From: Antechinus flavipes
Lineage: Eukaryota
Direction of reading: 5' to 3'
DNA length: 64,000 nucleotides
NCBI RefSeq assembly: GCF_016432865.1
Contig: NC_067400.1
Coordinates: 635,066,001-635,130,000, forward strand
A program made the position numbers and the translations under genes. Positions 1 to 64,000 of this stretch are shown one piece after another. Below the pieces are notes generated by a model that was not told where the DNA came from, ran no database searches, and saw nothing but the letters and a program-made list of their open reading frames with translations. Each line of letters starts with the position of its first letter. Within the stretch, counting starts at the first letter, position 1.

Positions 1-59
1 GGAGAGGGATTGAGGTAAAAATAAGAAGCAAAACATTTGAGAATGAACATAGAATAAAC

Positions 60-1060
60 AGGAAGAAAATAAAATGATGGGAAATACATAATAGTCAATA
101 ACAAAAAATTTACAGCATGTTTCTCTGATAAAGGTTCTCATTTCTCAAATATATAGAGAACTAAGTCACTTATAGAAATATAATTAAAGAATATGAAATA
201 ATAAAAGCTATCTATAGTCATATGAAAAAAATTTTCTAAGTCATTACTGGCCAGAGAAAGGCAAATTAAAACATCTCTGAGCTACATTTCACCCTTCAGA
301 TTGGCTAAAATGGCAGAAAAGGAAAATGATAAATGCTGAAGGGATGTGAGAAAACTGGGACATTAAAACTCCACTGTTGGTGGAGTTGTAAACTGAGCTG
401 ACCATTCTGGAAAGTAATAGGAACTATGCCCAAAGGGCTATAAAACCTTATGTTCCCTTTGACCATGCAATACTATGACTAGGTCTGCAATCCAGAGAGA
501 TAAAAAACAAAACAAAAAAAAAAAAGGATCTATAAGCACAAAAATATTTACAGTCATTATTTTAGTGGTGGCAAAGAATTGGAAATTGAGGAGATATCCA
601 CCAGTTGGGGAATAGCCGGACAAGCTGCTGCATCTGATTGTGATGGAATGCTGTCGGGCCATAAGAAATGAGGAGCAGGCAGATTTCAGAAAAACGACTT
701 ACATGAACTGTCGCAAAGTGAAATGAGCAGGAGCACAACACTGTCTGATGACCACTTGTGAATGATTTAATTATCTCAGCAATACAATATCTTCAAAGAA
801 AGAACTGGTGGAGTCTAAATACAGATGGAAGCAGACTTTTTTCTTTATTTTTCTTGAGGGTTTTTTGTCTGTATTTTCTTTTACAACGTGACTGACATGG
901 AAATATATTTTGCATGACTTCACCTATAAAACCTATGTCAAAATGCTTGCCTTTATAACTGGAAGGGGAGAAGTGGGAATAAGGGAAAGAAACTGGGAAT
1001 CAAAAGTTAAACAAAAACAAATGTTAAAAATTGGTTTTGCTTGGAATTGGGGAAGAATAA
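60..1060 (+). mobile_element. Degenerate L1 3' end (ORF2 C-terminus and 3' UTR)
   Basis: Contains ctctgataaaggttctcatttctcaaatatatagagaac and gtggcaaagaattggaaattgagg, typical of marsupial L1 3' ends; related text recurs at 37.8 kb and 61.1 kb. Confidence 0.8.
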
Positions 1061-1759
1061 ACTATTAAATGTAATGCACAATTTGAGAGCTGCCTTTTAC
1101 AGAAGATATGACCCTCCCCTGGACATGTGTGTATATAATACAGCCAAAATTCTATTTCATTTTCTATGTGTACATGTATGTATTTGTGTATCATTTATAG
1201 ATGCAGTCAAAATTATACTTAATTTTCTGTATGTGTAGGTACATATGTATGACATGGCATGATACAGCCAAAATTTTATCTTCTGTGTATTTTGTTTCTC
1301 TTGTGACACTCCCAAGAATAGATGCTCCTCCATAGCCAGGGCTGTTTCATTTTTGCCTCTGTCTTCTCCACAAAGAATGCAGTCTCTGACACACATGATG
1401 CTTATGAGAGGGTTGTGTCACTGGGCCAGCCTTTCCTACAGGTGATTTTCAACCACTTTCCTAGGAAAAAAAAATCTCTGTCCTCCCTCTCTCTCATATT
1501 ACACAAATGAAAAAACAAGTGAGGAAATTCCAAAATCAAAAACTAAAAATTATAACTGAAGCTGAAAGAATTTTTCCATAACAGTTTACAATAAAAGCAA
1601 TCCCTAAGGTAATAGAAGAACGTAAATGAATCATAAATTTTTCCTCCAAACCAGAAACTTATTACTTCCAAGGCACACAATCTCATCTAACTTTAAAAAA
1701 AAAAGTAAAATTAAAATTAAAGCTGTTCACCCATCTAGGTCAGAACACTTACAAACATC

Positions 1760-2555
1760 AAGACCGGTTTGAAGAAAATGATGGACAAATTCAGAGTATG
1801 CCAAATGAAAAAGAAGAGTTCCACAGTGTGTACCAGCAGGATAGTTCATCCATCTCTAAGAAAGAGCAATTAACTCCATCAAAAGTAAGGCACAAGCAAA
1901 GCCACAAGAGATTCTTGGCTCAGTAAGAAGACCTATGAAATTCCGTTTTCTGCTGAGAGTAACACCCCAAAGCCTTTTTGTGACGCACTAAAGGCTATTT
2001 ATGGGCCAAAGATCTGTGGTGCATCTCAACTACTCTGTGCTGATGGAGCCACATTGATGAATGATAAGCCCAAGATCCTAAAGAGATGGACCAAACACTT
2101 TTTATAGTGTTCTCAATAAATTATCATCAAGAAACTGAAGCCATGACCTTTTGCGTCCAGTTGAAATCAATCCCTCCCTAGCCGAAGTCCCAACTGATGA
2201 AAACGGTCTGAACATCATTAGGCCTTATTCCTGCCGCAAAGTACCGCTGATTCTATTCCAACTAAGATTTACACGACGGGGATCCATTACTCATACAAAA
2301 GCTGACTGAAGTTTTCCAGATTATATAGCAAGAGTTGGTCATCCTCCAGGAAGTCAGGGATGCCTCAACTGTCCATCTCTATAAAAGGTAAAGGGAGTAG
2401 ATTGTCCTGTAACAAACAGAGCGATGGGGCAGGGCAGGGTCTTTCTCTTAGTCAATGATCACAAGATTCTTACTAGGCAGATCCTCCACCTGGAAAAAGG
2501 TCATCTACCAGAGAACCAGAGAGGCTTCAGAAAAGGCAGGGAAATGGTCAAACTG
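1760..2555 (+). mobile_element. RTE-clade non-LTR retrotransposon fragment (frameshifted RT region)
   Basis: Remnant peptides FCDALKAIYGP, ADGATLMNDKPKILKRW and HLEKGHLPENQRGFRKGR match the RTE/BovB ORF motifs ALKAIYGP and LPESQCGFR. Confidence 0.8.
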
Positions 2556-2595
2556 GTATCAGAGAAATGCCAGGGGCAGAACAGTTGCATGTACT

Positions 2596-2862
2596 TGCGC
2601 GCGCGCGCGCACACACACACGCACACAGAACATGCGCACACGTACACATATACAAATATACATACACACAGGCTTAGACACAAGTGCCCACATGTGTGCT
2701 TTTACAGACACACACACGAACAGGCCTCCCTCATCCACATGGTCATGTGCACACATACACAAACATACATGCCTACATATGTGTGTGCATAGAAGCACGC
2801 GGCAGCACAAACACAATCACACATATATGCAAATATATGTGAGTGCTCATACACACACATGA
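2596..2862. repeat. (CG)n(CA)n microsatellite and degenerate CA-rich tract
   Basis: gcgcgcgcgcgcgcacacacacac followed by degenerate CA/TA repeats. Confidence 0.9.
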
Positions 2863-3247
2863 CCAGAACACAGGTTTGAATGGCTGCTCCCCCAAAAGAA
2901 AAGAATAAACTCAGGTAGAGCTAGGTCTGAAGTCTGAGGACTTGGAGATACATGGGTGAGCAAGTCCCTGAACCTCTCCCTCTCCAGAGGTTGGGCTAGT
3001 CACTTTCCCAAAGAATCTGAGTTCTGAGTGTATGTATATGTGAGAGACAGACAGACAGAGACAGAGACAGAGAAACAGAGAATACCCCCAAGCTACCTCT
3101 CAGACTCTACATACACACAAAAAAGATGACCCTAAATCTACAAACACATATGCCCACTCACAACTGGACCTCTACTCCAAACTCAAGCTCCTCAGACTCC
3201 CAGTCCTGCCCCTAGACAGGAAACAAAGAGCAGCAGATATTGAATTA

Positions 3248-3466
<219 letters not shown>

Positions 3467-3559
3467 TCATTTCTTCCTTTTATAAAATGTGATTTTATAA
3501 TCACAATGCAAAGTCCCTGCCCAACTGGATAAGCTAAGTGAGAAATTAAGGCTGGCACT

Positions 3560-4010
3560 TACAATGGAGGGGTCTGGGAGAGGTCTCTTGAAGAAGATGA
3601 GATCTGAAGCAAGTCTTGAAGGAAAAAAGAAATCCAAGAGTTGGAAGAAAAGAGATAAAGCATTCCAGACATAGAGGATAGCCAGGGCAAAGGTATGAAG
3701 GTGAAAGGTGGAGAGTCATATTAGGACAGCAAGAAGGTGCACCTACAGAGAGAAAGAACATGTGTGAAAACTGAAAAGGTTGGAAGGAAGCTTTAAATTC
3801 TAAGCAGGAGAGGTAGCCCTCTGAACTCGGTGGGCAAGAAGTAGACATGATAAGATCACTCATGGCTTGATGAAAAATGGACTGAAGCAGGGAGAAAATC
3901 GAGGTAGGGTGGGGGCCAATAGCTCTTTCAATAAGCTAGGTGTCAGGTGATCATAGCAAGCACCAGAATAGGGTCTGTGTCAGAGGAGAAAAGGGGAAGC
4001 ACTGAAGAGA
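3560..4010 (-). mobile_element. L2 fragment
   Basis: Purine-rich L2-antisense text ending in gtcagaggagaaaagggg, which leads into the 27-bp array. Confidence 0.65.
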
Positions 4011-4305
4011 TGCTGCAAAGGTGACATAGACCAGAAGCTGCAGAGGTGAAATGGACCAGAGGTGCTGCAGAGGTGAAATGGACCAGAGATGCTGCATAGA
4101 TGAAATGGACCAGAGGTGCTGCAGAGGTGAAATGGACCAGAGATGCTGCATAGATGAAATGGACCAGAGATGCTGCATAGATGAAATGGACCAGAGATGC
4201 TGCATAGATGAAATGGACCAGAGATGCTGCAGAGATGACATGGACCAGAGATAGAGCAGAAGTGAAATGGACCAGAGATGCTGCACAGATGAAATGGACC
4301 AGAGC
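4008..4305. repeat. 27-bp tandem array (gaaatggaccagagatgctgcagaggt), L2-derived, about 11 units
   Basis: Direct reading; explains the MDQRCC and GPFHLCSIS repeat ORFs. Confidence 0.9.
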
Positions 4306-4309
4306 TTTT

Positions 4310-5325
4310 TGAAATTTTGACTTTCAAATACAAGACTCTAGAGAAGCATGAAAGGGTAAAATAGGAAAGGGAAATCATAAGGGGACTTAATAAAGTTTAA
4401 CTCTGTACATTTCTACATGAGATGATACTTGTATATCCTGAGAAGTTTTTGATTATTGGGGCATGAAATACATATAGTCAGAGGGCATAGGTGTGAATTG
4501 AATGTGAAGGGATAATATAATAATAAAACATAATAAATAAACAATAAAAAGCAATTAAGGGGGAGATGGAATGTACTGGGATAAAGGAAAAGAGAGAGGT
4601 ATAATGGGGTAAATTATCTCACATGAAAAAAGAAAAAAAAATCTTTTAATAAGAATTGGTTCAAAGAGGGAATCATATAGACACTCAATTGGTATAGAAA
4701 TCTATCTTGTCCTACAAAAAAAGCATTTGAGGAAGGAGATACATAAAGGGGAAAGCGTGATAGAAGGAATGGCAGATTGAAGGAGGGGATGGTCAGAAGC
4801 AAAACACTTTTGAGGAGGGACAGGGTGAAAGAAGAGAGAGAATAGGATAAGCAGAAGGGAAATACAATTCATAAGTTATTGTGGGAAGAAAATCGCAGCA
4901 ATTTTTTCTGATAAAATTGATATAAAATATATAGAGATTTGAATCTAATTTATAAAAATAAGATCCATTTCCCAACTGATAAATGATTTTAAAGATATAA
5001 ATAGTTTTCAAACAAAGTAATCAAAGTAATCTATAACAACATGGGGAAAAAATGCCCTAACAGTACTGATTGGATTAAATTAAAACAATTCTAAGTTGTT
5101 ACCACATACCTATTAGATTGGTTAATAGGACAGAAAAGAAAAGTGACAAATGGTTGAGGGGGATGGAGAAAATGAGACATTAGTGCAGTTGTGAAATGAT
5201 TCGATCTTTCTGTAGAACAGTTTGGAACTGTTTCCAAAGGGCTATAAAATCATACATACTACCCTTTGATCCAGCAGTGTCTCTATTGGGTCTGTATTCC
5301 AAAGAGATCATAAAAAGGAAAAATA
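4310..5325 (+). mobile_element. Degenerate L1 fragments
   Basis: A-rich L1-like text including gacccttt-type 3' motif ctttgatccagcagtgtctctattgggtctgtattccaaagagatc. Confidence 0.65.
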
Positions 5326-5326
5326 A

Positions 5327-5397
5327 GGCAGCTAGGAGGCACAGTGGATAAGAGCATCAGCCCTGAAGTCACAAGGCCAGAAGTCAAATCTGGCCTC
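5327..5397 (+). mobile_element. tRNA-derived CORE-SINE 5' end (WSINE1/Mar-like), cut by N gap
   Basis: ggcagctaggaggcacagtggataagagc...gaagtcaaatctggcctc with A- and B-box-like elements. Confidence 0.8.
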
Positions 5398-6066
5398 NNN
5401 NNNNNNNNNNNNNNNNNNNNNNNNNNNNNNNNNNNNNNNNNNNNNNNNNNNNNNNNNNNNNNNNNNNNNNNNNNNNNNNNNNNNNNNNNNNNNNNNNNNN
5501 NNNNNNNNNNNNNNNNNNNNNNNNNNNNNNNNNNNNNNNNNNNNNNNNNNNNNNNNNNNNNNNNNNNNNNNNNNNNNNNNNNNAGGAAATGAAAGGAAAG
5601 GGAAAGGGAAGAAAAGGAAAGGGAAAGGAAAGGAGAGGGAGAGGGAAGGGGAAAGGAAAGGGAAAGGAGAGGGAGAGGGAAAGGAGAGGGAGAGGAGAAG
5701 GGGGAGGGGGAGGGAGAGGGAAAGGAAAGGAGAAAGGGAAAGGAAAGGGGAGAGGAAAGGGGAAAGGGAAAGGGAAGGAAAGGAGAGGGAAGGGGAAAGG
5801 GAAGGGGAAAGGAAGGGGAAAGGGNNNNNNNNNNNNNNNNNNNNNNNNNNNNNNNNNNNNNNNNNNNNNNNNNNNNNNNNNNNNNNNNNNNNNNNNNNNN
5901 NNNNNNNNNNNNNNNNNNNNNNNNNNNNNNNNNNNNNNNNNNNNNNNNNNNNNNNNNNNNNNNNNNGGAAAGGAAAAGAGGGGAAAGGAAAGGAGGGGAA
6001 AGGAAAGGAGGGGAAAGGGGAAAGGAAAGGAGGGGAAAGGGGAAAGGAAAGGAGGGGAAAGGAAAG
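5398..6066. repeat. (GGAAA/GGGAA)n purine tract with assembly gaps at 5398-5583 and 5825-5966
   Basis: Direct reading. Confidence 0.95.
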
Positions 6067-6479
6067 GCCTGGAGAGATTTACATGAACTAATGCTGAGTG
6101 AAGTGAGCAGAACCAAGAGAACATTTTACACAGCAACAAGAAGATTTATGTGATGATCAGTTCTGCTGAAGTGGCTCTTTTCAACAATGAGATGATTCAA
6201 TTCCAATGCACTTATGATGGAGAGAGCCATCTGCATCCAGACAGAGGACTGAAACTAAAGCTGCCTCCAGAAAACCTCCCCAAGAAACCTGCTCCCAGAG
6301 AAAACTATCATATATTATATAAAAGAAGAGAACACCATAGAAATATATTTAGAAGAATTGCACATGTTTAACTTATATTGGATTACTTCTCTCTAGAGGA
6401 GGGGAGAAGGAGAAGAGTGAGGGAGAAAAATATGGAACACAAGGTTTTGCAAGGGTGAATGTTGAAAATCCTTTGCATA

Positions 6480-7141
6480 AGCCCTGTTTGTAGTGGCTAG
6501 AAACTGGAAAATGAATGGATGCCCATCAATTGGAGAATAGCTGGGTAAATTGTGGTATATGAATGTTATGGAATATTATTGCTCTGTAAGGAATGACCAG
6601 CAGGATGAATACAGAGAGGCTTGGAGAGACCTACATGGACTGATGCTAAGTGAGATGAGCAGAACCAGGAGATCATTATACACTTCGACAACGATATTGT
6701 ATGAGGATGTATTCTGATAAAAGTGGATTTCTATGACAAAGAGACCTAACTGAGTTTCAATGGACAAATGATGGACAGAAACAGCTACACCCAAAGAAGG
6801 AACACTGGGAAACGAATGTGAACTATTTGCATTTTTGATTTTCTTCCCGAGTTATTTTTACCTTCTGAATCCAATTCTCCCTGTGCAACAGGAGAACTGT
6901 TCGGTTCTGCAAATATGTATTGTATCTAGCATATACTGCAACATATTTAACATATATAGGACTGCTTGCCATCTTGGGGGGGGGGGAGAGGGAGGGAGGG
7001 GAAAAATCGAAACATAAGCGAGTGCAAGGGATGATGTTGTAAAAAATTACCCTGGCATGGATTCTGTCAATACAAAGTTATTATTAAATAAAATAAAATT
7101 TAAATTAAAAAAAAACATATTAACATCTATTTAAAAAAAAA
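6480..7141 (+). mobile_element. 5'-truncated younger L1 (3' UTR plus A tail) inserted in an older L1 3' UTR
   Basis: 16-bp target-site duplication gaaaatcctttgcata at 6464-6479 and 7142-7157; A-rich tail. Confidence 0.85.
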
Positions 7142-7539
7142 GAAAATCCTTTGCATATATTTTGAAAATAAAAAGCTATTTTTTAAAAATCATGCATTCC
7201 TTTTGACCTAAATACCACCACTAGATCTGTATCCCAAAAGATGTATTTAAAAAAAAAAAAAAGGAAAGGACTTATACATATTAAAAAATATTTTGAAAAC
7301 TCTTTTCTGGGGGCAAAGAATGGAAAATTGAGAGGATGACCATCAATTGGGAAATGCTGAATAAATAGTGGTATGTGATTATGATGGAATACTCTATTAT
7401 GATGGAATACATTATAAGAAATGATAAGCAGATTGCTCTCAGAAAAATGGGGAGGGCTTTCCATGAGCTGATACAAACTGAAGTATTCTGTGTATAAAGT
7501 AATGGCAATAATACAAGATGTTCAGCGTGAAGGACTCCC

Positions 7540-7872
7540 CTATTCTCAGTGATACAATGATGCAAAATGTTTAGCCATGAAGCTGTTCTCAGTGATACAA
7601 TGATGCAAGATGTTCAATGTAAAGCTATTCTCAGTGATACAATGATGCAAGATGTTCAGCCATGAAGCTGTTCTCAGTGATACAATGATACAAGGTGTTC
7701 AATGTAAAGCTATTCTCAGTGATACAATGATACAAGGTGTTCAATGTAAAACTATTCTCAGTGATACAATGATACAAGGTGTTCAGCCATGAAGCTGTTC
7801 TCAGTGATACACTGATGCAAGATGTTCAGCAGTGAAGGACTCATCTATTCTCAGAGATACAATGATGCAAAA
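7540..7872. repeat. 42-43-bp tandem array inside an L1 3' UTR, about 8 units
   Basis: Unit t(a/g)ttctcagtgatacaatgat(g/a)caag(a/g)tgttca...; single-copy equivalent tctcagcaatacagtgattcaagac at about 61.7 kb. Confidence 0.9.
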
Positions 7873-9615
7873 GAACAGACTTCCAATGAAAAACACTGTC
7901 CATCTCCAGAGAAGGATCTGGTGCTATCTGACTACAAAATGAAGCACACGTTCTGGCCTTCTCAATGAGGGAGGAGGGAAGGAATTAAGGAAGAGGATCT
8001 AGAATTCAAAGTTTTCAGAATGAATGTTAAAAATTGCTTTTACATATAACTAGAGAAAATGTTAAAAATTTTCAGAATGAATGTTAAAAATTGTTTTATA
8101 TGTAACTAGGGAAAAGCAAAATAATAAATAAAAAGAAAAAAAATGATGTCTATTGGACGTCCAGTTGGAAAGGTCTGAAAGACTGCTGGGAGTCTCTCCA
8201 CAATGATGAATTCCTCAGAACTAGGGAGGTGCCCAAGAGAGCAAGCAGCCCAGAAAAGTCAAAGAAACAGAGTAAAGACTGTTCAGGCTCAGAAAAAGGA
8301 GGACCCTTGGATGTGACCATCCAGGTAATGAGGCTGGAAACCAAGGGCCACGGATGAGAGAAGGGAGGACGTGAAGGCAGCCAGTGTAGATGACTCTTCC
8401 AAGAGCCAGGAGCCATGGGGGTCCAGTGAGGGTTTTTAAAGGCTGTGAAATACAGCAGTGGAAGGGAGAGACATGGAGAGCCTCTGAACATCCCCACAGG
8501 GGATGCTTGGGAAGGGGTGAAAGGCAGGATAACCTCACGGAGAGTGGGGGACAGAGGCTGCATTAGCGGCTGCCAGTAAGTCTCGGGGAGCGGGGGGGAG
8601 GACAGAAAGCAGCAGACAAGGCCTACCCAGGGATGGGAGAGTCAGGAACACACTCAGGACTACCCTGTGCCCTGTGGCTGGCTGACCCAAATTCTCCCCT
8701 TGACTCCCGCCATGAGCCAACACAATCCCAGCATGAGCATGGACCAGCCTGTGGCCCAGGGCCTCAGCCGGTCCCCCAAGGCCATCCACAAACTGTATCC
8801 AACCTCATTTCCCTCTGCTCCCAAACACTAAGTCCCTAGCTCGGCCCCTACAAATGCCCAACTCCAGGCTTTTGTTCCAAAAAGCAAACCCGGTGCCTGA
8901 CCCTTGTTGCCCACCCATGCTTGTATTTGGGCTGCCCTTCTCCTGAGCTGATAGGGGGAACCACAGTTCCCAGAAGACAAGGACTGGCCCTCTAATCCTC
9001 CCTCTGGTCTTGACCCCACAGAAGGAGTGGGATTTGTGGTGGAGGGGGAGGAGGGACAGAGTAGAGCAAGTGGGACCCAATTGTTGTCTTTGTGGGAAAC
9101 AAAATTCTGAACCCCAAAATGGGCGCACATTCACTCAGTGAGTGGAGCGGTTTAAACTCCCTCGGGGTGAGACAGAAAGGAGAAGCATCTTTTCTCCTCT
9201 GGCTCAGTCCTACTCTTCCCTTCAGAGGCCTGGCCCAGCCCAGCCTGCCAGCCTTCTTCGTTTGCCCCTTCCATGCGGCTCCAGACAGACTTCCCAAAGC
9301 TAAAGACGGCCGCTCTCCCAGCCTTGGGATACACGGCTTCATTTGTCTGAGGTTCAGCAAGCTTCGCGTTTGCCTCCAGTTCTGCCCCTGAGCCCCGCCA
9401 GGCTAGCAGCTTTAGAGCTGGTCCCCTTAGCAGAAGCTGTAGCCAAGCTAGCTCCTGGAATCACCAGGGGTCTGGGGGGAGACTGCACCCCCCACCCCAG
9501 TTCTTTGCAAAATTTGGGGAAACTTGACTATCAACATTTCTTACACCCTCAAGGAGTGGCCATTCAGACAGATGGTAACCAGGGAGGGGTCTACACACCA
9601 AAGCCTGAAACCTAC

Positions 9616-9698
9616 CTGGGAAAGGGCTGCTCCATTCTGCTCCTCCTCCTCTTGCTCCTCCTCCTCCTGGGCTGGGGCTGTATTCTCAGTGGGCAGAG
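9616..9698 (-). CDS. Probable pre-KRAB linker exon (xLPTENTAPAQEEEEQEEEEQNGAALSQ)
   Basis: tcttcccctag acceptor, cag|gtaggt donor; 83 nt, phase 1 to phase 0, compatible with the phase-0 KRAB exon; ends in Q like ZKSCAN-type linker exons. Confidence 0.55.
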
Positions 9699-10539
9699 CT
9701 AGGGGAAGACATGGGAGTCATGGGTGGGGGGCCAGGCCTGTGCAGTACTGATTCCTCCCTTCTCACCCTTTGTTCCCCCCTTCCCCTTCTCCCCTTCTTC
9801 CTCTTCCTCCTACTCTCCCCCTACCTCCTCTCCCTTCAATGGGTTATGCCCTCAGTGGGCAGCACTGGAGAAGTACACATGAGGGACCAGGCCTTCCCAG
9901 TGGTGGCTAGCTGTCCTCCTCCTCCCTCTTCTTCCTCTCCCTCCCCTCCCCCTTTTCCTTTTCCTGCCTCTCCCCTTCCTTCCCCTCACCTCCTCCTTTT
10001 CCCTCCCCCTCTTCTTTTCCCTACCCCTTCCCTCCACCTTCCTTCCCTCTCTTCCTTTTCCTGCCCCTCCCCTCCCTTCCCCCTCTCCTTCCTCCATCTT
10101 TGAGGTACCAAAGGAAGACAGGGGAGTCTGGCCACATCCCTATTCCACCAGTAGGAAGAACTATTGGGACCACAGTGTAAGGAACCCTAGTAAGAAATGC
10201 TAAGTGAGTCTGGGCCAGGTCTTTTGTATAACTGTTTGCTGAGAACATGAGAAAGTGCTTACAGCCATCTGACAAAATGCCAGGGAAGCATCCAAGAAGA
10301 GCCGGCCATCCTTGTAGTGCCGTCGACAATGAGCATCCTTTATGACTAGCCTGGGTTTACCCTGGAAACCTGGCCAGTGTCTTGAGTAAACCCACTCCTC
10401 CTAAAGGAATCAAAGCATATTCTCCTTGGTGGGCCTTTTGTGAGGGAGCAGTCCCTGGAAGGCCGCTCCATTTCAATGGTCATGTACCAAAGGAGGACAC
10501 TTAGCACAGAACCTTCTTTGTTCTCAGCCTGTAAAAACC

Positions 10540-11110
10540 CCTTAGTGGAAAGGGACTTTGAGAACTCAGCCAGAAAGCCTTGGACAACTTGTCCAAGGAC
10601 ATCTTGACACCTCTCACTTGAGACTCCGCAGACTCAGATGTTGGTGCTTCCTCATAGCAGTGATGATGTCTGTTGTTTGTTAGTGTCTTTATTGTGGCCA
10701 CTGTGGTTAATTTTGTACTACTTTTATGCTTAATGGTAATGTCTATTGTACTTGTTTGTTAGTGTCTTTATTGTAGTCACTGTGGTTATTAATTTTGTAT
10801 CACTTTTATGCTTTGAGTTTCCTCCTCCCTTATTTCAATCAAGGCTCTGAGCAGTAATAAACTTAGACCCACATTCTTTAAGACTAGGCCTGCTGAAATT
10901 AGAATCCCACACCTAGATTAAATTTACACACAAAGATAGGGCAGGAATAGGCCAGGATTTAATCCCAAACTTGCTCACTCCAAATAAAAGCTCTCTCTCT
11001 TTGAGTCCCAGGCTCCTGAGCTGGAGAGGATCTGCTACTAACCCCAGAGAAGGGAGAATCCTCCCTATTCCCACCCAGGAGACAAACAGGAAACAGAGAT
11101 GATGACTCAC
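10540..11110 (+). mobile_element. LTR-like sequence with an internal direct duplication of about 60 bp
   Basis: ttgtttgttagtgtctttattgt...cttttatgctt occurs twice (about 10672 and 10752); AATAAA near 10984; ends in ...gactcaca. Confidence 0.4.
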
Positions 11111-11494
11111 ATCTCTACAGCCTCAGAAGGACCACTGACAGATAGGGAAACCAAGGGCCTGCCACAGAAGGGAGGGATCTTTTTATGACCTTGGTTGGAA
11201 GTTGAAGAGGTGAGAGTGGAAAGAGAGGGTCAGGGCCTAGAACCAGGCCTCCCAAGTGAGGGGAGCTCCCTTTTCCCAGGAACCCATTCCTCTTTTCCTT
11301 GTCTCTGTAGTCACAGGCCTCTGAAATCCTGGAAGCCAGCTCAATCAGAAGGAACCTGCTGGGGGCTGACCCCCAAATTCCCTTCTTACCCCCCTCCTCC
11401 AACATTGGAGCCACTTGGGCAAAGCTGCCCTCAGTGGGGGCTCAATCCTCACGTAGTCCTAGGATCCGGGGTCTTGGACAGCTACTCTGCTTAC

Positions 11495-11550
11495 TTCTGG
11501 GTGGTCCACACACCTTGAGGTTCTGGGGACTGTGTCTTTGAGGGTGGCTG
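11495..11550 (-). other. Small putative exon, paralogous to 20865-20914
   Basis: cttctgcccacag|cagccaccctcaa acceptor (NAGNAG) and aa|gtaagc donor; the same start sequence occurs at 20914. Confidence 0.45.
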
Positions 11551-12699
11551 CTGTGGGCAGAAGTACAGAGACATCAGTGAATCAATACACCAACATACAT
11601 TTATTAAGTTCCTACTGTGTACCTTGCCCCTATGCTAAGAGCTTGGATTAAAGAGATAAAAACAAGCTGACCCTGGCCTGTGAGGTGAGGGATCTGGGAG
11701 AAGGAAGAGTGACTCTAAATACCAAGGAGGGAGTGCTTAGAGTTCATTCTGGAAGTGGACAAGAGCCCCAGGAACTTCCAAACGAAGAGGGGCTCTGGTT
11801 TTAGTGATTAAAAAAAAGAAATTAGAAGGATCTGAGTCAGCCAGGAGAAAATAAAAGTTTGCTCCATGCAGATGATCTGAAGAGGTGCTTTGAGAATTCT
11901 AGATCATCCAAAAACCTTCTGGAAATGATCTCCAGCTTTCACAAAGCTGCAGGACAGAAGATACCCTCCCTTCCCCCACAGATAAGCAGCATTTCTACAC
12001 GTGGACCACAAAGTCCCGCAGCAAGATGGAAAAGGAAATTCCACTTAAATTACTGGAATGAAAGGAGATCATACCGGGAAAACACTTTGGTGGGTGCATG
12101 GGGGACAGACTGGAGGGGCAGAAACCCACCCCCAATAGCTCCTGAAATGGTCCAAGTGATGATGGTCTGAGAGGAGGGGAGAGAGCAGTATCAGAGGAGA
12201 GGAGGGGGCCAGGAGATGGGGGGGGTGGCAGAGGAGATGAGGGGGCCAGGGGTTGGGGGGGGGGCAGTGTCTCAGAAGAGGTGGGGAGAGGTCACAAAGA
12301 AAAACAGCCCAGCCCATTACCACTTGACTGTGAGCAAGGGAAGGGGCGGCCAGTACCTTGGACAGAGGCTGGGGTCAGCTGGAGCTGATCTCAGAGAGCT
12401 AAAGGATTCGTGAGTAGAGAAGGCCGAGGGGTGTACCAGGAGCCTGCAGTGTCCGGGGGGAGGGCAGGGTCACACATGCCCACAAGGGAGAACGGAGGGA
12501 GCACGGAAGTGAGGGAGGGCGCTGACAGCCCCGGGACTTATGGCATGGGACTCCTCTCTACACCCAGGGAAACAAGGTGAGCTTACTGTCCGGGGGTCTA
12601 CAAGAAGAGACTCAGGGTCAGAGGGCACCATCTGTCCAGGGTCCCGACTTGGAGACGCATTCAGACTGGCTAAGTGCATATTAAGCACCTGCTGCGGGG

Positions 12700-13260
12700 C
12701 CGAGCTTTGGAGACCAGCGAGCCCCAAAGACTGGTGACGTCTCCAACCCCTCCTCCCTCCCTGCCCCTCTCTACTAGGGCTCTGGTGGCGCATTACTTTC
12801 CAGATCCCAGCTTCTCTGCCCGGGGCCCTAGCAACAGTTGACGTCACCTCCAGGCACCAGCAAGGAGTGACGTCACCCAGTCACGTCCCCTCCCCGGGCG
12901 CTGGGGCTCCTCCCCTCCCCATGCCCGGGACGCTATGCACTAGCCAAAAGAATCGGGGTTCAGAGACACCGGGGTCCGCACGTACCGGCTCCGAAGGCGC
13001 TGCCCCGGGGTGCGGGGAGCCAGGCACGCAAGGGCCGCCGGGGAACGGGCAAGGGGCGGCCTGACAGGGCCAGGGACAAAATGCGTGCATCCCCAGCCGC
13101 CGGGAGCACAGTGCGCCTGCGTCCTGAGTCCCTCCAGAGGCCCTCCCTTCCCACGGACTCTCCAATCATAAGCCGCATCTGAGCCCTCTCCTGTCTCTGC
13201 CTAAAAGCCTACCACCCCTAGAAAGGGCCGTTCTGTCTCCATGGCAACCACCGGCGTGCC
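12700..13260. promoter_or_regulatory. CpG-rich promoter, cassette copy A
   Basis: TGACGTCA at 12839 and 12868; NRF1-like tgcgcctgcg near 13112; CCAAT near 13163; RFX X-box gtctccatggcaac at 13235-13248. Confidence 0.65.
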
Positions 13261-13378
13261 TCTTCCCCAGCTCCGCCAACCCAGAGCCTAAGGACTCTGC
13301 TGACTGCAACTTCTGGAGCGACTGGGGATCCTCTTCTCCCGCCCGGCTTCCCTCCAGCGCTCTCACCCCTTCTAAGAT

Positions 13379-13940
13379 CGCTCAGAGACCCCCCCGGCCC
13401 TCATTGAGGCTAAAAGTGCTCAGAGACCCCCCCGGCCCTCATTGAGGCTAAAGTGCTCAGAGACCCCCTCGGCCCTCATTGAGGCTAAAGTGCTCAGAGA
13501 TTCCCCCCGGCCCTCATTGAGGCTAAAGTGCTCAGAGACCCCCCCCCCCCCTCATTGAGGCTAAAAGTGCTCAGAGACCCTCCCCCCTGGCCCTCATTGA
13601 GGCTAAAGTACTCAGAGATTCCGCCCCCCCCTCCCCCGCCCTCATTGAGGCTAAAAGTGCTCAGAGATCCCCCTGGCCCTCATTGAGGCTAAAGTGCTCA
13701 GAGACCACCCCCCCCCCGCCCTCATTGAGGCTAAAAGTGCTCAGAGACACCCCCCCCATTGAGGCTAAAGTGCTCAGAGACCCTCCCCCCCCCCCCTCAT
13801 TGAGGCTAAAGTACTCAGAGATTCCCCCCGGCCCTCATTGAGGCTAAAAGTGCTCAGAGACTCCCCCCGGCCCTCATTGAGGCTAAAAGTGCTCAGAGAT
13901 CCCCCCGGCCCTCATTGAGGCTAAAGTACTCAGAGATTCC
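13379..13940. repeat. About 37-40-bp minisatellite, 14-15 units
   Basis: Unit gctcagaga(c)n ggccctcattgaggctaaa(a)gt with a variable C-run. Confidence 0.95.
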
Positions 13941-13949
13941 CCAGCTCCC

Positions 13950-14010
13950 ATTCACACCACAAAGCCTTATTCAACATCAAAGGATTCATACTGGAGAGAA
14001 GCCTTATAAA
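13950..14010 (+). pseudogene. Isolated C2H2 zinc-finger relic
   Basis: Encodes SLIQHQRIHTGEKPYK with no upstream CxxC in frame. Confidence 0.7.
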
Positions 14011-16487
14011 GGGATGTACCTCCTGGGCAGGGAGCAAATCTGAGGAGGGGGCCCTGGCAGGGAGAGAGAGTCCTGGGAGCAGGATGAAGAGGAAGAGCAG
14101 GCCCCCTTCCCTCCCTCCCCCCTGCCCTCCATGGACCCCAGAGCCAGGCTTGCTTCCTGCTTGTTGGGTTTCTGTCTCCACTGAAGGAGGGGTTGTAGCC
14201 AGGGAGAGAGCTGGGGGGGTGGGGGGGGGTCATCCTGAGCAGGAACACTAAGCAGAGGAAAGGACCACTGGTGGGAGATTTAAGGCTGTCCGGCTATTTC
14301 TGACTGCTCCCAACACATGAGCCGAGGGGTGGGGGTGTCCCCGGGGTTTAGTCTTGGCTCTTGTCCCTCTGCGCTCTTTGTGGCCCCTCAGCTGCTATCT
14401 TCTGGCCTCCCTGGGTTGCTTCCCAGCCCCCAGCCCTCATCATCTCTCTTTTGTCTGCTTCTGGATACAAAGGAGGCCATTTCACCGCTGAGCCCCAAGA
14501 CCAGCCCTCTATCCCCTCTGTGCCATCGTTCACAGGAATAGCAGTGCCAAACCCCTGAGAGAAGGGACCCTCCCCAGAGGGCCTTGTCTCCTACTTTACT
14601 CCACAATGGAGGCCATGCTCCCTCCCTGCCTCTCCTCTCCCTCTCCACACTTGACCTTCCTCCAGTTGCCACCATCACATCCTCTGCCCTCCTCTCAGAG
14701 GAAAGTGGTCTTTTGCTGCCGGTTCACCACTGCGGGGATAGAGGTCCTCTTCAAGAAGGACCAACCACTGTGCCAAGTACAGTAACCAGCTGGGGATACC
14801 GAGAGTCCTTGCCCTTGAGAAGCCATAAACTAATAAGGGAGAGAACAGCACACAAATATAGTGAAAGCAAGCTCTCTCCAGGTCCTACAGGATGTGGAGG
14901 CAGATAGAGACCACTCGAGGTGGAAACAGGTCTCAGTCTGATTGAGGGGATGCCCACTCAGTGATTAAGGCTAGGTAAGAAACAAGGCAGAGGAGGTCCT
15001 CTCTACCCAGTCCAAATGGACATTTCTGGCAACAGAAACACTTGCTATTTACATGCCCTCAGAGGAGCCCGATAATGACCAAGTGGGGCTTGACTTGGGA
15101 CCTGGGACCTATTGTTGGTCAATTGATAAAAAGCGAAGTGATTTGGACGTAGGACATGATCCTAGGCTATAAATCTCAAGATATCTTGTGAGGTTTCAGC
15201 AATCAAAATGTACTTAGTTTGGGCTGAGCACCTGCAGGTAAGGATATATCATCTATGTGGACAAAGAGAAGGGAGAGAAAGAAGAGCTTCATAAATGCCC
15301 CTTGACCGGCTTATACCAGATAAGTCCTTGTCCTGGGGACCAAAAGATCACTCTAAGAGGTCCTTCCTTTCTCTTCTGCTCACCCCAGGACTGAGACATA
15401 CTCCAGACCTTATGAACTCACAAGATTGAGGGCTGAAGCCCCTTCACTCATCATTGGGAGACAGAACAGTCATCGGGCTTCTCCAAAAGCATGGAGTAAT
15501 CAGAGCAATAGTATGTCAAAAAAAAAAAAAAATGCCCTATTGATTGGGAAAATGCAAATTAAACAATTCTGTGGTACTGCCTCATAATTAGATTGGCCAG
15601 GGGGACAGAAAATGACAAATGGTGGAGGAGATATGGGGAAAATGAGTTACTAATGTTGATCAAGTTGTGAACTGATTCAATCATTTTACAGAGCAATTTG
15701 GAACTGTACCCAAAAGACTTTGACCAACAGTATAACTATCAGCTCTGTATCCCAAAAGTGATGGAAAAAAAAAAAAACATTTTCACATTATCTAATATAA
15801 GACAATAACCATAATTTATGATTATGGGGTGTACAAAGTTTCTCATAATATATTTTCAACCAATAATCAAGATCAATATTTGTCCTTATAAAAGCTGTAG
15901 AAAGAAATCTAAGACTCTGAATGTTATTAAAATATTCATCTTTTGTTTGATAAACCTAAGAACTCTTTGTTCACCTATAGCCAAACCAGAGCCAGCTTTT
16001 CAGGTTCAAATGCTTGTTTCAATGTGCTCTCACTAAAGGGGACCCTAAACTCCTCTCAAAGCTTCCCTTTAGAGAGGGCAGAGATCTGGACTTTCCAGCT
16101 ATCTGCTTTATTTGAACTCCACAGAATTTGATACCCCCAATACCAGATAATCCCTGGCATTCCCCTTCATATTCCCTCTTAGCAGCTTTGTTTTAATGTT
16201 CCCTTCCCATATTAGATTGTAAGCTTCTTGAGGCAGACACTTTTTCTTATTTGTATCTCCATTACTTAGCACAGTGTCTGATGCTTTTGTGTTTGACTTT
16301 TTGTGACTCCATTTGGGGTATTTGGGGCAGAGACAAGGGAGCGATTTGTCACTTCCTTTTCCACCTCATTTTATATATGAGGAATTGAATCAAACAGGGT
16401 TAAGTGGCTTGTTCAGGGTCACCTAGCTTGGAAGTGTCTGAGGTCATGTTTGAACTCAAGCCAAGGATACTTTCTGCCTCCAGATGG

Positions 16488-16924
16488 TGTGGAAAGGTGA
16501 AGAATTTACAGATTAAGCTCAGATTGATCAGAGACTGTTAACTAAAGTAGATCAGGCCGATAGGCCCCAGTCATGTGATTTTAGATGAGACCTGGAATGC
16601 AATTCATTGTCCAAAGAAGGAATTAAGTGGCTGAAGCTGTATATCACCTTTCTCACTGCATTCCACTGACCACATAGGGGGATAAAGGTTTATGTAACTA
16701 CTCACAACATACAGAGGGTGGGATTTTGGGGGTTCTTTGTCTGAAATGTATAAAAATTATAAGCATCTTCAAGTGAATGACTCTCCTCCTGTGGGTATCC
16801 TTGCTGTCCTTTCGGGCCGACAGGCCAGGACAGTCCGCTTCTCGAGATTCTAATAAACTTTTTCTGTACATCATTTGGAGCGACTCCTGAGTAGTCAGTT
16901 TGGGTAGTTGCAATTGCCCCAAAC
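16488..16924 (+). mobile_element. Probable solo LTR
   Basis: TG...CA ends, TATA-like gtataaaa near 16747, AATAAA near 16853; no clear TSD. Confidence 0.55.
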
Positions 16925-18099
16925 AAGACCCTGCACTCTATGCATTATGGCACCTATAACACATTTAAGGAAGTGAATTTTCATGAAAGAAATCTATTAA
17001 TCATTCTAATTTAGGAGTAAGATAAGGAGTAAGAGTAAGATATGTATAAAAATAAAATTTGAATTGCTTCTGTAGATTGGCCAATGACTAATCAGCTAGT
17101 CTCCAGAGCTTGCTTTTTTAAAACTAAGAAACATCATTTTGTATATTATCTATAATAACTTTTTCATAAAAGTGGTTATTTTTATTAAAGTATGAATTTG
17201 AGGTACTGGCGTTTTTTTTAAAAGAGTCCTGAATTTTTTTACAAATATCTATGACATCCACAAGTCTCTTATACTATCATTTCATTTTATTTTTATTATA
17301 CCATAAAGGAAAATAGAACTTTCTTAGGAGTTGAACCCTTGACTTAGAAGTACTTTGGTAAGCAGCATGTTTCACTGCAAACTGAAGTTGCCCACGCCTC
17401 CCACCAAGAACATTACAAGATTTTGCAATGAGACTTCTCACGGTTTGGGGGGGAGAAAGTAAAGCTGGTGACCTTAAATAAAGCTGTGTATAGTGATTCA
17501 CTCATAATTCTTTGGTCCAATCCCCCTTAAGTTCAGTGCCTTCCCTCTGCCAATTCTTCCATCTATCTTGGGTAGAGCTTGCTTTATATATGTGTTTGTT
17601 CACTATTTTTTGCCTCTTTTTCAGTCCCTACAACTTTACACAGTACCTGGAATATAGCAAGTGTCTAAAGATTTCTTGCTTTAATGATTGAAAGTATTCT
17701 CTTCTCTGATCCTCTGATAATCTTATCTCATTATCTGATTCATCCTTCAATGTAGATGCCATTATTATCCCTGTATTACAAATCAGGAAACTGAGGTAGA
17801 GGATCAATGATTGCCCCGGGGATGCCCAGCATTCTGGGCATAATTCAAGTACAGATCTTACCAATTTTTGGCCTAGGACTATCTACTGTACCACCAGCCC
17901 TCTCAAAGCCAGGAATTCTCGGGGAGTGGGGAGGTGGGATGGTGGGGTACACCCACCAATGGTGAGACCTGAGACCATAGCAGATGGTCAAGAAGACTAT
18001 TTTTGCCCTTTTTTGTATCCCCAATATATGCCTGGAAATAGTAAGCACTTAATAAATGTGTAATGATTAACTGAAACAAAATATTTTGCATTTCTTCCT

Positions 18100-20430
18100 A
18101 GGGCAATAAGAATCCATTGAAAGTTACTGAAGGATTTTTGGATTTTGTCCTTCATTCTCAAAGAAAATCATGATATCGGGGAAGTGATGTCATGACATGC
18201 ACGTGAACTGGATCTAGGTGAGGGAGAACTGGGCAAGGTCACTGGCCTCATTTTCCCCCTCAGAGATGTGGATCCAGTAGGCACAAAGATGGTAATTATG
18301 GTCACACTTTTACTTTAAGAAAATCCCTCTGGTCACTTAATGGAGGATGGACTAAAATGAGGAGAGACTAGAGGCAAGAAGACCCCCCAGCAGCCAGCTA
18401 CTATAGCAGCTCATGTGATATTGAAGTGATGAGGGTCTGCACCAGAATGGGGCAATGTCAGAGGGGAAGAGGGGGATGTATTGGAGAAATGGTATGGAGA
18501 CAAAATTGACTAGAGATGCTGCAGAACTGAAATGGACCAGAGAAGCTGCAGAGGTGAAATGGACCAGAGATGGAGCAGAACTGAAATGGATCAGAGAAGC
18601 TGCAGAGGTGAAATGGACTAGAGATGATGCAGAACTGAAATGGATCAGAGGTGAAACAGAGATGACATGTACCAGAGATGGAGCAGAGGTGACATGTACC
18701 AGAGATGGAGCAGAGGTGACATGGACCAGAGACACTGCAGATGTGAAATAGACCAGAGATGGTGCAGAAGTGAAATGGACAGGCCTTGGCACCATGTTGG
18801 ATATGGACAGTGAGAGAGTAAAGAGTGCAACGTGATCCTGAAAGACTGGAAGAATGAAGGTGCCTGCTATAATAATTTAGCAGACAGATGGCAGGGATTG
18901 GGGAAGAAATAATGGGTTCTAATTTGGACGTTGAGTTTAAGATGTCTGTCTACTGGACATCCAGTTCAAAATGTCTTTAAGATAGTAAGAGATCAGCAGA
19001 GAGGTTGAGGCAGGAGAGGTTGTTTTATGTATGCATGTTGTTATGATGTATCATAAGCATAGCAGTAGTAATTTAATTCATGAGAGCCAACAAAGTCACC
19101 AAGTGAAATAGGATGGAAAAAGAAGAGAAGAGCACCCAGGACAGAGCCCTGAGGGAATGGACAGGGTCTGGAGGAGGTCCCAGCAAAGGAGACATGGAAG
19201 GAATAAGTAGTCAGAGAAAGAGACAACCAGAAAAGAGTGGATGTCCCTGAAAATCTAGAGGAAAGAGAGGACTCAGGATAAAAAAGTGACCAACAGTGTT
19301 TAATGACACAGAGCTGTCCAAGAGAATGAGTCACTGGATCTGGTCACTAAGAGCCTGCCAGTCACTTTGGAGGGGGCAGTTTGGGTGGAATGATAATGTC
19401 AAAGGTCAAACCATCACGGGTTTGGAAGACAGAGAGAGGAGAGATGCTATCATAAATGGTGAATTTGAGTTTAGCCACAAAGGGCAGAGGAGATCTAGAA
19501 TGACAGTTAGCCGGGTAGATAGGTCAAGTGAGGATTGGGGGAGACTGGTTAGGTTTATAGGTTTGAAGGAGCAAGGAACCAGAGAGAGACTAATGATCTA
19601 GTGGAGTAGGTAAGATGGGGAGAATCCCTGGAGCAGGTGGAGGGTCAACCTTGGTCAGGAGTCAGACCACCTCAGCATGGAAGATGGGGGAAGAAAGGAA
19701 GGAGGGGTAGGGGTTTCTGAGGGAGGGGAGGGGAGAAGAGGAAGTTCATGGCAAATGGTCTCAGGTTTTTTCTACAAAACAGAAAGGGTTTCAGCAGAGA
19801 GAGGGGGAGGGGAGTAAGCTGATGAGGGAGCTACAGTAGGACAGCCTGGTAGCATCAAGGGCCCAGTGGAGTGTGTCCCGTAAACCTGTAGTGGGCCCTG
19901 TCAGGACGTGATTTTCTCTACCTTTATTTACCATCATGTATATGGGCGTGAAGGTCAGATGGTGAGAGTGATCCAAGACTGGAGCTTTTGGGGGGGGGAG
20001 AAGCGCACATTTGGGCTCATGGTAGAGATTAAGGGACTCAGGAGAGGAGCACAAAGGTTGAGCTGGGTCGCCAATGGGGAGAAGTAGAGGGAGTGGCTAG
20101 AGCAGGGGAGAGAGCCTGAGAGAGGGCTGAGGGGTCAAGGGAGAGTAGGGTCATGTAAGGGGAGCCAGAAGGATAGGGGAGAGGACAGTAGCTTTCTTTA
20201 GATAAGGGGTTTCAGAGTTCTAGACCATGGAACTAAGCAGCCTGTCGGTGCGACGTTTGTGGGTGACAGCAGGATCCCAGGTGTGGCCGAGGTGAGTGGA
20301 GGTGAGCAGGTAGAGAAATAGAGAGGCTTGGTCTCTGAAGGAGTCAGTGTGTACGTGGAGTCCCCTGGCATGAGAGTAGCCTCCAAGGAGCAGAGGAAGG
20401 CTGTGAGCCAGGTGCTAATTCATTCATTCA
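18100..20430 (-). mobile_element. Long degenerate L2 element (endonuclease to RT C-terminus)
   Basis: Minus remnant ATLMPGDSTYTL resembles the L2 endonuclease ILGDFNIH motif; gacaggccttggcaccatgttggatatgg is L2-antisense text. Confidence 0.7.
18500..18780. repeat. 27-bp L2-derived tandem array, about 10 units
   Basis: Same unit as 4008-4305, embedded in continuous L2 sequence on both sides. Confidence 0.9.
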
Positions 20431-20864
20431 GGAAGGGGCTGTCCTGAGCGTGTCTGTAGATTTTAATTGGGTGGTAGATGTGAACAGCATGAACCTCAAA
20501 GGAGAGGGAGTGAAGAAGGGGGAGAAGCCAGATAGGACCCTGGGGAGCAGGGAGGGTTCCAGCTTAATCCCTCCCAAGAGGAGCAGAGGAGAGAGGGTGA
20601 AGATGCTGCTGAAGAGGGCACTGACCATCCCTCTTTGATCTTTAGTGGAACCTCCACCCCCACCTTTGGGGTCCCGGAAGCTGGAAAGCAGGGACGGTTT
20701 TGCTGACTTGCTGTCAGGGTCCCGGACTCCAAATCCCTTTCTTATCCCTCTTCCAACATCGGGCCACCCAGCCGTGCCAAGGTCCAGGTTCTTGGCCGGT
20801 TCCTCTGGCCTCAGGGTTTCAGAGGTCAAGCCCCTGATTTCTAGGGGACTACGCAGGAAGTAAC

Positions 20865-20914
20865 CTGCAGGGGCTCAGTCTGGGGCGCTGGGGATGTCTC
20901 CTTGAGGGTGGCTG
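20865..20914 (-). other. Small putative exon, paralog of 11495-11550
   Basis: ctctgcccacag|cagccaccctcaagg acceptor; weak gttact donor. Confidence 0.35.
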
Positions 20915-21199
20915 CTGTGGGCAGAGGGAGGGAGTAGTGGGGCTGCAATCCCACAGCTGAGCCGGAGTCACAAAAACTTGTCCCAGATCTCCCCTCCCCC
21001 ACCCCCGACCCCAGCTCGGCGGCCAAAGGAGAGGGTCGACTTCCCAGGCGGCGCCGGATCTCTGGGCTCCCAAGTACCCACTGCATGTGGGCGACTTTGA
21101 GGCTATCCCATCCCAGGACTCCGACAGGCACATAGGAAGCACCTGCTGCGTGCCCAGGTACTTGAGGCCACAGGAGACAAAGCTCTTCTTAGGGCCCCA

Positions 21200-21840
21200 G
21201 CAACTGGTGACATCACCAGGCCCCGCCCCCATCGGGCTGTACCCAAGAGCCCCAACATATGATGTCACTCGTCCCAGTTCCTCCTCTGCCTGAAGCGACA
21301 GTAACAAGTGACGTCATTATCTCCGCTCCTCCCCCTTGCCTCCGCCTGGGTCCAGAGACCCCGGTAACAGGTGATGTCATCAGGTTCGCCCCTCCTTTGT
21401 GTCCCGGACCAGCCTTGTGACGTCACTACTCCCCGTCTCTTCCCTGCCTCCGGCCCGGCAGAAGGACCGACGGCAGTTAGGACTGCGGAACGTACCGCCC
21501 GCGAGGGCGCCTTCCCCGGGGCGAGGGAAAACAGAAGCCAACCGAAGCCTGAGGAGGGTTGAAGGGTGGACGGCCCTGCGCGCGCATTCCCAGTCTCGGA
21601 TGACACAATGCGCATGCGTTTCGGCAACCCTGCACTACACTTCCCAAAATCCTCCAAGAGCCCGCCTTCCCTCCTTTTGGGCGGCCCCTGCATGCTGCGC
21701 ATGTTCCTGGCTGAGGGCGGGACGTACGCACCAATCAGAAAGGACTGGTACAGGCTAATTTCCATAGGGGAAGGAGAACGTTCTGTCTCCATGACAACTG
21801 CAGAAGCGACTCCTCTCAGGCTGGCAGCCCCGAGCGATAG
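21200..21840. promoter_or_regulatory. CpG-island promoter, cassette copy B
   Basis: Five CRE or CRE-like octamers at 21208-21425; NRF1 tgcgcatgcg at 21609; ZNF143/SBS-like actacacttcccaaaatcc at 21634; GC box; CCAAT at 21731; RFX-like gtctccatgacaac at 21785. Confidence 0.75.
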
Positions 21841-22149
21841 CACACAGCTGAGGTGACACCCGAGGGCCAGTTACTGCCCAAAGAGGAGCACGTGGATAAA
21901 GGCCGGAAGATGGACCCTCAAATCGGGCAAACAAATACAGCTTCCGGGATCTGTCCATCTGGGGTCCAGAAGCCGAGGTCCACCCAGACCGGGCGCCCCG
22001 CCCCCGATCCATCCTGGGCTGAAGGTTAAAGGTTGGAGGCTGGAGGGAAGAAGAGAGAATGGGGAAACACGGCCCTGACTCGAAAGGACATTGTTCGGAA
22101 GCTGTTACAGTCAGTTTTGGGGAGCAGGGCATGAATCCTCGCCGTCCGC

Positions 22150-22750
22150 TGGAACGCACACTGGTGGGGACTTTCTGGGAAGGAAGAGCTCACGAAGGAC
22201 TCGCCCCTCCCGCAGCCTCAGTTTCTTGCCTTTAAAAAGAAAAGGCCGGAGCCCTAACTCTAAGCGTCCTGCAGGCCGCCAACAGCACGAGCCGCCCAAA
22301 GGCTTCGGGGAATGCAGTGCCTCCGGCGGATGCTGGCGTCCGGGAGCCAGGGCCGGGCGGAGAAGGCTGGCTGCGCAGGCGCTCGGAGGTGCCTTGTGGC
22401 TCCCGAGGCCGCGGGCGCGCGCGCAGAGGCGGACCCCGAGGCCAACCGGCTTGTGGCGAGGCCGCTGAGCTGCGCGGAACCCGCTCCCGCCCCCCGGGCC
22501 TCCGAGGGGCCGCTCAGCCCTGCCTCTGGGCGTGTCCGGCGTGCCCGCGCTGGGAAGCTTAGTGGGCGGGGTCCGGATGAGTGACGTCATGATCCAACCG
22601 TGGGGCGGGACCCACGGCTGTTTGGGAGGAAGGCCCCTGGAGAAGAGGTCCGATGACGTCATTCCTCAGCCAGGAGGCTGGTTCACGCCTGCGCATCTTT
22701 GCCCCCGTGGGCGTCTTACCTGAGCTCAGAAAATGGCTGGCGATGCTTAG
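22150..22750. promoter_or_regulatory. CpG island with two CRE sites and a minus-strand splice donor
   Basis: High CpG density; TGACGTCA at 22582 and 22654; cag|gtaaga donor with exon end at 22720. Confidence 0.6.
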
Positions 22751-23554
22751 GGGAAAGGAGGCCCCGAAGGGAACAGAGAGTGGCCTTTAGAGACATCTGT
22801 ACCGCCCCCCACCGGTGATGATGCCCCCAACCGACGGTCCGCATTTATGAAGCGCCTGCTGTGTGCCCGGCTGCCCTCAGAGCCTGGGGTCACCCGGCGA
22901 TGGGGGAGGGGGGAGAAGGCAGGTCGAAGGACCCCTCTTTATTCCCGCGGCCCCCAGAAGGGGGGATGGCCACCAGGCTCGGGACCCCCTCCCTCCCCCC
23001 CCCGGAAGTGTACACAAAGGGGAGAGGACCGAGCTGGCCCCTGAGGAGCTTACAGTCATGGGAGGAGACAGCTTACCAACAGAGTAATAGCTCTGGCCGG
23101 GACAAATAAGATGGGGGTCTGAGAAGGGCCCCAAAAAGGGGGTTTTAGCTGGGGCTTCCCGAGAGCATTTCAGCCCGAAGCCGGAGGCGGGAAGTCGGGG
23201 AGGGAGGTCAGAGGAGATTGCAGCAGGAAGGGCTTCAGGTGCTGGAGGGACTATTGAGGAGGGGTAGCGTGGCCAGGGTCCAGTTCTGAGGGCGGGGCGG
23301 GTCCCGAGGACGAGGGAGAGGAGGAGGAGTGAAGTCCATGTGAATCCCATCCCCCACCTCGACCTCCAAGGCCCCTGGGGGCTTGTGCTCAGTGTTCCAG
23401 GGGCTGTGACCTACTGGGAGGCGGGCAGAGAGGGGGAAGGTGACAGGTGTTCATCAGGCAGCGCCTTGGGGGTTTCTGGCCACCCTCCCCAGGTTAGAGC
23501 AGCTGACCCTCCTCTCCCCCACGGGCAAGCCCGTCTTTGGGCTCCTGTCTCCTG

Positions 23555-23716
23555 GGGCGGCCCCTGCATGCTGCGCACGTTCCTGGCTGAGGGCGGGACG
23601 TACGCACCAATCAGAAAGGACTGGTACAGGCTAATTTCCATAGGGGAGGGAGAACGTTCTGTCTCCATGACAACTGCAGAAGGAGTCGCTTCTCAGGCTG
23701 CCAGCCCCCAGCGATA
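23555..23716. promoter_or_regulatory. Promoter cassette copy C, near-identical to 21679-21839
   Basis: 128 bp with 2 mismatches to 21679-21806, then continued similarity. Confidence 0.85.
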
Positions 23717-23899
23717 TCCCCCAGGTCCCTCCCTCCAGGGGTCCTGGCTCCTGAGAAGTCCTTGTCTGCCCCTGCCCTCCAGGCCCCTTCACTGTCTAGT
23801 CTCCACCACAGCCACCTCGGCCCCGCTCCCCTCCAGGCATTGGGCTTAGTTCCACCCCTTCAGCCCCACCGGACAGGTGACATTTTCCGAGTCTTTCAG

Positions 23900-25230
23900 A
23901 CCAGCCCTGAGACCAAGAGGCCATACCCAGAACCTGGAGCCCCCCTTGTGACAAGGAACGAAAAGGCAGAGGCCCCGGGGACTGCGGGCTGGAAAGGAGA
24001 TGGCCGAGCCAAGCGAGTGCCGAAGTGCTCCCCGAGCACGATCCCAGAGGGGGGTGCCCGCGGCCCCGGCCCGCCCCGGCCCCCGGAGGGCGGTGCAGGA
24101 GGAGGCGAGCATCAGGGGCTTCAGGCGGGGATGAGGGCTCGTGGTCTAGCGCAGGGGAAGGAGCTCCTCACACTTGGCGCAGGGCGCGCAGAAACCTTCC
24201 CCGTTGTAGAACGTGGGCAGCTCTCGAGCAAATCGTCCCCGGATCGGCCCCAGAGTGTTCACGCTGACCGAGAAAGGCCGGAGAGCCCCCTCCCCGCCTC
24301 CTCCCTCTGCGAACACGAGAAGGTCCTCCGGGGTCCTGGGTGGGGAAGGCCTTTGCCCGGGCCCATCTCCTGCTCTACATCAGAACGTGCACAGGAGCAA
24401 AACCCGTGAGTGTGGGAGGGGCTTCACCGGCATCAGACACATCATCCTTGTGATCGCTGTGGAAAAACCTTGGGCCAGCGCCAGAGAATCCCCCGCAGGG
24501 AAGCCCACGAGGGCACCGACTGTGGGGGAGCTTCTGCCAGGGCCACCCCCGACTCAGCACCAGAGAATTCACCGTGAAAGAGACCTTATGTATGTGGTGA
24601 TGGTGGGAAATGCTTCAGACTGAGCTCATTCCTTAATGGACACAGGAGTGAGAAGCCCTGTGGTTGTGCTGAGTGTGGGAAGGCCTTCAGGGTGAGCTCA
24701 GGCCTCGATGAACATGAGAATTCACACCGGAGAGACCCTGTCAGCATGAGGGACGTGGGAGGGCCTGTACCGGAGCGCCCCCTCGCTCAGCCTCGGGGGG
24801 GTCCGTGATGGGGGGAGACCCTGTCAGCGCGACAGATGTGGGAGGGCCTGTACCAGAGCGCCCCCTCGCTCAGCCTCGGGGGTCCATGATGGGGGGAGAC
24901 CCTGTCAGCATGAGGGACGTGGGAGGGCCTGTACCGGAGCGCCCCCTCGCTCAGCCTCGGGGGTCCGTGATGGGGGGAGACCCTGTCAGCGCGACGGATG
25001 TGGGAGGGCCTGTATCCGGAGCGCCCTCTCACTCAGCCTCGGGGGGTCCGTGATGGGGGAGACCCTGTCAGCGCGACGGATGTGGGAGGGCCTGTACCCG
25101 GAGCGCCCCCTCGCTCAGCCTCGGGGGGTCTGTGATGGGGGAGACCCTGTCAGTGTGATAAAAGCCTTGAGGGCACTCGCTTCCCTGAGGGAACCTCAGA
25201 GGGTCCCCACTGGAAAGAAGCCCTTGAGGG
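23900..25230 (+). pseudogene. Decayed C2H2 ZNF terminal exon
   Basis: gtctttcag acceptor, TSPETK spacer-like start, broken fingers (HQRIHR, EKPCGCAECGKAF, HTGE) with frameshifts. Confidence 0.75.
24730..25150. repeat. 81-83-bp minisatellite derived from one zinc-finger unit, 5 copies
   Basis: gagaccctgtcag anchor at 24732, 24815, 24896, 24977, 25059 and 25141. Confidence 0.9.
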
Positions 25231-28200
25231 TTACCCCTTCCCCGGAGGACGGGCCTTCATCCACGAGAGAGAACTCGCCCACTAGAGGCTGACTGGTCAG
25301 AGCCTTTGTCCGGCCCCGTCGCCTGGCCCGGCCCCAGAGGAAGCGCACTGATGCGGCCCCTGGGATGTTCCCTGACTCTGTAGCAGCCGGAAAGGAGTGG
25401 ACGGTGGGGCCGTAGCTGCTGAAATCCTTGGTTCTTAAAGGGGATGCCTGGAAAAGCAGAAGTCCGAGTTCCCCTCTCCAGAATCCCGGGAGAGGCGGAG
25501 GGCTTGGGCAGCCCCGGATGGGTCACAGAAGCCTGGGCCCCGTTCGGGGCCAAAGCTGGGGCTGGAGGGCGGGTCCCGTGGGGGATACAGGAATGGCCCT
25601 TGTTTCCCTCTGCCCCAGAGGTCTTCTTCCGACCTTCCTGGCCCCCCTCCCACGCTCAGGAGAGGGCGGATGTCCAGAAAGGAAGGTGGGGGTCAGGACA
25701 CTGGCAGCTGTAAAAAGGCTGGGGAGAAGGAATGGGAAGCAGGGCGGGGGGCACTTCTCTGCTGAAATGATGAAAATGAGCTGGGAGGGACGGGGAGCGG
25801 GCGCTGGGAGCAGTGTCACATTTTACAGATAAGGAAAGTGAGACCCAGGAGGCAACGCTGGGTAGGGTCCTTTCCACCGTTAACTGGCACCGAGCCTCAC
25901 ACTTCCCAGGTGCCCCAAAAGGGTGGGTGGGCATGGGGGTCTGGGCCAGGGGAGACCCCACGCATGCAGGGCTTGTGGACGATACCTGTGGACCAGGTGG
26001 GCAGGTACGTGGCTCACAGCCTCTGGATCTCTTGTGAAACATTGGACTAAGCGGCTGTCCGGAGCCTCCAAGGTTGCCCGCTGGCTTCCGGGCCTCCGAG
26101 GAAGCCTCCATGCTCTGAGCGGCTCCTCCGTCCCGGTGACCCTGAGGCCTGGGCTGAGGGGACCCTCTCCTCAGGTGTTGGGCGTGAATGTTAGAGCAAA
26201 CTTCCGTACCAAGAAGGAGGGGAGCTTCCTGGTGGGCTCTGCCCATGGCATGCCTTCTGGGTGGCAGAAGGGCTTTTTTTTGTGGGGGGGCAGTTGGAAT
26301 TTGGTGACTTGTCCAGGGTCACGCAGCTAGAAAGTGTTAAGTATCTCAGGCCATGTTTGAACTTGAGTCGTCCTAAATCCAGAGTCGATGCTCTATCCAC
26401 TGTGCCGTCTAGCTGCCCCACCAAGGGCTTTCTTGACTCAATTAACAGGATTATCTTAGGTGGGGGAAGGCTCAGAGGTTCCCATATAGCTACCAAATGG
26501 CAGAGTCAGGGCCCCGCAGGGCACGAGCCCCCGAGGCGGGCAGGAAAAGCGATCCAGGGACCCTCTGGAGGGCTCTCTGAAGCACCCGAGAACCCACTGT
26601 ATGACAGGGGACCGCCCGGTGTGGCGAGCCCCCCTCAGAGAAGGGGCTGCAGCTGTGCCAGAGGAGGCGTGAGAAGCCCCCGGAGTTCGTGGGGACTCGT
26701 GTCTGTGACGGAGCATCCGGAGCGCATTGGTCTGATCGGCCACGCCGCCACCGGACGCCGTCACAGATGTCATTTTGGTCCTCTTCAAGAACAAAGGGCA
26801 ACAACCAGCCAGAGGGGTGGTGGGGAGCCCCGGGGGCGTCCCAGGGAACCCTGGCAAAAAGGAGGAGCTGAGTGAGTCGTTCTTGCCTTGACTTACTCTT
26901 CTGAAATGACCTGTAAGAGGATTCTGGTTCTGAACCTTACAGACTGAGCTCTGGCAGACCTTTACCCTTCTCTGGGACCCAGCTCCCTTCCCTGGTGAAA
27001 TCAGCCAAGCAGTTGATCACAGACACTTATCAGGCACTCACAGGGTGCCAGCCACTGTCTGATACACAAGGGATGCACTGACCAAAAGGGGCCAAAGTCT
27101 CTGCCCTCGGGGAGCACTCGGGGCGTCTGAGAGGGGCAAAGCATGTGCTCTGGGAACTTGTTTTTGGTGGGGCCTCCAGTGCCTGCCCTTCCTGGACTCG
27201 AACCCCACTCATTGACCAGTGACTGGTTACTGACTTATCCGCGGCCCCAATGGGTGGGACTGGTCCAGTGTCCTGAGGGTGTCTCCAGCCAGAGCCTAAA
27301 GCATTTTTTAAAGAGTGTTTTATTTTCCCAAATCCATGCAGAGATAGTTTTCAATACTTACCTTCGCAAAACTTTGTGTTCCAAATTTTTCTCCCCACCC
27401 CCCAAGATCTCGGGCAATCAGGTAGAGGCTAGACACGTGCAATTCTGAGCATTTCCATACTTGTCATGCTGCACAAGAAAAATCAGATGAAAAGGGGGGA
27501 AATAGGCAGACAAAAAGTGAAAATGCTCTGCTTTTGGGGGACGTTCAGGCCCCATAGTTCTCCCTCTAGATGCAGGTGGCACTTTCCCAAGTCTTTTGAA
27601 ATTGCTTTGAATCAAACTGTTGAAAAGAGCCAAGTCCAGCACAGTTGAGTGATCATCGAATCTGATTGTTACTGTGTACAATGTTCTCTTGGTTCCACTC
27701 ACTTCATTCAGCATCAGGTCATGTAAGTCTTCCCAGGCTTTTGTGAAATCAGACTGCTCATTTTAACTAAAAAAAGAAAGGAAAACGATACAAAATGGAA
27801 CATAAAACATTGTCATGTGCCCAGCAGAATATCAGTGAGGATTCAAAATACATAAATTATTGGGTTCAAGAAAGGATATAAGAAATTATTTTCATGAATG
27901 TCCATCTTATAAGTTCTTTTGTTCTCTGCTGAGCACTTTTTCTGTTTTTTATTCCTTTCAACCCCATCCCCACTTCCTCTATGCAGGCTTATAGTTAAGG
28001 AGATGTATCTATTAAAATATGTATACACACATACACACCCTTTCCCCACACATTTTTGCTATTCCCGCTAACTCTGCTTTAATTCTCCTTCACTTGCTAT
28101 TTAACTTTGTCCCCATCCATGGATCCCTCTCTTCTCCATCTTCTGTCCATCCTTCCCTATTTATAGATTTTGGAGGCCATATATGTATATATGTAGTGGT

Positions 28201-28833
28201 GTTCCCTATTTTAACTTATTTTCACCATCAGTAGGCTTTCAAAACTCCGAACCCCCCTCCAATTTTAGTCTCCATGTCTCTTCTCCCTCTGGACCTCATT
28301 TTTTACCTTTTATCTTAATTCTGCCCCAGACTTTCTTTGAAGCTACCCCATTGCTGATGTCAATCTTAGAGTATTTCCGTGTTTAAAAAGAATTTGTTTA
28401 TATTAAGTTCCTTGAAACTGATCTTTGATATTGGATCTTAGAAAAAAATTTGAGTTCAGGTTTGGTTGAAAGTCCTGAAAATCTACAAGTTTTGTTGAAT
28501 GTCCGTTTTCTTTTTCATTCGATATTCTGGATAATTTTGCTGGATATATTTTTGGCCACAGGCCTAGTTCTTTTCATTGTCAGTGTAAATGATTCCGGGA
28601 CCTGAGGTCTTTATTTATTATGGCTGCTGCTAAGTCCTACACAATTCTAATTGTAGCCCCAGCATATTTGAATTGTTTATTTTTCTTGTTTCTTGCAAGA
28701 GTTTCTCTTTAATGTGCAGGTCTTGAAGTTTGACAATATTCCTATGTGTTTTCCACAAAGGATCTCTTTGAAACGGTCATCAATGGATTTTTTTTTTTCA
28801 TTTCTACTTTCTTCACATGTTCTATCACTCCAG

Positions 28834-29319
28834 TGTAACCTCCCCCTCAGAGGTTACTGATTGCCAGTCTTGCCTAATCCCAGGCCTTCAGAAATCTGCC
28901 TCTCCGAGCAGTGGTTCTTTACTGCTTACCCAATCCTAGGTTTTCCGAGATCTCTGGCCACTGCCTCACTGAGCTGTAGTTCTCTTGTCCAAAAGAGCAC
29001 CCAGACACAGCGGCTTGCAAGCTCAGGTCTTTATTCTACACGATCACATCCTGCACCACTCCTACATTCTCCCACACTCTGACTGAACTTCTACTGCCTC
29101 CACCTACTTCCAGCTCCTCACTACTTACATTGGGTCTATGAGGTCATATGCACAGCCAATAAGAGGAGACACCTCCCGTTGTTGATGCGTTCTCAATGTG
29201 ACCCAGAGCTCCCACTCACAAGGCGGTCCCTATTAGCTGCAGAGATCGCATCTGGGTACCTCAGACATCAAAGCCTCTTTACTTCATTATAATGCGAGGT
29301 TCCTCTTTGGATCCTTACA
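28834..29319 (-). mobile_element. Solo LTR (486 bp) with 6-bp TSD
   Basis: TG...CA termini; TSD ctccag at 28828-28833 and 29320-29325; minus-strand AATAAAGAC near 29030. Confidence 0.9.
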
Positions 29320-29545
29320 CTCCAGGACAATTTTCTTGGATTATTTCTTGTATTGTGTCAAGACTTTTTTCATCGCAACTTTCAGGTAGTCTATATTTTT
29401 TCTTCTTGATTTGTTCTCTACATCTGTTATGTTTCACATTCTGTTCTATTTTTTTCATATTTTATTTTATGGTCTCATAGCTTCACTGGCTTCCTCTTGC
29501 CCAATTCTAATTTTCAGAGAGTTTATCTTTTAAGACTTTGTTTTT

Positions 29546-29665
29546 TGGATAGAGCATTAGCTCTGAAAAGTCAGGAAGACCTGAGTTCAAATCTGGTCTC
29601 AGACACAAAACTTCCTGTGTGACTCTGGGCAAGTCTTAACCCCAAATGCCTCAGCAAAAAAAATT
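29546..29665 (+). mobile_element. CORE-SINE (WSINE1-like)
   Basis: ggatagagcattagctctgaaaagtcaggaagacctgagttcaaatc...gcctcagcaaaaaaa. Confidence 0.85.
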
Positions 29666-30779
29666 TCATTTTCTAGTTGGTTAACTTTTTTCATAATCTT
29701 GTTTTTCTTGGGGTTTTTTGTGGAGGGTTTTTTAGTTTTTCAATGTTTCATTTGATTTTTAAATTCTCTTTGAAGTTCTATAAATTCTCTCTGGGCAGGG
29801 AGCCAATTAGCATTCTTCAGGGTAGAAGCTTTTTTTTTTTTTGCTTCAGTATCATCCTTTGAAAATGAACCCTGGTCAGTCTTGTTCTCATAGTAAGTCT
29901 CTATGGTTAAGTTTTTCTTTGCCAATTCTTTTTTAAATTAGTACAAGCACCTCTAATTATGGGATAGGGAGATGGTGACTCTAGCTTTACTTCAATTCTT
30001 CCTTCTGACCTGGACCTCAGCCTGGCCTGCCCCACCTTCCATAGCTGCTCCATTGCAGAGGCCAGAAGGGCCAGCTCGGGGGTCAAGGAGATGGACCAGT
30101 GCCCAGCAAGGAAGGATAACAGCATTGAGAGTTCATAGATTGGGGTCAGAGCCGGTGTCGAGGTGTCTCAAAAGTATTTGCAGGATTGAACCCAACTCCA
30201 AATTAAGGTGCAAAGTTTATTGTAATGCCAGTTGAAGCCAGCTGAGTACCAAAAGGAGTTAGCAAAGAACCAGGAGCAAGAAGACAAATTTATAGGAAAA
30301 AACAGATCTGGTTCTTCATCTTACTGATATGCTAATTTTGTGGCCCAGAAGTAAAACTGAGGAGTGGTCTGGTATGCACCTCACCATTTGTCTCAGAAAC
30401 CCATTTTATCACTGACCAACAGATTATCTGGCAATCAGGAAAGCTGCTAGAACTATTGTATTCCAAAAGCCACTAGACTTTAGGATCATTGACAGATTTT
30501 TTAGAATAGCACTCGAAGGTCAGGGGACCTCAGGATTTCTGCTGTATTTCTCGAAGTTGTACTCCCTTCAGCAGCAGCTATAATGATAAACATCTAAGAA
30601 CAATCCCTTTCTCTTCCTTTGGCGGCCTCCAGACCACCTGATTTTCCTTCCTCGGGGGCTCCCCTAAAGCCTCATTTTTCTTGTTCTTGGGTTCCCATGC
30701 TGGTCTGACTCTTTTTGAAGACCTTAGTATCCTGAAACTGTTACACTAAGCCAGGATCAGTATGAAATCAAATACTGAG

Positions 30780-31420
30780 AAACAATCATTAGTCAAAACA
30801 TTAAACATTATGTGCCAATCACTGTGCTAAATGCTGGGGATACAAAAAAGGGGCAAAAGTTTGTCCCTGCCATCTGGGAGTCCAAAGTCTGAAGGAGAAG
30901 GGCCTGCAAATAGTTACAACCAAGTGATTTACAGAATAATAGGAAGTCATTAACACAAGAAAAGCCCTGGAAGACTTTCTGTAAAAACTGGGAGTTTAAT
31001 TGGGACTTGGAAGTCAGGGAGATCAGTTGAGTGGAGGAGAGAAAGCATTCCAGGCATAGGGCACTGAATGGAGAACACAGCCTGGAGGCTGTCATGCTTA
31101 AAAAGTATAGTCTGACAGTGAGGTGTAAAATTCTCCTGGATCGTTAAGAGCTTTTAATGCCAAACAGAGCATTACCTATTTACTCCTAGAAACTATAGGG
31201 ATCCACTTGTTTGTTGAGTGAGGGTGGAGAATGACGTCAGATCTGTGCTTTAGGAAAATCACTTTAGTGGCAGAATGAGGAATGGTCTGGAGAGAGACCC
31301 ATTCCCCAAGACCATCCCCTATTGCCATCCACTAGCATCACATTACATAGCTGTGAGTGATAAGATCCTGCAGCAAGAAAGTGACAGTGTCAGAGGAGAG
31401 AAGGGGATAAAAAAATTGCT
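30780..31420 (-). mobile_element. L2 3' portion
   Basis: tgtgccaatcactgtgctaaatgctggggatacaaa is the antisense L2 3' end; continues to gtcagaggagagaagggg. Confidence 0.7.
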
Positions 31421-32475
31421 GCAGAGGTGACATGGACAAGAGAAGGTACAGAGATGAAATGGAGCAGAGATACTGCAGAAGTGACATGGACTAGAGATTG
31501 TGAGGTGGTGAAATGGACCAGAGATGTTGCAGAGGTGACATGAACCAGAGACGCTGCACAAGTGAAATGGACCAGAGAAGCTACAGATGTGACATGGACC
31601 AGAGATGCTACAGAGGTGAAACAGACCAGAGAGGAAGCATAGGTGATATGGATTGGAGATGGTGCAGAGGTGAAATAGGCCACAGATGCTGAAGTGACAT
31701 GGACCAGAGATGGTACAAAGGTGACATGGCCCAGAGATGCTGCAGAGTTAAAAGGAACCAGATTTAGTGCAGAGTTGAAAGGGACCAGAGAAGCTGCAGA
31801 GGTGAAATGGATCAGAAATGGTGCAGGAGTGACATGGACCAGAGATTGTGTGGAGGTGAAATGGACTAGAGATGCTGCAGAAGTGAAATCAACCAGAGAA
31901 ACTGCAGAGGTGAAATGGATCAGTGATAGTGCAGAGGTGAAATGGACTAGAGATGCTGCAGAGGTGAAATGGACCAGAGATGGTGCAATGTGACGAATGC
32001 GCTAGCACCCAGGACACCCCAGAATCAGCCAGAGTCAGAATAAGCAAAAGTCCCTAGTCTTTATTCTTGGTCTTTAGACACAGGATTGAACAGGAAAGAA
32101 GTGGAATCTCCGCGACTGCCTTCTCCCTCATATACTGCCAAAGTATGACTGGCCAGTCTTACTCCACCCCCTAGTCCCTCCTACAATCCTCTGTATACAC
32201 CAATCATTGAGCCAGCACAGGATAGTGGGAAGGACCATTTTCCAAGCATATGCCCATAAAGTATTGTCCAATCAGTGCCCATAAAGTGTTGTCCAATCAG
32301 TAGTTAGCCTCAAGTGCTCAGCAGTCCTGACCTCAGTGCATCAACTCAATAGTTTCAGCCCTCTATAGTGCTGAGGTGAAATGGACCAGAAATGGTACAA
32401 AGGTGACATGGCCCAGAGATGCTGCAGAGTTTAAGCGACCAGAGAAGCTGCAGAGGTGAAATGGATCAGAGATGC
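31420..32475. repeat. 27-bp L2-derived array (31420-31988 and 32368-32475) split by an LTR
   Basis: Same unit as at 4.0 kb and 18.5 kb; resumes directly after the LTR. Confidence 0.9.
31989..32367 (-). mobile_element. Solo LTR, same family as 60486-60854
   Basis: Shares gacctcagtgcatcaactca, tagcctcaagtg and aatcagcc(a/g)gagtcag with the 60.5-kb element; minus-strand AATAAAGAC. Confidence 0.85.
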
Positions 32476-34059
32476 TGCAGAAGTGAAATCAACCGACCTT
32501 GACAGCTTATTGAATCTGGGGAATGAGAGTAATGAGATGTAGCTCCGATGGAGGACATAGCAATACCTGCTACCGTACCTTGAGAGTGCCACAAACAATG
32601 CTGACTGTCAGATAACAATCTGTTGGTCAGTGATAATCAAAATTTCTGAGAATTCAATAGTGGGGTGCAACACTTCTAAGCCCTAGAATTCTATATTTTT
32701 CAAGACCACTCTATACAAGATAACTATAAATATGTATAGGTATATTGGATTTAACATATTTTAACATTTTTAACATGTAATAGACTACCTGTCATCTAGT
32801 GGAGGGGGTGGGAGGAAGGAGGAGATAAGTAAGGGACCCTTTGCAAGGGTTAGTGTTGAAAAATAACTTATGCATATGTTTTCTAAATAAAAACCTTTAA
32901 AAAAATTACTAGTTGCTAGTACTAAATATAAAAATAATTGATCCTAGCTACCTGGTATACAATTTATTGTCAATAACCACTGCCACAGGTCATCTAGGAA
33001 GCTTGCCATGTTTCTCAAGTGGACATTTAATGCCTTTTTAAGGGCAACTAATAAAATCTAATCCATTTATTAAAAAAAAAAAAAAAAAAAAAAACACTCT
33101 GCAATTTTACCTCTAAGCTATAAAATTAGCCTATCAGTAACTTGAAGAATTAAAGTCCAATGCCCCTATGAGACACTAAAGCCCAATGATGGGGGAGAAC
33201 TGACCAAGTTACCAAGGTGATCTCCATCTGGGGTCACAAGGGAAACAGCTGGGGAAGGCAACTCCACCCATCAGTGACCTAAGCAGAAAAGCTGAGGTTG
33301 GGGAACCCTACAGGCAGAGACTGGCCTGTCCCGGAGGCCAGGGAGGGAGCCATTGGTGTACCCTTCTCTTTCTTTCTGCCTGTAGCCTGGGCAAGTTCCT
33401 CTTGTGCCACATTGAACCCCTGCTATCAGCTTGAAAGGGAGGAGGGGAAACAACACTGCCACCCACCTCCTTGCTAGGAGCCCCAACAGGTAAGCTTGAC
33501 TGCCTCTCCCTGGGCCTCCCCACACAAACACCTCCTTGCCATCTCCTCCACAAGGTGCTTTAGAAAGGGGGGGTCTCCCAGGGAGAGGGATTCCAGCAGG
33601 ACTGGAAGGATCTGAAGGGGAGAGGTGCCACACGAGGGCAGGGCTAGGAGCATGGGGAGGGGGAGTCTGGAGGGCAGTCACCACTGAATGCTAGCCCACT
33701 GGGTGAAGGGCCAGCCCCTTCTTCGGAAGGGAACCCTCTCTGCAAGGGAACCCTTCTCTGCCCTCCCCTCTTTCCAGGACAGCAAGTCATGAACTCCATC
33801 ATGGCCCATGGAGTCACCAGGACATGACCAGGCTGGCCCTGGGCAGAGGAGCCCAGCTAAGGGCATCGGAGGTCTCAGCCAGGAGCATCTAGTAGGAAAG
33901 ACCCTCCCCCCAAGGACCTGAGGATGGGCTAAGTGGGGGCCAGGGACTGCCCCATAACCTGGGCAGCAAGAGGGAGGACTCCAGCAGGTTTGTAGGCAGA
34001 AAAAAGGAAGCTGGAAGAGAGGGAGGGATTGGGAAGGGCGGGACGGGGGTCCCTCCAGG

Positions 34060-34990
34060 AGCCAAGGCTTCTTCCCGTGTGAACCCTCAGGTGCTGGCTC
34101 AGGTCCGAGCTCCCCTTGAAATGCCTTCTCGCACTCACCACACCCCTCGGGCCTCTCCCCGCGCCCGTGGCGTCTCTCCCCGCGCCCCCATCGGGCCTGT
34201 CCCCGCGCCCCTCCGGCCTCTCCCCGCGCCCCCATCGGACCTCTCCCCGCGCCCCTCCGGCCTCTCCCCGCGCCCCGTCGGGCTTGTCCCCGGGGCCGAG
34301 CTCCACACGAAGCTGCTTCTGTCTCTCGCCACGGTGACTCTTCTGGTGCTCGCGAAGGTCCGAGCTGCCCCCAAGGCTCTCCCACACTGGCGGCGTCGGG
34401 GCGGATGCTCGGTGCGCGGAGGGTGGCGCTGGGGGAGCCTCGCGGCACGTGTAGGGCTTGGTCCCTGGGGGACTCCTCCGGTGCTCCTGGAGGTTGGAGC
34501 CGCTCGGGAAGCCCTTTCTCACATTCGCCGACTGTAGGTCTTAGTGCTGGGCCGCTTCCTCAGCGGCCCCAGGCCCTCCTTCCCCAGGGCACCGCTCTCC
34601 TGACCCGTGGTGTTCCTCCTGGTACAGCCCCTGCCCTGGGCACTCGGCTCGGGATTCCGGCTCTCTCCGGCAGCGCCTGCGGGGACCCCTCCTCTTGCCA
34701 GCGGCTCTCCCGTGTTCCGGGGCTGGAGTCTCCCCGGAAGGCGCTCGCACTCCCGGCCCTTTCTCCTTTCCTCGCTGGACGGCTAGCGCCGCGCCGCCCT
34801 CTGGGGCGCCCTGGGGGATGGAGGGTCTGTGGGGCTCCCCGCGGGGCCCTGCCTTTGGCCGGCCTTCCCCGCTGCGGTCCTCGGGGAGCCCGGCAGAACG
34901 GCCTCCGGTCTCTCTTTGCCCTTCCCCTCCCCCGCTCTTCTGCTCTCGGTGGTGAAACGGGGGCTTTCTCAGAGCCACAGAGAAGATCAA
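34060..34990 (-). pseudogene. Decayed paralog of the 39-kb ZNF terminal exon
   Basis: Remnants GSNLQEHRRS, GGSSDLREHQKSH and [15 protein letters not shown] with frameshifts and an internal repeat expansion. Confidence 0.85.
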
Positions 34991-36721
34991 GGGAAAGGGA
35001 GGGCGGGGAAGGCCCCATCACCGCCGAGCAGGAGGGGGGAGAAGGGAAAGGGGTCCAGCCCAGCTTCCCCAGGGAGGATGGAGGCCCACGGGGTGCACAA
35101 TTCCAAGGATGTCCCTGGGAACAGGCCAGGGAACTACCAGAGGAGCCCTGGCCCCTTAGTCTCCTCCCCCAGCTCCTCAGCCCCTCCCTCGGCCCCTCAG
35201 CCTCTCCCCCAGCCCCTCAGCCCCTCCCCCGGCCCCTCAGCCTCTCCCCCAGCTCCTCAGCCCCTCCCCCGACCCCTCAGCTGCCTCCCCGGCCCCAGCA
35301 CACACAGCTCCTCCCCTGCCAGTAGCAAATCCAACCTCAGACACCCTGTCCAAGTGACCCCAGATAGGTCACTGCCCGCCTCAGTTTCCTTATCTGTAAA
35401 ATGGGGATCATAATAGCCCCTCTCTCTCAAGGTCACTGAGGATCAAACGAGATCATAGCTGCAAAGCTTGGCGAGGGCGGCTGAGGGCGGGTGCCTGAGG
35501 GGAGGGGGACCACCTTGCTGGACAGTCAGCCTGAGTCCGGCCCCTTACCTCGCTGCTCCAGCACAGGGCCTTTGGTGTCCCAGAGCACCCCAGGGTGCTG
35601 GGCCCCGCTGCTCCCGAGCCTCCCCACTCGTCCTGTGACCTCCCCCCACCCCCACTGTGGCCACTTGCTGAAGTGAGCCTGAGACCTGGCAGAGAGAGGG
35701 AGGGAAGGAAGAGAGGGGAGGAAGGAGAGCAGGAAGGGGAAGGGAGGGGAGAAAAGGAGAGGGGAGGGGGGGAGAAAGGAGAGGGAGGGGAACCTGACCT
35801 CACATCCTAATTCCTAGAGGAGGAAGGAGAGAAACGTTTCACTCTAGATTGAAGGTCTGTGGCCCAGGTGGGCTAAGCATCTATTAAGTACCAACTGTAT
35901 GCCAGGCACTGTGCTTAATGCAGGAAGTCAAGCTGAGCATCTGGCCCGTCTCTGCAGACCTCCGTGGACCTCAGTGTCCTTGCATGGAACACCCGGGGGC
36001 GCCACGGCCGACTAGTTTGGAGAGGGAGGGGAGGAGGCTGCCCCTGCCCAGGGAGTGGAGGCCATCTCGCCGGTCCCCTTTCAGAGGGGAGAACCCTGGG
36101 AGGAGGCAGCCAGGACGGACAGAGCCCGGCTCCCACGGCGCACGAAGACACAGAAGGAGCTGGCCATGTTTGGGCTGGAGGAGGCAAGACCAGGAGGACC
36201 TGGCAGGTCCTTGGGGGCAAGAGCCGGGCAGGGAAGGGGCTGGCAGAGGCCCCTTTGGCTCCTTGTCGAATGGGCAGGATGCTGGCACGGAGGGTCCCAG
36301 CCCTCAGCCCCTTCATCGGGATCGGTGAGCTCGGCTCCCCTCAGCTGGAGCCATGGAGGATCCCCAAAGTCATCGGCGCACACAGCCGGCCGCAAGCGGG
36401 GAGGGGAAGGGATAGTGGGGGGGTGGGGGTGACTGCGGCGGCCGGTGGGCCCGGCCCAGCAACGAACAGCAGCCCGGAGCAGGCGTCCCTGAAAAGGAGC
36501 CATGCAGTCCCTGCCTCCTCGGGGCAGCCTTCGCAGGCCCCCAGATGCCTCCCCCAAGGGGGTGACTTCCTCAGAGGGAGACTCCCTCCCGAGCTCGGGA
36601 CACTGAGAGAATACTGGGCTCCCGGGCACGGGAAGAAGGCGGGGGACACTCCACAAGGACCCAATGACAGCAGCAGGCATGAGCAGGGACCTGGAGCTCC
36701 TCAAGGTGTCCAGCAAGCCAC

Positions 36722-37092
36722 GGCCTGATGGACCAGGGGCCTGATGGACCAACGGCCTGATGGACCAGGGGCCTGATGGACCAGGGGCCTGATGGACCAA
36801 GGGCCTGATGGACCAGGGGCCTGATGGACCAACAGCCTGATGGACCAGGGGCCTGATGGACCAACGGCCTGATGGACCAGGGGCCTGATGGACCAGGGGC
36901 CTGATGGACCAACGGCCTGATGGACCAACGGCCTGATGGACCAGGGGCCTGATGGACCAGGGGCCTGATGGACCAGGGGCCTGATGGACCAACGGCCTGA
37001 TGGACCAACGGCCTGATGGACCAGGGGCCTGATGGACCAGGGGCCTGATGGACCAGAGGCCTGATGGACTGGAAGCCTGATGGACCAATGGT
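36722..37092. repeat. 16-bp minisatellite ggcctgatggacca(gg/ac), about 23 units
   Basis: Direct reading. Confidence 0.95.
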
Positions 37093-37799
37093 CTGATCGA
37101 CCTGGGAAACCGGTACCCTGGCGGAGGACTTAAGTCAAAACAGTCAAAATAGAAGAAAAGCAGGCCCGAGATGGGGGCCTGGGACTTGGTCAGCTAAAAA
37201 GCAAGATCAGGAGACGGGAGGAGTCAAGAGAAAGGTCACGTGGTCCAACCAAAGCTAGGGGGCAAGAGAAGAGAAATGCAAGAAGTGCAGCATGGCCATC
37301 TGGCGAGGGGGGGTGCTAGAGAAGGGGGGTACACTGGGAGGAAATGCAGGGCAAGCACTGAGAACAACAGCAAAAAAAAAAAAAGGAAGGGGGAGGGACA
37401 GTGGGAAGAGAGGGAAGACAGAAAAGGGGGAAGGAGGGAAAGAAGGAAGAAAGGGGAGGGGAGAGATGGGGTGGAAAGAGGGAGAAAGGAAAGAGGGAGA
37501 GAAGGGGTAAAGGGGAGGAGAAGGATGGGGTGGAAGGAGGGAGGAAGGAAAGAGGAAGATAAGGGAGGAGGGAGGGAAAGAAGGGAGGAAGAAAGAAGGG
37601 AAGGGAAGGGGCAAAGGGGGGTGAAGGGAGGAGTAAAGGGAGGGAGAGGAGGGAGGAAAGGGAGAAGTAGAGGAGAGCTTGAAGTAGGAACAATGCTTGA
37701 GCCTCTGTTCTCTCCTGTAGAATGGAGGGGAGATCTGGGGATGTTTGGGAAAGAGGACCATGAAGCAGTGGGGAGGAGATGGGAGACTTCATGAAGAGA

Positions 37800-38660
37800 T
37801 GGAGGCCTCATTTCCAAAATATATAAAGAACTGTGTCAAATTTATAAGAATACAAGTCATTCCCCAGTTGATAAATGGTCAGAGGATATGAACAGATAAT
37901 TTTCAGATGATGAAATTAAATCCATCTATGGTCATATGAAGAAATGTTCTCAGTCACTATTGATCAGAGAAATGCAAATTAAGACAACTGAGGCACTATA
38001 GCACATCTCTCAGATTGGCGAGGATGACAGGAAAAGCTGATCAGTGTTGGAGGGGATGTGGGAAAACTGGGACACTGATCCATTGTTGGTGGAGTTGTGA
38101 ACGGATCCAACCATTCTGGAGAGCAGTTTGGAACTAGGCCCAAAGGGCTATCAAACTCTGCATACCTTTTGATCCAGCAGTGTTTCTATGGGCTTGTGTG
38201 TCAAAGAAATTATAAAAGAAGGAAAAGGACCAAATGTTTCTTTGTGGTGGCAACAAATTGGAAAATGAGTAGATGCCCCTCAGGTGGGGAATGGCTGAAT
38301 GATTTGTATATTTTAAAATGAACAAGCCGATTATAGAAAAGCTGGATGCTTTTACAGGAACTGATGCTGAGCAAAAGAAGCAGAACCAGGAATCCATTGT
38401 ACACCGGAACAAGACTGTGCCTGATCAGCTGTGACAGACTTGGTCCTTCTCTGCAGCTCACTGATCCAAGGCGATCCTAATAGATTTTGGGTGGAAAACA
38501 CCATCTGCATCCAGAAAGAGAACTACGGAGATTAAATGTAAATCAATACAACGTTCATTTTCTTTTTCTGTTTTTTTTTTTTTTTTCTCTCGTGGCTTTT
38601 CCGTTTTGTTCTGATTTTTCTCTCCCAACATGATTCATAAAGAAATGTGTATTTAAAAAG
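37800..38660 (+). mobile_element. L1 3' end fragment
   Basis: ccagttgataaatggtcagaggatatgaacagataattttcagatg is the L1 ORF2 C-terminus, followed by 3' UTR. Confidence 0.85.
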
Positions 38661-38669
38661 TGGATATAA

Positions 38670-38812
38670 GGGCAGCTGATGGCACAGTGGATAGAGCACC
38701 AGCTCTGAAGTCAGGAGGACCAGAGTTCAAATCTAACCTCAGACACAACAATTCCTACCTGTGTGACCCTGGGCAAGTCACTTAACCCTAATCACCTCAG
38801 GAAAAAAAAAAA
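38670..38812 (+). mobile_element. Full-length tRNA-derived CORE-SINE (WSINE1-like) with A tail
   Basis: ggcagctgatggcacagtggatagagcacc...gagttcaaatc...ctgtgtgaccctgggcaagtcacttaacc...aaaa. Confidence 0.9.
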
Positions 38813-38921
38813 AGAATTTATATGTATAACCAGAAAAAAAGAGAAGTGGGGCTCCTGGTGTGACTAGTCTGGGAAAGGGAAAGGGCTAGCCTGGATCTCA
38901 GAGACGGTGATATCCCTCCAA

Positions 38922-39881
38922 CTATTCTCTAGTGTGAAGTTTGTGATGCTGGATCAGGTCCGAGCTATAGCGAAAGGCTTTCCCACACTGGTGACAGCCA
39001 TAGGGCTTCTCCCCGGTGTGAACCCTCCGGTGCTGAGTCAGGTGCGATCTCTGCACGAAGGCTTTGCCGCAGGCGCTGCACTGGAAGGGCTTCTCCCCGG
39101 TGTGAGTCCTCTGGTGCTCGATGAGGTAGGAGCTCACGCTGAAGGCTTTGCCGCAGACGCCGCACTGGTAGAGCTTCTCGCCGGTGTGAGTCCTCCGGTG
39201 CTGAGTGAGGTGGGAGCTCTGGACGAACGCCTTCCCGCACTGGGGACACTGGTAGGGCTTCTCGCCGCTGTGACTCCTCCGGTGTGTGACGAGGGCCGTC
39301 TTCCACATGAAGGCTCTCCCGCACTCGGGGCACGCGTAGGGCTTCTCCCCGGTGTGGACCCTGCGGTGCTGGCTCAGGTCCGAGCTGCCCTTGAAGGCCT
39401 TCCCGCACTCGGGGCACTCGTAGGGCTTCTCCCCGGTGTGGACCTTGTGGTGCTCGATGAGGGACGAGCTGCGGCCGAAGGCGCGGCCGCAGCGGCCGCA
39501 CGGGTAGGGCCTCTCCCCGCTGTGGCTCCTCTGGTGCTTGCGGAGGTCCGAGCTCCACCGGAAGGCCTTCCCGCACTCGGGACACGCGTAGGGCTTCTCT
39601 CCCGTGTGCACCCTCCGGTGCAGGCTCAGAGCTGAGTTTTGCAGGAAGGTTTTCCCGCATTCGCCACACTCGTGGGGCTTGTCTCGGGCTGCCGCGGGGG
39701 GACTCCGCCCAGTCCCCGGGGCACCCCGTTCCAGAGAGCGACCTTCCTCCCCCTGGGGGCTTTTCCGGGGCCACGCCACAGCCTCGGGGGGCGCCCCTTC
39801 CCCGCGCTTCCCCAGCGGGTCCCCTCCACGAGCTTCAGCAAACCCGGGGCCCAGGGGCCAGCTCCCCTCTAGTGTCTCCAT
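38922..39881 (-). CDS. C2H2 zinc-finger protein, 9 intact tandem fingers (319-aa ORF in a terminal exon starting at 39939)
   Basis: Nine CxxC...HxxxH fingers with TGEKP-type linkers and no stops; ctctttcag acceptor at 39940; ATG in GTAATGG context. Confidence 0.93.
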
Positions 39882-40539
39882 TACTGCCCCGGGTCTTCTC
39901 GTAGAGCAGGTGCCTGAGTCTCAGTCCCAGCCTCCCCGTCTGAAAGAGATCGAAAATGGACATGTCACCGTGGTGGGCGCCGGGGAGGGAGGGACGGCGA
40001 CCCCAGGAAGCTCGAGGGTTTGGGGCGCGGCTGGAAGGGGGAGCTGGGCGGGGCCTGGCCGACCGGAGGCGGAGGGGCCCTGCCCAAGGAGGGAGAGGGG
40101 GCTGAAGGAGCGGTGGGCTGCTGGGGGAAGGTGCGCTTCTCTCCCTAAGGATTAGGCGTCCTGTCCGTGGGCGGCCCGGCGACCACGGAGGTCTCCAAAC
40201 AGAAGAGGAAGCCCCGTGCCAGCCACTCTGGCCCACCTGGCTACCCATGGAATGGGGGCGTTCCGCTATGCCCATTTCCCAGATGAGGCAATTGACTGCC
40301 AGGGAGCTCAAGGGCTCAAGGCTAGCGGGCGGCCAAGTCGGGTTTGGCAGTCTCTTCGGCCATCTCCTTCACAGATGGAAGGAGCAGGAAAGATTGTGGA
40401 TGAAAGCCTATGGGGAAGGTTTTCCCAAGGGCCCTGTGGAAGGGGTGGGGGAACGAGGCAAAGGGAGATGGAGAAAGGTCGGCATGAAAGCAACAATGGA
40501 GAGCATAGAACAGGGGAGTTTTTTAATCACCAGTGAATG

Positions 40540-42700
40540 ACTCTAGGCTGGGCCTCCAGGCCCTCTTTGGGGGTTATATAGCTCAGGTGGGGTGGGGGGA
40601 AAAAGCAGACTTTTCTCTCCTCTCTCAGCAGACAGACCAAGCAAGGAGAAGTGGGAATATCCCTTGGGAGACCAGCCCCAGGAAGACCGCAGCTCTGTGG
40701 CTCACAGATCCATCAGGGACAGGCCCATAGGCTCATAGCTCAAACCAAACCGGGGCTAGGAAACTGCTGAGCCCTGGATCAGACCCTCTTGTGAGCGCTG
40801 AAAGCTTGCAGGGCTCCAATCCGAGCTATCTCTGAGATCCTGGAATAAGATATACTCAGTACCCCCAAGAAATCAGCAGCAAGGTCAGCCCAGCCATTCC
40901 CTCCGAAAGTGTGTGGAGCCCAGTCCTAAAATCACACACAAAAAGAGAACCTCACCCCCTCCAACAACAACAAAAGAAAGGTATTACAGAGGTAGGGAAA
41001 CTCAAAGCACAAACCCAGAAAAGAATGACTCCAAAACATCTACAAGTAAAGCCTCAAAGAAAAACACAGCTCAGGCATAAACTCAACTAAAATTCCCGGA
41101 AAAGATAAAGAAGTTGTTTTTAAGAAATTGCTTAATAAATGAGAGTGCAAGAGGAAAACAGGGAAAGAAACAAAAGGTATGAAAGAAAGAACTAGAAAGG
41201 AAATCAACTGCTCTTTTCTAGTTCTTTCATAGCTTCTGTTTCTTTAAGAGGTACCACACCTTAACCACGGAATAAATTCCCTGAAGATGAGAATGGACCA
41301 AATAGAAGACAATGACTCTATGACAAAAATCACTAAAGCAAAATAAAAGGATTGGGAAAATAGAAGAAAAAGGAAAGTAGTACAAAGAAAAACATGGAGA
41401 TTATTTAAGAGATTGGGTGGAAGGTCATTGAAGAAAACGTGGACTATGTGAAAATTGATGAACAATTAAAAAAAAAGAGCCCAGGCAGCATATTTTAAGA
41501 AATCACAAAACTGCCCAGATCTCTTGGAATCAGAGAAATAGATATTTAAAAGAAAACCCAGCCCCTTACCAAAAAAAAAGCCCACAAATGAAATGTCCCA
41601 AGAATATCACAGCCAAAGTTCAGAGCTCCCAGGTCAAAGAACAAATTACTGCTAGCAGCCAGAAAGAATTCAAATATGAAGACCCCAGGGCAAATCACGC
41701 CTGATTTATCTACCATTACTAGAAAGAAATGGAGAGTTTGAAATTTGGAACTCCAGAAGGTAAAAAGTCTAGGTTTATAACCAAAAGGTTTGCCCAGCAA
41801 AATGACGTGTAATCCTCCGGCGGGGGGAAAGTGGCTCTTCGATGTAATAGACTTCCAGGCATTCCTGAGAAGACGACAAAGGAAGTATAAAATGTTGGAA
41901 TGCCAACAAGGAGTCAAGAGAAACAGAAAAAGGCAAAAATAAGCAAAGACCGAGCCGTTTACATTCTGATGGAGAGAAATGGGCAGCAGGTTCCCTCAGA
42001 ACTCTCACATCATCGAGCGTCACAGAGGGAGAAGTAGACACAAGGCTTGGATTTTTTTCCTATCTTATAAAAGGGGAGGGAGAGGAAGGATGGGGGAAAT
42101 CCTCTCACACCATTAGGGTTTCCACATCTGGGGGGAAAGGGTGGGGAGAGTGGGCAAGCTGCTCAAAGGGAGAACTCGCTCAGTTGGTACAGAAACACTT
42201 GTGAAGGAATATTAGGGGGGACGACTTCAGAGAAGCCTGCCCAGAGAACCATCTGCGGACTGACAACAAAACCCTGGAAAGTCTTAACTCCGAGCGGCCT
42301 TGGGACTCGGCTTGGTGCACAGGGAAGGCTTGGTCGTTTTGTATTTGACATGATCAATGTGGAAATTGGTCTTGCTGTACATGGTTAAAACAGGACTTAG
42401 TGGTTTTATCTCAGTGGGAAGAATAATTTACTGACAGATTTTGCATCTTGGAGTCTCATTTGCCTCTTCCTGCATTTCCACCCTCTGAACCCTTGGAAGT
42501 CCCCCTTTGGGGTGCACCACATGCACTGAGCTGGACCCGGTTTATCTGCCAGCCTTGTGGAACACAAACACATTTCTCTAGGGCTGCCTGTGTCTTTTCT
42601 GTATCTTTTCCATGGAAGGAGAGCAAGTCAGTATTTTCTAATAGAAATAATTGGAAATATTGACTTGCTTGCTAATAAAAAATAATTAAAAATTTTAAAA
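40540..42700 (+). mobile_element. Degenerate L1 (5'/ORF1 region and 3' fragment)
   Basis: A-rich ORF1-like text (cagccaaagttcagagctcccaggtcaaagaacaaattact...ccaaaagg...ccagcaaaa). Confidence 0.65.
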
Positions 42701-42754
42701 AAGACTCCCAGGAATTGGGATCCCAGCAGCCTCAGGCCCCAGTTATGTGCATGT

Positions 42755-42805
<51 letters not shown>

Positions 42806-43365
42806 TGGTGCAGCTGCCTGACCTCCTGATTCTAGCTCCAGGGGTCAAGCAGAATGACTCTGATACTCTCCCAGGGCCTGTCCTTCATACCCTTGAATTC
42901 AGCTCTTCTATCTGCTTCCATCCCCTGGTATGAGCGCCTGGCCCTCCCCTCTGGTCAGCAGCACCTGTTTAAACAGGGCCAGGCTCCAGAGAAGGTCTGA
43001 ATTCTCAGTATCTTGGTCCTAGGGAGCTCGGCATCCTCACCCAGACCAGAGGCTTCTGCTCAGCCACACAAGCATCATCCTAATGGACTGGGAGCTGCCC
43101 AGGGCAGGGTCCAGGTCTGAGTTCCTCCTCCAGGCTTTCCCACATCCTCTGACCTTACAGGACCCCAACCCAGGGCGAATTCTTCGGGGCTGAGTTGGAG
43201 GACGTGAGGCTAGTGTAAGGGCTCCCTCTCCTCATGGGTGGGACAGTCTATCTTGGGACACCAAGCCCAACTGCCCTGGCGGAGGATTCCTGCACCCCAG
43301 CCACCGCGCTAAGCCCTTCACAAATATCCCCTCACTTGATCTACACAAGATCAAGGACACCTTCA

Positions 43366-44387
<1,022 letters not shown>

Positions 44388-44870
44388 CTGAAAGACATAA
44401 AAACCGCACATGTTCCCTGGCTGGTAGTAGTGAAGGAAAAGCACATGGCAATGCGGGCAGGCGTCCCACACAGTGGCAGCAGAGGTGGCCCCGACGGGAG
44501 AGAGAGCCCAAGGAGGGCAGCTGGGAGAGCCACTGACCGGGCACTGAACAGAGAAACAAGAGGAAGGCGCAGCAGAGGGGAGGCTGGCCATGGCCCAGCC
44601 CTGGCCCTTCCTCTACCTCATCCTCCTGTCCCGGGTGGGGTCACCATGTCCCCACTCTCCCCCCACCACTGAAGGACAAAACCCACAGTTCTTCTGGTTT
44701 CTGTTGATATTGTCAGATTTAGCACAGTGCCCTGCACACAGCACGCTGACTTCCCTAATTCCAGCATCTCGGGCAGGGACCACAAGGTCTGTTAGGAACT
44801 ACTGTGGACCAGCTAACGCCCTCGCTCTAAGGCTCCAGCATCTGGTGTTAGCCAGTATTAACTAGAGGAA

Positions 44871-45830
44871 TACCACTAGGGGGCAGCCCTAGTGCTGAGC
44901 ATGATTAACTCTATGGGGACACCACTAGGGAGCAGCCCTGGTGCTGAGCATGATTAACTCTATGGAGACACCACTAGGGGGCAGCCCTGGTGCTGGGCAG
45001 CATTAACTCTATGGGGACACCACTAGGGGGCAGCCCTAGTGCTGAGCATGATTAACTCTATGGAGACACCACTAGGGGGCAGCCCTGGTGCTGGGCAGCA
45101 TTAACTCCAGAGGGACACCACTAGGGGGCAGCCCTGGTGCTGGGCAGCATTAACTCTATGGAGACACCACTAGGGGGCAGCCCTAGTGCTGAGCATGATT
45201 AACTCTATGGGGACACCACTAGGGGGCAGCCCTAGTGCTGAGCATGATTAACTCTATGGAGACACCACTAGGGGGCAGCCCTGGTGCTGGGCAGCATTAA
45301 CTCCAGAGGGACACCACTAGGGGGCAGCCCTGGTGCTGGGCAGCATTAACTCCAGAGGGACACCACTAGGGGGCAGCCCTAGTGCTGAGCATGATTAACT
45401 CTATGGGGACACCACTAGGGGGCAGCCCTAGTGCTGAGCATGATTAACTCTATGGGGACACCACTAGGGGGCAGCCCTGGTGCTGGGCAGCATTAACTCC
45501 AGAGGGACACCACTAGGGGGCAGCCCTGGTGCTGGGCGGCATTAACTCCAGAGCGACACCACTAGGGGGCAGCCCTGGTGCTGGGCGGCATTAACTCCAG
45601 AGGGACACCACTAGGGGGCAGCCCTGGTGCTGGGCGGCATTAACTCCAGAGGGACACCACTAGGGGGCAGCCCTGGTGCTGGGCAGCATTAACTCTATGG
45701 GGACACCACTAGGGGGCAGCCCTAGTGCTGAGCATGATTAACTCTATGGAGACACCACTAGGGGGCAGCCCTGGTGCTGGGCAGCATTAACTCCAGAGCG
45801 ACACCACTAGGGGGCAGCCCTGGTGCTGGG
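44871..45830 (+). repeat. 49-bp minisatellite, 20 units, each with a CTCF core motif
   Basis: ccactagg every 49 bp from 44873 to 45804; 19 units read CCACTAGGGGGCAG and one reads CCACTAGGGAGCAG. Confidence 0.95.
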
Positions 45831-48555
45831 CATTGATAACTCCAGGAGGACACCGGGGCCGACCCAATCTTGGGAGGCACCAGGGTTACTCTTAAAGACC
45901 CACATCCCTTAGCTGGAACCTGTGCCCACTACTCCAGTCCCCTGGAGGAAGGTGGCAGGGCAGCCTCACCTGCCACGGGTCCAAAGCTGCCCCATCTCCC
46001 TGGGTTGGGTCCGAGGGCCCACAGCTATCCCTCCTCTCCCAGTCCGGGCCCAAAGGGAGCTCCGTAGGAGGCATGTGTCCCGAGGGTCTCAGGGCCCGGA
46101 AAGTCTCTACCAGTGGCCCCTGCTGGGGAATCTGGGGGTCCTAACAGCGGGGGCAGAGGGACGTGGGAGCGCCCTGCCCCCGTGGTTGGGGGGGCCAAGC
46201 TTGGGCAGCTGGTGAAAGCCTTCGGAGGCACCAGGGCGGAGCCGGTCTTTCCTCCCCACGAGGTCCTTCCCGGGATCCTTTGCGGAACTTGGGGCCAGCC
46301 TCTGCCTTGGCCCACCAGGTGCGATCAGCAGCCGCGGCGCTGGGGTGCCAGGCCCGGTCCGGGCAGCCGCCAGTGATCTTTGAGGCACCTCATGCTGCTG
46401 TCGGGGAGGCCCGAGTTCAAACTGAGCCCTGAGTAAGACCCCGAGCCCTGCCTCTGTTTCCCCAAGTGTAAAACGGAGGGCATAACAGCCCTTCACCAGG
46501 ACCAGAGGAGGTGGCTGTAGAGCCTTAACTCGGCCAGGTCCTAGTCCACAGGAGGCGCTAATTTCTTACCTCAAAGGACTTTGAGTAGGTGGGAAACCCG
46601 GGGTGCTCAGGCTGCCAACATTATGCACCTACTGCGTCCCTCCTCCAAGCCCATCCCAAGCTACCGGCAGGCCACTCCCCTGGGCCCCCAAACCCTCTCC
46701 AGATGGCTCCATTCAGTTCAGTCCTGGGTCCTGGCCGGGCTCTTCCGGTCCCTACCGGTTTCCCAGCCCCTTCTCTGGCACTCCCTCCCAGCCGTGTCCC
46801 ACGTGGTCACACCCCCCAGCAAAGGCACTGGAGGCTCCCAGAACCCTCGGTCCAACCTCCTCCAGGCTCCAGGGCACTTTCCCGAGGCCCCCCAGGAGGG
46901 CCCCCAGGGGGCAGGCGGGGCAGGCGGGAAGCGGGCAGATACCCCAGTTCCTGCCCCCCTCCCCCCCAGCGGAGGCAATCCTCCCGGAAACGAGTTCCCT
47001 CGCGCTAGGAGCAGGGCTATGCAGCGCCCCCTCCCCTCCCCTCCCTCCCGCAGGCTCCTCAAGGGCTTCCAGTGAGTGCTGCCCCCCCACGGGAACGGCT
47101 TTTAACCCCCTAGGCCCTCGCTGTCTGGGCAGAGCTGTCTGCCCCCCACCTCCCCCAGGCGGGTAGTTGCAAGTACCGGGTCAGCCCCCTGACTGACAGG
47201 CTGGGCCACCGCCCAGCCCCCACACCCTACACCCCGCCCCCACCCAGTCCCCATGCCCTACACCCCGCCCCCACCCAGCCCCCACGCCCTGCACCACGCC
47301 CCCACGCCCTGTACCCCGCCCCTACCGGCCCCCACGCCACAGGCCCCCAGCACACCACGGGGGCTGAATGAACGCTTGTGGATTGTGATCCGCCCTGGGA
47401 AGGGCCCCTCCAGCCCGGAGCCCTCAGGAGACTGAAGACACAGACAGAGCCCAAGGATTATGGAGAGAAGAGGAGGACAGGCGGGGAGGAGGGGATTCTG
47501 AACTGGGAGGAGCGATCAGAACGGCAATAAGCATTTAGGAAGCACCGGCTGTATGCCCCATTCAAACATGCTCTCCACCCGGTCAATGCCGGTGTGATTC
47601 TCGTTTTACAGAAAAGGAAACAGAGGCAAGCAGCATTTCAGGGGGTGAGGAGAGCCGGCTCGTTGCCAGGGAGGCCACCAAGGCCTCCCTCGGGCTGGAG
47701 TCTCCAGGGAAGGGCCCTCCCCAGGCCCCCAAAAGGTCTTCAAAGACTCTCAGAACATCGGGCCAAAGACAAGAAGGAAATACGCTGTTAGGCCAGCAAG
47801 TCGAAGAGAATCTGGGGGTCTGAGTGCTTGCCACCGGCTCAGGGGGCAGGGGGTGGGGGAGGAGGCCTGGCACCCAGGCCTAAAGACAACGAGGGAGCTT
47901 GAGAGCCGAGATCTGAACCCCCAGGGGAGAAAAGAGCTCCCCTAGTCTCCCCGAACTGGAGGAAGAAGCTTTGGGGGGGAGGGGGGAAGGGAGGACTTCA
48001 GCTCCCTTTTTGGCTTGGAGTCCAGGCTTTGGGGACCTCCTACAGTCCACAAGCAGGGGCTCCCCTGGGCCCAGAAGCCCTGAGTTCAAATCCGGAGTCA
48101 GAGGCGTGCTAGGTGTGTGACTGCCTCATCTGTAAAATGGGGATCAAAATCTCCCCTCCATCCCAGAGACGCGGGGGGATCGGATTTAAGCCGTCAGCAC
48201 GGGGCTTGGCACATAGTAGGAGCTTCGTAACGGCAAGTTGCCTTCCTTTCTTCTGCCTCTCTGCAGGGAATGGCGCCGGGCAGTCCCGGCCTTCCAGGCG
48301 CTCCGGGCTAACCAGGAGTTAAGAGAAGCAGAACAAGCATCTATGCAGCCCCTGCTGTGTGCGGGCGCCGGCTTTGGGGGGACCAAAGGCTCAGAGGAGG
48401 GGTTAGCGTCTGGGGAAGGAGATGGGGAGGGGGCTATAGACACCCGGCACCCCGTTTCTCAGCAGACGGGGGACGGGACGCTAGGAAGGTGGCCCCCAAA
48501 CCCTCATTTTCAACCTCCCACGCCCATCCGCCCTACGGTGCAGGGCAGGACTCAC

Positions 48556-48830
48556 CCCCTGCCAGCCCCGAGCTGGACAAAGCGGACAGCGCCAGACTCC
48601 CGACGCACTGCGCCTGCGTCCAGGAGGCACGGACTACGACTCCCAAGATTCCCCGGACTCGCGCTTGCGCACAATAGGCAGCTTGACCCTCCCCCACTCT
48701 TACTGAGTGACATCACTTTCCAGGTGACTCTGAGACCTGCTGGGAAATGGAGTCCTGCCAGAGGATGGCCACAGGCTCTGATGAGTCAGTGTGGAGCGGG
48801 AGGCGGCAGGATCTGGACTCCATGGTAACC
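48556..48830. promoter_or_regulatory. CpG-rich promoter with a minus-strand first-exon donor
   Basis: g|gtgagt donor at 48555; NRF1-like tgcgcctgcg at 48609; SBS-like actacgactcccaagattcc at 48633; opposite-strand SBS-like ctgggaaatggagtcc near 48740; RFX-like ctccatggtaac near 48820. Confidence 0.65.
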
Positions 48831-49277
48831 GGAGCGATGCCGGGCACGGACCGTGGCCAGACGGCCCCTCACCCCCACAGTGGGCTGACCCAGGACAGGG
48901 GAGCCCCGTTCCTTACTGCCCAGGCCCCACCCCCACTCTGGGACTGATTAAGCACCTACTGCATACACGGCTCCCAGCCTTCGCTGCATCCCCTCCCCAG
49001 CCTTGGATCCGGCAGAGCCCGACTTGGGGCTCCATTAATTTCTCTCCTACCCTTGGAGATCATTTGGGGTGAGCTCTGGCCTAGTGGGGAAAGCCTGCCC
49101 CCGGGGAGCCCCCCAGCACCGTGCTGCTAGTCTGCAGGACCCCAGGAGGCAGCTGGGGGGCGCCACCGAGGATACACTGGGGGTCTCAAGTCCAGAGGGC
49201 CTGGGTTCAAATGCAGCCTCAAAGGCCATCGCTGTAAAAAGCCACTCAATAAATGCACATACGCTTCCTGTCCCGGT

Positions 49278-49680
49278 GAGGACGAGGTTGGCACATGGTG
49301 CCCTCGGAAGGCCCTTCCTCCTGCGCCTTCTCTGGGGAGGACGAGGTTGGCACAAGGTGCCCTCGGAAGGCCCTTCCTCCTGCGCCTTCTCTGGGGAGGA
49401 GGTTGGCACACGGTGCCCTCGGAAGGCCCTCCCTCCTGTGCCTTCTCTGGGGAGGAGGTTGGCACACGGTACCCTCGGAAGGCCCTTCCTCCTGCGCCTT
49501 CTCTGGGGAGGAGGTTGGCACACAGTGCCCTCGGAAGGCCCTTCCTCCTGCGCCTTCTCTGGGGAGGAGGTTGGCACACGGTGCCCTCGGAAGGCCCTCC
49601 CTCCTGCGCCTTCTCTGGTGAGGACAAGGTTGGCACATGGTGCCCTCGGAAGGCCCTCCCTCCTGCGCCTTCTCTGGGGC
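49278..49680. repeat. 56/59-bp minisatellite, 7 units
   Basis: (g/a)aggttggcac anchor at 49284, 49343, 49399, 49455, 49511, 49567 and 49626. Confidence 0.92.
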
Positions 49681-50703
49681 GCACCCGCCACGCTCCTGCA
49701 GCTTCTCTCTGGTATAATAACTATAATATATAATAAAAGCTATAATAATAAAAAGAAAGTGGGATCTGTGGGCTCCCGGGCACCCGGGAAGGACAGGCCA
49801 GCAGGTGTCCAGGTACCCCGAGCCCCAGGCACTGTCAGACACAGGGGAGGGGGGAGGGGAGGAGGGGAAGCCCCTCTGTTGCACATGACCTTCCATGTTT
49901 TTAATATTGTTTTTCCCCTTCGAGAAAATGCAGACTTTTAATAAAGGGAAAAAAACAAAAACCAAAAAAAAAAAAAAAAAACCCTTTCATTAAAAAATAG
50001 GAAATGACATGGGATTTGGAGTCAGAGATCAGGGTAATCCTGACTGGATCAGCTGGGCCAAGCCATGCTCCAGGCTGCCTCAGTTTCCCAGGCAGTGCCC
50101 ATGGGCTTGGCCTGAATGGCCCCTGTCCCTGCCTCCCCTTCCCTGTCTGAGGTCCCTGACCCCAGAGTGCCCCCTCCCCCTCTACCTGCTGCCCCCCCAT
50201 TCCATCCCAACTGCCCCCTGCAAGTGGCCGCTGGCCTTTTCTCAGGGCCCATCCTGGCAGCCCGGGGCGCAGCTGGGCCCCCTGCTGCACGGCTCTGCTC
50301 TCTGGGGGTCTGGGGGCCCGTCCCCCTCCCCCTCCCCACTCCTGGGTCTTCTTGCCTGGACCTGCCTCCGGATCACACCCTCCGATCCTCCGCCCTGGAG
50401 CCCCCCACTATCTCACAAGGGGACATCTTTGGCTCCCGTGAATTTAAGGATCCCCCTCGTGCCCCAAAGTCCTCAGGAAGGTGGGGTCCCAAAGACCTGC
50501 TCCAGGAGCAATGGCGGCCGGTTCTGGACATGGGCGGGGGCAGGGGTGCTGGGGGCAGCCGCAAGGATGGAGGGCTCAGGAAAGACTCTTTTCTCTTTGT
50601 AAAATGGGGATCACAACAGCACCTGCCTCCTCAGGTGGCCGTGAGGACAGAGGGATGAGGACTCGGCCGGCACGGATAAGGCAGGAGACAAACGGTGCTA
50701 TTA

Positions 50704-50709
50704 TTTATT
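50704..50709 (-). terminator. Candidate polyadenylation signal for the TRIM-like ORF
   Basis: AATAAA on the minus strand about 210 nt after the stop codon. Confidence 0.45.
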
Positions 50710-50918
50710 ATTGCACATCCGCCCATCCAGGCCCGGGCGCGGCTTCGGGGGCCACACTGTCGGGAGCACGGGGAGCTTCGGCCGGAGAGCAAACACGGGA
50801 ACGAGAAGACCAACGGGGAGGCCGGCCGGGCACAGCGGGGCTTGCCCCCGCCCCTCCCTGGCCGGTGCAGCGCCTCTCCCCCGCCCCAGCACCTGTGATG
50901 GGCAAAGGCTGCCCTCGC

Positions 50919-51284
50919 TCACTCACTGTGGGGGCTCGGGGGGCCGAGGGGGACCATGTGGTGCTCCCAGTGCTCCAGGGAGTATCTGCACACTTTGCAC
51001 GCGGGCTCCCGGTCCTGGCAGCAGAAGAGCGAGAAGGGCTCCATGTGCAGGGGGCAGTGGTCCCGGGGAAGCTCGCTGGGCTGCTGGGGCTGCAGGCGCA
51101 GCAGCAGGGACCGCACTCTGTCCAGGCGCAGGCTGGTCCGCAGCTCCCCGGGGGCCTCCCCGGGGAAGCAGGCCCGGCACCAGGTGCGGCCGCAGGGGCT
51201 CGTGACCGGGTCCTGGAACAAGTTCCTGCAGACCGGACACAAGAGCTCCTTCTCCAAGGCCCGGATCACCAGGTCAGTGTCCAT
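50919..51284 (-). CDS. Truncated TRIM-like protein: degenerate RING plus B-box2 (121 aa); may be a pseudogene
   Basis: tttcccacag acceptor (exon starts 51288), ACCATGG Kozak; ELLCPVC...PCGRTWCRAC and CPLH...FCCQDREPACKVCRYSLEHWEHHMVPL. Confidence 0.75.
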   Translation of the reverse strand: MDTDLVIRALEKELLCPVCRNLFQDPVTSPCGRTWCRACFPGEAPGELRTSLRLDRVRSLLLRLQPQQPSELPRDHCPLHMEPFSLFCCQDREPACKVCRYSLEHWEHHMVPLGPPSPHSE

Positions 51285-51924
51285 GGTCCTGTGGGAAATG
51301 AGGAGACTGGGTAGGGCTTGTCGGCCCGCCTGGCCCGCCACACTGGCGAACGGGGCCCCGGAGGGGAGGGGGAAGGGGAGTTCTGGGAGAGGAGCCGGCC
51401 GGCTCGGACCAGACCGGCTGAGGTCAGAGCAAGGAGCCCCAGTTAGGGCACTGGGGCAGACCCAAGACAGCCAGACTCCAGCCCTCCCCGGGGCAAGGGG
51501 ACACACACCACTGGTAGGAAGTCCTCCCTAAGTGGCCACTTTGCAACTCGCCTCCAGGGCACTGGCTCAGCCCCCCACAGATAACTCTCTCCCGGGAAGA
51601 GGGTCCCCAGCCACGACCGACCTGTCGCTGACTTGACTACTCCCCTCTCCACAACTCTAACCCTAACCCTGACACCTTTGCACGGCTCACTCGAATCCAA
51701 TTCACGTGAAACAGGAAGAGTGGTTAGAAGGCGCTAAGTGCGAGTGGGGAGCTATGGGAATACAGGTGAGGTGCTGTTGTGAAGGTAGAAGGAAGGGCCC
51801 AACTTGGCAGTAGAATAGAAGGGAAGAGTCAAGGACACTGGTGTTATTCCACGTTTGAGCCCAGGGATGGATGGGCAGAAGGAACGAGGGTTAGACAGAA
51901 AGATGGAAGGAAGGGCCCAATTGC

Positions 51925-54490
51925 ATGGATGGATGGAAGGGTGGATGGATTGAAGCATAGACAGACGGTTGAATGAAGGGATCAGTGGAAGGATGGAGGA
52001 AAGGATGGATGGATAGATGGAAGAAAGGATGGTTGAATGATGATCAGTGGAAGGATGGAGGGAAAGATGGATGGATAGATGGAGAAAAGGATGGTTGGAT
52101 AGATGGAGGAAAGAATGGATGGATAGATGGAAGGATGGAAGAAAGGATGGGTAGATAGATGGAGGAAAGAATGGATGGATAAATGGAAGGATGGAGGAAA
52201 GGATGGTTGGATAGATGAAGAAAAGGATGGTTGGATAGATGGTTGAATGAATGGATCAGTGGAAGGATGGAGGAAAGGATGGATGGATAGATGGAGGAAA
52301 GGATGGTTGGATAGATGGTTAAATGAATGGATCAGTGGAAGGATGGAGGAAAGGATAGATGGCTAGAAGGATGGAAGAAAGGATGGGTGGACTGAAGGAT
52401 GGACAAATGGTTGAATGAATGATCAGTGGAAGGATGGAGGAAAAGATGGATGGATAGATGAAGGATGGAAGAAAGGATGGGTGGATAGATGGAGGAAAAA
52501 ATGGATGGATAGATGAAGGATGGAGGAAAGGATGGATGGATAGATGGAAGGATGGAAGAAAGAATGGGTAGATAGATGGAGGAAAGAATGGATGGATAAA
52601 TGGAAGGATGGAGGAAAGGATGGTTGGATAGATGAAGAAAAGGATGGTTGGATAGATGGTTGAATGAATGGATCAGTGGAAGGATGGAGGAAAGGATGGA
52701 TGGATAGATGGAGGAAAGGATGGTTGGATAGATGGTTGAATGAATGGATCAGTGGAAGGATGGAGGAAAGGATGGATAGATGGAGGAAAGGATGGTTGGA
52801 TAGATGGTTGAATGAATGGATTAGTGGAAGGATGGAGGAAAGGATGGATGGCTAGAAGGATGGAAGAAAGGATGGGTGGACTAAAGGATGGACAAATGGT
52901 TGAATGAATGATCAGTGGAAGGATGGAGGAAAAGATGGATGGATAGATGAAGGATGGAAGAAAGGATGGGTGGATAGATGGAGGAAAAAATGGATGGACA
53001 GATGAAGGATGGAGGAAAGGATGGATGGATAGATGGAAGGATGGAGGAAAGGATGGATGGATAGATGGAAGGATGGAGTAAAGGATGGATGGATAGATGA
53101 AGGATGGAAGAAAGGATGGGTGGATAGATGGAGGAAAAAATGAATGGATAGATGAAGGATGGAGTAAAGGATGGATGGATAGATGGAAGGATGGAGGAAA
53201 GGATGGATGGATAGATGGAAGGATAGAGGAAAGGATGGATGGATAGATGGAAGGATGGAAGAAAGGATGGGTGGACTGAAGGATGGACAGACGGTTGAAT
53301 GATCAGTGGAAGGATGGAGGAAAAGATGGATGGATAGATGAAGGATGGAAGAAAAGATGGGTGGATAGATGGAGGAAAAAATGGATGGATAGATGAAGGA
53401 TGGAGGAAAGGATGGATGGATAGATGGAAGGATGGAGGAAAGGATGGATGGATAGATGGAAGGATGGAGTAAAGGATGGATGGATAGATGAAGGATGGAA
53501 GAAAGGATGGGTGGATAGATGGAGGAAAAAATGGATGGATAGATGAAGGATGGAGTAAAGGATGGATGGATAGATGGAAGGATGGAGGAAAGGATGGATG
53601 GATAGATGGAAGGATAGAGGAAAGGATGGATAGATGGAAGGATGGAAGAAAGGATGGGTGGACTGAAGGATGGACAGACGGTTGAGTGATCAGTGGAAGG
53701 ATGGAGGAAAAGATGGATGGATAGATGAAGGATGGAAGAAAAGATGGGTGGATAGATGGAGGAAAAAATGGATGGATAGATGAAGGATGGAGGAAAGGAT
53801 GGATGGATAGATGGAAGGATGGAGGAAAGGATGGATGGATAGATGGAAGGATGGAGTAAAGGATGGATGGATAGATGAAGGATGGAAGAAAGGATGGGTG
53901 GATAGATGGAGAAAAAATGGATGGATAGATGAAGGATGGAGTAAAAGATGGATGGATAGATGGAAGGATGGAGGAAAGGATGGATGGATAGATGGAAGGA
54001 TAGAGGAAAGGATGGATGGATAGATGGAAGGATGGAAGAAAGGATGGGTGGACTGAAGGATGGGCAGACAGTTGAATGAATGATCAGTGGAAGGATGGAG
54101 GAAAAGATGGATGGATAGATGAAGAATGGAAGAAAGGATGGGTGGATAGATGAAGAAAAAAATGGATGGATAGATGAAGGATGGAGGAAAGGATGGATGG
54201 ATAGATGGAAAGATGGAGAAAAGGATGGTTGGATAGATGAAGAAAAGGATGGTTGGATAGATGGTTGAATGAATGGATCAGTGGAAGGATGGAGGAAAGG
54301 ATGGATGGATAGATGGAAGGATGGAGGAAAGGATGGATGGATAGATGGAAAGATGGAGAAAAGGATGGTTGGATAGATGAAGAAAAGGATGGTTGGAGAG
54401 ATGGTTGAATGAATGGATCAGTGGAAGGATGGAGGAAAGGATGGATGGATAGAAGGATGATCAATGAATTGATAAATGGATGGATGGAGG
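51925..54490. repeat. About 2.5-kb (GGAT/GGAA/AGAT)-rich low-complexity satellite
   Basis: Direct reading; recurring landmarks such as gatcagtggaaggatggagg. Confidence 0.95.
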
Positions 54491-55451
54491 AAAAGTTGGA
54501 TGAATGGAAGGGCTGTGATGGTGACCTCCAATCCTACCTCCAACAGCCTTTCAGACCTCTGGATGTCGGGTAGACATGGTACCCTCAGTGTCCAAGAGAT
54601 CTTCTCTTTCCTCCTGAGCCCTCCCCATTCCTCTACCTTCCCTATTTCTCTAGAAGGTACCACCAGGCTACATCCTCCCAGTTTTTCAGGCTCCCAACCT
54701 CTTCCAGTGACTCTATTGTCTCAAGATCAAGTGCAAGCCCCAGGGCTTGGCATTCCAAGCGCTTCCTGCCCGGCCCCACCCACTCTTCCTGCCTTTTACC
54801 CCGCCCGGGCCGCACCTCCCCAGGCACACACTGGCTGAGACATTCTCCGGGCTGGTCCCCCAGGCCTGGCCTTCCAGCCCCGGAAAGCCCCAGCCTCGGC
54901 CCCACCTTCTCTTTTCCCCGGGCCCAGCCCCTTTTAAGAGGCGCTCCAGTTAATCCTATCCAACTAAGGCTCTTGGCACCCATGAATTCGTGTTTTATTT
55001 CTCCCATTAGACGGGAAACAGCCGGAGGCCAGGGCCCTGTATTTGCAATTCTCGGGGATACCAGTGCTTAGCTCAACTTCCCGGCACACAGTAAGTGCCT
55101 AATAAATGCTGGCTGACTTAAGATCGGGCCAGTCACCTAACCTCAGAGCATTAGACCAAGGGGTGGAAACCCCTGGAGACCTGGGTCCTAAGCTCCGGAC
55201 AAGCCCTTCCCGGGTCTGGGCCTTCCGCACGAAAGGGCTGCAAGTCTGCTCCCTTCCAGACCCCCTTCCCCTCCCCCCAGTGAGGACCCGGCACGGCAGG
55301 GGGACTGGTCGTCGGGAAGCCTGGCCCGGCCCCACCGGACCCAGGGAGGGGGGAGGGCTCCGGCCTCCCGTGGGCCAAGGTCCTCCTAGCCTTCCACAGG
55401 CAGGGCCCGGGGCAGGCGCCCAGCTACCACGTCCCTGGCGGACGGACTTAC

Positions 55452-55472
55452 CTGGACAGGAAGCCTGGAAGA
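55452..55472 (-). CDS. Putative 21-nt microexon (phase 2 to phase 2; (S)LPGFLS)
   Basis: cctctcccctgcag acceptor and CAG|GTAAGT consensus donor. Confidence 0.55.
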
Positions 55473-55719
55473 CTGCAGGGGAGAGGCGCCGGTGCGACCT
55501 GGGGTGCGGACCTGTTTCTCAATAGCCCCCACCCCCACAGGCCTCCTCCCCGCCCGGCCCCACCCCACTGTCTCCCCCAGGCCAGGGCGGGGCCGGCCAG
55601 ACTCCCAAGCCCCGCCCCTGCGGCAGCTGCCTGCGGGGTCGGCGCTCCCCCCCACCCCCAGCCCCGGAACTGCCCGCAGGACGGTGCGCGGCCCCCACGC
55701 ATTCCCGACGGCACCCACG

Positions 55720-56100
55720 ACCTCCCGGGAGCTGGGAACTCGCAGCCCCCTGCCCCAGCCCCAAGGGCTCTGCGGGGGAGGGGCGGGGGCGAGGGGGGCG
55801 GGCGAGGGGGGCCGACCTCCCGGGAGCTGGGAACTCGCAGCCCCCTGCCCCAGCCCCAAGGGCTCTGCGGGGGAGGGGGGGGGCGAGGGGGGCCGACCTC
55901 CCGGAGCTGGGAACTCGCAGCCCCCTGCCCCAGCCCCAAGGGCTCTGCGGGGGAGGGGCGGGCGAGGGGGGCCGACCTCCCGGGAGCTGGGAACTCGCAG
56001 CCCCCTGCCCCAGCCCCAAGGGCTCTGCGGGGGAGGGGCGGGGGCGAGGGGGGCCGACCTCCCGGGAGCTGGGAACTCGCAGCCCCCTGCCCCAGCCCCA
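55720..56100. repeat. About 80-bp CpG/GC-box-rich minisatellite, about 5 units
   Basis: cctccc(g)ggagctgggaactcgcagccccctgccccagcccc anchor at about 55722, 55817, 55897, 55977 and 56058. Confidence 0.92.
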
Positions 56101-57182
56101 GAAGCCTCGGGCCCCTCACACCCCCTCTCGCTGCTCTGGGGAAGGGGCGGTCCCCGACGCTGACGTGGAGGGAAGCCTGGAGAACACCTGGAGGAGCCAG
56201 GACTGCCCAAGCAGCTTCTCTGCCCTAGCTGCTGCCAGGGGTGGAGGAGGGCTGCAGGGAGGGCCGCACAGAGCCCCGGGCCCTTCGGCGAGCCCCTCCT
56301 CCCTTGAGCTCAAACTCCCTTCAGCCCGTCACTTGTGTCCGGAGCACGCTGGGTGACCCTGGCCAAGTCACTCCCCCTCTGCCCGCCTTGGCCCCCACTT
56401 CTGCTGCCTTCTCCGCAAAGACCATCCGGTCGCCATCCTCGGGTTCCGGCCCCGAACTCTGGGGCTGCTTTAAAAGCCCTCATGGCCACTTGGCGTTGGC
56501 GGCCCTGCTCCTTCGGCCCCGCCCAGAGAAGCGCCTCTTATTGGAAAGAACTTGTAAAAGCAGCAGAAAAAACTTCAGCAAAGGTCAATGATTGAAAGAA
56601 TCCGGTCTTCCACCTCTGCTAAGGGGGCGACTTCTGGGGGTCAGGCTCCTCCACAGTCGGGCTGTGCTGGCGGGTCTTGTCCAGCGAGGCAGAGGCCCCC
56701 GAACCGCGGGTCCGGGTTCTAATGCTCCCCAGGCCTAACGCTGACCTGGCCATTTTTATCCTGGAGGTACTAGGGAGCCAGAGTTCCTGTAGGAGGCTGA
56801 GCGGGCAGCCAAGGGTTCTGAGATCCAATGGGGGCGGTGGGGAGGGTCCACTTCAGGATCTGCTGCTGCCTTTTGCTGCTCCTGCATCCCAGATCAGGGG
56901 AGCCCCAAGGGCTGTAACCCGATCCTATTGTCACTCAGGTAGGAGATCTCCAGGCCAGGCTTGGCCTGGCCACGGCCGCCAGCTCGGCCTTGTCAGCCTC
57001 AGTCAGGGATGCCCGGAACAACCTGCCGAGATCCAGAGCGGACTCAGTGGGGCTCCTGGCTCTCTGGCCTCCCCCCCCTCCCTCTCCCCAGCAGGCGCCC
57101 GGAACAACCTGCCGAGATCCAGAGTGCGCGCCTCCCCCGCCCCCCTTTCCCCACCCCCCTCCCCGCCTGCCGGGGCACCCAC

Positions 57183-57353
57183 CTGAGGCTCTGCAGCCGA
57201 CAGCCTGGCTGCAGCAGGCCCCGGCCCAGCAGCTTGGCGCCTTCCTCTCCCACGTGGCTGTCACTGAGGTCCAGCTGCCTCAGGCTGGGGCAGCTGCTCA
57301 GCACCAAGGCCAGCGTCTCACAGCCCAAACTGGTGAGCCCGCACATCTGGACC
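57183..57353 (-). CDS. RI-like LRR exon (NLRP/RNH1-type gene)
   Basis: 171 bp, phase 2-2, ag/gt; VQMCGLTSLGCETLALVLSSCPSLRQLDLSDSHVGEEGAKLLGRGLLQPGCRLQSL. Confidence 0.92.
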
Positions 57354-57754
57354 CTGCAGGGGGGAGAGACAGAGGGGGAGACGTGCAGGAGGGGGACAGC
57401 TGGGGGCCCGGACCGGAAGGGGCTCCCATTAGAAGGGGGTTGCTGGGGCCTGAAGGGACACTCTTGAACCCCAAGGTCTCTGCTATCTGCCCCAACCCTC
57501 GGAGCGTCTGCTCCTGCCCTGCCCTTCCCAGGGAAGCAGGCTCCTTTCCTTAGTGAAGCCGTCTCACCCTAGGAAGGATGTGGGACAGGACTGGAATGCC
57601 CAGCTTGGAGACTGGGAACCCCTGACCTCAGATCTCTTCCCAGCAAGGGGACATCCAGGAGCCAGTCACACTTCTGCATCTCAGAGTCCTATCAAATCCC
57701 CAAGATAACAGTATCTCTCCCCCTTCCATCATGTTGGTTGGAAGGGAAGGGGTG

Positions 57755-60700
57755 TAATAGTGAATGTAAATGGGCTGAACTCTCCCATAAGGTGGAAGCA
57801 GATCGCAGAATGAATTTAAAAAGAGAATCCTATAAAATGTTTATAACAGTCAGAGTAAAGGTAAAAGGCTGCTCCAGCTGAAATGAAAAAGAAGGGTAGC
57901 AAACCTGATCTTAGACAAGAAAAACAGATCTAATTAAAAGAGATAAGGAAGGAAGCTACAGCTTTCTAAAAGTTCCATTGACAATGCAGCGATATCACTA
58001 CTAAACCTATGCACCAAGTGGTATAGCATCCAAATTCTTAGGGGAAAAGTTAAGTCAGTTCCAGGAAGAAATAGACAGCAAAACTATACAAATACCTAGC
58101 ATTCCCCTCCTTCTCAGAACTAGATAAATCTAACCACAAAATAAACAAGAAAGAAGTTAAGGAAGTTAATGGGATTTTAGAAAAGTTAGATATGATTAAT
58201 AGACCTCAGGAGAAAACTGAATGGGGATAGAAAGGAAAGTAGCTTTTTTTCCAGCAGTGCATGGCATCTACACAAAAACTGACAGAAAAATCTCACAACT
58301 AAATGCAGAAAGGCAGAAATGTCAAATGCATCCTTTTCAGAACATGATGCATAAAAAACAAAATGACATGCAGTAAAGGGCCATGAAAAGATAGACTTAA
58401 AAATTAATTGGACATTAAACAATCTAATCCTAAAGAATTCCAAACAAACGATCAATAAAACAATCAAAACAAAAAACAGTTTCATACAAGAGAAAGCCAA
58501 TACTGAGACAAATGTACCAAAATTTATGGGATGCAGCCAAAGCAACTGTTAGGAGAAATTTTATATCTCTAAATGTTTACATGAGTAAAACAGAGAAAGA
58601 GGAGCTCAATGAATTGGGCCTGCAATTTAAAAAGCTAGAAAAAGAACAAATTAAGAATTCCCAATTAAATACCAAATTAGAAAATCTAAAACTAAAAGGA
58701 GAAATCAATAAAATTAAAAGTAAGTAAACTACTGAACTAATGAATAAAACTAAGAACTGGTTTAATAAGGGGGAAAAAAAGAATAAAATAGAGAAAACTT
58801 TAAAAAATGAAATATCAAATTACCAGTATCAAAAATGAAAAAGGTGAATTGATCACAATAAAGAGTAAATTAAAATAATAACTGGGAGCTATTTTGCCCA
58901 ACTGTGTGCCAATAAATCTGACAATCTAAGTGAAATGGGTGAATATTTACAAAAATATAAATTGCCAGATTAAAGAAATAAAATACTTAAATAACCCCAT
59001 TTTAGACAAAGAAATTAAGCAAGCCACCGATGAACAACCTAAGAAAGAACCTTCAGGACCAGATAGATTCTATCCAAACATTTAAAGAACAATAAATTCC
59101 AATATTATATAAACTATTTGAAAAAGAATGAGCAACGGTGTTCCACCACAAATGGTGCCGATATCTGTATCAGGAAAAGCCAAAACAGAGAAAGAAAATT
59201 ACAGACCAAATTCCTTAATGAATATTGATGCAAAAAAAAATTTTTAAGATATTAACAAAGACATTATAGCAAATTATCATCGGGATAATACACTAGGACC
59301 ATGTGGGATTTATAATAGGAATGCAGGGTCACTTCAATATTAAGAAAACTATCAGCATAATGGACCATATCTATAGCAAAACCAACAGAAATCATGTGAC
59401 TAATATAATATATACAGAAAAAGCCTTTGACAAAATATAGCACCCATTCCTATTAAAAATACTAAAGATCACAGAAATAAATAGAATTTTCCTTAAAATG
59501 AGAGGTAGTATCTATCTAAAAAAATCAGCAAGCATTATATGTAATGGGAATAAGCTAGAAGACTTCCAAATAAGATCAGGGATGAAACAAGGATGCCTAT
59601 TATCACCACTACTATTCAATATTGTATTAGAAATTTTAGCTTTAAGAATAAGAAAGAAAAAGAAATTAAGTAATTAGAATAGACAATGAAAAAATAAAAC
59701 TATTATTCTTTGCAAATTATATGATGGTATACTTAGAGAATCGACTAAAAATTACTTGAAATAATTAACCATTTTAGCAAAATTGCAGAATATAAAATAA
59801 ATCCACATAAATCATCAACATTTCTGATTACAAACAAAACCCAACAACAGGAAATAGAAAATTTTCATTTAAAATAACTATAGACAATATAAAATATTTG
59901 AGAGTCTGTTTGCTAAGACAAACCTGAAATCTATGAAGACACAAAGCACTTTTCACACAAATAAGTCAGATCTAAATAATTGGAAAAATATTGATTGCTA
60001 ATGGATAGACTGAGATAATATAAGAAAAATGATAATTCTACCTAAATTAATTTATTCAGTTCCATACTAATCAAACTGCCAAAAAATATTTTATAAAGCT
60101 AGAAAAAAACAATAACAAAATTCATCTGGAAAAATAAAAGCTCAAGAAAAAATACAAAGGAAGGGGGCCTAGCCATACCAAATCTAAAATCATATTATAA
60201 AATGAAAAGTGATAATCACCAAAACTATTTGGTACTGGCCAAGAAATAGTGATGGATTACCAGAATGGGATAGGTACACAAGACACAATAATCAATTACT
60301 ATAGTGATCTAGTGTTTGATAAACCCAAAGACTCCACTTTCTGGAATAAAAACTCACTGTTTGATAAAAACTGCTGAGTAAACTGAATAGCATGACAGAA
60401 ATTGGGCATAGACCAATGACTTATATTGTATACCAAGATAAGGTCAAAAAGAGTCCATTATTTATATATAAAGAGTGACACAATATGTAATGGGCTGAGG
60501 CTTGAGTTGATGCACTGAGGTCCCAAGCACGTGAGGCTAAATAGTAATTGGACCATACTCTATTAATATATATGCTTGGAGAAAGAATGGCCCCCGCCCA
60601 CTCTTTAATGTGATGACCCCGTATTTAAAATCAGCCGGAGTCAGGAATTCAGGTTAAGGGAAAAATCTTCAATCTTTATTCTCAGTAGAGATGAAGAAGG

Positions 60701-62060
60701 ATTGAGATAGCAATATGGGCAGACAGGAAGCCAGCTAGCAGAGGGGGATTGGAGGTGAAGGGCGGTCATGATATTAATAGAGTATGGTCCAATTACTATT
60801 TAGCCTCAAGTGTTTGGGACCTCAGTGCATCAACTCAAGCCCCAGCCCATTACAACAATAAGCAAATTAGGAGAATAAAGAATAATTTACCTGTCAGATC
60901 TATGGAGAAGGAAAGAATTTATAACCAAACAAATTCAGAGAACATTACGAAATGCAAAATAGATCATTTTGATTACATTAAATTAAAAAGATTTTGCACA
61001 AACGGAGCCAATGCAGCCAAGACTAGAAGGGAAGCAGAAAGCTGGAGAACAATTTTTGCAGCCAACATTTCTGATAAAGGTTTCATTTCTCAAATATATA
61101 GAGAAGAGAGTCAAATTTATAAGAATTCGAATCATTCCTCAGTTCATAAATGGTATATTTATGGATATGAAGTAGTTTGCAGATGAAGAATTAAAGCTAT
61201 CACCTCACATCTCACACCTATCAGTCAGCTAATATGATAGGAAAGGAAAATGATAAATGCTGGAGGGGACATGGGAAAATTGGAATAATAATACCTTGTT
61301 GGTAGAATTGCGAATTGATCCTACCATTCTGAAGAGCAATTTGGAACTATACCCAGAAGGCTGTAAAACTGTGGATCCAACAGTGTTTCCACTGGGTCTC
61401 TATCCCAAAGAGATCATCAAAAAAGGAAAAAGGACTGCCGTGCAAAAATGTCTCTAGCAGCTCTTTTTGTAGCGGCAAAGAAATGGAAACTGAGGGGACG
61501 CCCATCAGTTGGAGGATGGCTGAACAAGTTACAGTACATGAAGGTTATGGAACATTATTGTTCTACAAGAAGCGAGCAGCAGGATGATTTCAGAGAGGCC
61601 GGAGAGACCTACAGGACTTGATGCTGAGGGAAGAGAGAACCAGGAGGACACTGAATGCAGCAACATCAACATCGTGCAATGACCATCTCTGACAGATTGA
61701 GCTCCTCTCAGCAATACAGTGATTCAAGACAATTCCAAAGGACTCATGGTGGCAAATACAAGCCACACCCAGAGAAAGCCCTCTGGAGTCTGATCACAGA
61801 CTGAATGGGGTCTGATCACAGGCTGAACAGGCTCTCTTTGTTGGGGGGGAGGTGTTCTTGTGCTTTTCCCCTTTGCTGATTCTTTGTTCAAACATGTTTA
61901 CATATGAGTCTACAAGTGAAAATGTTTAAATGCGCTTCTACATGTATAACCTGTGTCAGATCGCTCGCTGCCTAGGGAGGAAGGAGAGAGAAAAAATGGA
62001 AATTGAAATCTTAGAAAAGTGAATGGTGAAAACTATTGACACAGCAATGGAAAAAAATAA
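57755..62060 (+). mobile_element. Degenerate L1 ORF2 plus 3' UTR in the LRR-gene intron
   Basis: Starts with endonuclease motif NVNGLNSPI; RT-region remnants (QGCLLSPLLFNIVLE-like); many stops. Confidence 0.92.
60486..60854. mobile_element. Fold-back LTR-derived element with 84-bp terminal inverted repeats and 6-bp TSD
   Basis: 60486-60569 is the reverse complement of 60771-60854 (81/84 identical); TSD acaata at 60480-60485 and 60855-60860; L1 is continuous across the site. Confidence 0.92.
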
Positions 62061-62309
62061 GATACAATTAAGTGACTGCAATGGAGGCTGCAAGTTGGTG
62101 CCATTCATCAACGGCAGGCCCCGGGTGCTCAGTGCAAAGACCTGACACTCCAGAGCAAATCCCCTGAAATCCTGCTTCTCACCCTGCCGGAGAAGCCAAA
62201 AAGGTCGGGGTGACGGGAGTGAAGGCTGCAAAATAGGCCATTCTACTGCTGCAATCTGGTCCCCAATGGGCCTGAGAAACTAATTAATTAGGAAATGCAG
62301 AGGGAGGCA

Positions 62310-62975
62310 GAAAGAAGGAGAAAGAAGAGGGAAAAAGAAAGTGAAAGAGGGAGAAGAAAGAAAGTGAAAGAGTGGGGAGAAAGAAGGTGAAAGAGGGGGG
62401 AAAAAAGGTGAAAGGGGGGAGAAAGAAAGTGAAAAGGGGGAGAAAGAAGGTGAAAGAGGGGGGAGAAAAAAGGTGAAAGGGGGGAGAAAGAAGGTGAAAG
62501 GGGGGAGAAAGAAAGTGAAAGGAGGAAGAAAGGTGAAAGAGGAGGGAGAAAAAAGGTGAAAGGGGGGAGAAAGAAAGTGAAAAGGGGGAGAAAGAAAGTG
62601 AAAGGAGGAAGAAAGGTGAAAGAGGGGGGAGAAAAAAGGTGAAAGGGGGGAGAAAGAAGGTGAAAGAGGGGGAAGAAAGAAGGTGAAAGGGGGGAGAAAA
62701 AAGTGAAAAGGGGGGAGAAAAAAGTGAAAGGAGGAAGAAAGGTGAAAGAGGGGGGAAAAAAAGGTGAAAGGGGGGAGAAAGAAAGTGAAAGAGGGGAGAA
62801 AGAAGGTGAAAGAGGGGAGAAAGAAGGTGAAAGGGGGGAGAAAGAAAGTGAAAGGAGGAAGAAAGGTGAAAGAGGGGGGAGAAAAAAGGTGAAAGGGGGG
62901 AGAAAGAAAGTGAAAAGGGGGAGAAAGAAGGTGAAAGAGGGGGGAGAAAGAAGATGAAAGGGGGAGGGCAAGGGA
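62310..62975. repeat. Purine-rich degenerate repeat of about 20 bp (gaaaggtgaaagggggga...)
   Basis: Direct reading. Confidence 0.9.
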
Positions 62976-63518
62976 GAAAAAGAGCCGGAAAGGGGCCCTT
63001 TCTCTTGCCCCTGTGCACCAAGGGGTAGGTGGATGATGTCTGGGCGTCCATAGGGCCGGAGCAATTGCCAGGCAAGAAAGGCAAAGTGGAGGCCCCACAG
63101 AGAGCCGGAGCAGACTCTGCTGAGGAGGAAGACCCGCCTGGGAACACCCGAGGAAGGTCTGAGGCGGTGGGCAGCCCACGGGGGAGTGGCCGGTCCCCAG
63201 GTCTCCCTGCGCCCCACGGAGGAGTTGTTCAGGGTTCAGAAGAAGGAAGTTGGGACAAGAGGGACCTCAAAGAAACCTGTCAACCTGGACAAGAGAAGGC
63301 TGGGGGTTAGGGGGAAGAGGAGGTCTCTCATCTGAGGGTTCAAGGTCAACAAGGGGGATGGAGAACACAGAATAAGTCTCTGCCCTTCCTAAGGGAACCT
63401 GTGGAAGTTCTTGCTGCTCCCTCCTCCTGATGTGGTGGTCCGCTCAGGCCCTCAGATCTGCTTTGGGGGCTTCTGTCTTGTACAACTGGCTGTCTCCCCA
63501 GGGCCAGGGGACACTCAC

Positions 63519-63689
63519 TTCAGCTCCTGCACCTTACAGTTGGGGTGCCTCAGGCCCCGAGCCAGCTCCTGAATCCCCACGTCTTCCAGGTCATTGCCAC
63601 TGAGGAGCAGGGACTCGATGGCGTTGGAGGCGCTTAGGACGGAGGAGATGCTGGCACAGCAGGCGTGGGTAAGGCGGCAGTTGGCCAGG
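63519..63689 (-). CDS. RI-like LRR exon (NLRP/RNH1-type gene)
   Basis: 171 bp, phase 2-2; LANCRLTHACCASISSVLSASNAIESLLLSGNDLEDVGIQELARGLRHPNCKVQEL. Confidence 0.95.
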
Positions 63690-63895
63690 CTGCAGGGCAG
63701 GGGCACCCGAAGGTCAGGGGTGGGCAGGGCAGCGAGCAGCCCCGGGGCCAGACCGGGGGGGGGCCCAAATGCCCTGGCATCCTCCCCAGGGGCACCGGGC
63801 CTGGGCAGCCCAGAAAGCCAGCACAGACCCCACTGCCCAGCAGGCTCTGGCCCCTTGCTCCCCTCCCCAAAGCCGCCCGGAGGGTCTCGGCTTAC

Positions 63896-64000
63896 CTGAG
63901 TTCCCTCAGCCTGCAGCGGGGGGCCCGGAGTCCCTGGCACAGCTGCTGCACCCCCGCATCTCCCAGGGCATTATTCCTCAGGAAGAGACAGAGCAGCCTG
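63896..64000 (-). CDS. RI-like LRR exon, partial (continues beyond the window)
   Basis: RLLCLFLRNNALGDAGVQQLCQGLRAPRCRLREL then ag|gtaagc donor, phase 2. Confidence 0.9.

What the first reader, a model, noticed from the sequence alone, without database searches (positions are those of the whole stretch)
44871..45830. Tandem array of 20 co-oriented CTCF consensus sites: a candidate VNTR insulator
Seen: an exact 49-bp period with no indels; 19 of 20 units carry CCACTAGGGGGCAG, all on one strand, while the spacer varies (two main types). Known: the CTCF core consensus is CCACYAGRKGGCRS; motif orientation sets loop-extrusion barriers; CTCF-bearing repeats occur at human subtelomeres and macrosatellites such as DXZ4. 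This core has no CpG, so binding should resist methylation. Inference: a strong directional boundary near the ZNF/TRIM-NLR transition, possibly intronic to the ZNF transcript, with strength tuned by copy number.
Basis: partly seen in the sequence, partly recalled or inferred. Interest (0 to 1): 0.85.

Follow-up and report, generated by a model that had tools for sequence, protein, structure and literature searches.

The report
Minisatellite of twenty co-oriented CTCF motifs
A real 49-bp tandem repeat in a marsupial (Antechinus flavipes) ZNF/TRIM-NLRP gene cluster carries a strong binding motif for the chromatin-loop protein CTCF in 19 of its 20 units, so it is a plausible but untested copy-number-variable chromatin boundary of a kind already known in mouse and human.

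Summary
Window 44872-45851 is 20 head-to-tail units of exactly 49 bp with no indels. Nineteen units carry CCACTAGGGGGCAG on the + strand, and the motif occurs nowhere else in the window. Each site scores 18.3 of 25.8 bits on the CTCF matrix (p about 4e-7); the best site elsewhere scores 13.6. The 19 sites are one site copied, not 19 independent events, so a few such arrays per genome are expected by chance.

The genome is Antechinus flavipes, and the array lies 1.6 Mb from a chromosome end, where tandem arrays fill 15% of the window. It sits between a frameshifted ZNF pseudo-exon and a TRIM-like RING/B-box exon, both on the minus strand. No SINE, MIR or zinc-finger origin could be shown; degenerate edge units point to local birth.

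Only 1 of 13 variable columns falls in the core, which is weak evidence of constraint. Related species hold the array, and one may hold about 8 times more of it.

CTCF occupancy, insulation and intronic status could not be tested. Closest precedents are DXPas34 and Dxz4. I file it as a new member of a known kind. First readers noted at least five similar arrays elsewhere in this genome; those notes are unchecked.

The parts
44872..45851 (+). Homogenised core of the minisatellite: 20 units of 49 bp. Nineteen carry CCACTAGGGGGCAG and unit 2 carries a G-to-A variant scoring 12.2 bits. The last unit (45803-45851) has a diverged spacer.
44766..44871 (+). About two degenerate edge units on the left. 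The spacer part is still recognisable. The core is decayed (CGCTCTAAGGCTCCAG in unit -1; ACCACAAGGTCTG in unit -2).
   Evidence: alignments to the unit consensus; read
45852..45900 (+). One degenerate edge unit on the right, without the core.
43366..44264 (-). Frameshifted C2H2 zinc-finger pseudo-exon, with finger fragments in at least two frames. It ends about 610 bp from the array.
   Evidence: zf-C2H2 and zf-H2C2_2 hits on three separate ORF pieces
38922..39881 (-). Intact terminal exon of a C2H2 ZNF gene with 9 fingers.
   Evidence: called as a gene in the public record
50919..51506 (-). TRIM-like exon: a B-box plus a RING that matches only the first half of the RING models. It is the nearest recognisable coding feature on the right, 5.1 kb from the array.
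46111..46129 (-). The only moderately scoring CTCF-like site nearby (12.8 bits). It is in the opposite orientation, 260 bp to the right of the array.

Best explanation
This is a locally born, GC-rich 49-bp minisatellite in a subtelomeric, minisatellite-dense ZNF/TRIM-NLRP cluster of the marsupial Antechinus flavipes. One strong CTCF M1 core was present in, or arose in, the founder unit. Unequal exchange and gene conversion then multiplied it to 19-20 copies in a single orientation.

Inferred mechanism: where chromatin is permissive, CTCF occupies many of the units. A 34-bp footprint in a 49-bp period leaves about 15 bp between neighbours, so neighbouring sites could be filled together and would keep nucleosomes off about 1 kb. 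The core has no CpG, so DNA methylation should not block binding directly.

All motifs are forward on the + strand. By the convergent rule, the array should stall cohesin arriving from higher coordinates, that is from the TRIM/NLRP side and the chromosome end. It would anchor loops or a stripe in that direction and be leakier to cohesin coming from the ZNF side. Many sites in series would lower permeability, so array length could set barrier strength.

Shown: the array, the motif strength, the orientation, the genomic context, and its presence in relatives. Inferred: binding, directionality and dosage effect.
For: - Array anatomy.
- Motif: 18.3 of a maximum 25.8 bits, p about 4e-7 at the window's GC content. 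The best score elsewhere in 64 kb is 13.6.
- CTCF motif and motif-word usage are conserved across mammals, including a marsupial with its own ChIP-seq (PMC3368268). The same paper places the DNase footprint on a 34-bp motif.
- Of 13 variable columns in the 49-bp unit, only 1 lies in the 14-bp core (hypergeometric P=0.05), or 1 in the 19-bp matrix span (P=0.007).
- The array sits at the same place in organism A and organism B (flanks about 98% alike), with array pieces at 4-10 times single-copy depth. In organism E (flanks about 95% alike) the same flank contigs are present, though they stop at 44789 and 45826, and array pieces are 85-93% alike, so the array is probably at the same locus there and is not a recent accident or an assembly artefact.
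- Precedents: each 34-bp DXPas34 monomer holds a CTCF site (PMC3149622). Co-oriented Dxz4 sites act as an orientation-dependent barrier (PMC6985041). Tandem CTCF sites act as insulators (PMC7087399). Predicted CTCF sites scale with HRNR VNTR length.
Against: - No occupancy, accessibility or Hi-C data could be consulted.
- The 19 sites are one event. Given the number of minisatellites in a 3-Gb genome, a few arrays with a site this strong are expected by chance (arithmetic).
- The region is a ZNF cluster near a chromosome end. From general knowledge, such regions are often H3K9me3 heterochromatin that can mask CTCF motifs (PMC12487818, title and abstract only).
- The constraint signal is weak and post hoc. 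Many variable columns are linked.
- In organism E the array pieces are less conserved (85-93%) than the flanks (about 95%), as expected for an unconstrained minisatellite. Whether the core itself is kept there could not be seen.
- The array has CpG o/e 0.06, so it shows no sign of being a protected unmethylated island.
- No upstream M2 motif is present (judged by eye against a consensus recalled from memory).
Confidence: 0.5

Rival explanations
1. It is a neutral minisatellite. The founder unit happened to contain a CTCF-like word, G-rich minisatellite units being close in composition to the motif's 3' half. Slippage and unequal exchange copied it. In vivo the array is nucleosomal or heterochromatic and unbound, and has no architectural role.
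For: - The window holds 24 tandem arrays covering 15% of its length and lies 1.6 Mb from the chromosome end. Minisatellite birth is therefore rampant here, and only this one array has the motif.
- A few such arrays are expected by chance genome-wide.
- The mosaic of unit variants is typical of minisatellite turnover.
- Array pieces in organism E diverge faster than the flanks.
- CpG o/e is 0.06.
- Edge units have lost the core.
Against: - The motif is top-tier, not marginal.
- The core is the least variable part of the unit.
- First readers noted at least five other co-oriented CTCF-motif arrays in only about 40 Mb of this genome. If those motifs are equally strong, that is more than chance predicts. 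These notes are unchecked.
Confidence: 0.4
2. The array is bound mainly by another factor. One candidate is the germline paralogue CTCFL/BORIS, which shares the same DNA specificity. Another is a lineage-specific zinc-finger protein of the surrounding cluster that recognises the unit. The array would then serve germline or heterochromatin functions rather than somatic loop anchoring.
For: - BORIS has the same binding specificity and targets several repeat classes, including VNTR-bearing SVA elements (PMC5007689 and PMC5973138, titles and abstracts).
- The array lies inside a ZNF cluster.
Against: Nothing in the sequence points to it beyond the CTCF core. No second conserved block stands out in the spacer.
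Confidence: 0.07
3. It is an assembly artefact: a collapsed, expanded or chimeric repeat in the long-read assembly.
For: Short-read contigs break at both edges of the array, at 44890 and 45803 in run X1. No single record spans it.
Against: - The contig-depth mass over the array divided by the flank depth gives about 23 units in X1 and about 22 in X3, close to the 20 assembled (my arithmetic).
- The same flank-array junctions are present in another organism (B).
- X1 may be the individual that was assembled, so it is not independent support.
Confidence: 0.03

Closest known systems
DXPas34 minisatellite at the mouse Tsix/Xist locus
   Same: It is a minisatellite of short monomers (30-34 bp), each with a CTCF site. 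It evolves quickly, with a variable number of sites between related species, and is thought to have arisen by local amplification (PMC3149622).
   Different: DXPas34 is CpG-rich, X-linked, rodent-specific, and tied to Tsix transcription and X-inactivation choice. The array here is CpG-poor (o/e 0.06) and has a 49-bp unit with a canonical, high-scoring core. It lies in a ZNF/TRIM-NLRP cluster on a 637-Mb marsupial chromosome. There is no sequence relationship.
DXZ4/Dxz4, FIRRE and ICCE CTCF-binding macrosatellites
   Same: They are tandem arrays with co-oriented CTCF sites. Dxz4 acts as an orientation-dependent barrier to loop extrusion, and its copy number is polymorphic (PMC6985041; PMC6125249, PMC5899087 and PMC3218863).
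   Different: Their units are kilobases long, they are X-linked, and CTCF binding is specific to the inactive X. Here 19 sites are packed into 1 kb, and there is no homology.
Human VNTRs proposed to add CTCF sites with length (HRNR exon-3 repeat; 1q23.3 tRNA VNTR)
   Same: [quoted passage not shown]
   Different: HRNR is a coding repeat with weaker matches (FIMO P<1e-4). The tRNA VNTR has 7.3-kb units. The array here is non-coding in all six frames and its motif is far stronger.
SINE-borne CTCF sites (opossum MAR_Mdo of the MIR family, rodent B2, dog SINEC)
   Same: This is a lineage-specific way of multiplying an M1-only CTCF motif in a marsupial genome (PMC3368268).
   Different: Those sites spread by retrotransposition to dispersed loci. 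Here the motif was multiplied in place by tandem duplication. The unit shows no significant similarity to the window's SINE copies or to a MIR consensus.
[quoted passage not shown]
   Same: Many directional sites in series act as graded, permeable insulators in multigene clusters (PMC7087399).
   Different: Those sites are kilobases apart, one per promoter or segment, and are not a tandem repeat.

Membership tests
Vertebrate CTCF binding site (M1 core) | Stringent match to the 19-20 bp M1 matrix or consensus | tested here: met
   The exact IUPAC consensus CCASYAGRKGGCRS is met in 19 units. The score is 18.3 of 25.8 bits, p about 4e-7.
Vertebrate CTCF binding site (M1 core) | Occupancy by CTCF in vivo or binding in vitro | not testable with these tools
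   No ChIP, CUT&RUN or footprint data for this species could be reached. The run search returned runs of unstated library type with coded names, which laid like whole-genome DNA.
Vertebrate CTCF binding site (M1 core) | Upstream M2 motif at fixed spacing (an optional feature of the 33/34-bp site) | tested here: not met
   The 25 nt upstream of each core (…GCATTAACTCTATGGGGACA) show no resemblance to the M2 consensus as I recall it. This was checked by eye only. M1-only sites are bound in opossum SINEs (PMC3368268).
Minisatellite / VNTR | Head-to-tail units of 10-100 bp with interspersed unit variants | tested here: met
   the period is 49 bp, there are 11 distinct unit sequences, and left and right half types are mixed in a mosaic.
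Minisatellite / VNTR | Copy number varies between individuals | tested here: inconclusive
   Only one run of the same organism was laid, and it may be the assembled individual. Crude depth mass gives about 23 units (A), 22 (B), at most 26 (E), and 160 or more (C, flanks not found). The tool warns that summed contig depth is not a copy number.
CTCF-bound tandem-repeat boundary (Dxz4 type) | Every unit carries a CTCF site, and all sites share one polarity | tested here: met
CTCF-bound tandem-repeat boundary (Dxz4 type) | Insulation or a one-sided stripe in Hi-C that depends on the array | not testable with these tools
   No contact data were available.
CTCF-bound tandem-repeat boundary (Dxz4 type) | Orthology or sequence relationship to DXZ4, FIRRE, ICCE or DXPas34 | not tested
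Unit size (49 bp against kilobases or 34 bp) and genomic context make orthology implausible.
SINE-borne CTCF site | Motif embedded in a recognisable SINE copy | tested here: not met
Scores fell within the range of shuffled units, with one nominal P=0.007 among 16 tests.

The most novel reading that the evidence does not exclude
The array is one member of a genome-wide class. In this dasyurid genome, CTCF sites would be multiplied recurrently in place as co-oriented minisatellites. First readers noted at least six such arrays in about 40 Mb scanned, with 49-, 62- and 66-bp units. This would be a tandem-duplication route to CTCF-site clusters, distinct from the SINE route known in opossum, rodents and dog. 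Copy number would change fast between species (about 20 units here, possibly 160 or more in one relative), retuning boundaries in fast-evolving ZNF and innate-immunity clusters.
Probability: 0.12. Interest if true: 0.7.

Novelty: new member of a known kind. Interest (0 to 1): 0.4.

Why it matters
If CTCF binds the array, it would be a compact, methylation-indifferent, one-directional loop-extrusion barrier whose strength could change by simple repeat gain or loss. It sits at the junction of two fast-evolving gene families in a marsupial. That would give a natural allelic series for asking how the number of CTCF sites in series sets boundary permeability. It would also add tandem amplification to retrotransposition as a way genomes acquire CTCF clusters. 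If CTCF does not bind, the array is a useful negative case: a top-scoring motif repeated 19 times and still unused.

Tried and rejected
- SINE origin. A marsupial MIR-type SINE with a poly-A tail lies at 38670-38815 and has several relatives in the window. By eye there are tempting resemblances to the MIR core and to the SINE head, but they do not survive the controls.
- Zinc-finger origin. This was prompted by a first-reader note on a finger-derived minisatellite at 24730-25230 and by a shared 9-mer with the antisense finger linker. There is no significant similarity to the intact ZNF exon, the pseudo-exon or the 81-bp array.
- Higher-order repeat structure. Lag-4 (196 bp) similarity gave P=0.076 and lag-10 gave P=0.04, both uncorrected. 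I treat neither as real.
- Coding potential. There are 18-22 stops in each of the six frames, and the longest open stretch is 30 codons.
- Known RNA families. None reached threshold in the window.
- KRAB or other 5' ZNF exon between 39.9 and 50.9 kb, PRY/SPRY exon anywhere in the window. None was found by regular expressions, by tblastn with the window's own KRAB-A box, or by Pfam on ten ORFs.
- Metagenome scan for the unit. There were 0 hits.
- Scan findings by sequence.

Full report
**1. What is there**

The stretch 44872-45851 is a clean minisatellite. Tandem Repeats Finder reports period 49, 19.6 copies, 91% matches, no indels and score 1460. Cutting at 49-bp steps gives 20 in-register units. 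Nineteen hold the exact 14-mer CCACTAGGGGGCAG on the + strand. Unit 2 has a G-to-A change at the tenth base of the 14-mer (unit position 11).

The IUPAC CTCF consensus has 19 matches in the window, all inside the array and all on the + strand. The unit has no other copy in the 64 kb.

The array is non-coding, with 18-22 stops in every frame. It is G-skewed, 59% G+C and nearly free of CpG: 5 CpGs, o/e 0.06, against 0.35-0.39 in the flanks.

About two decayed units lie to the left (44766-44871) and one to the right (45852-45900). They keep parts of the spacer but not the core. This is the usual picture of a homogenised centre with old edges, and it argues for birth in place.

**2. How strong the motif is, and whether it exceeds chance**

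Each site scores 18.3 bits of a possible 25.8. Unit 1 scores 18.7 and the unit-2 variant 12.2. The best score anywhere else in the window is 13.6. The exact score distribution gives p about 4e-7 per position at the window's base composition.

The figure of 19 observed against 0.08 expected only says that one site was copied. The effective number of events is one.

The window holds 24 tandem arrays covering 15% of its length. The chance that one of them offers a site this strong is about 8e-4. With tens of thousands of minisatellites in a 3-Gb genome, a few such arrays are expected by chance. So the motif's presence alone does not prove selection.

**3. Internal evidence on constraint**

Thirteen of the 49 columns vary among the 20 units. 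One of them lies in the 14-bp core (hypergeometric P=0.05), or one in the 19-bp matrix span (P=0.007). Counting cells, 1 minor-allele cell falls in the core against 72 outside. This fits a protected core, but it is post hoc and several variable columns are linked.

Unit variants form a mosaic of left-half and right-half types, as expected from unequal exchange and conversion. No higher-order period is significant.

**4. Where it is**

A look-up of the intact ZNF ORF returned GCA_016432865.2, record CM028219.1, 636.7 Mb long. A paper lists that assembly as Antechinus flavipes (PMC11965985). A MIR-type SINE with a poly-A tail at 38670-38815 fits a marsupial (the attribution rests on my own knowledge).

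The array maps to about 635,110,872-635,111,851, which is 1.6 Mb from the end of the record. The window's + strand is the record's + strand.

Features on the minus strand, from right to left:
- LRR exons: LRR_6 at 57047-57568, a weak hit.
- A TRIM-like exon at 50919-51506, with a B-box and a half-matching RING.
- 5 kb of GC-rich sequence with no recognisable domain.
- The array itself.
- A frameshifted ZNF pseudo-exon at 43366-44264.
- An intact nine-finger ZNF exon at 38922-39881.

No KRAB, SCAN or SPRY exon was found between 39.9 and 50.9 kb. Whether the array is intronic therefore cannot be decided.

**5. Origin**

I tested three ideas and rejected each for want of significance:
- derivation from the marsupial SINE or the MIR core;
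- derivation from the SINE head;
- derivation from the antisense of a zinc-finger linker.

The first matters because opossum CTCF sites were spread by MAR_Mdo SINEs of the MIR family (PMC3368268). Here the multiplication was tandem, not by retrotransposition.

**6. Relatives**

Contigs of four public runs were laid on 43600-47000 (organism names are coded).

- Run X1 (organism A, possibly the assembled animal) and run X3 (organism B, flanks about 98% alike) have flank contigs that stop 18-26 nt inside the first unit and restart in the last unit. Short array pieces lie at 4-10 times flank depth.
- Run X9 (organism E, flanks about 95% alike) has the same flank contigs, but its array pieces are only 85-93% alike.
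- Dividing depth mass over the array by flank depth gives about 23, 22 and at most 26 units respectively. The first figure agrees with the 20 assembled units, which serves as an internal check. The tool itself warns that summed depth is not a copy number.
- Run X4 (organism C) holds many array pieces 95-99% alike at a summed mass at least 8 times higher, but none of either flank. Three other runs of organism C, one of only 203 million letters, held the same share of sampled words as X4 (0.32-0.34), a little more than the array's 28% share of the stretch. This suggests a high copy number there.

I cannot explain the missing flanks in organism C. Possible causes are expansion, a different locus or a filter. 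Whether the core is kept in organism E could not be seen.

**7. Likely mechanism**

By established knowledge, a forward CTCF motif stalls cohesin that arrives from its 3' side. Forward sites therefore sit at the low-coordinate anchor of a loop, which is the convergent rule. Inversion of the co-oriented Dxz4 array swaps the direction of its contacts (PMC6985041; PMC5899087). Sites in series act as permeable insulators (PMC7087399).

Applied here, the array would hold cohesin coming from the TRIM/NLRP side and the distal 1.6 Mb, and would be leakier from the ZNF side.

The DNase footprint of CTCF covers a 34-bp motif (PMC3368268). A 49-bp period therefore allows neighbouring sites to be filled together, and a filled array would exclude nucleosomes over about 1 kb.

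The core has no CpG, so methylation should not block it directly. H3K9me3-type masking remains possible in a ZNF cluster (PMC12487818, abstract only).

I put CTCF occupancy in at least some tissue at about one half, and a measurable boundary role lower, at roughly 0.3.

**8. Comparison with what is known**

- The nearest precedent in form is DXPas34, a minisatellite whose 30-34-bp monomers each carry a CTCF site and whose site number varies among rodents (PMC3149622).
- The nearest in proposed function are the Dxz4/DXZ4, FIRRE and ICCE arrays.
- The nearest in the 'length sets the number of sites' idea is the HRNR VNTR.
- A recent preprint also finds CTCF motifs concentrated in human rDNA and satellite arrays (bioRxiv 10.64898/2026.07.18.739380).

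The kind is therefore known. This is a new, unusually clean and dense candidate in a marsupial, with no functional data.

**9. A lead beyond this locus**

First-reader notes of this scan list at least five other co-oriented CTCF-motif arrays in the roughly 40 Mb of this genome read so far:
- a 62-bp array in DHDH intron 3;
- a 66-bp array in UPB1 intron 3;
- five sites between ASPN and OMD;
- eleven sites beside SMC6/GEN1;
- one in a ZNF intron.

They are unchecked, and readers recognise this motif easily. If the motifs are as strong as here, the number exceeds my chance estimate. A whole-genome test with shuffled-unit controls would settle it.

**10. Verdict**

I rate it a new member of a known kind, of moderate interest.

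Noticed in passing
window 1-64000: There are 24 separate tandem arrays with periods of 11-85 bp, covering 15% of the window. This fits a position 1.6 Mb from the end of a 637-Mb chromosome.
   Followed up: partly
window 4006-4304, 18503-18780, 31417-31987, 32369-32489: The same 27-bp unit (TGCTGCAGAGGTGAAATGGACCAGAGA and its rotations) forms arrays at four separate places. It is probably the internal repeat of a dispersed element.
   Followed up: no
window 43600-47000, run X4 (organism C): Array pieces 95-99% alike lie at a summed depth at least 8 times that of the other organisms. No contig covers either flank, although a contig matches up to 43648. Three further runs of organism C, one of only 203 million letters, held the same share of words as X4 (0.32-0.34). 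This is unexplained: it could be an expanded array, another locus or a filter.
   Followed up: partly
window 38670-38815: A young-looking MIR-type tRNA-derived SINE with a 14-nt poly-A tail lies just 3' of the intact ZNF exon. Diverged relatives lie at 29546-29663, 26274-26418, 5327-5397 and 16396-16457.
   Followed up: partly
window 50919-51506 (-): The RING of the TRIM-like exon matches only the first half of the RING models (CPVC...C.RTWCRAC, with no histidine). No coiled-coil or PRY/SPRY exon was found anywhere in the window. It may be a relic or part of a fusion, as another first-reader note suggests.
   Followed up: partly
window 51986-54457: A 2.4-kb purine-rich array (GGAT/GGAA-type, period 32, about 76 copies) starts about 480 bp beyond the 5' end of the TRIM-like exon.
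   Followed up: no
window 49280-49679 and 55787-56100: Two further well-kept minisatellites lie in the GC-rich interval around the TRIM-like exon: 56 bp x 7 at 93% matches, and 80 bp x 3.9 at 96% matches. Neither has a CTCF-like site above 8 bits.
   Followed up: partly
window 44715-44760: A weak MIR 3'-region-like fragment lies about 110 bp left of the array. It is in the wrong order to be the source of the unit.
   Followed up: partly

Follow-up and report, generated by a model that had tools for sequence, protein, structure and literature searches.

The window analysed here is a stretch of 64,000 nucleotides from Antechinus flavipes. It contains two minus-strand LRR exons of the RI/NLRP type, separated by a predicted intron of ~6.2 kb. 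The exon downstream of this intron (57183..57353, 171 nt) is recognized by Pfam LRR_6, by ribonuclease inhibitor and NLRP matches and by its splice context. The upstream exon (63519..63689, with an approximate 3′ limit) relies on its acceptor context and on a weak LRR_6 match, whose E-value of 0.039 falls short of the cut-off. The intron harbors, in antisense orientation to the gene, a decayed marsupial-type L1 on the plus strand (57900..61780, approximate, the left limit being set by eye), defined by ORF2p matches and by L1 pieces. Toward its 3′ end it resembles further L1 fragments of the window, among the matches listed by self-BLAST. Between positions 59500 and 62000, no Rfam match reached the gathering score.

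This L1 is interrupted by an insert of 369 bp (60486-60854). Both flanks match ORF2p, with E-values of 1e-7 and 8e-13; a 34-amino-acid query from the right flank retrieved designed TIM barrels only, and a longer frame gave the ORF2p match. On the left, the alignment covers ORF2p residues 912-974 and reaches the last base of the left copy of the target-site duplication (TSD), ACAATA (60480..60485), which completes ORF2 codons 973-974. The right copy (60855..60860) matches it exactly. On the right flank, ORF2 residue 996 aligns to nucleotide 60923, where an empty site with a single ACAATA predicts 60924. The L1 is thus colinear to within 1 nt across the site and essentially no L1 was lost. Among the lengths tried (k = 2 to 11), the two flanks agree exactly at k = 6 only, and two random 6-mers drawn from the L1 flanks would be equal with a probability of 8.5e-4.

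The insert ends in TG...CA on both sides and carries terminal inverted arms of 84 nt each (60486-60569 and 60771-60854). The arms are complementary at 81 of 84 positions (96%). This anatomy had been described in a first, sequence-only reading of the DNA and was confirmed by a repeat scan and a TSD length test. Within the 64-kb window, no other inverted repeat of at least 40 nt was found with arms less than 3 kb apart. The three mismatches, which fall on positions 13, 42 and 46 of the arms, correspond to a divergence of 3.6% (95% confidence interval 0.7-10.1%). At these positions both the reference LTR of MEBrv3 and a related LTR located elsewhere in the window (31989-32367) read A13, G42 and T46, which places one change in the left arm and two in the right. 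This spread over both arms is the pattern expected if they were once identical.

Two LTR portions of opposite orientation make up the insert. The larger one (60609..60854, minus strand, 246 nt) is a shortened solo LTR with true U3 and U5 termini, as judged from its AATAAA spacing and its match to the related LTR. Its polyadenylation signal, AATAAA, lies at 60675..60680 on the minus strand and shares the orientation of the host gene, its first base being 71 nt upstream of the final base of the copy. By eye, MEBrv3 shows the same spacing, so the minus-strand copy ends at the true U5 terminus. A complete but internally shortened LTR, running from 60854 to 60609 with its signal at 60680-60675, is therefore confirmed as initially proposed. 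The smaller portion (60486..60606, plus strand) comprises LTR nt 1-121, the start of U3, inverted with respect to the main LTR, as established from arm identity and from alignment with MEBrv3 and the related LTR. Beyond the shared arm, this left portion had been credited with about 39 further LTR bases. Indeed, 37 of them are LTR (nt 85-121), but the last two, AA (60607-60608), are absent from both relatives. Rather than the ordinary layout of a single colinear U3-R-U5 between TSDs, the locus is a rearranged, MEBrv3-related solo LTR carrying an inverted end duplication, formed by the extra U3 nt 1-121, and lacking part of its interior through a deletion.

The family relationship is based on two references. 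Left-arm nt 1-121 align without gaps to the LTR of MEBrv3, with 105 of 121 positions identical by eye in a supplement record of PMC11334065. This marsupial endogenous betaretrovirus 3 (dvERV6989) is described there as a class II, env-less element, which represents the majority ERV of dasyurid genomes and was amplified intracellularly. Its LTRs are reported to be identical in quoll, dunnart and antechinus and degraded in devil, and its record shows a 469-nt LTR with a 6-bp TSD of its own (PMC11334065). The insert displays the hallmarks of class II ERVs, namely family similarity, TG...CA termini, an AATAAA near the 3′ end and a 6-bp TSD, and the earlier attribution to ERV2/betaretrovirus-like elements agrees with both the MEBrv3 similarity and the TSD of the MEBrv3 record. 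The ERV1 solo-LTR family with 4-nt TSDs (PMC4408412) was considered and is not the family of the insert. The comparison supports a MEBrv3-related LTR of another subfamily (13% diverged), at a locus which lacks internal genes for a pol/RT placement. The second reference is a full-length solo LTR of 379 nt on the minus strand at 31989..32367, outside the element, which was identified by BLAST and alignment and serves as an outgroup. It is the sole other relative in the window by insert-specific BLAST. The 3′ part of the insert LTR matches it better than any of 500 shuffles, and left-arm nt 85-121 align there as well. It had been regarded as a normal member of the same family; the relationship holds, but an identity of ~75% over 69-81 nt places it in a different subfamily.

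The two LTR portions meet at a fold-back joint. The left arm stops where MEBrv3 nt 121-124 read TGTG (by eye), and the related LTR also has TGTG at the homologous point. The inverted U5 terminus begins with these same four bases (60609..60612, plus strand), which makes them a candidate junction microhomology. The MEBrv3 reference is 87% identical, and the presence of TGTG in the subfamily of the insert is deduced from the two relatives. The 379-nt related LTR contains two TGTG sites, and by a rough estimate an end would fall within one base of either by chance in ~2% of cases. A second short homology is provided by the LTR itself: its own termini form a short inverted repeat with six of the first seven positions matching. 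The putative switch points thus coincide with a 6/7 terminal match and with TGTG, the latter interrupted by the AA at 60607..60608 (plus strand). This dinucleotide is found at the joint position neither in MEBrv3 (by eye) nor in the related LTR. Its length is that of an unprocessed viral end, and it may be a retained U5 dinucleotide; the TC between U5 and the PBS of MEBrv3 predicts GA, so that one of two bases matches. Alternatively, AA(T) could be a templated insertion copied from LTR nt 80-82.

The second joint lies within the minus-strand copy. The latter falls short of the MEBrv3 LTR by 223 nt and of the related LTR by 133 nt, owing to a deletion which begins after LTR nt 84 (break 60771/60770). 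The far end is approximate since the 3′ region seems to contain repeats of its own, with a putative TAT microhomology at this point. The deletion junction (60764..60783, minus strand) and the fold-back joint (60600-60618) are alike in 17 of 20 columns, a likeness which none of 2000 shuffles reached. As U3 is partly repetitive by nature, this is only a hint of structure-guided switching.

We favor, with a probability of roughly 0.55, a scenario in which a normal U3 + U5 insertion was followed by the copying of the inverted U3 arm through a template switch. A MEBrv3-related class II ERV would have been inserted on the minus strand by integrase, using one U3 and one U5 end and a 6-bp stagger. During gap filling, the repair polymerase at the U5-host junction may have switched template to the U3 terminus of the element itself, aided by the short terminal inverted repeat of the LTR. 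U3 nt 1-121 would then have been copied in inverted orientation and the U5 end rejoined at TGTG, with the flap retained as the two extra bases. Reduction of the provirus to a solo LTR and a later deletion, trimming one arm of the long inverted repeat, would complete the series. The switch may also have occurred later, at a break or a stalled fork within the solo LTR, either as an event of the 1-4-3-2 or 3-1-2-4 type (PMC5453318) or by break-induced fold-back with end-joining capture (PMC11724301). Between these timings, repair of the integration gap is given more weight than a later switch.

Copying after normal strand transfer yields the same TSD and the same TG...CA ends as an integration of two U3 ends because the LTR termini form a short inverted repeat. 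The puzzle of two U3 ends within one TSD would disappear were the left end a copy and not an integrated terminus. One copying event would explain the TSD and the precision of both termini, together with the microhomology and the two inserted nucleotides. Its ingredients are known from other systems. After concerted strand transfer, host enzymes fill the single-strand gaps and clip off two viral 5′ nucleotides that are left unpaired, and a mis-processed 5′ dinucleotide has been proposed at one XMRV site (PMC2857682). According to PMC5041404, the two viral ends are held close by integrase, and host polymerases can extend a viral end by copying one or the other strand of viral DNA via short homology. 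Two-switch events which generate inverted repeats represent 31% and 23% of 794 human-chimp events (PMC5453318), and yeast fold-back insertions can exceed 150 bp, their capture involving 0-5 bp of microhomology (PMC11724301). Several points weigh against the copying scenario. The AA interrupts the microhomology and the predicted flap, GA, is matched at one of two bases. A copy of 121 nt lies in the far tail of ape template switches, whose median is 12 and whose maximum, 128, it approaches (PMC7954356). Two replication jumps within repeats of 3-4 nt have been doubted (PMC8755829), and the three arm differences fit two source molecules as well. Searches of the open-access full-text literature returned no gap-repair product of such kind.

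The sequence-only reading had proposed that two inverted U3-like ends were integrated as one unit. Two U3-type ends bordered by a 6-bp TSD are indeed present, but copying mimics the same signature. That integrase truly joined two U3 ends is possible though rather unlikely. The substrate could have been a snap-back cDNA, whose U5 end was extended over U3 as far as run-off in the course of reverse transcription, or a pair of cDNAs sharing one intasome and subsequently linked by end joining; this doubtful standing applies to both variants taken together. The exact TSD and the TG...CA ends would follow directly, all three special points would be natural cDNA termini, and neither a coincidence nor a return through the inverted repeat would be required. 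The two extra nucleotides have the length of an unprocessed end, and different donors would account for the arm differences. Strong-stop DNA of the minus strand has been documented to prime itself in vitro (PMC6088434), and MEBrv3, being env-less and amplified within cells (PMC11334065), fits such a route. However, one cDNA should provide one plus-sense U3 terminus, and a second U3 end in duplex form would need an extra strand or molecule. Self-primed products are dead ends which went undetected in endogenous reactions in the HIV work of PMC6088434, and aberrant proviruses numbered 0 of 99 and 0 of 85 in unperturbed HIV infections (PMC5041404). Furthermore, MEBrv3 predicts GA in the joint where AA is found, and screening of the open-access literature by title or abstract start retrieved no in vivo U3/U3 provirus.

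The composition of the joint also bears on integration into an LTR. An aberrant inverted intermediate, arising by autointegration or template switch, had been suggested. The inverted structure stands and the microhomologies are consistent with template switching, but direct autointegration is disfavored by the AA: the CA end would be joined directly to the LTR, yet two nucleotides intervene, and one cDNA has a single terminal U3. The same expectation of a direct CA-to-LTR joint applies to a nested integration, though the two bases might also have been added to the joint at a later time. It is improbable, and decidedly more so than a two-U3 substrate, that two independent insertions took place, in which a plus-strand solo LTR received, around its nt 121, a second LTR of opposite orientation (or this second LTR used the same target site) and a deletion followed. 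The three arm differences are compatible with this history, similar LTR termini could have guided the deletion of the remaining first LTR, and in Drosophila both inverted tandems of LTR elements and nested insertions of opposite orientation occur (PMC5932611). Nevertheless, integrase joins CA directly to its target, the AA in the joint is absent from both relatives, and no target-site remnant, the hallmark of such events (PMC5932611), is seen at the joint. An exact deletion would moreover be required and the TGTG match would stay unexplained.

Further routes were considered and set aside. One-ended integration with host rescue does produce viral-viral joints, but such events usually create long duplications and the short TSD is typically lost (PMC5041404). 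L1 twin priming is ruled out by the lack of poly(A) and by the exact LTR termini, and an inversion between two distant LTRs by the matching TSD and the colinear L1. The sequence is gapped, with two N runs, which leaves some room for an assembly or library artefact in the form of a fold-back chimera; we consider this the least credible account. The arms differ at three sites, the left arm has 37 LTR bases that are missing from the right copy and is therefore not a fold-back of the same molecule, and the two outer joints, bordered by the exact TSD, are embedded in L1 sequence that is unique and colinear.

The shape of the insert, which is short, non-coding and bounded by long inverted ends, both TG...CA, and a TSD, recalls a MITE, and the founder of a MITE-like family had been envisaged. 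Nothing positive was found in favor of this idea. It seems highly improbable that the insert belongs to, or founded, a mobile non-autonomous inverted-repeat family moved by an ERV integrase. Insert-specific BLAST revealed one copy in the 64-kb window. Terminal inverted repeats and a TSD are present as in MITEs, but both ends are retroviral U3 and not the ends of an autonomous DNA transposon. The repeats are inverted, and the insert contains neither a PBS-like motif nor a purine run of at least 11 nt, which sets it apart from TRIMs and other non-autonomous LTR retroelements; ordinary reverse transcription cannot copy it for lack of these elements. Excision of elements is not a known activity of retroviral integrases. 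Protein-level searches, which have little power for non-coding DNA, yielded no candidate for an antisense frame across the fold-back joint (lengths 36-118) or for a frame across the deletion joint (lengths 89-286). HMMER against 1.84 billion representatives gave two matches, with 8 and 6 short repeated stretches, and no convincing relative, a result nearly uninformative for non-coding copy number. A 19-nt LTR motif searched in prokaryotic contigs hit one bacterial locus over 19-24 nt only, a chance match. A dispersed two-U3 mini-element, inserted by the integrase of the env-less MEBrv3, of which this would be one copy, is improbable too; that judgement is shared with a milder form, in which dasyurid LTRs with a TSD, an inverted end copy and a retained 2-nt flap would constitute a recurrent class. 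Most likely, the final product of the copying scenario is an inert, non-mobile relic of a single repair accident.

The arms may nonetheless matter for the host transcript. The host-sense RNA of the insert is predicted to fold at -191.7 kcal/mol (z -19.9), and none of 100 shuffles was as low; folding of the DNA strand is comparable. The expected long hairpin in the LRR pre-mRNA is thus borne out as a potential. An 84-bp stem and a sense-strand AATAAA in an NLRP/RI-type intron could give rise to dsRNA, to editing or to premature polyadenylation.

Two U3-type ends within a perfect TSD are no proof that integrase worked on two U3 ends, since the terminal inverted repeat of the LTR allows a copying error to mimic such an integration. 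A screen of the open-access full-text literature by titles and abstract starts yielded no account of an endogenous LTR bearing two U3 ends in one TSD; subscription journals, most supplements and repeat databases lay outside this scope. The parts are already known: ERV solo LTRs, inverted duplications by template switch and aberrant provirus joints. As a lone locus the insert is a curiosity. Devil solo LTRs are estimated at about 64,500 (PMC11334065), and if such structures recur among those of dasyurids, their joints would be a natural read-out of the germ-line repair of integration intermediates. A recurrent class would constitute a fossil record of template switching in integration gap repair, while a true two-U3 mini-element would represent an LTR retroelement in transition to an element with terminal inverted repeats.

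MITEs and TRIMs share with the insert a small non-coding body with a TSD, and inverted ends (MITEs) or LTR-derived ends (TRIMs). TRIMs carry direct LTRs with PBS and PPT. Unlike these elements, the insert has no known cognate transposase and is present as a single copy in the window. The inversion circles formed by MLV autointegration resemble it in that an LTR end is joined to LTR sequence in inverted orientation. Their joints connect CA directly to the target and involve no net duplication of U3, whereas in the insert the U3 terminus is duplicated and the joint holds two extra bases. Asymmetric LTRs and two proviruses with inversions are reported in PMC9278108, without U3/U3 ends in the available part of its text, and neither ‘invert’ nor ‘inversion’ occurs in the available text of PMC12657518. 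Aberrant HIV and ASLV proviruses are closer, as a viral end is joined to viral sequence in either orientation via short homology (PMC5041404). They usually lose the short TSD and the end is often truncated (PMC5041404), in contrast to the insert, which has an intact U5 end, a copy that terminates precisely at U3 nt 1, and an exact TSD. Four-point template switches of the 1-4-3-2 and 3-1-2-4 types and fold-back insertions likewise give an inverted arm, with microhomology joints comparable to the candidate ones of the insert (PMC5453318, PMC11724301), but are usually far shorter (PMC5453318, PMC7954356, PMC11724301). LTR cases fall outside the ape surveys because repeat-masked sequence was filtered out (PMC5453318, PMC7954356). 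MEBrv3 solo LTRs correspond to the insert in the ungapped U3 alignment (105/121), the distance from AATAAA to the end, the TG...CA termini and the 6-bp TSD (PMC11334065, by eye). They differ from it in length, 469 nt against 246 nt for the insert copy, and the insert alone bears, beyond its U5 end, 121 nt of U3 copied in inverted orientation.

Within the 369-bp insert (60486-60854), a solo LTR with an inverted U3 copy, the LTR's AATAAA at 60675-60680 (minus strand) has the same sense as the LRR host gene, in whose intron the insert lies. This hexamer is a candidate for an intronic polyadenylation signal. The fold-back joint, where the left arm meets the inverted U5 end (60600-60618, plus strand), matches the deletion joint (60764-60783, minus strand) at 17 of 20 positions. 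This likeness is only partly explained, and would permit an alternative inner stem.

The related solo LTR at 31989-32367 (minus strand) was inserted into a 27-bp tandem array and carries an internal 25-nt tandem duplication. Its U3 end reads TA, not TG, and its 6-bp target-site duplication is decayed, with four of the six positions alike.

Further repeats occur across the window. One 27-bp minisatellite forms three separate arrays (4006-4304, 18503-18780 and 31417-32489), which suggests that it either was duplicated locally or is a dispersed repeat. In GC-rich sequence, the two copies of a 170-nt direct repeat (21679-21847 and 23555-23724) are 93% identical at a spacing of 1.9 kb. Two N gaps lie within purine-rich repeats (5398-5583 and 5825-5966); the assembly is therefore scaffolded.

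The minus strand also holds a C2H2 zinc-finger frame of about 8 fingers (38922-39920) and two decayed zinc-finger remnants (33929-34540 and 43620-44264). A frame encoding a RING and a B-box is located at 50922-51347, also on the minus strand, and the sole longer relative found is 52% identical. The precomputed Pfam accessions on this relative are those of FISNA, NACHT and LRR, a domain content which hints that the cluster may include RING-B-box-NACHT-LRR immune receptors.
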